Source: Octopus sinensis
Lineage: Eukaryota
Direction of reading: 5' to 3'
Length of the DNA: 64,000 bases
Assembly (NCBI RefSeq): GCF_006345805.1
Contig: NC_043012.1
Coordinates: 42,656,001-42,720,000 of the forward strand
Below the pieces are notes generated by a model, which was not told the DNA's origin, ran no database searches, and saw only the letters and a program-made list of their open reading frames with translations. A program made the translations under genes and the position numbers. Each line of letters begins with the position of its first letter. Positions within the stretch are counted from its first letter, which is position 1. Below, one piece after another: positions 1 through 64,000 of this stretch.

Positions 1-544
1 ACTTGGATGACATATCGATCAAAAGTGAATCGAGAGACCAACATATTCAACATATAGACAAGGTTTTCAAACGAATAAGCGATTATGGGTTTAAAGTGTG
101 GATAAATGTGAATTTTTCTTGACAAAAATAAAGTACTTAGGACAGATGAAAACCAGACCCTTCTAGGATTGATGCCATAAAAAAAAAAAATGCTTGCTCC
201 CACTAACAAAACAACACTACAAGCATTTTTAGGTCTGGTAAGCTATTACCAGCTGTACATACCTAAAATGTATGAGCTAAGAGCTCCTTTGAACAAGTTG
301 CTAAAGAAGGACTTGAAATGAGATTAGACAAACGAATGTCAGAAAGCATTCGAGGAATTAAAAAAGCAGTTAACATCAGAGTTATCATAAACTCATTTCA
401 ACCCAAACCTGAAAATAATTGTGGCATCGGATGCCAGTGAATATGGTATAGGAGCTGTGATATTGCATGAATTTAATGTTGGTAAAATCAAAGTTATTGC
501 ACATGCATCGAGAGTTCTATTACCAGCGGAAAGAAATTACAGCC

Positions 545-777
545 TGAGGCAGTGAGGTGGCAGAAACGTTAGCACACAGGGTGAGATGCTTAGCAGTATT
601 TCATCTGCCATTACGTTCTGAGTTCAAATTCTGCTGAGGTCAACTTTGCCTTTCATCCTTTCGGGGTTGATAAATTAAGTATGAGTTACGCACTGAGGTC
701 AATGTAATTGTCTTAATCCCTTTGTCTGTTCTTGTTTGTCCCCTCTATGTTTAGTCCCTTGTGGGCAATAAAGAAAT
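545..777 (+). mobile_element. tRNA-derived SINE inserted in the Gypsy RNase H, with 14-bp TSD
   Basis: TSD aagaaattacagcc (531-544) / aagaaactacagcc (778-791). A/B-box-like head (GAGTTCAAATTC). Removing the insert restores [11 protein letters not shown]. Confidence 0.9.
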
Positions 778-1207
778 AAGAAACTACAGCCAGATTGAAA
801 AAGAGGTGTTATCATTAATCTTTGCAGTAAAAAAACTCCATAAATTCTTACATGGGAGGAAGTTTACACTGCAAACGGATCACCAACCGTTACTGTCTAT
901 TTTTGGTTCGTAAAAGAGTATCCCCATGCACTCAGCAAACTGCTTACAGTGCTGGGGGACTACCCTGTTGAACTATGATTTCCAGATGGAGTTTTTGCCA
1001 TCAATGAAAATGAGTCATGCAGACGGACTGTCTAGGCTAATTCCAAAATATGAGGAACCTTTTGAAAACACGGTGATTGCATTGTTAAAACTAGAAATGG
1101 AACTGAAGAACATTTTGTGCAATGTAGTACATGATTTGCCAGTAATGCTGGAACAAATTAAATTGGAATCAGGAAAAGATAGGTTCATAAACAAGATTTA
1201 AAAAATT

Positions 1208-2366
1208 ATGAGTAACATGAAAAATATAAATGAGCAGAACACAGGTTCAAAGCACTATTCGGTATGTGATGAGGTATTATTATATGCACAAAGAGTGGTA
1301 ATACCTGAAGCACTGCAATACAGAGTATTAAAAGACTTCCATGTAGGACATCTGGGGATTGTCTGGATGAAGAGCCTCATGAGGAGTTACATTTACTGGC
1401 CAAATATGGACAAGCAAATTGAGAGACTGGTAAAACAGTGTAGGGGATGCGCTATGGCAGTAAAGGCACCCCCAGTGCAGATCCAACCATGGCCAAAAAT
1501 GGATTCGGCATGGTCTAGACTGCATGTGGATTTCGCAGGACCAATAAATGGCTTTCATTATATCATCGTGGTGGATAGCTATTCCAAATGGCCTAAAGTG
1601 TGTAAATTTTCAAGGCCAACCACAAGTGTGACAACTGACTTCTTGGGAGAATTATTCGCTCGTTATGAGGTGCCAGATACAATCGCATCAGATAATGGTA
1701 CACAATTCACAGTGAAGGAGTTCGAAAGATTCTGTGAGTCAGTTCAAATGAAGCATGTGTTAACTCTGCCATACCATCCAAGGTCAAATGGGTTAGCAGA
1801 AAGATTCATCGACACATTCAAGAGAGCTTTAAGAAAGACCAGATGGGAGACCCTTGAAGATACAAAGATGACAAAGTTTTTGCAGGTGTATAGAATAACA
1901 ACGAATCCAAATGCAGAGTTGGGTAGGGTCACCTGCAGATTTGATGTTTTCCAGAAAAATTCGTTCTAGTTTTGATAAATTGTTGCAGAGTAGGAAACAG
2001 AAAATAGAAAGTTCAGGAAGAAGAACAAAATTTTTTAACACAGGTGACGAGGTGTATTTTAAAATATATAGAAATGGAAAACAAGACTGGGAACAAGGAA
2101 GTATAACTGGACATCTGGGTAATGTGATGTACATGGTAAAAGGACCAAAATATGAACACAGAAGGCATGTAAACCAATTAAAAAAAAGATATACTAAAAA
2201 TCAAGAGAGGCAAGAGGAACCAATGGATATATGGTATGATTTGTTCAAGGTCCCAGAACCACAAGCAGAACCAACACGTAGGTCAAACAGGAAGAGAAAA
2301 CCTACAGAAATTATGGAAATTAATGCTAAGAGAAAAAGATATGCCAGTTTCTCACCGAGGAAATAA
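1208..2366 (+). pseudogene. Gypsy integrase (two frameshifted ORFs, 1208-1969 and 1911-2366)
   Basis: Zinc-binding H2C2, D-D-E core and C-terminal SH3-like segment (GDEVYFK...GSITGHLGNVMYMV). Confidence 0.92.
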
Positions 2367-2415
2367 AATTGATAAATTTGGGTTTAGAAAAAAAAAAACT
2401 CTCAAAAAGGGGAGG

Positions 2416-2633
2416 TGTTGTGTGGACACCCCCAGATGATAAGTAGGCTAGTCCTATATGTATCAATAGTGGACGTGATAGCTAGTCATAGAAGCATTGC
2501 ATAGAGAGAGCCGGGGCCGTCAATAGACTAGACATTGAGTTCTGTTGAGTCGAGTTGTCGGAAGTGAGAGTTTGGTAGTTGAGTAGAGGTACGTTATTGA
2601 TGAAGGCACGCCAGCTGAATGTGCGATATAACA
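2416..2633 (+). repeat. 3' LTR of Gypsy family A
   Basis: Starts TGTTG directly after the PPT and ends TATAACA. Its 5' end resembles the LTR at 47452-47649. Confidence 0.7.
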
Positions 2634-3764
2634 ATAACCTTAATGGCTTGTAACTTTTTTGCTATTAGTTTCTGGAGAAAATTAATGTGGTTTTTGTCAT
2701 TATCATACAAATGTACATCAGCATAGAAAATTTGAAAAAAAATTCCGTGGGGAGAAATTTAAAAAGATGCTAAATTAAAAAAAATGAAAATTTGAAAAAA
2801 TAAATGTATCAGTTTAAAGGAAATAGGAAAAATTAGAACTTGAATTAAAACTGAATTAATCCATCTTGAAATACTTCACAGTATCCTATCTCCAAGAAGC
2901 TGAACACTGCACAATTATCCCATCTCTGAATGCTACCACATGTTCAAAATGTATTCTGAAAATTGTGCAATGAACAGTAATTCAGTGTATTGAGAGCTGT
3001 TTACAGAGTGCTAATACTCGTATCTAGAGTGATGAGCATAGTACAGGGTCCTTATGTCTAAAAACGTTTTCATGACACTGTGTTTTGAGAGTACAAACAC
3101 AGAACAGTGACCTGAAGCACAGAGACCAATATACAGAAGAGTGACTATATATTGAAAGTAGTTTCACTGTACATCATGCAGTGAAACTGTCTCCAATGAA
3201 ACTTATGTCTAAAGTGCAGTACACAATAGACAGATCCCTTAGTCATGGGAACAGCACCACTGTACAGTGACATTATGCTCTGGGAGCAGTAGACAGTATA
3301 GTGACGCTCTTGAAGAGTTTATCATAACAGCTCTATGCCAAAGATTTGGTTTAAAATTTAGACTAATAAGATTAACTCAAGCAGTGTAAAGCATTTACTT
3401 TAGTACAACAGAACTGACAAGCTGGTCTAAAACTGAACATTCCAAGTTCAATTTATACAAGATTGATTTTGCTGTTAAATCTTTTATACTATCTGAGATA
3501 GTATAAAAGATTTATCCCCCAGGATTTCAATGTCAATAACTCAGAAGAGACTCCTGTATACAGGAGATTTAAGAAATGGTTGAATAGAGGGGAATTTTTC
3601 AGAATTACATAATTTTTCAGGAAGACGAAGAATCATACATTGTGTGTGTCTGCGAGTGGGTGGAAGTGGTGGTGGCATTATAAGGATGACATACTAGTGC
3701 TAATTAAATGCCAGATATTAATACCTCAGAATACAGTAAAAATATGAACAAACATTTAACGTAC

Positions 3765-3852
3765 CGACCGTCATCAGCATGGTAGCCAATTGAATCAACA
3801 TTCCAGCCAGGTTGACAGTCAAGAGGATACCGTGATGGTCCTAGACCAATGG
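3765..3852 (-). CDS. SPRYD3: SPRY domain-containing protein 3, coding exon 3 (A|IGLGPSRYPLDCQPGWNVDSIGYHADDG|R)
   Basis: Acceptor ttctgcag| at 3853 and donor |gtacgt at 3764. 88 nt, phase 1 in and phase 2 out. The SPRY motif PGW...S.GYHADDG matches my recollection of vertebrate SPRYD3 (QPGWLPDSVAYHADDGK). Confidence 0.92.
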
Positions 3853-3876
3853 CTGCAGAACAGAACAAAAACAATA

Positions 3877-4011
3877 TGTGTGTGTGTGTGTGTGTTATAC
3901 ATGCAGAACATGCATGCACACATATCTCTCCCTCTCTCCCTCTCTCTCTCCCTCTCCCTCTCTCTCTCCCTCTCTCTCTCTCCCTCTCTCTCTCTCTCCT
4001 CTCTCCCTCTC

Positions 4012-4078
<67 letters not shown>

Positions 4079-4110
4079 CTATATATACATACATATATAT
4101 ATATGTTGTA
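3877..4110. repeat. compound microsatellite (TG)n-(CT)n-(TA)n
   Basis: Direct inspection. Confidence 0.95.
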
Positions 4111-4489
4111 TAAAGGTAAACACATTTTTTCTTCTTTCTCTCTTCCTTCCTTTCCTTCTCTTTTCCATTGACACTACTTTCAGATACAAAGGCACACACA
4201 CACACACACACACATGCACTCTCTCTCACTTTCTCCCCATTCCTCACCCTCTTTTACTATCCTATATCTCTCTCCACCACTACACACTCAATAATACTAT
4301 AAAAAGAGACAAATTTCCTGAAGAAATTAAATCGTAAGAATCCACTAGAGTGGATGCAAGCGCTAATATATGATTTATAAAAACATGTGACATATTAATA
4401 AATACCTGTAAATATAAAACCATCCAGATTTCTGAGTACCTTATTTCTTCTAATATATAATACCTGTACAAAATCACATTTTGCTATTT

Positions 4490-5640
4490 TTGTTTAGATA
4501 TGGCTAAGTTGGAAATTCATATAGTTTTGAAATATGAGTTCTTTCTTGGAAATACAGCATCACAGAATATTAACAGAGTATTTCATTCTAATGTTATTAT
4601 ACAGCAGACAGTATCAAATTGGTTTGCAAAATTTCATTCTGGTAACTTTGACCTCACAAATGAGCAACATAGTCGACCAGAAACAAAGTGCCTATGAATT
4701 ATTGATGTTGTTTGGTGTTAGTAAGCAAACAATATTGACTCACCTAATTCAAATCAGTAAAGTGAAAAAGTTGGATAAGTGAGTTCTACATAAACTCAAT
4801 GAAAATAAGAAACAGCAACATTATGCTACTTTCACAAAAATGAATAATTTTTCAAGCGAATTGTAACATGTGATAAGAAATGGATCCAATACCCTCTCTC
4901 TCTTTCGGAGAGGCACAAGCACCTACACGCACATATACACACACGGCAGTAACTTCCGCCTGCCGAATTCAATCACAAAGCTTCGGTCGGCTCGGGGCTA
5001 TAGTGGAAGACACCTAACCAAAGTGCCACGCAGTGGGACTGAACCCGAAGCCATGTAGCTAGGAAGCAAGCTCCCTAACCACACAGCCATGCCCGAACAA
5101 CCGTAAACGATCAGCACAATGGTTGGACAAAGATGAGCCACCAAAACACAGTCCAAAAAGCAAAATTCATCAAAAGAAGCTGATGGTGTGTGTTTGGTGG
5201 TGTGATCCATCGTGATTTCATTGAACCAGGCTCATCAAACATGGCCGAAGTATACTACAGCCAACTGGACCAAATGATGCAGAAACTTACAAAATAACAG
5301 CCTAGCTTAGTCAACAGATCCACTCCTATTTTATTGCAAGACAACGCCAGACCATGCATCGCAAAAATGACATTGGCAAAACTACAGGAGTTGGAGTTCG
5401 AAGGTCTCCATCATCTACCATACCCATTTTATCTTGCCTCCACTGACTACCACTTCTTCCAGAATTTGGATAACCTTTTGATGGGAAAACAATATAATTC
5501 CGACGATGCTGTAAAACAGGCCTTCCAAGAATTTACCGACTCTAGATTGCCAGGCTATTAAATTTCCAGGCTGGACAAGCTACTGCTGAAATGGCAACAG
5601 TTTATTGACAATATGGGTGCATACTTTGATGAATAAAACT
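4490..5640 (+). mobile_element. decayed mariner transposase, interrupted by a SINE
   Basis: HTH region (YEFFLGNTASQ...WFAKFHSGNFDL) and catalytic motifs QDNARP and LASTDYHFF. Confidence 0.85.
4888..5095 (-). mobile_element. tRNA-derived SINE (5' part)
   Basis: Reverse complement gives a tRNA-like head with B box GGTTCAGTCCC, shared with 5812-6198. Confidence 0.8.
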
Positions 5641-5643
5641 CTC

Positions 5644-6198
5644 TCTTTACTCTTTTACTTGTTTCAGTCATTTGACTGTGGCCATGCTGGAGCACCACCT
5701 TTAATCGAGCAACTCGACCCCAGGACTTATTCTTTGTAAGCCCAGTACTTATTCTATCGGCCTCTTTTTGCCGAACCGCTAAGTGACTATTACTTGTATT
5801 TATAAAACATTACTCTTTTACTTGTTTCAGTCATTTGACTGCGGCCATGCTGGAGCACCACCTTTAGTCGAGCAAATCGACCCTAGGACTTATTCTTTGT
5901 AAGCTTAGTACTTATTCTATTGGTCTCTTTTGCTGAACTACTAAGTTACGGGGTCTTAAACACACCAGCATCAGTTGTCAAGTGATGTTGGGGGGACAAA
6001 CACACACACAAACACATACACACATATATATACATATATACAATGATCTTTCAGTTTCCGTCTACCAAATCCACTCACAAGGCTTTGGTTGGCCTGAGGC
6101 TACAGTAGAAGACACTTGCCCAAGGTGCCACGCAGTGGGACTGAACCCAGAACCATGTGGTTGGTAAGCAAGCTACTTACCACAGCCACTCCTGTGCC
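5644..6198 (-). mobile_element. abundant tRNA-SINE: full copy 5812-6198 plus 3' fragment 5644-5790
   Basis: Head GGCACAGGAGTGGCTGTGGTAAG...GGTTCAGTCCC and tail ...GACTGAAACAAGTAAAAGAG. Related pieces at 9165-9385 and 36042-36085. Confidence 0.85.
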
Positions 6199-6339
6199 AT
6201 TAGCAAACTTTTTTCTTTTTTACAAATTTCATACTTGATGATCTAACATATTTAAAGTTAAATAGGTATGATTAGCATTATTAATAATAATAAGATAATA
6301 AAGTGGCCAGCAAGTTTACACTTCTAAAGGCAAAATACA

Positions 6340-6594
6340 AACAAAATTCAGTAGGGTATTAAAATACTACTTGCTATAAACAGAGCAATCGCTCTAAAAC
6401 CACAGATTACTCCTATAAAAAATGAGCTTAAGTATGTTTTTCATACAGAAAGTGAAATCAATTGATCCTGGAATATACACATTCCTTACTTCTTTGTTGC
6501 ATTCACCATGTGTATTTTAATATTGAGTAATTTGTGGTTTTAGAGCAATAGCTCTTTAAAGCAAGTAGTATTTTAATACCTTACTGAATTTTGT
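6340..6594. mobile_element. MITE with ~70-bp terminal inverted repeats
   Basis: acaaaattcagtagggtattaaaatactacttgct... / ...agcaagtagtattttaataccttactgaattttgt. Confidence 0.75.
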
Positions 6595-6658
6595 TCATAT
6601 ATATATATATATGTGTGTGTGTGTGTATGTGTGTATATATATATATATAATATATATA

Positions 6659-6694
<36 letters not shown>

Positions 6695-6739
6695 TATGTG
6701 TATATATATATATGTATGTATATATGTGTGTGTGTGTAT

Positions 6740-6785
<46 letters not shown>

Positions 6786-6832
6786 GTATGTATGTATATG
6801 TGGTGTGTGTATATATATAATATATATATGTA

Positions 6833-6868
<36 letters not shown>

Positions 6869-6905
6869 TGTATATGTGTGTGTGTATATATAATATATAT
6901 ATATA

Positions 6906-7732
6906 TGGTCATGTGGCGAGAATGGATGAAGATAGTTGTGTGAAAAAGTGCCACACCCTAGCGGTTGAGGGAACCTGTGGAAGAGGCAGACCCAGGAAAA
7001 CCTGGGACGAGGTGGTGAAGCACGACCTTCGAACTTTAGGTCTCACTGAGGAAATGACTAGAGACCGAGACCTCTGGAAGTGTGCTGTGCGCGAGAAGAC
7101 CCGGCAGGACAAGTGAGTCCACAACCCGTGGCCTTCTACATGGGATGGAGCCAGCCTACGTATGCATACCTTCCCTTCTTGGGACACAAAACTCTACTTG
7201 TGAAGACGTGTTGAGGCAAGTGAGGATCAGAATCGAAATCGATCAATGGAAATTGCGGATGTGCTACCAGTGCCGGTGGCATGTCGAAACTCTGCTTGTG
7301 AAGACCCATTGAGGCAAGTGAGGATCAGAATCGAAATCGATCAATGGAAATCGATCAATGGAAATTGCAGATGTGTTACCAGTGCCGGTGGCATGTAAGA
7401 GAACTTTCCGTTTCGCGACCGTTGCCAGCACCGCCCCGTTTCGTGTCCGTTGCCAGCCTCGCCTGGCCCTCGTGCCGGTGGCACATAAAAAGCACCATCC
7501 GTTCGTGGCCGTTTGCCAGCTCTGTCTGGCACCAGTGCGGGTGGCACGTAAAAAGCACCCACTACACTCACGGAGTGGTTGGCGTTAGGAAGGGCATCCA
7601 GCCGTAGAAACACTGCCAGATTTGACTGGGCCTGATGAAGCCTTCTGGCTTCACAGACCCCAGTAGAACCGTCCAACCCATGCTAGCATGGAAAACGGAC
7701 GCTAAATGATGATGATGATGATGATGATGATG

Positions 7733-7733
<1 letters not shown>
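6906..7733 (+). mobile_element. RTE LINE (PHD family) 3' fragment with 3' UTR and (GAT)n tail
   Basis: GHVARMDED...[17 protein letters not shown] and the same terminal module as 20954-23378. Confidence 0.9.
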
Positions 7734-7766
<33 letters not shown>

Positions 7767-7786
7767 GTATGTATATGTGGTGTGTG

Positions 7787-7833
<47 letters not shown>

Positions 7834-7893
7834 ATATATAAGAAAGAGGCTTGGAGAAGCCATTATGAGAGACTGCTGAATGTGGAGAATGAG

Positions 7894-8460
7894 TGGCACT
7901 TCTTTGCTACTTCTCATGACAAGGGACCTTGTGATGGTTTAGGAGGTACAATTAAACAAATGGCAGCTTGGGGCAGGTTTACAACACCCTTTCAAGAAAT
8001 AAACCATGACTCAAGACAACTTTATGATCATGGTCAGCAAAACATTCCTGGGATTAATTTTATCTACTCTTCAAATGTTGAATGAGGAAAATCTATTGAG
8101 AGAGAGATTTAGAAATGCAAGGACAATTCCAGGGACATAAAAGTTGCGATATCTACAATAGATAATTATAATAAAACTAGAATCTCCATGCAAAATATTC
8201 AATTTGAGGACATAAAAGGGTTTGTAACTGCAATTTATGATGGTAAGTGGTGGTTAGCCTGTGTTCTTGAAAGAGACCCAGAAACTATGCAAGTAAAACT
8301 CACCTTTCTTGAACCTAAAAGACTCTCATCATTATTTCAGTATCCTAGGAAGTCAGATATTTTAAGTGGGTTATTTAGACATCCTTTGTAAATTTGACCC
8401 CAGAACCACTACACGAAGAACATTTCAACAGAAAAAGAAATGAAAAATGCATCACAATAA
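7894..8460 (+). mobile_element. DNA transposase fragment, Chapaev3/CMC-like (tentative)
   Basis: WHFFATSHDKGPCDGLGGTIK and FVTAIYDGKWWLACV. Superfamily assigned from memory of the HGKGPCDG motif. Confidence 0.6.
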
Positions 8461-8864
8461 TTTCAAGAAAATTGTCTCATTAACAAGTCCCAAATCATTT
8501 AAAGCAAGGCAAGGGTAAGAGGTTGGGACATGTGGTTTCATCTGCTAAGCAATCAGGAGTAGCCCCTGAGGTGAAGGGGATGCCAACAATTTGTTTGATG
8601 ATTTTAAGTGTTGGCAGTGGCATTGCAACCACTGACCATAGAAAAGCTGAAAAGTGGTTACAATTAAAGTAGACATCATTATTGAAATAATAAAAATGCT
8701 TATTTTGATTATCAGCATTTTATTTCTCCTTCAAGCTCAAATTGTTTTGCTTAGTACACCATTTTTGATAATTTGTCACTAAAAATTAAAAATACTTCCC
8801 ATTGAGAATCCAGTATGAATTTTTAATCGATGACTGGGTCTTTTGACCTGTCAAAGGTCAAATT

Positions 8865-8990
8865 TGAGGTCAACTTTGCCTTTCGCCCTTTTAGGGTCAA
8901 TAAATTAAGTACCAGTTGTGTACTGGGGTCAATCTAATCAACTGGCCCCCCTCCCCATAAAATTTTCAGGCCCAGAAAAGTATATTGTGA
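8865..8990 (+). mobile_element. SINE central/3' fragment (same central domain as 545-777)
   Basis: gaggtcaactttgcctttc...taaattaagta. Confidence 0.7.
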
Positions 8991-9164
8991 TAGTTACAGA
9001 ATATAGAAAGTAATGTAACACCAATGACTATATAATCCAACCAAAATATCTCAGTTACACAAACGTAAACGGAATTACTATTTAACCTTAGAATACATCG
9101 TACATATTCAAAGAACCTTATTGGTTTGGTGGTATGGAACATTTTTCTGGTATTATTTCATTCG

Positions 9165-9385
9165 ACGGGGGCCATGCTGGAGCACCGCCCTTTAGTCAAA
9201 AAAATTGACCCCTGGACTTATTCCCTGTAAGCCTGGTGCTTATTCTATCAGTCTCTTCTGCTGAACAGCTAAATTACAGGGACGCAAATGCACCAACATT
9301 GGTTGTCAAGCAATGATGGTGGTCAGACAAACACCGACACAAACACACACACACATACATATATACATACATACATGTATATATA
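9165..9385 (-). mobile_element. tRNA-SINE 3' part
   Basis: Homologous to 5840-6030. Confidence 0.75.
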
Positions 9386-9559
9386 GATGATGGGTAGAGG
9401 TGATGCTGGCTGGTGCAATTTTGTGGTTTGCTGGTATGCCAAGAGAGATCCAGCGGGCCCCTAACTGGTTCCCCGATCTTAAAGGTGTAATGTGGATGTG
9501 TAATGATAGAGCGGCTGGTGTGGTGGTGAGGCTAGCTGGTGCAGTGGTCTTCCTCACTG

Positions 9560-10440
9560 TACTTCATGGCAGACAATATTTTGTGTGCATGTCACACCAC
9601 GTTTTTGGCCTTGTCTGCTATCCTAATTGAGTGTCATAACTCTTACTTTGATAAATGCGACATATAATTGGTCATGAGAAAATACTGGTTGAGGTGCCAC
9701 GCAGTGGGACTGAACCCAGAACCATGTGGTTGGTAAGCAAGCTACTTACCACAGCCACTCCTGTGCCATTAGCAAACTTTTTTTCTTTTTTACAAATTTC
9801 ATACTTGATGATCTAACATATTTAAAGTTAAATAGGTATGATTAGCATTATTAATAATAATAAGATAATAAAGTGGCCAGCAAGTTTACACTTGTAAACT
9901 TTTGCGAATGTTTGCCCTTGAGCCTTATTAATTGTCACTGAATATGCAAGTCGAAGTGGAAACTGAAGTCTGTTTGGTGTGAATGGAATATTTTCATCAC
10001 TTGGGCCAAGTTTAATTCTGGGAATTAGAACTGTACGACCTCTGTTGGAGCCTCTTACCAATGATGCCTCTACACAATGTTCATGAAGTCTTTGCACTTT
10101 CATGCAAGTTCCATTACATAATCCTTGACTGATCAAAAGATTTCTTAGCAGAATTACAATAGCCCCTACTTTTAAGTTGAGACAATGAGGAGGCAAACCG
10201 GATGGAGTGAGTGAGTTTATGAATTCAAATGGATAGTTCTGAACCTCCTCTTCATTATTGCAGGACACTGAATCTGTGCTTAAGTATGTTTTAAGTGCCT
10301 CTGGTATAATATTAAGAACTTTTTCATTTATTGCAAGACAGTCAGAATTTTTAGGAGATAAAATTACTTTTTTTTCTATTTCTTCTGGTGTACAGTTGTT
10401 GAAAATTTCTGGGTACAAATGTACAAATTGAAATGCAAAA
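9560..10440 (-). mobile_element. Helitron PIF1-type helicase C-terminal fragment, interrupted at 9692-9893
   Basis: SGLPPHCLNLKVG, GLCNGT, QFPLRLAYSVTINKAQGQTF; resumes after the insert as QPVFSHDQLYVA...TQNIV. Confidence 0.92.
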
Positions 10441-10591
10441 GAACGAAATAATAAATGGATTTATGAATGAAAGTTTGGCAATTGTATTTATTTCCACCAC
10501 GCAACACTTATTATTGCAAACATGTTTTAACTAACCTATACTATACACACACACAAATACATTCATATATATATATATATAGGTCTCAAGT

Positions 10592-10712
10592 TGTAGCTGT
10601 AATTAAAAGGGGCCAACCTTGCCATATTCTGTGTGAAGCTGAATCTCCCCGAGAACTACGTTAATGTTATGCATGTCTGTGGAGTACTCAGCCATTTGTG
10701 AGTTAATTTTAT
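10592..10712 (+). mobile_element. SINE 3' fragment (family of 13371-13738)
   Basis: ccccgagaactacgttaa...gtctgtggagtactcagcca. Confidence 0.7.
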
Positions 10713-11499
10713 CGTCGTGTGGTAATGAAAAGTGAAATTGACATCCAATATTTGCTGTGCGTATGTATCTATGTATGAACTTTTCTTTGGATTTATGTAT
10801 CTACTGTCTCTCTCACTTTCTCTTTCACTTCCTTTGTGTCCCTCTTCTCTCCCTGCTTTTGATTTAACAATGTGTATATGTATCTATGGATCTACTTCTC
10901 TCCCGATGTGATAAACATTTAAAAACACAAAACGAATGCCGTCACCACTCTCTGTCTCTTTCACTCTCTCTTTCCATCTCACTCTTTCTTTCTCTCTTAC
11001 GTCCTCTCTGAAACATTTAAAAACACAAAACAAGCTTTCAATCTTTCACCTCTCTTCCTATTTAACAATACATAATATTTGCTACAACAGGCTTTATGTT
11101 TTATAACATTAACTAGCCGGTTTATATGTGCTTTAATATATCCTATATTTTTTTCTCCCTGTTTTCTCTTCCTCTTCCCTTTCCTCTTCTTACTTTAATT
11201 CTTCTTTTCCCAACTCCCCCTTTTTGTCTTGAGCTTTTTTACTTCACTTCTCTCTCTATTATTGTCATCATTTCTTCTCTTTTCTTTTTCTTTTATTTGT
11301 GGTGTTATGTATTTTTTGTATACTTGTTTACTTATTTAATTTCTCATCTATAGCTTTTATTTTAATCTTTCATTATAATTTCAACTTTTAAATACCTAAC
11401 TTTGCAATCCTGCTTGCTATTCCTTTAAATAATATAGGTTAGTTAAGAATAAGGATATGCCGTTGGGGAGTTCTGGGCATGGGCTTCTATCTTTTCTTT

Positions 11500-11957
11500 C
11501 TCACTCATCTATGGGTGGAATATTGAGTTACCTAGTATCTTTTAAATTTCTTAAAGGTTTTGACATGTTTGTGTAAGCATCTTAAGGCTTGTTCCAACCT
11601 ACTATTAAGTAATTTGTGACTCAATGTAAAGATGTGGTACATTTCTACACACAACTCGTATCTATTTCTCACTGTTCTATACAGTTTAGTCGTACTAATT
11701 ATCTCCCACTCTGTGGTAAAGCTAAGATTCCTATCTTTAAGGGACCAGATTAGTCTGCTTAAACTCATGTTGTTCATTTTATTTCTATCTCTAAATGAAT
11801 TGAAATAATTTGCTAGTCTTTTTTTGAAATTTAGTGAGCTGGCCCTATATAGAAGTATGTCCTTCCCTCAGAAATGATCTTGCATTGATACACTAGGTTC
11901 TTCATCAAACATCTAGAGTGTAAGGGGCATATCTTATCTTTAGCACAATTACACAGA
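11500..11957 (-). mobile_element. Penelope-like element GIY-YIG endonuclease remnant
   Basis: CNC...CPL..RCL..NLVYQC...FYIG, LSRLIWSLKD...WEII, ELC, LLNSRLE...CLH. Confidence 0.85.
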
Positions 11958-12270
11958 CCTAAGCACAGCAGGTCACCCGACGATCTAGCAGGTTGTCCTA
12001 TGATCCAAGGTACTTTGAATGAGCTGGAGCTGGTTATGTGAAGCTGGTGTAGGATATGCTGTGGACGCACTTTATTTGTTGTGTCTTTACAATCACAGCA
12101 TATTTCCAGAGGTCTTGGTCTTTTGTCATTGCCTCTGTGAGGGCCAACTTTCGAAGGTCATGCTTGACCACCTCATCCCATGTCTTGCTGGGTCTACCTC
12201 TACCCCAGATTCCTTCAACTGTTTGGGAGTGGCACTTCTTCACACTGTTCTTATTATCTATTGCGTTGTA
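11958..12270 (-). mobile_element. RTE LINE 3' fragment
   Basis: [17 protein letters not shown]; 3' UTR matches 30345-30470. Confidence 0.85.
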
Positions 12271-12685
12271 GTTCCTTCACACACACACATGTTGTGTGTG
12301 TATATGTGCATATGTATGCGCACCATTAAACTTTTTATATGTTCATATATGCATACTATAACAGTTTATAGCTTTGTTTATATTAAAAAATGCTCATGAA
12401 TACAGTAAAATGAGCGAGTATGTGGGTGTATATACTTTTGTGTATATAAATGTGTGTATAATATATAATATATATAATCTATATAACTTCTTTTTTTTTG
12501 TGGTGTAATTGTTAATACATATCAGTTGTATTTAATCAAACACATCTTTATAAATTACATATTCACTTACTAAATACAATCTACTTTAAATTATATTTTT
12601 AATATACTTTCAGTTATGCAAACAACAATTATAATCATTGAGTATGTCGCTTTGATGTGTGTGTGTGTGTGTGTGTGTGTGTATA

Positions 12686-13318
12686 AAGATGTACCCAGTG
12701 TAAGCTATGGACACATAAGAGGTGCAGCACCATCAAAGGAAAATTAACCGAGAAGATAGCTTTTATGTGCAGCAGATGCACAGGGGCAATAGACACCACA
12801 GATGCTCAGAAAACAGATTCCATCATACTCCAGAGGGAGGAACTAGAAGTAGTTGATAGCTTCCGCTACCTAAGTGACCAAGTTAGTAGTGGGGGTTGGT
12901 GCTCAGAGAGTGTTACTACTAGAATAAGAATATCCTGGGCAAAGTTTAGAAAGCTTCTAACCCTACTGGTAACAAAGGGCCTCTTGCTCAGAGTGAAAGG
13001 TAGATTGTACGACGCATGTGTGCGAACTGCTATGCTTCACAGTAGTGAAACATGGGCCATGACTGTGGAGACATGTGTAGGCTCAAAAGAATTGAAGCTA
13101 GCATGATCCGCTGGATGTGTAATGTCAGTGTGCTCACACGACAGAGTGTAAGCACCCTGAGAGAAATATTGGACATAAGAAGCATCGGATGTGGTATGCG
13201 AGTGAGACATTTGTGCTAGTATGGTCATGTACTACGGATGGATGAGGAGAGATGTGTGAAGAAGTGCCACTCCCAAACAGTTGAAGGAATCTGGGGTAGA
13301 GGTAGACCCAGCAAGACA
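12686..13318 (+). mobile_element. RTE LINE (PHD family) internal fragment
   Basis: LEVVDSFRYL, RLYDACVRTAMLH. Confidence 0.88.
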
Positions 13319-13319
13319 A

Positions 13320-13740
13320 GTCCGCTGCCCTAACCACTGGGCCATTGCGCCTCCTATATATATATATATAGGAGGCGCAATGGCCCAGTGGTTAGGTTGT
13401 AGGATCGCGGTTTCGATTCCCAGGCCGGGCGTTGTGAGTGTTTATTGAGCGAAAACACCTAAAGCTCCACGAGGCTCCGGCAGGGATGGTGGTGGTCCCT
13501 GCTGTACTCTTTCACCACAACTTTCTCTCACTCTTACTTCCTGTTTCTGTTGTACCTGTATTTCAAAGGGCCAGCCTTGTCACTCTCTGTGTCACGCTGA
13601 ATATCCCCGAGAACTACGTTAAGGGTACACGTGTCTGTGGAGTGCTCAGCCACTTACACGTTAATTTCACGAGCAGGCTGTTCCGTTGATCGGATCAACC
13701 GGAACCCTCGTCGTCGTAACCGACGGAGTGCTTCCATCTA
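13320..13740 (+). mobile_element. tRNA-SINE (13371-13738) preceded by an inverted copy of its own 5' end (13320-13355), in (TA)n
   Basis: GGAGGCGCAATGGCCCAGTGGTTAGG head and GGTTTCGATTCCC B box. ccctaaccactgggccattgcgcctcc is the reverse complement of the head. Confidence 0.85.
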
Positions 13741-14003
13741 TATATATATATACGTATTGGGTCATCCCGAAAATAATGTGATTTTTTTTTACTTCTTTTA
13801 GTTTTCAAAATTAAGATGAACAAAGTTCATTTTTAATCTAAAATATACTCTCCTTCATTGTCTACAATGCTCTTCCATTTATCTTGTAGGTTTGCAAGGC
13901 TCCTCTTCCAAAATTCACTTGTCTGTAATGAAAAATACTCCTCCAGTACTTTATTTACATTATTTATAGTTGACGGATATTTGTCCTCATCTTGTTTGTT
14001 GTT

Positions 14004-14049
14004 AATACAACGTTTTGGCTGATATACCCTCCAGCCTTCATCAGGTGTC
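14004..14049 (-). ncRNA. minimal type-I hammerhead ribozyme motif (family 1; G12 to A mutant)
   Basis: gacac CUGAUGA a GGCUG-loop-CAGCC AAAA CG UU guauu. Confidence 0.75.
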
Positions 14050-14304
14050 TTGGGGAAATTTCGAACCTGGGTTCTCATTCCTAAGGTATTTTTTTTTCCG
14101 ATGTTGTTATTATTATTACTATTATTGTTGCTGTTGTAGCTGTTATTATTTAGGTCACTGCCTGGAATCAAACTCGGAATCTTGGGGTTAGTAGCCCGTG
14201 CTCTTAACCCCAATATTCCGAGTTTGATTCCAGGCAGTGACCTGAATAACAACAACATCAAAAAATACCTTAGGAATGAGGACCTAGGTTCAAAATTTCC
14301 CCAA

Positions 14305-14350
14305 GACACCTGATGAAGGCTGGAGGGTATCTCAGCTGAAATGCTGTGTT
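14305..14350 (+). ncRNA. minimal type-I hammerhead ribozyme motif (family 1; stem III mutated)
   Basis: gacac CUGAUGA a GGCUG-loop-CAGCU GAAA UG CU guguu. Confidence 0.75.
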
Positions 14351-14689
14351 AACAACAAACAAGATGAGGACAAATATCCATCAATTGTAAATAATGTACA
14401 TAATTCCTCATCTCTTAAATATAGAACTGTATCCTCCAGTACTGTTCTGACCTCATCTACAGAATTCATATTTTTTCCGTCCAAATTATTTTGAAGACTG
14501 TGGAAGAATACCTTTTGACTTGAAACCAAAGATAGTTGTTTTTCTTTTAGTGCTGACTTTAGCCGCTCAAGTTGCTCACAGTAGATCTCCTCTATTATTG
14601 TTTGGTTTAGGTTTAAAAATTCAAAGTGGACTAAACCTTTCATATCCCACCAAACAGATAACAATACCATCTATGGGTGAAGACCTTCT

Positions 14690-15345
14690 TTAGCCTGGCT
14701 TGCTGGTAGTTCTCCTTTCCCAACTCACTGTCTTTTCTACATATCGAGCAGGGTTATTTCCCTGAGACGGGATCTGTGATTGGTCTGTTTTCCTACTTAC
14801 TAAGGAAAAGTAAGTAGATTCCAAGCCTTGCTTCCACATCTGAAATTTCTTCTCTAGTTCTGGTAATGATTCAGCAATAAGAACAAGGTCATCAACATAG
14901 AGGAGCTCTCAAAAACAGCCAGTCTTCAATTCCTCTGTTATGGCCAGGAGGATTGTGATAAACAAGAGGAGTTTAAGAACCATTCTTGGTGGCCTTCTAC
15001 CTGTACACCAAATTCATTACTATGCTCATTGCCGACTTTCACCTTAGTGACAGCATCCCTATAAATGGTTTGTACAGCTCTCACCAGCCACTCATCTATC
15101 CCTAGCTTCAGTAGTGCCCACCAGATAAAGGAACAGGGGATCCTTTCAAAGGCTTTCTAAATGTATGTATATGTGAATGTGTATGTGTATGTTTATGTGT
15201 ATGTATGTATGTATATATCATCATCATCATCATCGTCGTTTAGCGTCCGTTTTCCATGCTAGCATGGGTTGGACGGTTCTACTGGGGTCTGTGAAGCCAG
15301 AAGGCTTCATCAGGCCCAGTCAAATCTGGCCCAGTCAAATCTGGT
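14690..15345 (-). mobile_element. RTE LINE fragments (RT segment 14690-15165; 3' terminal module 15220-15345)
   Basis: Reverse complement encodes AFERIP...LGIDEWL...ELLYVDDL; (CAT)n tail. Confidence 0.8.
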
Positions 15346-15398
15346 ATATATATATATATATATATGTGAATATAGATGCATGTGTGTATACACACACA

Positions 15399-15863
15399 CA
15401 GTAATCCCTCAACTGTCACAGGTGTTACATTCCAAAACCCCAGTGATAGGTGAAAATCCTCTAAGCAGAAACAGTACTGTACTGTACATTTTTTTGTTAC
15501 TATTTTTATAATTTGTATATATTCATTTTTATTATAAATGCAAAACACCACTACACACTCAACTCTCGAGTTTCATTTTCCATACAGCATGTGCGATTCT
15601 TTATTTAATCATCTACAATACACTACATGTTTTATTTTAAATATTTTAATTAATGTGTTATGCAGTGCAGTACTGTACTGCATTTGTATCTATTAATCTA
15701 TTAATTTTTAGGCTTGAAAATGCTTATTTTCCCACAGAAATAATTAAAACCTAAAAAAATATAAATACTTATCAGCTGCAGAAACTCATGATATATTAGC
15801 CAGCAAAATCTGTGATGTGCTGAGGGTGCAATAGGTGAACTGCGACATGGCAAATGATTACTG
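15399..15863. mobile_element. Tigger/pogo-like MITE
   Basis: Termini CAGTAATC... / ...GATTACTG followed by TA. Confidence 0.65.
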
Positions 15864-15959
15864 TATATATATATATATATGAGAAAAATCTATATGAATA
15901 TATTTTTGTACATACATATAGAGACAAGGTGTGATGAGTAAATTGTCGCCATTCTATAT

Positions 15960-16785
15960 TTTTAATTTCATGTATGCACATTGCTTGTTTTTTATTTTGT
16001 CAACACACAGTATAATAGGGTCAGTTGGGCACTGTCTGTGAAAAAACCAGCACCATGACACAGTTCACTTTGCCAGAAATTTGCAAATGACATGCTGTAC
16101 TGCTTGGCATTCACACCAGAAGCTCCAATACAAACAATTGGTGAACACACAGAACAACCATTGGCTTGTACCAAAAGTAATAAAAAGCAAACATTCAGTT
16201 AACATAATGGTGTTGGGAGTGACCACTAGTGATGGCAATGTTATGCCTGCATTTATCTTCCCACACACCTCAGACTCAACATGGAGGCCTACATCAAGTG
16301 CCTGAAGAAGATAGTACTGCCATGGGTCAAGAGGGTGGCTGCTGGAGAACCCTATATCTGGCAACAGGACTCTGTACCAAGCCACACAAGCAAGAGAACT
16401 CAGTCATGGCTGTCAGACAATTTCTGTGACAACACAACCCCTAACATCTGGTCACCTAACTCCCCAGACTGCAACCACACCTTTGATTATTATGTGTAGG
16501 GTGCAATTGAGCAAGAGACCAACAAAACTCCTTGTAACACCAAAGACGAAATGAAGGCAAGGATTATGGCAGCATAAACAAGGAGACTCTCCAGAAAAGT
16601 TGCAGGAGATTCCAAAGTCATCTGAAGGCCATAGTTGAAGCCAATGGTGATTTTATTGAATAAGTTTACTATTTAATATTTCAAGATATTTTAATGTAAT
16701 TTTGGTAAAATATCTGCTAAAATGAGATGTCGGTGTTATTTTTATTTTTGCGTAATTTTGACAACAATATATTCACCGCACCCTG
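15960..16785 (+). mobile_element. maT (DD37D-like) Tc1/mariner 3' part with right TIR
   Basis: IMVLGVTTSDG, WQQDSVPSH...WSPNSPDCN..FDYYV; end ...CCGCACCCTG+TA. Confidence 0.8.
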
Positions 16786-16791
16786 TATATA

Positions 16792-18035
16792 CAGGCATTG
16801 GACAAAATAATGGAAACACCTAGCATCATAATTTTGAAATATCTATAAAACCATCAAATGCTTGTTTATTTTTATGTTTTTTGATTTATTATTAGTGTTG
16901 CTTAATATGTTTTGCTAAAATTGCTGGTTTTTTTATCATCAGAAAAAGGTAATTAAAATTCATTAAAATGACAGATCTATCAGACTTTCAAAGAGGTCAA
17001 ATTGTTGGTCCTCATATGGCAGGCGCTAGTGTAATGAAAACAGCCAAAATGTTTGGTGTATCAAGAAGTACTGTCTTGAAAGTAATGACAGCCTTTGAGA
17101 AGGAGGGAAAAACCTCAGCATCAAAACAAAACTCCAGAAGAAAACCAAAACTTTCAGATAGGGACTGTTGGACTCTTATGCAAATTGTTAGAAAGGATCA
17201 CAAAAGTACAGCTCCTGAAGTTTCTGCAGAGCTTAATGACCACCTCAAGAACCCAGTTTCCACAAAAACTGTTTGCCAGGAGCTGCACAAAGCCGGATTT
17301 CACAAAAAACCACTACTTTCAAAAACAAATGTTGCAAAGCATTTAGAGTGGAGTAAAAACCTACAGAATTGGTCCCTAGAGCAGTGGAAGAATGTTATGT
17401 TCTTGGATGAGTCATCCTTTACCTGATTTTTGACCATTGGCCGAGTATACATGTGGAGGCAACCAAAAGAAGCATTTGACCCAGACTGCCTTCTTCCAAC
17501 TGTTAAACATGGAGGAGGATCTGTGATGATCTGGGGGCTATATCTTGGAAATCCGCCAGCCCAATGGTTTCCTTTCATGGCAGAATTAATAGTCAAGACT
17601 ATTTAAGCATTTTATCTGATCAAATTCATCTTATGGTTGCGGAACTGTTTCTGGAGAGAAGCGCAAACTTTCAGGATGATAATGTACCAATTCACACAGC
17701 TAAAATGGTTACTGAATGGAAGACGGCACATTCTAATGAAGTTGAACATCTTATCTGGCCACCACAGTCTCCAGATCTCAATATTATTGAACATTTATGG
17801 TGCATTTTAGAAAAACAAGTAAGGAGTCAATATCCTCCACCATCATCACTACAAGAACTAGAGACTGTTTTAGCTGAAGAATGGACAAAAATTCCTTTGG
17901 AAATAATTCAAACTTTGTACGAGTCCATACCTCATAGAATTCAAGCTGTAATTACTGCCAAAGGCAGTCCTACCCCATATTCAAATAAATTTGTTTGAAA
18001 TTTTAAGGTGTTTCTATTATTTTGTCCAACCTCTG
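16792..18035 (+). mobile_element. full-length Tc1-like transposon, DD36E triad (Incomer-type), 1244 bp, decayed ORF
   Basis: TA TSDs; TIRs CAGGCATTGGACAAAATAATGGAAACACCT / reverse complement CAGAGGTTGGACAAAATAATAGAAACACCT. ORF pieces 16968-17426 and 17564-17998. FLDES, FQDDN (D at 17678), PDLNIIE (E at 17789): 36 residues between. Confidence 0.93.
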
Positions 18036-18991
18036 TATATTTATAACAAAACAATAATTACAAAGTTACCTAAGAAATTTCCTATTAGAAATTCTTCAAA
18101 GAAAGAAACAAATAATACAAAATTAACAAAGAAAATTAGCAGAGAGACTATTTGCAAGAAGTTTTATGAAAGAGAAACTGGGAATTTTCAGTTAGAATAA
18201 AGAAACTTTGTAAATCTTAACAAGAGAAGAAACACTTAATCAGGAACAGCCTAACATATATGTGTTTATAAAAAACAAAAACTAAAAGAAACTTCCATGA
18301 CAGATTGAGAGCAGTAGAACCATAGAAAAGCCAGAGAAGCATTTTCTATCAAGGTTACTGATAATCCAACCAACAAGTCTAACAATTTACATCAATTTAC
18401 TTTGGCTGCTTTGAGTGAAAAATTGATAACCTAAAAGTCTAACATTAAATGTACATGTTTCAGTAGTACTGGATGATGACACTTAGTTTAGAACTAAAGG
18501 TTCCTTGTCTGAATACATTCTGATATTATGAAGAACATGTCATGATGACTGGAGGTCAAACTAACTGAAATGTAGAATAAGTGTAACTATCAAGACAGTA
18601 ATAACTTTATCTAAAGGTAAGGGTATTACTTTGACAATAATAATCTTGAAAAGAAATTGTACAGGCTACTGTTGGTTATGCCATCACGTGTCACAGTGAA
18701 TAGCTATTGGAGGTAAGTAATACTACTTTTCCAAGAAACTTGGTTCACTATAACCTCCTAGCCATATAGGAAAATGAAATTTTAATGTTTTGTAATATAC
18801 CAGTTAAAAGAGATGCTCCAAGCTGTTTGTCTTGCTAGCTATACTTTTGACAACAGAATGGAGTCTATACTACTTTTGATGAATCAAAGTATTGAACCAA
18901 ACTAATTTTAAACTTAAGGATAATGAAATAAACCCTGATAGGCAAATAATTAAAAGATTGAAACTAAATATAAAAAATGAAAGTTCCTCAC

Positions 18992-19107
18992 CAATAGTTC
19001 CCTGCAATCCACTGTCTAGGATTTCAACCTCATAGTAATTTCTGTCTTGTGTGAGAGGATCAGCTGCTATATACACTCCTACTTTGTCTTCATCATTAAC
19101 AATGTAC
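18992..19107 (-). CDS. SPRYD3: SPRY domain-containing protein 3, coding exon 2 (S|YIVNDEDKVGVYIAADPLTQDRNYYEVEILDSGLQGTI|A)
   Basis: Acceptor cttttt ag| at 19108 and donor |gtgagg at 18991. 116 nt; phases match both neighbours. Resembles my recollection of SPRYD3 VGCYVASRPLTKDSNYFEVSIVDSG. Confidence 0.92.
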
Positions 19108-19567
19108 CTAAAAAGACAAAATAAACATTGAAAATGACAAGATATATTATTTTCTTCATGCAGATTTAGCTTATGCAAATAACTCAGTCAGAAACACGTT
19201 ATTATTAAATGACTATCAAGAAATTCTCAATATTAATATTTTATGCTGATACTGAATAAAGGTTACTAGATTTGAGTTTATGATGCTAGACTAATGATCA
19301 GAAGTTATGAATTAAACTATATGATTTTCTTTCATGCAATTTACCTCATATCAAACCTACACTAACTCCATGAAAGTAAACTACAATGAGATCATGTTAA
19401 GTATTTCTCTTTAATGACACAAAATCACAACCATTACACATTTCAAGCAAACAATAATTCTATCTCACTGCTAAACATGAACAACATACAACTAGAGATC
19501 CTAAAGTTACTACGGATGCTAGGTTCGCCATCACTAAAATCTGTCCTGACAATCTCACATACTCAGT

Positions 19568-20150
19568 ATGACAAAATCTGAATCACTATTCCTGCCACTC
19601 TATGTCACGCTGGTGAGACCCATATTGGAGTATGGGATTCAAGCCTCTTCTCCTTATCTCCTCAAAGACATACAGCACCTCGAAAGAGTCCAGAGGCTGG
19701 CTACCCGCATGGTTCATGGTCTCAAAAATTTGTCCTACGAAGAAAGGCTGAGGACACTCGACCTTTGTTCTCTTGAAAAACGCCGCCGCCGTGGTGATCT
19801 CATTCTCGCCCACAACATCATAAGCGGGAAGTGTAACCTCTCGAAAGAGCTGTTCTTCACTCCTGCTCCGGAGCGTCGGCTGCGGGGTCATTCCAAAAAG
19901 CTCTACCTGCGACGATTTCATCTCAATCGAAGGAGAGGAGCTTTCTCCGTCCGGGTTGCGGATCCGTGGAACAAGCTGCCAGACGAGATGGTGAAGATGC
20001 CGACGACCACTTTGTTCAAAGCCTCCCTGGACCTCAAGTGGCCTGAACTCTTTACATGAACACCACCCTGTACTTAACTCCATGTCCCCCTACATGGCCT
20101 TGCTATTTGCTTTTGAGCCAAATTAACTAACTAACTAACTAACTAACTAA
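19568..20150 (+). mobile_element. CR1 LINE, 5'-truncated, open ORF2 C-terminus, (TAAC)n tail
   Basis: LVRPILEYG, LERVQRLATRMV, RRRRGDLI, RGHSKKL, FSVRVADPWNKLP. Confidence 0.92.
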
Positions 20151-20953
20151 GTGCATTAAAACAATTTGTTGCTATTGTTAGTCAATTTGTAACCAGGGTA
20201 ATTTATTACCATCATCCATGTCAAATGTCATTCTTTAATCTGTTTGTTGTATCTGTTTTGGTTTTTAGTTTAAATTGGGTCAATAAGTGCATTAGAAATG
20301 TGATAAACAATGATTTGGAACAAAAATTGCTTGTAATCTGAAATTTTAATGTCTCAATGCTATTAATAGTTTAGTTGTTATTTTGTGTTCTTGTTATATT
20401 TCAAAATAAAGTGGTTAAAATAAATTTTGGTTAGTTTAGTATTATATAACCATCTATATTCTATACATGTCATTTTACATGCATTTCTTTATTTTGATGT
20501 GTTGAGCAAAATGAAAGCAAAGGACTGAAGAAAAATTTTTGTATTGGGTTGTCAGATAAATTTGTTTTATTTTTTGTACATTTATTTTTATCTTTTCTAA
20601 TAATGGTTGAATTAACATGAAAAATATTTTTACCATAGTATTTTCTGCATTGTTCTTTTTTTTTGTAGCTTTGTTCTTCTTCTACAACTTTTCTTTTTTG
20701 CTTTTGAAATTTGAATAAATTTTACCTCCTTTCATACATATGATGATGGAATGCCAAGTAAAATGAAAAAAAAAATTCTCACACCTTAACATCAACAGAA
20801 AGAGAAAGTTTGTATATCCAAGTCACTTCAAGACCCTGTTTAAGCATCATTTAATAACTTGCTGGCATTCTGACTTGGATACAGATGACAAATTGATCAA
20901 GCAGCAAATTAACCTACAATGAAATATTGCTTCCACATCTATTGCTTCCACAT

Positions 20954-23378
20954 ATAGCCTGGTCACCCGTATAGTCAACCAGGTGATACACGAAGGAGTC
21001 ATACCCAATGACTGGTGTAGCAGCACACTAGTCAACTGCTACAAAGGTAAAGGTGATGCCCTAGATACAAATAATTACAGAGGTATCGAGCTGTTGGATC
21101 AAGTAATGAAGGTTACGGAGAGGGTCATAGCCCAACTAATTAGAGAGAGAGTTAGTTTAGATGAGATGCAGTTTGGGTTCGTGCCAGGGAAAAGTACCAC
21201 TGATGCTATATTCCTAGTAAGGCAGCTGCAGGAGAAATACCTAGCCAAAGATAAGCCCTTGTACCTGGCTTTTGTTGACATGGAGAAAGCTTTTGATAGG
21301 GTCCCCCGATCCCTTATCTGGTGGTCAATGAGGAAACTGGGGATAGATGAATGGCTGGTGAGGACTGTGCAAGCCATGTACAGAGATGCCGTAAGTAAGG
21401 TTAGGGTTGGCAACATGTACACAGAAGAATTCAAAGTAGAGGTTGGGGTCCACCAGGGTTCAGTACTCAGCCCCCTCCTATTTATCATAGTCCTCCAGGC
21501 AATTACGGAGGAATTCAAGACAGGTTGTCCCTGGGAGCTCCTCTACGCTGACGACCTTGCTCTTATTGCTGAGTCACTATCAGAGCTGGAGGAGAAGTTC
21601 CAGGTGTGGAAGGAGGGTTTAGAATCGAGGGGCCTTAGAGTCAACCTAGCTAAAACCAAAGTACTAATAAGTAGGAAGGTAGACAATCCACAAATGTCTT
21701 CAGGAAGATGGCCCTGCTCGATCTGTAGAAAAGGTGTAGGTAGAAACTCTATAAGATGTACCCAGTGTAAGCTATGGACACATAAGAGGTGCAGCAATGT
21801 CAAAGGTAGGCTAACTGGGAAGATAGTTTTTGTATGTGGCAAATGCTCTGGAGCATTAACCTCCGAAAATCTGCAGAAAATAACTTCCGTCACTTTCCAG
21901 GGGGAAAAACTAGAAGTAGTTGATAGCTTCCGTTATCTAGGTGACCAAGTCAGTAGTGGGGGTGGGTGCGCTGAAAGTGTAACTGCTAGAATAAGAATAG
22001 CCTGGGCAAAGTTTAGGGAGCTCTTACCTCTGCTGGTGACTAAAGGCCTCTCACTCAAAGTAAAAGGCAGACTGTATGATGCGTGTGTACGAACAGCCAT
22101 GCTACATGGCAGTGAAACATGGGCCGTGACTGCCGAGGACATGCGTAAGCTCATGAGGAATGAAGCCAGTATGCTCCGATGGATGTGTAATGTCAGTGTA
22201 CATACTCGACAGAGCGTTAGCACCTTGAGAGAAATGTTGTACCTAAGAGGCATCAGTTGTGGTGTGCAAGAGAGACGATTGCGCTGGTATGGTCATGTGG
22301 TGAGAATGGATGAAGATAGGTGTGTGAGAAAGTGCCAATCCTTAGCAGTTGAGGGAACCCGTGGAAGAGGTAGACCCAGGAAAACCTGGGACGAGGTGGT
22401 GAAGCACGACCTTCGAACTTTAGGCCTCACTGAGGAAATGACCAGCGACCGAGACCTTTGGAAATATTCTGTACGTGAGAAGACCAGGCAGGACAAGTGA
22501 GCCCAGCCCACTTATGAATGCCTTTCCTCCCTTGGACACAAAGACCTGTTGAGGCAAGCGAAGTCGATATAGAACCTCATCCGACGACAGGCACCCATGC
22601 CAACCCCCTTTGCTTGCGAAGACATGTTGGGGCAAGCGAAATCGAAAAATCAAATTGAACCAGCCAGGATCCCTGGTCTGGTGGTACGTAAAAAGCACTA
22701 TCCGACTCGTGGCCGATGCCAGCGCCGCCTCCACTGGCTTCCGTGCCGGTGGCACGTAAAATACACCAATCTGACCGTACGACAGGCACCCATGCCAACC
22801 CCCTTGCTTGCGAAGACATGTTGGGGCAAGTGAAATCGAATTGAACCAGCCAGGATCCCTGGTCTGGTGGTACGTAAAAAGCACTATCCGACTCGTCGCC
22901 GATGCCAGCGCCACCTCCACTGGCTTCCGTGCCGGTGGCACGTAAAATACACCAATCTGACCGTACGACAGGCACCCATGCCAACCCCCTTTGCTTGCGA
23001 AGACATGTTGGGGCAAGCGAAATCGAAATCGAATTGAACCAGCCAGGATCCATGGTCTGGTGGTACGTAAAAAGCACTATCCGACTCGTGGCCGATGCCA
23101 GCACCCCCTCGTTTGGCTTCCGTGCAGGTGTCACATAAAATACACCAATCCGACCGTGGCCGTTGCCAGCCTCGCCTGGCACCTGTGCAGGTGGCACGTA
23201 AAAAGCACCCACTACACTCACGGAGTGGTTGGCGTTAGGAAGGGCATCCAGCTGTAGAAACACTGCCAGATAAGACTGGAGCCTGGTGCAGCCTTCTGGC
23301 TTTCCAGATCCCCGGTCGAACCGTCCAACCCATGCTAGCATGGAGAACGGACGTTAAACGATGATGATGATGATGATG
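20954..23378 (+). mobile_element. young RTE LINE (PHD family), 5'-truncated, with tandem-repeat 3' UTR and (GAT)n tail
   Basis: Uninterrupted RT ORF; ~190-bp 3' UTR units at 22584, 22781 and 22967. Confidence 0.95.
20983..22500 (+). CDS. RTE ORF2 reverse transcriptase (505 aa, 5'-truncated) with internal C4HC3 PHD-like finger
   Basis: [46 protein letters not shown]; CSIC-x10-CTQC-x4-H-x2-C-x14-CGKC. Confidence 0.92.
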   Translation: MIHEGVIPNDWCSSTLVNCYKGKGDALDTNNYRGIELLDQVMKVTERVIAQLIRERVSLDEMQFGFVPGKSTTDAIFLVRQLQEKYLAKDKPLYLAFVDMEKAFDRVPRSLIWWSMRKLGIDEWLVRTVQAMYRDAVSKVRVGNMYTEEFKVEVGVHQGSVLSPLLFIIVLQAITEEFKTGCPWELLYADDLALIAESLSELEEKFQVWKEGLESRGLRVNLAKTKVLISRKVDNPQMSSGRWPCSICRKGVGRNSIRCTQCKLWTHKRCSNVKGRLTGKIVFVCGKCSGALTSENLQKITSVTFQGEKLEVVDSFRYLGDQVSSGGGCAESVTARIRIAWAKFRELLPLLVTKGLSLKVKGRLYDACVRTAMLHGSETWAVTAEDMRKLMRNEASMLRWMCNVSVHTRQSVSTLREMLYLRGISCGVQERRLRWYGHVVRMDEDRCVRKCQSLAVEGTRGRGRPRKTWDEVVKHDLRTLGLTEEMTSDRDLWKYSVREKTRQDK

Positions 23379-24539
23379 ATCTGAAATGGTGCAGCTACTA
23401 CACATACAGACATCCTTGATCGCATCCAAAGGAAGGCTACATGATTGATTGGCACAAAGTCCTTGCTAATATACAGCAACTGCAGGTTCATAGACACCCC
23501 ATTTCCACACACAGCCTTTCTTTCTGTTACTACAGTGGCCTTTGCTTCTCAAAACTCAGTGGTTTTGTGTCACCTCCACTCAGGCCTCATTTGTCTTTCC
23601 TTCTAATGTCAGCCATATTGTATTTGCTCACCACTTTATGACCCTCGCGAACCCTTCTTCCCATTTCCTTATCCAGTTTTCCCAGTTCACTAAAATACCT
23701 TCCCTGCCCAATTTTATCTGCAGTTGTTCAAGAGAAATATCAACTGCATCAATCTCACTGGTTTTGTCTGAAGAAAGGGGCAGATAAAAAACATCATAAC
23801 ACATAAACCCTCATACTCACATAGTTATTGGGTGTAAAAAGTTCAAAAACATTTTTAAACATATATTTAGAAAATGGAGACTATATACAAAACTATGAAA
23901 AAGATATTTTCCACTAAAATGATGTTTTGATAAGATAAGGTCAGAAAAATCAAAGAGTTTTTGACAAAGGAATAGTAGGTTACAGGTTGTTTACAGAGTT
24001 GCCGCCACTGACAAAAATATGGTGCAAAGGTGGAAGGAGTTTAAAGCAGGAGAGGAGGGGGAACTAGCATTTAAGAAAAACTACATACAAAAATAAATCA
24101 TTAACTGCAACCACTAACACAGATCAGCAGTGAGCAGATGAACTGTTTTGTGGACAGACAAATCACAATCTGAGAGCTTCCTGTATAACTAGACTGCAGT
24201 CATAATGCATTACAAAAGATGATGGAAGACTTTAGGTATAGTTAAGTGCTACCAACTATTTTTCCATGCTCAACTGGGTAGGGTGGAATTTATTGAGGCA
24301 GAGTTTCTATGGCCAAATGCACTTCCTGTTACCAACACTCATCTCTTTCCAAGTGATATTTCCCCATGGCCAGATGTGTTTATGGAAATCTGGGAATGGA
24401 GGACATTATTTGTATGAATGTGATGATTGTTTAGAACTATCACATGATGCCAAGACAAGGAGACAGTAACACACATGCATACATATACATGCACACACAC
24501 ACACACACACATCTATAAACATGGTGGTTGTCTACTCTT

Positions 24540-26620
24540 TATGCAGAGTTTGACCACCTCTTGTACCTACACCTTAGATTCATCATAGCATCTGATGTGG
24601 CTTTTTAAACCAGACAATGTATTGAAAAGACACTCACGTAGATAGCATATCCAATTTGGACCACCAAGAGCTGCAGTTAGGTTCTGATCTTTGTGTATCT
24701 TAAAATGTCTTTTGAGGCCTCCATTAGAACTGCAGACCTTGTGGCATACACGGCATTGAAAGGTGTGCACAGAGAAATAGGCAGAATAGTTGGTGGAGGT
24801 TCATTTTTCATGAGTCCTCAAATGAGATTTGAGCCCAGCAAAAGAAAGGTATGGTCTCTCACAAACTGTGCACACAAACAGGTCACTGAGATTCACCTTC
24901 TTGATCACAACATTCTTCCTTAAATCTCTCTTGAATTTTGCATGTGTTATCCTGACCTCCTCAAATGCTTTCACTCCACTCCACACTTTTGTTTGCCATA
25001 CAGCTCGATCCGAAACAAGGGTTTCTATGGGCTTTGGATCCATTCTAAGTGACTTCATGGTAGTCCTTATGCCGTCCTTAAACCTCTTTTTAGGTTTACA
25101 CTGATTGTCTTTTCCCTCTGCAAACTTGCCATAAAACAGATGTTTGGGTGTGCGTTCATCCACCATTTGAACAATATGGCCAGACCATTTCATTTCATTT
25201 TTCAGAAACATTGATTTAATTGTAGTGATGCCTTCAGATGCAAAGACATCTGTGTTCGGAGTAAAAAAGCCCCATTTAATGTTTTAAGTTTGGCAAAAGC
25301 ATTTTTGGTGGAATCATTCTAACAATTTGCAATGTCTTTCATATCATGTTCATATTTCAGAAGAATACAACAGGGTTGGTAAGACAAACGACTGATAGAA
25401 AGCCAATTTTGTGTTGTTATTTATATGCCATTGGCACCAAACGCATGATTCCAAACCACCAAATGCTTGTACTGCCCTTTGAATTCACAGATGTATTTCT
25501 GTGTATAGATTTCCATCATTTTATACAGTTCTTCCAAGGTAAATGAAAGAGTCAACAACCTCAAGTAACTTACCCATAATGAAAATTTTAGTGGGGTTGT
25601 AAACAGCACCACATGCCGGCTGAAACAATGCAACTGTTTCTTTTAAGTTGATGGTCAAGTCAAAGTCATCACAAGCTGTGTCAGATGCAGATACAAGAAA
25701 TTGCAGGCCCATTTCAGAGTGACTGATTAGATCGCAGTCATCAGCATTTAAGAGTTCCCTAATGAGTGAAGTAAAAACTTTCATTTTGAATTTCAGTCTG
25801 GTCAGATTAAAACATTCCCTGTTGCTCAATATTTTACATACATACCCTCCTTGGAGATTTGAAAAGCATGTGATAGCACAACAGCAAAGTATATTGCTAA
25901 GAGGGTGTGTGCATCAAGGTTTCCTTGTTTTACTCCATTTTCCACAGCAAAAGATTCAGAAAGCCTACCACCAAAATTAACTCTAGCCTTCATATCTTGA
26001 TGCAAAGCCTTGATCATGTTCACAAATTTTTCTGGGCAACCTATTTTCCTTAGAATTAGCCACAGAGTATTTTCATTAACAGTATCAAATGCCTTGCTTA
26101 AATAAAAAAAAAGCAATGGTATAGGGCAAAATTCTGTTCAATGCATTTTTCCTGAAATTGTCTGACATTAAAGATACAATCAACTGTGTCTCTGGAAGAG
26201 CAAAAACCACATTGAGACTCAGACACTATATTTGGAACTATGAAGGTATTTAAATGTCCTAACAGAATGCAGGCAAGTACCTTTCCAACTACAGACAAAA
26301 GTGAAATCCCACAAAAATTACCACACAGATCCTTTGGTCCGATTTATACAAGGAGACTAAAATGGCATCAATCCAGTCTTGAGGAACTTCCTCAGTTCTT
26401 CAAAAGTGACAAATTAATATATTTAAGAGTTCAAACATTTTGTCATCCCTGTATTTCAAGACCTCTGCATAGATTCCACCAGACCCTGGAAACTTATTGT
26501 TATTCAGCTTATTCACAGCTAAACATATGCCATAACTGGAATGTTCGAATTTTTCTATCATCCTCATGTCAATGGAAAATGGTCTATTCAAAAGTGCAGT
26601 AAAATGTTCTACCCAGTGTT
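24540..26620 (-). mobile_element. RTE (BovB-like) LINE, decayed RT plus C-terminal C2H2 fingers
   Basis: SESQCGF, LSKAFDTV, GVKQG, LLNADDC, FIYLG, GHIVQMVDERTPK; CTVC...HLRTH and CRVC...HFKIH. Confidence 0.9.
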
Positions 26621-26951
26621 AATGAATATAAGTGGTGTTGGTTAAAGGCAAATATCCATTTGATGTCCTCACTGGAGCTACTGAAGAAGATTTTGGACCA
26701 TATACCGATGTAAACATTGGCAAAAACACACCTTTAGTTCATATACGTAATCTCTATCCTTATATATAATTTAAACATTAATTTTCTTCTATATTTAACA
26801 TTCACTAAAAATATCCTTCCTCTTTCTATAGGATACTTCTGACGTTATATCATATAACGTTTTTTCAAACACTATTAATAGCGTTCACTAAATCACTATA
26901 CATATCCATAATTTTCTGTTAAAATGTCTTATTGACGAGTTTTGTTTTTCC

Positions 26952-27038
26952 ACTTCCCTGAAGAGAAGATTGCATTGTTTTATACCATTTATTCTTCTGA
27001 ATAATATCAGTGAAATCTTCGAAACATGTGTCGAAAGT
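26952..27038 (+). ncRNA. type-I hammerhead ribozyme, long stem II (family 4)
   Basis: acttcc CUGAAGA GAAGAUU...AAUCUUC GAAA CAUGUG UC gaaagu; cleavage predicted after C27032. Confidence 0.8.
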
Positions 27039-27093
27039 AAAAATATTTGATTTATACCTGCGTTAAAATCCATCCACCCACCCACCCATCCAT

Positions 27094-27148
<55 letters not shown>

Positions 27149-27239
27149 CACTGCATCCTTGTTACATGAGAAAAGCCATTGCCAAGAAGACTTACTGAAA
27201 GGATTCATGTCTGTTGCCATGTGATGCCCTTATATGACT

Positions 27240-27960
27240 TTTAAACCCGGCCAACCTTTAAAACACATGAGAAACAGGTGCCACCATATGCACTCTCTTA
27301 ACCTGTCTTTTTAAACCTCCAACTGAGAGGCACACTTTTCCACATTTTACACATGTTTTGTTATGAATTTTAATATCTACATCATTGTTTATCATGGGTC
27401 AATCTCTATGAGAATTTTGATGGCTCACCAGGTATGCATGACTCAAATACCTCTGCCCACTAACCACACACATAAAAAGCAACACTCTCTCACTTTCCAC
27501 AGGTTCCCCACTTTTAAGCCCCTTCCTAATTCTCTCATACTTCACTCTCTCCCTCTCAAACCTTGAACAACCATCATGCACTATCTTTCTCCATCCATCA
27601 TGGTCTTGTGTCTCCCTCTCCCAATTACCAAGCTGCAATTCCTTTCTGTATTAGAGCATTTTTAAGGCAATCCATAAACCTTAGTTTAGGCTTATGCGCT
27701 GGTCTCCTACCATCTTCCAACTCACTGTACAATAGCTGTTTGGGCAGTCACTCATCACTCATCCTTACCAAATGTCCCCCCCCACACACACACACACACC
27801 TCAAACGTCTTTGCAAAATCATTGATTCTATACTTCTACAGTCACTCCTTTCAAGCACCTCCACATTACTAATGGCCATATTCCAGTTTATCCCCCCAAT
27901 TTTTCTCAGACAGTATTGATGAAATCATTCACATTGCCTTACCTTCCTACAGTAAACAAC
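27240..27960 (-). mobile_element. second RTE C2H2-tailed LINE 3' fragment
   Basis: GHLVRMSDE.LPKQLLYSEL...KPKLRF; degenerate C2H2 finger ending HQNSH. Confidence 0.8.
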
Positions 27961-28184
27961 TCATGCCTCACTTCCATGTGGCAAAGATGAGAGGACACTT
28001 GTGTTATATACCTTCACTTTAGTTTGTGAAGATATATTATGTTGTTTCCACAGACACCAATCAAGACTACCAAAAGCACTACTAATCCTGCTGATTTTAT
28101 GCTCGCCAGGCATCTATGAATATATGTATACATATATGGTCAGAGATTTAGGGACATCCTCATCAAGAAATTTGATGAGAGGGA

Positions 28185-30771
28185 GGAGGAGCTACAGACG
28201 TTGGACATAGAAGGGAGCTGGAAATTCCTACAGGACAGCTTGCTGAGTATCACAGACCAAGTCTGTGGATGGTGCAAAGCCTCTTCCAGACCTAGAGTTA
28301 CGTGGTGGTGGAATAGTACAATAGACAAAGCCATTAGAGCAAAGAAACAGGCCTGGAAAGCCTGGAGGGATGGGAGTAGCAGGGAACTGTACCAGGTAGC
28401 CAAAAGGGAGGCTGGGCAGCAGGTATACATAGCCAAGGGTGAAGCAGAAAAGAAGAAGACTGCTAATGTCCAGCGATGTGAGGACCAAAGAACTGAGGTA
28501 TTTCGAATTGCAAGACAGTGTGTGAGAGAAAATTGTGATGTCACAAGAGAGAAATGTGTCCGCATGGATGATGGTGCACTTGCTTTCAATGTTTCTGTAA
28601 AGAAAGAGGCTTGGAGAAGCCATTATGAGAGACTGCTGAATGTGGAGAATGAATGGGAGGAGGAGAGCCTGCCAAATGTTGACCCAGTAGAGGGACCAGC
28701 TATCCGAATAGACAGCTCCCTAGTAGTTAAAGCAATTAAGGGTATGAAGCCAGGAAAAGCCCCCGGCCCATCAGGAATCACTGCTGAGATGCTTAAAGCA
28801 TCTGGTGGTGTGGGCTATGGCCTAGTCACCCGCATTGTAAACCAGGTAGTTCAAAATGGAGTCATACCCAATGACTGGCGTAACAGCACCATAGTCAACT
28901 GCTACAAGGGTAAAGGTGATGCTCTGGATAGAAATAACTACAAGGGTATTAAACTGTTGGATCAGGTGATGAAGGTCACAGAGAGGGTCATAGCCCATCT
29001 CATTAGGGAGAGAGTTTGCTTAGATGAGATGCAGTTTGGTTTTGTGCCGGGTAGAAGCACCACTGATGCCCTATTCCTGGTTCAAAAACTGCAGGAGAAA
29101 TACCTAGCTAAAGGTAAACCCCTATACTTAGCTTTTGTGGACTTGGAGAAAGCCTTTGACAGAGTCCCCCAATCCCTTATCTGGTGGGCGATGCAAAAAC
29201 TGGAGATTGATAAATGGTTAATAAGGGCTGTACGGGCCCTATACAGAGAGGCCGTTAGTAAGGTTAGGATTGGCAACGAGTATAGTGAAGAATTCCGGGT
29301 AGAAGTAGGGGTCTACCAAGGTTCAGCCCTTAGTCCCCTTCTATTCATCATAGTCCTCCAGGCAATAACAGAGGAATTCAAGATGGGTTGCCCCTGGGAG
29401 TTCCTCTATGCTGATGACCTGGCCCTCATAGCAGAATCACTACAGGAACTAGAAAAGAAATTTCAGGTGTGGAAGCTAGGTTTAGAATCAAAAGGCCTTA
29501 GAGTCAATGTAGCAATGACCAAAGTTCTAGTAAGTAGGAAGGCAAACACACCACACACCCCTTCAGATAGGTGGCCCTGCTCGATCTGTAGAAAAGGTGT
29601 AGATAGAAACTCCATAAGATGTACCCAGTGTAAACTATGGACACGTAAGAGGTGCAGCACCATCAAAGGAAAATTAACCGAGAAGATAGCTTTCGTGTGC
29701 GGCAGATGCACAGGTGCAATAGACACCATTGATACTCAGAAAACAGATTCCATTACACTCCTGGGGGAGAAACTAGAAGTAGTTGATAGTTTCCGCTACC
29801 TAGGTGACCAAGTTATTAGTGGGGGTGGATGCTCAGAGAGTGTTACCACTAGATTAAGAATATCCTGCGCAAAGTTTACAAAGCTTCTACCCCTATTGGT
29901 GACAAAGGGTCTCTTGCTCAGAGTGAAAGGTAGATTTTACGATGCATGTATGCAAACTGCCATGCTTCACAGCAGTGAAACATGGGCCGTGACCATGGAG
30001 GACATGTGTAGGCTCAAAAGAATTGAAGCTAGCATGATCCACTGGATGTGTAATGTCAGTGTGCACATATGACAGAGTGTAAGCACCCTGAGAGACATGT
30101 TGGACATAAAAAGCATTAGATGTGGCGTGCAAGAGAGACGTTTACTACAGATGGATGAGGAGAGATGTGTGAAGAAGTGCCACTCCCAAACAGTTGAAGG
30201 AATCTGGAGTAGAGGTAGACCCAGGAAGACATGGGATGAGGTGGTCAAATATTTCCTTCAAATGTTGGGCCTCACAGAGGCAATGACGAAAGACTGAGAC
30301 CCCTGGATATATGCTGCGACTGCGAAGACCTGGCAAATAAAGTGAGTTCACGGCTGTATCCTACACCAGTTTCTCATAACCAGCCCCAGCCCATTCAAAA
30401 GTACCTTGGATTGTAGGGCGACTTGCTGTGCTTACCTTGGATCATAGGGCGAACTGCTGTGCTTGAGGAGAACTATTGAGTCAAGTACATCAACATCAAA
30501 ATAAAAATCAAATGGAAATTGTAGTTGTGATACCTGTGCCAGTGGCATGTAAAAAGCACCATCCAAACATGGCCAATGCCAGCGCTGCCTTGACTGACTT
30601 CTGTGCCAGTGGCACGTAAAAAGTACCCACTACACTCACGGAGTGGTCGGCGTTAGGAAGGGCATCCAGCTCAAACTGGAGCCTGGTGCAGCCTCCTGGC
30701 TTCCCAGACCCCAGTCAAACCGTCCAACCGGTGCTATCATGGAAAACAGATAGTTAAACGATGATGATGAT

Positions 30772-30772
<1 letters not shown>
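28185..30772 (+). mobile_element. RTE LINE (PHD family, second subfamily), 623-aa open frame 28201-30072, (GAT)n tail
   Basis: Linker, RT and PHD motifs; terminal module. Confidence 0.95.
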
Positions 30773-30799
<27 letters not shown>

Positions 30800-30810
<11 letters not shown>

Positions 30811-31560
30811 ATTATTGGTGAATTGAAGAAATGGAGCTGAACGCAGATTGAACAGAAATCGTTTTATTTCATTCTACACGTGTTTCGAAAGGCACAAATT
30901 ACCAAAATCCGATTGAATAATGGGACCATATTGTGTCTTTCTCTTCAGGAAGAAAATAGGAAATCCGTTGGAAAAACAAAAACAGAACAGAGGCGGAGCA
31001 AAAACAAATCGAACTATGCTCCTAAGAGCCCATGGCGAAACTGTTTATCAGTGTATGTTGAGAACCGGTGGCTGAAGAATTCAACGGGTCAGGCATCGGT
31101 CAATCATGTGGGTGAGGGTGTGTAGATGTTCTTTGTGACCGAGAATAAAGTTCTGACTATTTAAGGAATATTGGATGTTTTATAAGGGGCGAGAAAAAAT
31201 CTACTTAGAGACGTGTGTGTGTGTATACTGTTCTATATATGTGTGTGTTGGCGTAGGGGTAGAAAACATTTTTTGTGTACGTGTGTGCGTTTGATCGTTC
31301 GGCTGTCAGTGGCTACTGCCGTGAGAACCGTTGGGTGGCAGAAAAAAAATATATATATATTATGTTTTATGTGTGTGTGTGTTCATGTAAGCCTGCCTTG
31401 TCAAGGAAACCCCCCGCTGTGAAAAAACCAAGCCCCGTTTGTCTTACAGGAGTAATTCCCCTTGCAGTGGTTAATCGTAGATATCTTAAAGGCTATTTCA
31501 GAATTTGTTACCAAGGGCTATGGGTGCCGGTATTATTTATAAATTATAAAATTATTAAAT
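30800..31560 (-). mobile_element. PLE-derived-like element ending in (TA)n and containing an HHR
   Basis: HHR lies ~65 nt from the (TA)n at its 3' end; boundaries approximate. Confidence 0.5.
30865..30958 (-). ncRNA. type-I hammerhead ribozyme with intact core (family 4), sense to the SPRYD3 intron
   Basis: uauuuucuuc CUGAAGA GAAAGACACAA...UUGUGCCUUUC GAAA CACGUG UA gaaugaaaua; stem I 9/10 bp, stem II 10/11 bp, palindromic stem III ACACGUGU. Confidence 0.88.
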
Positions 31561-31592
31561 TTATATAAAATTATAAAATTATAAAATTATTT

Positions 31593-31646
<54 letters not shown>

Positions 31647-31689
31647 TATGTGTGTGTGTGGTGTGTGTGTGTGTGTTGTCTGAGATGCC

Positions 31690-33260
31690 AGCAAGTTTGT
31701 TATCACAGATTGGTTGAAATGAGGTTAAATTGTAGTTATTCCTCAGCTTTGTCACATCCACTTTTTGAATTGGTCAAGTGCAATTGTTACGAATAAGACT
31801 GCAGATAGTAAAATTCACCTTTGATTGTATCAATCTATGGTCAGAACAATACTCCTCAATGGAGAAAGGACATGTTACTTGGACACCTTCCCTCATGGAA
31901 GACTTCACAATTATGTAATCAATGAGGTAATAATGGATGGATTGGGGATGCTTCCAAGTAGTCTTGTGGTGGTTGGGGAGTTGGAAAATAGTATAGATAA
32001 GTGATAGCAGCAGATAGCCATTTGCGTTTGCTTTGCCAACCCCATGCTTCCCTATTACATCACCCCATATGAATGAATCACAAACTATGCGTGCATTGAA
32101 ATCACTAAGCAGATGAAATTCACCAGTGATGGGACACATCTCAACTAGCAACATAGTTCAAAGCAGAACTGCTCTTTGACTACTTTGTTTGAGTTCATGG
32201 TTGGAGCATAGCAACGGAAAATAGTTGCATATTTATTTTTACTAAAGCAGATACGCAATGAGCCTTTCACTAATGCTAACTGGCAGAGATGTAAGACATT
32301 TCACCAGGTCATTCTTAATAGCAAACCCAACACCTACCACTTTCTTTACTTCCTGAGGCTTACCCATCCAGAAAAAAGTGTATCCACGATCCACTTCTTG
32401 TAACTGACCACAGTCCACTAGTCTGGTCTCTGAAAGAGCTGCTATTCCAATATTTTTTTTACTTTTTTTCAAGACACAGCAACCAAAGCAGTCCTACATT
32501 CTATGTTTTTCTTGCTCTTCTGAAAAGTTCACACATTCCAAGATGCAATGAAAAAGTATTCTGTTCTCAATTTGCTTAATCTTCTGGTACGGGTTTGGAT
32601 ACCCAGTCATTTGCACCTAATGACAAGGAGCATATGCAAGTAAGCAATTTTTAGGTCATATTTTCTTCACCCCCTCTTCCACAGGAGGAAAGAAGTGCCA
32701 TCCTAAATAGGGTTGCTTTGTTGTGAAAGGAAAACATGAATTACATAATTACTTGTAGATGTTGTGTAAAACAGCCATCTACCTTTCACCACCTATGTGC
32801 GAAGTTCAAGCTCAGAACTTCCAGTGATATCCTTCACCTGTTCCCACTGCTATCCCTTCTGTCATAGGATTTTTTGTTGGGGAGGTGGGGCACAAAACAT
32901 GTTGGTGATATTTGCTGATGGTATTTTACTGAACCATCTGCACATGGTTTTGTTAACAGTGGTCATTGCTTGTGCAGCACAATGCACACTCTCTCAATCA
33001 AACAAGCATTTTATTGTACTGGTGCACGGTGTGCCACGTGTCAGATGCTAGATTGATCACAGATTTGAGATCAGGGTGGCCTTCTCCTAATCTAGTTGCT
33101 TTAAAGCTACAGAGCCCAGACTGCCCAATGAATAAGTAGATGTCGATAGTGAACACCAGCTAAAGGGACTGTCAGCAACCACAAACCTGGTTTTGTATCA
33201 GAGTATTCCTTCTCGCAGATGAGCTGCCGTCACCACAGCTAAGGAGCCCCACCTGCCCCA
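31690..33260 (-). mobile_element. RTE LINE 5' part: 5' UTR and AP endonuclease (possibly the 5' end of 24540-26620)
   Basis: IAALSETRL, GVGFAIK, DFNARI, GKANANG, TTWKHP, IDYIIV, SDHRLI. Confidence 0.88.
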
Positions 33261-33529
33261 TACATATATACACATAGAAAGAGTAAAAAATACGAGACTT
33301 AAGAATATCAATAAGATATATAAAAACAATATATACATATGTATATATATACACATACACACACACACATCTGATGATATGAGGTTCTTGAAGGAACCCA
33401 CCCAATGAAATTGGGTTCTGGGAGCACTGTGTATTCCACCCACACGTAACAATAAAGCTTTTCATACACCCTACCCCAAGAAACCAAATTACAATTCCTT
33501 CCCTCTTTCTCACTTTCCATTTTTCATGC

Positions 33530-35741
33530 TTTATCATCATCATCATCATCATCATTATCATCTGATGTCCATTTTCCGTACTGGCATGGGTTGGACAGTT
33601 TGACAGCAGCTGGCTAAGCAGAAGACTGCACTGGGCTTCACTGTCTGTTTTGGCAGGATTTTTATGACTGTATACCCTTCCTAACACACACCACCTAACA
33701 GAGTGGACTGGGTGATTTTTACGTGGTACCAGCACCGTTGAGGTTTGTTTTGACACAGTTTTAACAGTTGGATGCCTTTACAAATGCCAACCACTTTACA
33801 GTGTGGACTGGGTGCACCAGCACTGGCAGGGTCACCAACTAACTTGCAAGACAAAGATCCTTTGAGAGTGGTGGGGGGACATTAGAGGTGGTGGCTTTGT
33901 GTCAGGTGATGAGAGGATAGAGTGTGACAGAGGAATAGAAAAAGGCGTCTTGCAGTAGAGGAGATACATGGTTGCCCAGCCAGTGGGAGAGACCAAAAGT
34001 GAGTGAGTGAGTGTGAGAGAGAGAGAGAGAGAATGATAAGAATGAGAGTGGAAGTGAACAAAAGGAAGAAAGTGCAAAAGAGAGCAGGAGAAAGATGGTG
34101 GTGAAGTGCCAGGGCAAACCATCAAGGTAGGGGGATCAGAATATAAATGGGGTGATAGAGTATTGCCAAAGGTGCATGAGTAGGGAGCAGGGACTTCACA
34201 TGTATGCAAATAGTATGGGAGTGGTGAATGCAGTGACAGGTGAAATGTAGGTATATAAGGAAGGTGGGGTTCAAAAGGATAGCAATGATATAGTGAGCGG
34301 GGCAGTGAGAACAGGATTAGGGAGTGAAATATCAGCATAGACATGATGCATGAAAAAGAGGAAATGTGAGGAAGAGATGTAGTTTGGTTTGTTGGGGTAG
34401 GGTGTGAAAAATAAAAAAAAATTTTTTGTTGTTACAAATGAGTGGAACACAGTACTCTCAGAACTCAGTCTTACTGAGGTAGGCAGGTCTTCTCAAGAAC
34501 CTCATATCACTAGACATCACAGTCCATTATCATCTCCTCCATGAGGCCCAACATCCTGAGATCGGTCCTCATCCTATGTCTTCCTGAGTTTCCCTCTTCT
34601 ACAGGTGCCATCAACTGTCAGTGATCAGCACTTCTTCATACAGCTGTCTACATTCATATGCATCACATGTCCAAACCAACATAGTCTTCTCCTTTCCTTA
34701 CAGCATCTGATTCCTCTTATGCCCATTTTTTTCTCTCAGCACATTTGCACTTTGTCATACATACACACTAATGTTGCACATTCAGCAGAGCAAACTAACT
34801 TCATTCCTCTCCAGTCTATACATGTCTTCTGCATTCAGAGCCCATATCTCACTACCATTTGTACATAAGCATCATACAATCTGCCTTTCACTCAGAGAGA
34901 GAGAGTCCTTTTGTTGCCAACAGAGGTAATAGTTCTCTGAACTTCCTCCATTCTATTCTTATTCTAAAACAATACTTTCAGAACATCCTCAACCATTGCT
35001 AATTTGGTCACCTAGGTAATCGAAACTATTTGCAACCTCAAGAGAGCTGCCTGGACATTTGAGAGAGTCTAATTCTCATGTGTCCTATGTGCGTATTGTT
35101 CTTGTACGTCTACACACAAAGATGACATTTTCTTCAATTCCATGCACCTCTTATACATCTATAGATTACACTGGGTGCAGTGAATAGAATTACTTCCAAC
35201 TCCTTTCCTACATATTGAGCAAGGCCATTTACCTGACGGAAAGAGAGTCTTGTCTACTTTCTTGCTAATAACAACTTTGGTCTTCACTGGTGATATGTGA
35301 GTATATAGGGGAGGCCCTTTGATTCCAGGTTTTGCTTCCATACTTGAAATTTCTTTCCCAATTCTGTTTCAGATTCTGCAATAAGAGAAAGGTCATCATA
35401 ATATAGTAGTTCCCATGAGCAGCCTATGTTGAATTACTCTGTTATAGTCTGGAGGATTATGATAAGAGTAGAACTGAGAACTAAGCCCTGGTGAACCCCT
35501 ACATGTACACTAAATTCATCACTGTATTCATGGTCAACTCTCACCCTACTGATAGCACTGTTGTACATGGCTTGTACAGCTCTAACAAGCCACTTCTCTA
35601 CTCCTAACTTCCTTAGAGAACACCAGATAACAGAGCAAGGAACTATGTCAAAAGCTTTTTCTAGGTTGACAAAAGTCACATACAATGGCTTACTTTTGGC
35701 CATATAATTCTCTTGAAGTTGTCTCACTAGGAAGATGGCAT
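33530..35741 (-). mobile_element. decayed RTE LINE (PHD family) with long 3' UTR and (GAT)n tail
   Basis: TDAIFLVRQLQENY, LEKAFD, GVHQG, SGKWPCSIC. Confidence 0.85.
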
Positions 35742-35912
35742 CTGTGGGACGAAGTTAAAATAATAGACAGAGAACACCACTGGAAAATATGAAAACTAAA
35801 AGCAGCAGCACATATGCTAGGACATGACAACCTCCTAAGCAGACCGAATGCAGATATGAACAGCATATGGGAACCGGTATTAGGGAAGGATAGGAAAATA
35901 TTAGATTTATAA
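35742..35912 (+). pseudogene. Penelope-like GIY-YIG C-terminus
   Basis: LWDEVKIIDREHHWKI*KLKAAAHMLGHDNLLSRPNADMNSIWEPVL...*; fits the PLE pattern W..VKI.D.E..W..R.LKEA.H...L. Confidence 0.7.
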
Positions 35913-35941
35913 GCCCTAAAATTCACTCCATAATTGCCCAC

Positions 35942-36042
35942 AGGCATGTGGCGTAGTGGTTAAGAGCGCAGGCTACTAACCCCAAGATTCCAAGTTCGAT
36001 TCCAGACCTGAATAATAATAATAATAATAATCGAAAAATACC
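35942..36042 (+). mobile_element. tRNA-like head of the HHR-SINE family (A box TGGCGTAGTGG, B box AGTTCGATTCC, (AAT)n), 3'-truncated
   Basis: Homologous to 14150-14270 and 50720-50875. Confidence 0.85.
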
Positions 36043-36139
36043 TGCTCCAGCATGGCCATAGTCACATGACTGAAACAAGTAAAACAATTAAAAACTAAGC
36101 TGTTATAATCCCGAGCAACACCAGGTATCTCAGCTAGTT

Positions 36140-36730
36140 TTGTTAATATACAGGAATGCATATTAGCATCTTTTCTTGCAGTTAACCTTTGAACAAAATT
36201 TGGACATTTGAATAAATCTGGGGTTAATTCAGTTAATTTGAATTTTTTACACTCTCTGTTAATGACCCCAGCATAAGAGATAAAATCTTCATTTTCTTTT
36301 TTAACTAAATTTAAACTGTGCCAATGAGTATTGAACAGGGAACTTCTCTTACTGAAAATTCTCGATAATCAATTGTTTCATCAAAACAAGTCTCACCTGT
36401 TTCTTTGGCAGAATATAATTACAGCATTTTTCATGTTCAGTGGGAGATAACTTCCTTATAAGTAGTTCCACCTTCTTCTTGTCATTCCAATTTTTACATT
36501 CTTCTTTGAAAATTTCTTCATATCTCCTAAAATATGCAGAAAAAGTAGTACCTTCTTCCAGGTTATAAATAAATTCTCCAATTGAGTTAGCTACGCCGTC
36601 TGATGAGAACACACCTGAAGTATTTTCAGACTTCTTCAACATTACTTCCAGTAACTGTTGGCATTGTGGTTGTTGTTGTAACTGCTACTGTTGTTGCTGT
36701 TGCAACTGCACCACGCAAGCCAATAAGTTA
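36140..36730 (-). mobile_element. Gypsy family A gag fragment (second copy)
   Basis: FSAYFRRYEEIF...LLIRKLSPTEHEK; homologous to 45980-46250 plus 47040-47370. Confidence 0.85.
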
Positions 36731-38027
36731 CTTTATCTGTGGACGCATCAGATTCTGCAATTGGCGCTGTCTTGCAGCACACCGTAGATGGTGAAACTAA
36801 ACCTTTGGCTTTCTTTTCTTGCCAGCTGCAGCCTGCTGAACGCAGATATAGTACTTTTGATCGTGAGTTACTAGTGATCTGTCAGTTCGGCATTTTCAGC
36901 ATCAGCTTGAGGGACGAGAGTTTGTGACTTATACTGATTACAAGCCCCTTACGTTTGCACTATCTTCTAAAACGGATAAACTCTCCCCTCGTACTTTCCG
37001 TCACCTGGATTATATTTCTCAGTTTACAAGTGACATTCGACATGTGCCAGGGAAAGAGGACGTTCCAGCTGATGCTCTCTCTAGGCTCCCTGTCAATTCC
37101 ATTTCCTCTCCTGCAGCAATTGACTTAACTGCTATTTCGCAGGATCAACCACCTTTAGCGGAGTTGAATTTAACTTCGCCCAAGTTTATCAATTGTAAGT
37201 TTGCTTACCGTCTGCTCCCTTCAGCAGAAGGCTCTATTCTTTGTGACGTCTCCACTGGTTCTCCTAGGCAGTTAGTACCTGAGAAACATCAACGTTCTGT
37301 TTTTGATGCTCTTCATTCATTGTCACATCCGGGTATCTCTGCCACAGTAAAGCTTGTTACTGCTCAGTTCTTCTGGCCCAATATGTCTTTGGCATCATTA
37401 CCCAGACACATGTTTTTGTTCGTGATGATTCTGTCAAAGGACCTCTTGTTTCTCCTTATAAAGGACCTTTTCATGTGATTTCCCACACGCCGAAAGTGTT
37501 CAAACTTGACATTAATGGTCGTTCGGTGACCGTTTCTGTAGATCGTCTTAAAAGGGCATATTTTGAATTGTCAACATCTTTTGATGACACCGCTGCTACA
37601 ACCATCGTTGAACCTTCATATGCACTTTTGACAACACCACCATTTACACATGCACCTTTGACAACACCACCATTTACACATGCACCTTTATCAACACCAA
37701 CATCGGCAACATCACTTTCATCGTCGCAGCCCGCCTCAAACAAACCTATGTTTCGAGGTCAGGCAGAACTGTTCACTGGCCAAAGAAACTTTCAAAGACT
37801 ATTTATATTTGACATTCTCAATTGTGTTCCCAGTGACAGTTACGAGACTTATTGAACTTTGTTCATTTGAGTATTTTTTTTTCCTTTTGGTGCATTCTTA
37901 TTTATATTGTAAATTTTGTTTTGATTTGTCATATTGTGTGCCATTTTGGTGATTTGGTAACCACCTTATTTTCTGAAGCCACTACAAGGAATTTTGTTTC
38001 GTGCTTTTGCACTCGAGGGGGAGCCTT

Positions 38028-38535
38028 TGTAGTGACGTCATTTTCCAGTGTGCGCACACGCAACGTCATTCTTCAGTGTGCATGTGCGGAACGTCATTCT
38101 TCAGTGTGCGTGTGCAGGGCTGGAACCTTCTGGAAAAGCCTAAGGAAGTTCCCTCTTGCACATGCGCAAGAGACTGGGGAAGAAAATTCTATCGCGTTCC
38201 TTGTTAGCGTCGTTGACTTGAGACATGGCTATTGAAGAGAAAGGACATGTTAAACGTGTGATCAGCCTATTCTCCTGTCCCAGACGCTTAGGATTTGACC
38301 TGCTCTGTTGCTGCTGAATTTGTTGTAAGAATCTTACAAATGTTAAAGTTCAGCCTTGCTATATCGAACCAAGTGGATACCAATATACCAACGTACTTCT
38401 TTTGTAAATAAGAAAATAAAGAGTTATATATATTTTTAAGGTTGCGTTCTTGTTCCTGACTGGTAGTTTCTGGAAATTAAAGAAAGGAAATTGGTTGCAC
38501 CCAAACAGTGTAAAGAATTAACCAGTTCCATTACA
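38028..38535 (+). repeat. single LTR of Gypsy B (508 bp)
   Basis: TGTAGTG...CATTACA termini; PPT GAGGGGGAG at 38015-38023; three ~28-bp internal repeats; AATAAA at 38415-38420. Confidence 0.85.
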
Positions 38536-38536
38536 G

Positions 38537-38548
38537 TGGTGACCCTGA
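38537..38548 (+). promoter_or_regulatory. primer-binding site, tRNA-Trp type
   Basis: TGGTGACCCTGA versus the complement of the tRNA-Trp 3' end, TGGTGACCCCGA (from memory). Confidence 0.75.
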
Positions 38549-39338
38549 GTTCTGGTCATAGACCATAGAACACTTAACTAAGATCTAGTTTCTACCGAGT
38601 CTGAACCAATTAGTCAACCAAAATCTCCGCCACAGTCATCATCCTCTTTGCTTCAATTTTATCGTCGTTTTGTCATAGACACAGAGCGTAGCCAAACATA
38701 TTATGAAGACGCTATTGTAAACCAACGACAGACATAACGTCACAACCAACATTGTCTCCATCTACAAAAATTCAAGTGTACACAAGATACAGATTCTACT
38801 CATGCTGTAGTGTGAAAATCTCACCACGGAAGAACAGTTGCAGTATATATATCTGGAAGAATAGCTATATCAAGAGAAAAATATGCACAACAAGTGACTC
38901 AACTAATCTCAGCTCCGAGACACTAATCTTGTATAGAACTCATTATCGTGTACTACATGAACTGGTAAAATAACTCTAACTTCATTTAAACACAAAATGT
39001 TGAGATTTCTCTCATGCTCTGTTGTATTTGCATAAACATTATTTCTGTACATCTGATGCACATAAAAAAAAAAAAAATTTTGTTTCAGACGCGATGAAGG
39101 TTGGTAAAGATTAAAAAAAAGAATTTTTTTTCTCTGTGCATACAGCACAAAAAGAAAAAGAAAAAACACATTTTTTTTTGGTAAAATTTACACGTAAAAA
39201 AAATTTATTGGTTCAATTGCTGGTCTTGTTTAATTTCTATTTCTTTCTGTTCTTTTTTCCATTTGCGTCAGTTCAACTTTTCGTTGTCATTTCCCTTTCC
39301 TTTGACAGAGTCATCTATTTAAATTTAAAAAGAACAAC

Positions 39339-40967
39339 ATGTCTTTGGCATCATTACCCATTTTCACAGGTGATGCCACACTTTGGTTTGCACAACTAAA
39401 GGCATATTTTTGTGCACATAGTATTTCTTCTGAGCAGCAGTTGCAAATTCTTTATAGTTGTATACCTCTTCAACTTGCAACTACTGCCAGAGATCTTATT
39501 ACGGATCCTTCTCCAGATGCCACTTATGCGTCTGTTAAATTAGAAGTGGAGAAAAGAAATACTAGAAGAGAGGAAAGTCGCTTCAATGAATTGATGGTGG
39601 ATGAAGAGTTGGGAGATAGGACTCCTTCTGAATTTTTGAGATGTTTAAGAGAGTTGAGCAATAAAGCTGCAGACGCTCCTCTGCTTTGTAAAATTTTTTT
39701 TTCAAGGTTGCCCGCCTACATACAAACTGTTTTGGCAACTGCTTTAGAGTCCAATACTGTGGACCAAATAGCGACCATGGCAGACAAAATGGTTGAATTT
39801 GCCGTGCAACCAACTTCACGTGCTGCTTGTGTCTGCTCGGAAACTTCTGCAAACTCAATTGATGGACTTTCTAAACAAATAGAAAGTCTCACCAAAAGGA
39901 TGGACGCGATGGCAAGCAATGGCAAGCGATTTTCAAGATCGTGTAGTCGTGGCTGTTCATCATCTCCTTCCACACAGTCAAAGTTCGGACTGTGTTGGTA
40001 TCACTCCAAATTTGGAGAGAAAGCACATAAGTGCATACAGCCATGCACCTATAAAAGATTTAAACTAGCTTTGGAGGAGTTGAGCACATCAACTTCCTCC
40101 ACATTGTTTTCTAGTTATCGTGCATTTTTCGTTAAGGATCTAGTGTCGAAGAAATACTTCATGGTGGACACTGGTTCTTGTTGCAGCATTTGGCCTCTGC
40201 GTCTCACAACCGACAGGCCAAAACGATCTAATGTTACCTTGCACGCTATTGACTCGTCACCAATAGCCACATTCGGTCAGATCTCTTTACGCCTCGACAT
40301 AAATCTTCGTCGAGATTTTCAGTGGGTTTTTGTCATTGCTGACATTCCGCATCCTATTTTAGGTGCGGATTTTCTAAATAACTATGATCTATTGGTAGAT
40401 GTCAGACGTCGGAGGTTAGTCGACAGTTCGACTACACTCTCCACGCCGACCAGAGAATCTACCGATTCAGCTCTTAGCCTGACATTTTTTGTTGCTACTT
40501 CTGGAGATGGTTTTCATTCTCTTTTGGCTTCTTTTCCAGAGCTACTTGATATTACTTTTAAAATGCACTCGACACTCCATTACATTACAACTACTGGGTC
40601 GCCTGTTTTTTCGCGCCCACGGCGTCTTGCACCTGACCATCTTAAAACAGCTAGGGCTGAGTTTGAGCATATGCTCCAGCTTGGTCTGATACGCCCATCC
40701 ACCAGTCTATGGGCATCATCCCTTCATTTACTTCGGAAAGGGGATACAGATTTTCGCCCGGTGGGAGATTATCGGCGTCTAAATTCTGTGACGATTCCTG
40801 ACAGATATCCAATTAGGAATCTTAATGACTTTTCAGCGAATCTTCATGGCTGTACCATTTTTTCTAAGGTTGACCTCATACATGCTTATTATCAAATACC
40901 GGTCAACCCAGACGATGTTCCTAAAACGGCAATTACCACTCCTTTTGGTTGTTTCGAATTTCTATAA
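39339..40967 (+). pseudogene. Gypsy B gag-protease-RT (single ORF; continues at 40981-41270 after a stop and frameshift)
   Basis: LWFAQL, CWYHSKFG..C..PC, VDTGS, DFRPVGDYRRLN, KVDLIHAYYQIP, YVDDIL. Confidence 0.92.
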
Positions 40968-43595
40968 ATGAGTTTTTGGTTTGCGGAACGCCACTAGTAC
41001 GTTCCAACGTTTTATAGATGAAGTTGTTCGTGGACTTGATTTTGTTTTTGCGTATGTCGATGATATCCTCATCGCAAGTGATACGCATGAAAATCATCTC
41101 CAGCACTTGTCTCAGCTTTTTCAGCGTCTTCACGACTATGGTGTTCGCATTAATCCAGACAAGTGTGTTTTTGGGCAATCATCTCTTGAATTTCTCGGTC
41201 ATTGTATTGATTCGAGTGGAATCAAACCTCTCTCGTCTAAAGTTGATGCAATTCAGCGCATCGCACCACCATACCTTGCAAAAAGTGTAGAAAATTCACT
41301 GTTACTGTGGAGGTTAGTGTTCTACATTTACACATTTCTGGCCATTTTGTAAAGGTATCTACCACTATTAAATAATACGATCCATTTAATGATCCTGCAC
41401 AAATTATGTGTAATCTGGTCCATGGAATATCAGTTTTAGGCTAAGGTTGAAATTTTATAGGTGGTGATTTTGCTGCAAGAGCACAACTTAGCAGCAGGAT
41501 TTTACTAACTTCTCAGTGTCTAGGTCCATTTTCAGCCAGTAAACATAACTCCTCATAAGTGACTTCATCCTAGAAATTCCTGGATGTCCAGTATGGAATT
41601 CCTTTAACATTCGATTTTGTAGTGAGAGAGGCATTACAAACATCTGTGCGTACACAAGCACATTATCACATATCAAATATAAGTTCAAAACTGTGTTACA
41701 TCCAGCAACATGTATTTTTATAGTTGTCTTCTGATCTCGCTATTTTTTTCATTTTCATGATAAACTCATCTGTCTCTGCCTTAATTTTTATTTCCTCTAA
41801 AGTCACAAGCAATTTATACACAAAGTTGCACAATATACTTTTTATTTCATTTTTGCCTCTTAGTACTGCTATCACTGTGAGTTATAGTGGTTCACTGTAT
41901 TTTGGTATTAACTTCAACAAGCCATCTGCACGTCATGATTTTTTAGATGGCAAATATTCCACCTTGAAATTATAATTCAGTAGGATCGTTCCCAGCACTG
42001 CAATCTGTTGGCTGTATGTGTGAGAATACCTTTTTTTGATCCATAAATCAACAATAATAGGCAATGATGTGTCTGCAAACGGAACCTTCTTCCATGTATG
42101 AATTTATGGAATTTCTTTACTGGAAATATAATGGCTAGTGCTTCCTTCTCTATTTGACTAACTTTTCTAAGCCAGCAGTAATGAAGATGAAGCATGAGCT
42201 ACATTTTTCACACTACCATCTTTATATTTGTGAAAATCACAGCTCCAATACCACTTTCGCTAGCATATGCTGCCACTACTATTTCTAAATTCAGGTCAAA
42301 ATGTGATAATGACAATTCCGATGTTAAGACGTTTTTTAATTTCTTCAAAAACTTTTTGGCATATGTCTGACATGCTCTTAAATCATGCATATTTGGTATG
42401 CATACCTGGTAGTAATTTGCAAGCCCCAAAAATGCTTGTAACATTGTAATGTTTGTTGGGGAAGGCATATTTTTTATTGCACTCGTCCTCGATGGGTCTG
42501 GTCTACATCTATTTTCATCGATAATCTGTCCTAGATATTTCATTCTTGGCATAAAAAATTCACACTTTTCCTTGCTGAGCTTAAAACCATAATCTTTTCT
42601 TCTCTCGAAGACCTTTTTAACTTGCTCGGCATGCTGACCACAAGATTCACTTTTTATATGTCATCAAGGTAAGCTATTGTGAAATCCGAACCTGTGAGCA
42701 TAGTGTCCATAACTTGTTAGAAAATAACTGGTGCTACCTTTATACCAAAAGGAAGTTGATTAAATTTGTACAGTCCTTTATGGGTATTTATCATTAGTAA
42801 TTTTGAACATTGCTCATCAACTTCTACCTGTAGCTATACTTCAGATAGGTCCAACTTTTAAAACAATTTACCTCCATTCAAATTCACGAAAATTTCTTCC
42901 AGACTTGGCAACGGGTAATTATATGGCATCAAACATTCATTTAACCCTGTTGAAAAATCAGCACATACACAGATTTTATTATTTTTTGTCTTGACATAAA
43001 CTGTTGCGGATACCCATTCAGTGTAATATATTTTTTCAAGCCTGTCCAATTTTTAGTTCATTTGTTTTAATGCAGCAAAAGCTATATTCCTGTGATTTAA
43101 ATACTAGTATAGAATTTTATTTTACTTGAAACTTCGCCTTTGTTTTGGTGCAAAGACTTAATTCATCAGAAAAAACTTCACAAAAAATCTTTTTTTAATT
43201 CTTCCAATGCCTTATTTGCACTGGTGGAAAAAGACATTCACATTTTTACAAAACAAATTTATGGGGCGGTCCCATAAATTAAATAATGCTATCCAGTCTG
43301 TTCCAAATATATCTGTCATATTATTCAGCACAAAACTTTGGCTTTTAAAGTTTTTTCACAAAATGTAACATCATTTATTTTGCCCTTAAAATGCAATTTT
43401 TTCCTGAAACACCATGTGCAATTTTCAAAGTTTCTTTCAACCTAGAGTTTCTGATTTTACTTCATGTATCTGTGTTAATTATCCTAATATCACTGTCTAT
43501 ATCCAATTGTAACTTGATATTCACATTATTCATTTTTACAAGCACAAATTTTCTTTTCTGAGCCTCACTTTGATTTTTTGTTGACAATATTCTGC

Positions 43596-45765
43596 AAGAA
43601 AGAGGCCTGGAAATGCCATTATGAAAGACTGCTGAACATGGAGAATAAATAGGAAGAGGAGAGTCAACCAAATGTTGACCCAACAGAGGGACCAGCTACT
43701 CAAATCGATAGGATATGAAGACAGGGAAAGCTTCCAGTCCATCAGGAATCACCACTGAGATGCTTAAAATATCTGACAGTGTGGGTTATGGTCTAGTCAC
43801 CTGTATTGAAAATCAGGTGTTCCATGAAGGACCAGTGTCGCAGCACCATAGTCAACTGCTACAAAGGTAAAGGTGATGCCTTAGATAGAAATAATTACAG
43901 GGGTATCAAATTGTAGCATCAGGTGATGAAAGTTATGGAGAAAGTCATAGCCCAACTAATTAGGGAGAGAGTCTGCTTAGATGAGATGCAGTTTGGTTTC
44001 GTGCCAGGGAGAAGCACCTCTGATGCTATATTTCTGGTGAGATAGCTGCAGGAGAAATACCTAGCAAAAGATAAACCTCTGTACTTGGCCTTTGTTGTCT
44101 TGGAGAAAGCCTTTGACAGGGTCCTCCGATCCTTTATCTGGTGGTCAGTGCGGAAAATAGGGATAGACGAGTGGTTGGTTAGAACTGTACAAGCCATGTA
44201 CAGGAATGCTGCCAGTAAGGTGAGGGTTGGCAGTAAGTACAGCAAAGAATTCAGGGTACAAGTAGAGGTTCACCAAAGATAGGTGCTCAGCCTCCTCTTG
44301 TTCATCATAGTATTCATGGCAATAACAGACGAATTTAAGAGAGGTTGCCCATGGGAGCTCCTCTATGTTGATGACATTGCTCTTATAGCTGAATCACTAC
44401 CAGAATTAGAGAAAAAAATCTCAGGTATGGAAGCAAGGTCTAGAATCAAAAGGCCTTAGAGTTAATCTAGCAAAAACCAAAGTCTTAGTAAGTAGGAAGG
44501 GAGACAAATCACAAATACCTTCAGGTAGATGGCCCTGCTTGATCTGTAGAAAAGGCATAGGTAGAAACTCCATAAGATGCATCCAGTGTAATCAGGTGCA
44601 GCAATATCAGAGGAAGGTCAACAAGGGAACTAGCTATTGTATGTGGAAGATGCACAAGTACAATAAATGTTGAAAATGTGCAGAAAATAGACTCCCTCCA
44701 CTGCCTGGTGGACAAAGCTAGAGGTATTAGATAGCTTCCGTTATCGCGGTAAACCAAGTTAGTAGTTAGTGTGGGGCTCTGAGAGTGTAGCTTTGAGAAT
44801 AAGATGAGGCTGGACAAAGTCCAGAGAGCTCCTATCTCTGCTGGTAACAAAGGTCCTCTCTCACTCAGAGTGAAAGGAAGACTGTATGATGCCTGTGTGC
44901 AAAAACAGCTATGCTGCATGGCAGTAAAATATAGGCTGTGACAGCCGAGGACATGCATTGGCTTGAAAGAAATGGTTGAGGTAAACCCAGGAAGACATGG
45001 GATGAGGTAGTGAAGCATAACCTTCGAACTTTGAACCTCACAGAGGCAATGATTAGTGACTGAGGCCCTTGGCAATGTGCTCTGCTTAAGAGCTGGTGGC
45101 ACATAAAAATCAACCTTTGAACATCATGCCTTTGGCAATATGCTGTGCCTGAGAAAACCGGTCAAGTGAAATCATAGTCATGGTTGATGTTGGTGTCACA
45201 TAAGTAGCACCCATGCCAGTGGCACATAAAGAGTACTGTTGGAACATTGGGCCTCACAGAGGAAAAGTGACTGAGTTCCTTTCAAGCATTGGGCCTCATG
45301 GAGGCAAAGTGGCCATGTTCCTTTCAAATGTTAGGCCTCATAGAAGTAAAATGGCTGAGTTCCTTTCGAGTGTTGAGCCTAACAGAGGCAAAGTGGCCAA
45401 GTTCCTTTTGAGCATTGGGCCTCATGGAAGCAAAGTGGGTGAGTTTCTTTTGAGTGTTGGGCCTCACAGAGGCAATGACTGACACCTCTGGCATTATGTC
45501 GTGCTTGAGAAGAAGATTCATCAAGCCAAGCAAAATTGCACTCATGGCAGATAGCAATGTCATGCTGGTGGCTTGTAAAAGCACCCAATTCACTCTCAGA
45601 GTGGTTGGTGTTAGGAAGGGCATCCAGCCATAGAAAACCATGCCAAATCAGACTGGAGTCTGGTGCAGCCTTCCAGCTTGCTAGCCCTGGTCAAATCATC
45701 CAACCCATGCCAGCCTGGACAATGAATGTTAAATGATGACGATGATGATGAAGAAGAATACTTTC
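43596..45765 (+). mobile_element. decayed RTE LINE (PHD family) inserted between gag and protease of Gypsy A
   Basis: RT motifs with stops; terminal module plus (GAT)n. Confidence 0.9.
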
Positions 45766-46251
45766 TTGCCAGAATTTTTTTCATTTCGCTCTACAATGTG
45801 AGATTATATGTCCGATTTTTGCACACTCAAAGCATTTCAGATTTTTAAAAACACAGTTACATTTAAAATGTAAGCCTCCACACCTACAGCATGGATTGGG
45901 TCTTCATATTTGTTTTCCTTTTTTCTTATCCGTTACAGGTCAACATGCATGCATATGAGACCAATCTTTTTCTTCAACTTCATCCGTGCTATGTCTTAAA
46001 TTTACAATCATCTGGCATTCCTCTGTTAATTTTTGGTTCGGTTCTAATTTTGTTAATATACAGGAATGTATATATGCTTTCTGTTAGCCCTTGAACAAAA
46101 ATCAGACACTGGAACACGTCAAGGATTAATTCATTTAATTTGAATTTTTTACATTGTTTACAATCCCAGCAGAGGTGACAAAATCTTTATCATCTTTTTT
46201 CACCAAATTTAAACTCTGCCAGCAAGTACTGAACAGGGAACTTCTTTCACT

Positions 46252-47040
46252 TGTAGCAAGTCATAAAAAGTGGCAATATGACGTAATGGTCGTTTGCCCA
46301 AACAAGCATAATTGTTGGTAATTCCATTGGTTAAAATTACTGCCCATATTTGAATTCTAAACTTTCATCAAAGAGAATTCTTTCACGAAATACAGTTCTT
46401 CGAATTCAGGTATGAGCAGTTATAAAAACCCTGATTTTGGGGAAATTAATCAGTGATCGTTGGATGTTACTAAACTCCACGACACTCACTCATTGAAATA
46501 TTGGCTATTTTTTATGCCATTTCTATGATAAAAATCCAACAAGACTTATTTGAATTGTTGTGAACTCTAGTAGTTAGAATGAAGGATTAGCTAGTGTGAA
46601 CTTTAAATCATAATTCTCTACGACAAAATGACTTTAATTTCCAATTGTACTATAAATACTAAATGTACAAAAATAAACTAATGTGGTAATTATTTTCTCT
46701 TTCTTCGTGTTCTTCAACTTGTTAATGAAATTTATTTCTGCAATTATGAAACTGTGTATTTTTTATAGCAGTTAAAAGAACACGAATTTATTTATATTCA
46801 ACATACATGCATGCATAAAATGTCTGTTAGCATTTCAAAGTATATAATTCTCACTATGGCATTTATGTAGCTGGAGTCAGGATTTATATATAATGATAAC
46901 ACTAATAAGTAAGTTATAAGTGACGTGTTTATCAATATATATTCCTACTTCAAAAGTAAAATATATTTATTATCTAATTCCAAATAGGAAACATATAAAA
47001 ATAGTGTTACACAAACAGTAACCAAACCAGCTATAAAACA
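46252..47040. mobile_element. ~790-bp insertion in Gypsy A gag, possible solo LTR
   Basis: Absent from the paralogous gag at 36350; TG...CA ends; TSD ambiguous (cact or ct). Confidence 0.45.
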
Positions 47041-48812
47041 CTGAAAATTTTTGATAAAATGTTGTTTCACCGAAACAAATCTCACCTGGTTTCTTCAGCA
47101 GAATATAATTACAGTATTTTTCATGTTTGGCAGGGGATAACTTTCTTAAAAGTAGTCACACTTTTTTCTCATCAGTCCAACTGCTACATTCTTCTTTGAA
47201 GATTTCTTCGCATTTTTGAAAATATGCAGAGAAAGTTATACCTTCTTCTGGATTATAAACAAACTCTCCAATCAAGTTCACCATGGCGTCCAGTATGAAC
47301 AACCCTGAAGTACTTTCAGATTTCTTCAACATGTTGCTGTTACAACTGCACCATACAAGCTAATAAATACTCCATGTTAACGATTTTTTTCTTTGGTTTC
47401 ATACCAAAAAATTCACCTGTTCAAAGCAAACTTTGAATATCTCATTGCCACTTTTATATCCTTTATTGCAGATATATGATTTTAACAAAGTGGGGGTAAA
47501 GCAATGTATTCACAGACATAAATTCCAACTACCAATACACAAGACTCCAATGCCTTCTTCCTTGCCTCAACAAGACACATTACTCTTATAAGTGTTTGAT
47601 GAGTCCACCTTTTAATCACACAGGGGTGTTAATGCTTATCACCACAACAGGGGGGGGGGGTATTAATTTACTGGGAAACGGGTAAGAGTTGATAAGAAAA
47701 GCATCCAGTAACAAAAAATCTGCCCACACAAATTCCATCCAACTCATGCAAGCACACACAAATGGGTGTTAAAATTATGATGACGATGATGCTTACATGG
47801 TAGTGATTGTAGTAAATGTGCTGATTCATAAAATAAATTTTAATCTGGCAAAAATCCTATATTTGAACCAGAACAGATACCTGAACAGTTGTGCGATTCT
47901 GTCTCCTTTGTTAGGCTATGAAAACTAACGTCGAATTGTTAAACATTTGTTTTTTTCATATTAGCATTGACTGTGTGCAAATTCATATCTCAGTTCTGAA
48001 TTTTTTGAAATGGTCTTACAACAGATTTCATGTGTCTATTCAGTTATACAAAAAAAGAATTGTTTTTCCCAGATTAATTGAAGAAAGTTTGCACTGAGCA
48101 TTTACAAGTCATTCAATAGCTGAAAATATAGAATTAGAAGGGAGAATTTGACTAACACTGTAGGAAACAAAATTCTTGAACTGCTGCTAAAAACCTTTGA
48201 TTTCAAGAAATCTGGACAGATAACTGTCTGCTGGCAACATTAAACAGATCTGCTGGCAACATTAAAGCATTTAAAACTGTCATCTTCTCATTTAGATGAG
48301 AATGGCTCAATAGAAGAGAATCAAACTAATAAAAAAATTAAGAAACTGGGCAGTTTAAAATGATGAGATATTTCATTATATATAAATTCATTAGAATAGA
48401 TAGATACATCTGCAGTTCCATTTTGAACCAAATGACCTATGAAATTTATTACTTAAACAAAAAAATAGTTTTTGTTATTATTTAAACTGTATGACCTAAT
48501 CCATATTAACAGTGCAAACTAACGTAGGTTTTTTTTTTTTATTTGCAAGATAAAGTAATCCTATCAATACTACAGCCAAATCTGCTGGAAGTCAAATAGA
48601 CACAATCTTTCACAATGCTAAAAGAATTTGTTTCTCTACTACCAGAACAACTATTTAAATACAAAAATTCTTTTGCAATTGCTCACACAGATTTACAGAA
48701 ATCTTAAAACAAAGGACATTTTAAAATATGAATTTAAAAAATCTTTTAATTACAGTGAAAATTCTGATCTAAAGAAGAAAATGTAACACAGCTAGAAATG
48801 CTCTTAACTCAC

Positions 48813-48956
48813 GATAAAATGTCTCCATCAATATGCAATCTTTCACTCTGTACACGTCGTGGAGGTAAGATGGGGGCATTCCTTGGTGGTGGATGACACC
48901 GGAGATTTTCGAAGATAACTTCTTCCATTTTACAACTTGGCAGTACCTCCTACTTC
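48813..48956 (-). CDS. SPRYD3: SPRY domain-containing protein 3, first coding exon (28 nt 5' UTR; ATG at 48928; MEEVIFENLRCHPPPRNAPILPPRRVQSERLHIDGDIL|S)
   Basis: Acceptor cttttttgcag| at 48957 and donor |gtgagt at 48812. In-frame TAG upstream of AAAATGG. ERLHIDGDILSY resembles my recollection of SPRYD3 ERFKHILVDGDTLSY. Confidence 0.88.
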
Positions 48957-61301: not shown

Positions 61302-63203
61302 GACATGGAGAAAGCTTTTGATAGGGTCCCCCGATCCCTTATCTGGTGGTCACTGAGGAAACTGGGGATAGATGAATGGCTGGTGAGGACTGTGCAAGCC
61401 ATGTACAGAGATGCCGTAAGTAAGGTTAGGGTTGGCAACATGTACACAGAAGAATTCAAAGTAGAGGTTGGGGTCCACCAGGGTTCAGTATTCAGCCCCC
61501 TCCTATTTATCATAGTCCTCCAGGCAATAACGGAGGAATTCAAGACAGGTTGTCCCTGGGAGCTCCTCTACGCTGACGACCTTGCTCTTATTGCTGAGTC
61601 ACTATCAGCTGGAGGAGAAGTTCCAGGTGTGGAAGGAGGGTTTAGAATCGAGGGGCCTTAGAGTCAACCTAGCTAAAACCAAGTACTAATAAGTAGAAGG
61701 TAGACAATCCACAAATGTCTTCAGGAAGATGGCCCTGCTCGGTCTGTAGAAAAGGTGTAGGTAGAAACTCTATAAGATGTACCCAGTGTAAGCTATGGAC
61801 ACATAAGAGGTGCAGCAATGTCAAAGGTAGGCTAACTGGGAAGATAGTTTTTGTATGTGGCAAATGCTCTGGAGCATTAACCTCCGAAAATCTGCAGAAA
61901 ATAACTTCCGTCACTTTCCAGGGGAAAAAACTAGAAGTAGTTGATAGCTTCCGTTATCTGGTGACCAAGTCAGTAGTGGGGGTGGGTGCGCTGAAAGTGT
62001 AACTGCTAGAATAAGAATAGCCTGGGCAAAGTTTAGGAGCTCTTACCTCTGCTGGTGACTAAAGGCCTCTCGCTCAGAGTAAAAGGCAGACTGTATGATG
62101 CGTGTGTACGAACAGCCATGCTACATGGCAGTGAAACATGGGCCGTGACTGCCGAGGACATGCGTAAGCTCGTGAGAATGAAGCCAGTATGCCTCCGATG
62201 GATGTGTAATGTCAGTGTACATACTCGACAGAGCGTTAGCACCTTGAGAGAAATGTCGTACCTAAGAGGCATCAGTTGTGGTGTGCAAGAGAGACGATTG
62301 CGCTGGTATGGTCATGTGGCGAGAATGGATGAAGATAGTGTGTGAGAAAGTGCCAATCCTTAGCAGTTGAGGGAACCCGTGGAAGAGGTAGACCAGGAAA
62401 ACCTGGGACGAGGTGGTGAAGCACGACCTTCGAACTTTAGGCCTCACTGAGGAAATGACCATCGACCGAGACCTTTGGAAATATTCTGTACGTGAGAAGA
62501 CCAGGCAGGACAAGTGAGCCCAGCCCACTTATGAATGCCTTTCCTCCCTTGGACACAAAGACCTGTTGAGGCAAGCGAAGTCGATATAGAACCTCATCCG
62601 ACGACAGGCACCCATGCCAACCCCCTTTGCTTGCGAAGACATGTTGGGGCAAGCGAAATCGAATTGAACCAGCCAGGATCCCTGGTCTGGTGGTACGTAA
62701 AAAGCACTATCCGACTCGTGGCCGATGCCTCCACTGGCTTCCGTGCCGGTGGCACGTAAAATACACCAATCTGACCGTACGACAGGCACCCATGCCAACC
62801 CCCTTGCTTGCGAAGACATGTTGGGGCAAGCGAAATCGAAATCGAATTGAACCAGCCAGGATCCCTGGTCTGGTGGTACGTAAAAAGCACTATCCGACTT
62901 GTGGCCGATGCCAGCACCCCCTCGTTTGGCTTCCGTGCAGGTGGCACATAAAATACACCAATCCCGACCGTGGCCGTTGCCAGCCTCGCCTGGCACCTGT
63001 GCAGGTGGCACGTAAAAAGCACCCACTACACTCACGGAGTGGTTGGCGTTAGGAAGGGCATCCAGCTGTAGAAACACTGCCAGATAAGACTGGAGCCTGG
63101 TGCAGCCTTCTGGCTTTCCAGATCCCCGGTCGAACCGTCCAACCCATGCTAGCATGGAGAACGGACGTTAAACGATGTTATGATGATGATGATGATGATG
63201 ATG
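61302..63203 (+). mobile_element. RTE LINE (PHD family), near-identical to 21280-23378 but with 1-nt indels
   Basis: Same RT, PHD and 3' UTR repeats. Confidence 0.93.
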
Positions 63204-63209
63204 ATATAT

Positions 63210-63262
<53 letters not shown>

Positions 63263-63275
63263 GTATATATATATA

Positions 63276-64000
63276 TGGAAGACAACTGGAGATTCCTACG
63301 GGACAATCTGCTGACAGCCACTGACCAGATGTGTGGATGGAGCAAAGTACCATCTCCACCCAGAGTAACATGGTGGTGGAACACTGTGGTTGACAGGGCT
63401 ATTAGACAAAAGAGACAGGCTTGGAAGGACTGGAAGAACGGTGGTAGCAGGAATTGTATCAGACAGCCAGAAGGGAAGCTAGGAGACAGGTTTATTTAGC
63501 CAGAGGGGAAGCGGATAAGAAAAATTTGCCAATGTTCTGCGCCGTGAGGATGAAAGACTTGAGGTATTTCGTGTTGCAAGACAGTGTGTGAGAGAGAATC
63601 GTGATGTGGTAGGAGAGAAGTGTGTTCGCATGGATGATGGTTCACTTGCGCTAAATGAGGATGCAAGAGAGAGGTTTGGAGATGCCACTATGAAAGGTTG
63701 CTGAATAAAGAAAATGAATGGGATAAGAGAGTCTGCCGAATGTTGACCCAACAGAGGGACCAGCTATCCAAGTTGATAGTTCTGTGGTAGCTAAGGCAAT
63801 TAGAAGCATGAAGACAGGGAAAGCCCCAGGCCCATCAGGAATTACTGCAGAGATGCTCAAAATATCTGGCAGTGTCGGCTATAACCTAGTCACCCGTATA
63901 GTCAACCAGGTGATACACGAAGGAGTCATACCCAATGACTGGTGTAGCAGCATACTAGTCAACTGCTACAAAGGTAAAGGTGATGCCCTAGATACAAATA
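63276..64000 (+). mobile_element. RTE LINE (PHD family) linker/RT start, runs off the window
   Basis: PRVTWWW, GKAPGPSGI; the last ~110 nt are nearly identical to 20962-21071. Confidence 0.9.

What the first reader, a model, noticed from the sequence alone, without database searches (positions are those of the whole stretch)
30865..30958. Apparently intact hammerhead ribozyme in sense orientation inside SPRYD3 intron
All core nucleotides are present (CUGAAGA, GAAA, UA), with a 10-bp stem I, an 11-bp stem II and a perfect 8-nt palindrome ACACGUGU as stem III, the form expected to need dimerisation. Being on the minus strand, it is transcribed in every SPRYD3 pre-mRNA and could cut the 30-kb intron between 30875 and 30874. 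By contrast, the other sense-strand HHR inside a confirmed intron (14.0 kb) has a mutated core.
Basis: partly seen in the sequence, partly recalled or inferred. Interest (0 to 1): 0.7.

Follow-up and report, generated by a model that had tools for sequence, protein, structure and literature searches.

The report
Transposon-borne hammerhead ribozyme motif in SPRYD3 intron
The hammerhead ribozyme motif is real and lies in the sense strand of the 29.7-kb first intron of an SPRYD3 gene, but it is one of two diverged copies of a short repeat that ends at a (TA)n microsatellite, so it is most likely a stranded retroelement ribozyme of a known kind rather than a device of the host gene.

Summary
On the minus strand, 30958..30865 carries every invariant hammerhead (HHR) core nucleotide in type I order. 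Helix I has 9 pairs plus one C·U mismatch. Helix II has 10 pairs plus one A·C mismatch and continues as a 55-nt rod. Helix III is the palindrome ACACGUGU, and the cleavage site falls between 30875 and 30874. None of 300 dinucleotide shuffles of the window gave such a motif.

The host gene is also confirmed. Three minus-strand exons with canonical splice sites match human SPRYD3 (PDB 2yyo, E=4e-25), and intron 1 (48812..19108, 29,705 nt) holds the motif in sense.

The motif is not unique. A second copy with the same architecture lies at 26948..27042 on the plus strand. The two copies share about 57% identity, yet all 13 core positions are identical and 5 helix pairs show compensatory changes. 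Both ~180-nt units end at a (TA)n run. This fits hammerheads carried by Penelope-like elements and retrozymes, which occur in thousands of mostly solo copies.

No Rfam hammerhead model matches either copy. There is no tandem partner and no RT/GIY-YIG ORF nearby, and predicted folding disfavours the catalytic fold (about 0.2%).

Verdict: a new member of a known kind. Appreciable cutting of SPRYD3 pre-mRNA is possible but unsupported.

The parts
30865..30958 (-). Hammerhead motif, copy A (type I). Helix I 5' strand 30958-30949; CUGAAGA 30948-30942; helix II domain 30941-30887; GAAA 30886-30883; helix III palindrome ACACGUGU 30883-30876; A17 at 30875; predicted cleavage between 30875 and 30874; helix I 3' strand 30874-30865.
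   Evidence: 0 of 300 shuffles; 102 bits with model R1, which was built from these same two copies, so it matches them by construction.
30808..30990 (-). Repeat unit A that carries the hammerhead: about 32 nt upstream, the 94-nt motif, and about 57 nt downstream up to the (TA)n run.
   Evidence: BLAST and nhmmer homology to 26923-27093 only. The two units are 57% identical over 170 aligned positions.
30776..30807 (.). (TA)16 microsatellite at the 3' end of unit A. It is also the (GAT)n(TA)n tail of a plus-strand LINE that arrives from the other side.
26948..27042 (+). Hammerhead motif, copy B, with the same architecture. It is antisense to SPRYD3. CUGAAGA 26958-26964; helix II domain 26965-27020 (56 nt); GAAA 27021-27024; helix III ACAUGUGU 27024-27031; C17 at 27032; predicted cleavage between 27032 and 27033.
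   Evidence: 103 bits with model R1, built from these same copies.
26923..27093 (+). Repeat unit B.
27097..27144 (.). (TA)24 microsatellite at the 3' end of unit B, preceded by an AC-rich stretch (CCACCCACCCACCCAUCCAUCC).
48813..48927 (-). SPRYD3 orthologue, coding part of exon 1 (ATG at 48927; GTGAGT donor at 48812-48807).
19108..48812 (-). SPRYD3 intron 1, 29,705 nt. It contains both hammerhead copies and several LINE fragments.
18992..19107 (-). SPRYD3 exon 2 (AG acceptor at 19109-19108, GTGAGG donor at 18991).
   Evidence: (coding part identical in a Logan contig from another sample).
3765..3852 (-). SPRYD3 exon 3 (...QPGWNVDSIGYHADDGR). Intron 2 runs 18991-3853, 15,139 nt.
28201..30775 (+). 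Plus-strand LINE (RVT_1 ORF 28201-30072, then a repeated 3' UTR ending in (GAT)n) lying between the two hammerhead copies. It is context, not part of the ribozyme element.

Best explanation
The motif is a solo genomic copy of a short (~180 nt), hammerhead-bearing retroelement sequence. The kind is the one carried in the terminal repeats of Penelope-like elements (PLEs) and in their non-autonomous derivatives, the non-LTR retrozymes. Here 'hammerhead' means the type I self-cleaving RNA motif.

In the active element, the type I hammerhead with a short palindromic helix III is thought to process multimeric or tandem element transcripts, often by pairing two ribozymes through helix III. This copy was inserted at a (TA)n microsatellite inside SPRYD3 intron 1 and happens to lie in the sense orientation. 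It is therefore transcribed as part of the pre-mRNA. Without a tandem partner, with a weak A/U-rich helix I and with competing pairings, it is expected to cleave rarely or not at all, and it has no dedicated role for SPRYD3.

Shown:
- the motif, with its core and helices;
- the second copy, with core conservation and compensatory helix changes;
- the (TA)n ends of both units;
- the intron and the strand.

Inferred:
- the PLE or retrozyme origin;
- the low activity of this copy.
For: - The motif is real and is not due to chance.
- A second copy sits 3.8 kb away on the other strand. It was found independently by BLAST and nhmmer, and no further copy was found.
- The two copies are only 57% identical over the unit, yet 13 of 13 core positions are identical against 40 of 84 elsewhere in the motif (Fisher p=1.8e-4).
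- 89% of helix cells are paired, against 33-56% when the partners are slid. Five pairs have changes on both sides, against 0-1 in the slid controls. This points to selection on the ribozyme during the element's own diversification.
- Both helix II domains fold on their own into equivalent interrupted rods.
- Both units end 62-67 nt after the cleavage site at a (TA)16-24 run. (TA)n is a published preferred target of PLE clades, and PLE hammerheads lie near the element's 3' end (PMC8557442).
- The palindromic short helix III, the G10.1-C11.1 pair, the enlarged helix II and the mostly solo, heavily 5'-truncated copies match the published description of hammerheads in metazoan PLEs (PMC4209133, PMC6765202).
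- Against activity here: the catalytic fold has a predicted fraction of 0.16% and the core pairs elsewhere; the antisense copy B lies in the same transcript and could form a duplex of about -90 kcal/mol with unit A.
Against: - No PLE reverse transcriptase or GIY-YIG endonuclease was found in the window or within 1.25 kb upstream of either copy. The neighbours are LINE fragments.
- There is no tandem array, which is the retrozyme hallmark.
- Two published traits of the minimal PLE hammerheads are absent: the unpaired nucleotide between A9 and 10.1, and the short 4-5 bp helix I. The 55-nt helix II is far longer than the 6-8 bp described.
- With only two copies, the covariation evidence is thin (26 of 500 shuffles reach the observed number of both-sided changes).
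- No related sequence from any other genome could be retrieved, so family size and the autonomous partner are unknown.
- The (TA)n at copy A is shared with a LINE tail.
- Low activity is a prediction and has not been measured. Some invertebrate retrozyme hammerheads with the same 2-bp helix III cleave as monomers at 0.1-0.8 per min (PMC7229834).
Confidence: 0.7

Rival explanations
1. One reading: the motif is an active intronic ribozyme that self-cleaves SPRYD3 pre-mRNA between 30875 and 30874, either as a monomer or by trans-dimerisation through ACACGUGU. Cleavage would compete with splicing of the 29.7-kb intron and lower or tune SPRYD3 output.
For: - The core is intact and the motif is in sense orientation inside intron 1.
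- The homodimer minimum-free-energy structure does form the 8-bp intermolecular helix III (-44.9 against 2 x -16.3 kcal/mol).
- The 3' splice site lies 11.8 kb downstream, so there would be minutes for cleavage before exon 2 is made (inference from coordinates).
- Precedents exist: domesticated type I hammerheads in amniote introns (PMC6155905), and the intronic CPEB3 ribozyme, whose half-life matches the polymerase transit time to the next exon (PMC10919898).
- Mussel and coral retrozyme hammerheads with a 2-bp helix III cleave as monomers (PMC7229834).
Against: - The conservation is explained by membership of a repeat family.
- No sense partner exists in the window, and a single-copy pre-mRNA is too dilute for bimolecular pairing (inference).
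- Folding disfavours helix I and sequesters the core.
- Neither copy matches any Rfam hammerhead model, even at E<=10.
- The 10-12 bp helix II excludes the canonical loop 1-loop 2 geometry, which needs 6 bp and 4 bp helices (PMC4209133).
- PLE hammerheads cleave poorly in vitro, and no RNA-seq ends were seen at the site in Anolis (PMC4209133, PMC11167929).
Confidence: 0.12
2. The unit is a hammerhead-bearing short element that is not related to PLEs. Examples would be a SINE-like element, or a 3'-tail module mobilised by the abundant LINEs of this genome, as the Sm-alpha SINE-like elements of schistosomes carry hammerheads.
For: - No PLE ORF was found anywhere in the window, whereas LINE RT/EN fragments are everywhere.
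- The LINE family next to copy A also ends at (GAT)n(TA)n, so (TA)n ends are not specific to PLEs in this genome.
- The unit is very short (~180 nt).
Against: - No tRNA-like or Pol III head was seen in the ~32 nt upstream of the motif (by eye; one search shows no Rfam hit).
- The unit shares no sequence with the LINE 3' ends.
- The palindromic short helix III is the published signature of PLE and retrozyme hammerheads (PMC4209133, PMC6765202, bioRxiv 10.64898/2026.07.22.740005).
Confidence: 0.15
3. The motif is a chance match to the hammerhead consensus in AT-rich intronic DNA.
For: - No Rfam hammerhead hit.
- The fold energy is not better than shuffles (z=-0.75 and +0.57).
Against: - 0 of 300 shuffles gave a hit.
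- A second homologous copy has an identical core and compensatory helix changes.
- Matches to the core boxes alone in metagenome contigs never had the helices.
Confidence: 0.01

Closest known systems
Minimal or atypical type I hammerheads in the pseudo-LTRs of metazoan Penelope-like elements (Cervera & de la Pena 2014, PMC4209133; Lunse et al. 2017, as summarised in PMC6765202)
   Same: Type I topology; full core; G10.1-C11.1; enlarged helix II; very short helix III with palindromic sequence allowing a double-hammerhead dimer; highly variable copies with compensatory changes; most copies solo and 5'-truncated; position near the element's 3' end; (TA)n target (PMC8557442).
   Different: Helix II is a 55-56-nt interrupted rod rather than 6-8 bp. 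There is no unpaired nucleotide between A9 and 10.1. Helix I spans 10 positions rather than 4-5 bp. No RT/GIY-YIG ORF is nearby.
Naiad PLE 3'-UTR 'HHR_half_core' cases (Craig et al. 2021, PMC8557442)
   Same: The two halves of the hammerhead core are separated by an unusually long spacer (35-50 nt reported; 55-56 nt here). The motif lies near the element's 3' end, and (TA)n is the preferred target.
   Different: Those cases were reported as not fitting hammerhead stem descriptors, whereas here all three helices can be drawn. I could not compare sequences because the supplement is not held.
Non-LTR retrozymes of animals and newt/axolotl satellite hammerheads (PMC7229834; bioRxiv 10.64898/2026.07.22.740005)
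   Same: Type I hammerhead with 1-2 bp helix III and a palindromic tetraloop; low GC; unit size in the 170-400 nt range; monomeric dispersed copies occur and are common in introns (44% of Xenopus copies overlap introns); dimer-dependent cleavage in amphibians.
   Different: No tandem repeat here, and no canonical loop 1-loop 2 contacts.
Domesticated intronic hammerheads of amniotes (RECK, CTCL, DTNB introns; PMC6155905) and the intronic CPEB3 HDV-like ribozyme (PMC10919898)
   Same: A self-cleaving motif in the sense strand of a large intron of a protein-coding gene, probably derived from a retroelement.
   Different: Those are single-copy, deeply conserved at orthologous sites and active as monomers, with tertiary contacts. 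Here the motif is a member of a repeat family, orthologous conservation is untested, and the predicted fold is poor.

Membership tests
Hammerhead ribozyme, type I | Invariant core: C3 U4 G5 A6 N7 G8 A9, G12 A13 A14, A15.1-U16.1, H17 (not G) | tested here: met
   CUGAAGA ... GAAA ... U-A in the correct order in copy A. Copy B has the same with C17.
Hammerhead ribozyme, type I | Three helices around the core, with helix I open | tested here: met
   Helix I pairs 9 of 10 positions, helix II 10 of 11 plus a distal hairpin, and helix III is 2 bp as a monomer or 8 bp as a dimer. Across both copies 89% of cells are paired, against 33-56% in slid controls.
Hammerhead ribozyme, type I | Recognised by curated covariance models (Rfam Hammerhead families) | tested here: not met
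   No hammerhead hit at gathering score on the whole window, nor at E<=10 on 801 nt and 301 nt around the two copies. The likely causes are the 55-nt helix II and the loopless helix III.
Hammerhead ribozyme, type I | Site-specific self-cleavage giving 2',3'-cyclic phosphate and 5'-OH ends | not testable with these tools
   This needs in vitro transcription or RNA end mapping. Thermodynamic prediction gives the catalytic fold 0.16% of the ensemble.
Hammerhead ribozyme, type I | Helix I-helix II tertiary contact that supports activity at physiological Mg2+ | tested here: inconclusive
   The canonical geometry (6-bp helix I, 4-bp helix II) is absent. Both copies have internal mismatches in helices I and II, but their positions are not conserved.
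PLE-associated hammerhead (min-HHR and variants) | Very short or absent helix III with palindromic 15.2-16.2 and loop, permitting dimerisation | tested here: met
   ACACGUGU is a perfect palindrome. ACAUGUGU in copy B still pairs with itself through two G·U pairs.
PLE-associated hammerhead (min-HHR and variants) | Lies in the pseudo-LTR flanking an RT-GIY-YIG ORF | tested here: not met
   No RVT or GIY-YIG match in any sense frame within 1.25 kb upstream of either copy. The window's ORFs are LINE, LTR-element and DNA-transposon types. Published surveys say most genomic copies are solo (PMC4209133), so this does not exclude a PLE origin.
PLE-associated hammerhead (min-HHR and variants) | Unpaired nucleotide between A9 and 10.1, and a short (4-5 bp) helix I | tested here: not met
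   G10.1 follows A9 directly and pairs with C11.1. Helix I spans 10 positions.
PLE-associated hammerhead (min-HHR and variants) | Multi-copy family whose copies differ by compensatory changes | tested here: met
   There are two copies in 64 kb with 5 both-sided pair changes (3 in helix II, 2 in helix I) and 13 of 13 core positions identical at 57% overall identity. The genome-wide copy number is unknown.
PLE-associated hammerhead (min-HHR and variants) | Element 3' end at a microsatellite target such as (TA)n | tested here: met
   (TA)16 and (TA)24 start 67 and 64 nt after the two cleavage sites. At copy A the run is shared with a LINE tail.
Non-LTR retrozyme | Head-to-tail tandem repeats of about 170-400 bp, each with a type I hammerhead | tested here: not met
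   There are only two copies, on opposite strands and 3.8 kb apart. No direct repeat of the unit was found.
Domesticated intronic hammerhead | Sense orientation in an intron of a protein-coding gene | tested here: met
   Exons at 48927-48813, 19107-18992 and 3852-3765 on the minus strand have GT-AG sites. The joined product matches SPRYD3 (2yyo_A, E=4e-25).
Domesticated intronic hammerhead | Conservation at the orthologous intron position across species | not testable with these tools
   Only a 1.4-kb contig around exon 2 from another sample could be retrieved. A homologue search with an ORF that overlaps the motif found nothing.

The most novel reading that the evidence does not exclude
The two copies define an undescribed hammerhead architecture: a 55-56-nt rod-like helix II with a conserved distal hairpin, invisible to Rfam models. 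It might be related to the 'half-core' motifs noted in Naiad PLE 3' UTRs. In this reading the architecture is catalytically competent, and the sense copy cleaves SPRYD3 intron 1 co-transcriptionally, either alone or by pairing through ACACGUGU with transcripts of other family members. That would make a transposon-derived throttle on SPRYD3 expression.
Probability: 0.07. Interest if true: 0.6.

Novelty: new member of a known kind. Interest (0 to 1): 0.25.

Why it matters
As it stands, this is one more example of hammerhead motifs scattered through invertebrate-type genomes by retroelements, and it shows that sequence reading alone can pick them up where Rfam models fail.

It would matter more in two cases. 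First, if the long-helix-II variant proved active, the descriptor space for hammerhead searches would widen, and the variant could link the 'half-core' motifs of Naiad PLEs to real ribozymes. Second, if the sense copy cleaved nascent SPRYD3 RNA, it would be an invertebrate counterpart of the amniote intronic hammerheads and of the CPEB3 ribozyme, and a test case for how cells tolerate self-cleaving RNAs inside long introns.

Tried and rejected
- Rfam scans: gathering score on the whole window, and E<=10 on 801 nt and 301 nt around the two copies. No hammerhead family was reported. Only microsatellite-driven miRNA noise and a sub-threshold snR75 hit appeared.
- Search for more copies in the window: BLAST, nhmmer with --max, descriptors allowing 1-2 core mismatches, and a covariance model (R1) run without filters. 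Nothing was found beyond the two copies. The next best model hits (19 bits at 1256-1327; a hairpin at 14152-14243 that hits on both strands) are not hammerheads.
- Relatives elsewhere: the first metagenome pattern scan gave 0 hits. The second gave 23 hits, all without helices, so they are chance matches.
- Protein-word searches: a search with exon 2 alone found nothing, and so did a search with the ORF overlapping the motif.
- A full HMMER search with the antisense translation of unit B gave one hit. It is a fibronectin-repeat receptor phosphatase and therefore spurious.
- An exact look-up of a window ORF found no record, so the organism was not identified. A paper search for SRR11869385 found nothing.
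- Pfam on the joined exons gave only a sub-threshold SPRY hit (E=0.011). The PDB sequence search settled the gene identity.
- Lunse et al. 2017, the 2010 EMBO Rep paper and the supplement of PMC8557442 are not held.

Full report
**1. The observation**

The minus strand from 30958 to 30865 reads UAUUUUCUUC CUGAAGA GAAAGACACAA(33 nt)UUGUGCCUUUC GAAA CACGUGU A | GAAUGAAAUA. Every invariant hammerhead position is present in type I order:
- C3 U4 G5 A6 (N7=A) G8 A9
- the G10.1-C11.1 pair
- G12 A13 A14
- the A15.1-U16.1 pair
- A17

- Helix I has 9 standard pairs plus one C·U mismatch.
- Helix II has 5+5 pairs around an A·C mismatch and continues into a distal hairpin, so the whole helix II domain is 55 nt.
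- Helix III is the perfect palindrome ACACGUGU. That gives 2 bp plus an ACGU loop in a monomer, or an 8-bp intermolecular helix in a dimer.

The motif is not a chance match. A descriptor that demands both core boxes, helix II, a palindromic helix III and helix I hits only this site in the 64-kb window and hits nothing in 300 dinucleotide shuffles. A looser version hits two real sites against a mean of 0.02 in shuffles. As a control, 23 exact matches to the two core boxes in public metagenome contigs all lacked the helices.

No Rfam hammerhead model matches either copy, at gathering score or at E<=10 on short stretches. The likely reasons are the 55-nt helix II and the loopless helix III.

**2. 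The gene context**

Three minus-strand exons have canonical splice sites:
- exon 1: ATG at 48927, GTGAGT donor at 48812
- exon 2: 19107-18992
- exon 3: 3852-3765

Joined, they encode a sequence whose best match among solved structures is human SPRY domain-containing protein 3 (2yyo_A, E=4e-25). The next best match is RanBP9/10 at about 1e-5. Pfam SPRY is only sub-threshold on this partial domain. A Logan contig from another sample carries an identical exon 2.

Intron 1 is therefore 48812..19108, 29,705 nt, and the motif lies inside it in the sense orientation.

**3. What the motif belongs to**

BLAST of the surrounding region against the window, a core-box scan, nhmmer and a covariance model all find one further copy and only one. 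It lies at 26948-27042 on the plus strand, 3.8 kb away and antisense to SPRYD3.

It has the same layout:
- CUGAAGA
- a 56-nt helix II domain of 7+5 pairs around a G·A mismatch, plus a distal hairpin
- GAAA
- ACAUGUGU, which is still self-complementary through two G·U pairs
- C17

The shared unit is about 180 nt: roughly 32 nt upstream, the ribozyme, and about 60 nt downstream. It is only 57% identical between the copies (97 of 170 aligned positions). Yet all 13 invariant core positions are identical, against 40 of 84 elsewhere in the motif (Fisher p=1.8e-4).

On the two-sequence alignment:
- 89% of helix cells are paired, against 33-56% when the 3' partners are slid.
- Five pairs changed on both sides while staying paired, three in helix II and two in helix I, against 0-1 in the slid controls.

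Two sequences are a thin basis, and 26 of 500 shuffles reach that count. Even so, the pattern is what is expected if the ribozyme was under selection while the element family diversified. It is not what is expected of a site maintained for SPRYD3.

Both units stop at a (TA)n run: (TA)16 at 30776-30807 and (TA)24 at 27097-27144, beginning 67 and 64 nt after the cleavage sites. With roughly 18 such runs outside the two large microsatellite blocks of the window, this coincidence is unlikely by chance (my estimate is about 4e-5).

At copy A the same (TA)n is also the end of the (GAT)n(TA)n tail of a plus-strand LINE. Its RVT_1 ORF is at 28201-30072, and its 3' end recurs five times in the window. 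(TA)n tracts therefore seem to be common landing sites for retroelements in this genome.

**4. Comparison with the literature**

- Metazoan Penelope-like elements (PLEs) carry type I hammerheads in their pseudo-LTRs. These have an enlarged helix II, a conserved G10.1-C11.1 pair and a minimal, palindromic helix III. They occur in thousands of highly variable copies full of compensatory changes, most of them solo remnants of truncated elements. They cleave poorly in vitro even as dimers (PMC4209133; summary in PMC6765202).
- PLE insertions are heavily 5'-truncated, the hammerhead lies near the 3' end, and (TA)n is a preferred target in several clades. In Naiad PLEs, 'half-core' motifs with the two core boxes 35-50 nt apart were noted in 3' UTRs (PMC8557442).
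- In a Poseidon PLE from Anolis, the hammerhead cleaved only in the presence of the element's protein, and no RNA-seq ends were found at the site (PMC11167929).
- Animal non-LTR retrozymes are tandem 170-400-nt repeats with type I hammerheads. They are now argued to derive from PLE pseudo-LTRs. Their dispersed monomers are common, and in Xenopus 44% of retrozyme copies overlap introns although they are depleted there relative to intron size (PMC7229834; bioRxiv 10.64898/2026.07.22.740005).

The present unit fits this kind in topology, helix III, copy behaviour, low GC and (TA)n ends. It differs in four ways:
- helix II is far longer;
- there is no unpaired base after A9;
- helix I is longer;
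- I found no reverse transcriptase or GIY-YIG endonuclease in the window or in any sense frame within 1.25 kb upstream of either copy, and no tandem array.

Membership of the PLE/retrozyme hammerhead kind is therefore the best-supported inference but is not demonstrated. A different short hammerhead-bearing element remains possible.

**5. Would it cut SPRYD3 pre-mRNA?**

The motif is transcribed with the intron, so cleavage cannot be excluded. A helix III of 2 bp plus a tetraloop is the usual form in invertebrate retrozyme hammerheads, and some of these cleave as monomers at 0.1-0.8 per min (PMC7229834).

Several observations argue against appreciable activity:
- The isolated 94-nt RNA is predicted to pair the 5' strand of helix I with the GAAGA of the core. 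The catalytic fold is 2.5 kcal/mol above the minimum and makes up about 0.16% of the ensemble.
- In the full 183-nt unit the core pairs with a downstream UUCUUC, and the fold is no more stable than shuffles.
- The dimer does form the 8-bp helix III in silico. But no second sense copy exists in the window, so dimerisation would have to be bimolecular. For a nascent pre-mRNA that requires transcripts of other family members.
- The antisense image of copy B is transcribed 3.8 kb later in the same RNA and could form a long imperfect duplex with unit A, about -90 kcal/mol.
- The long helix II rules out the canonical loop 1-loop 2 geometry.

The 3' splice site lies 11.8 kb downstream. Only a rate of the order of 0.1 per min or more would sever many transcripts before exon 2 is made. 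This is my inference from typical elongation rates; the CPEB3 ribozyme offers a precedent for this kind of kinetic competition (PMC10919898).

**6. Verdict**

The most likely identity is a stranded copy of a retroelement hammerhead, not a host regulatory ribozyme.

It is a new member of a known kind, with an unusually long helix II as its one structural oddity. Interest is low to moderate. The points worth following are a genome-wide census, orthologous-intron comparison, and a simple cleavage assay of monomer and dimer constructs.

Noticed in passing
window 30300-30807; also ends near 7735, 23380, 54397 and 63200: A plus-strand LINE family (RVT_1 ORFs at 20983-22500 and 28201-30072) has a repeated 3' UTR ending ...CATGGAAAACGGACGTTAAAC(GAT)n. 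In 4 of 5 copies this is followed directly by (TA)n. The 3' UTR itself contains internal 31- and 67-nt direct repeats.
   Followed up: partly
window 14152-14243: A near-perfect hairpin with ~27-nt arms (GTCACTGCCTGGAATCAAACTCGGAAT ... ATTCCGAGTTTGATTCCAGGCAGTGAC). It gave weak hits to my model on both strands. A related ORF text recurs near 50.6 kb, so it is probably part of another repeat. It is not a hammerhead.
   Followed up: partly
window 26919-27002 (+): A sub-threshold Rfam hit to the C/D-box snoRNA family snR75 (24.6 bits, E=0.0027, gathering score 40) overlaps the 5' half of hammerhead copy B. It looks like a chance match.
   Followed up: no
window 55407-55506: A run of 100 N, which is an assembly gap.
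   Followed up: no
window 56700-58710 and 60730-61280: Two large blocks of (TA)n-rich compound microsatellite. They hold about 37 of the window's 55 (TA)>=8 runs.
   Followed up: no
window 926-2366, 9828-10418, 16968-17998, 39339-41352: By eye from ORF translations: integrase-like and gag-pol-like ORFs of LTR elements, a PIF1-helicase-like fragment, and a Tc1/mariner-like transposase split over two ORFs. The SPRYD3 introns are largely made of transposon debris.
   Followed up: no
window 1256-1327 (+): The third-best hit of the hammerhead model (19 bits, E about 0.06): GUGAUGA ... UGAAG with a 7-bp helix II, so both core boxes are mutated. It lies inside an integrase-like ORF on the strand antisense to SPRYD3 and is probably chance.
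   Followed up: no
L001 (Logan SRR11869385 contig, 1416 nt): A contig from another sample carries SPRYD3 exon 2 with an identical coding sequence and similar but diverged flanking intron. A closely related genome therefore exists in public read archives and could be used for the orthology test.
   Followed up: partly
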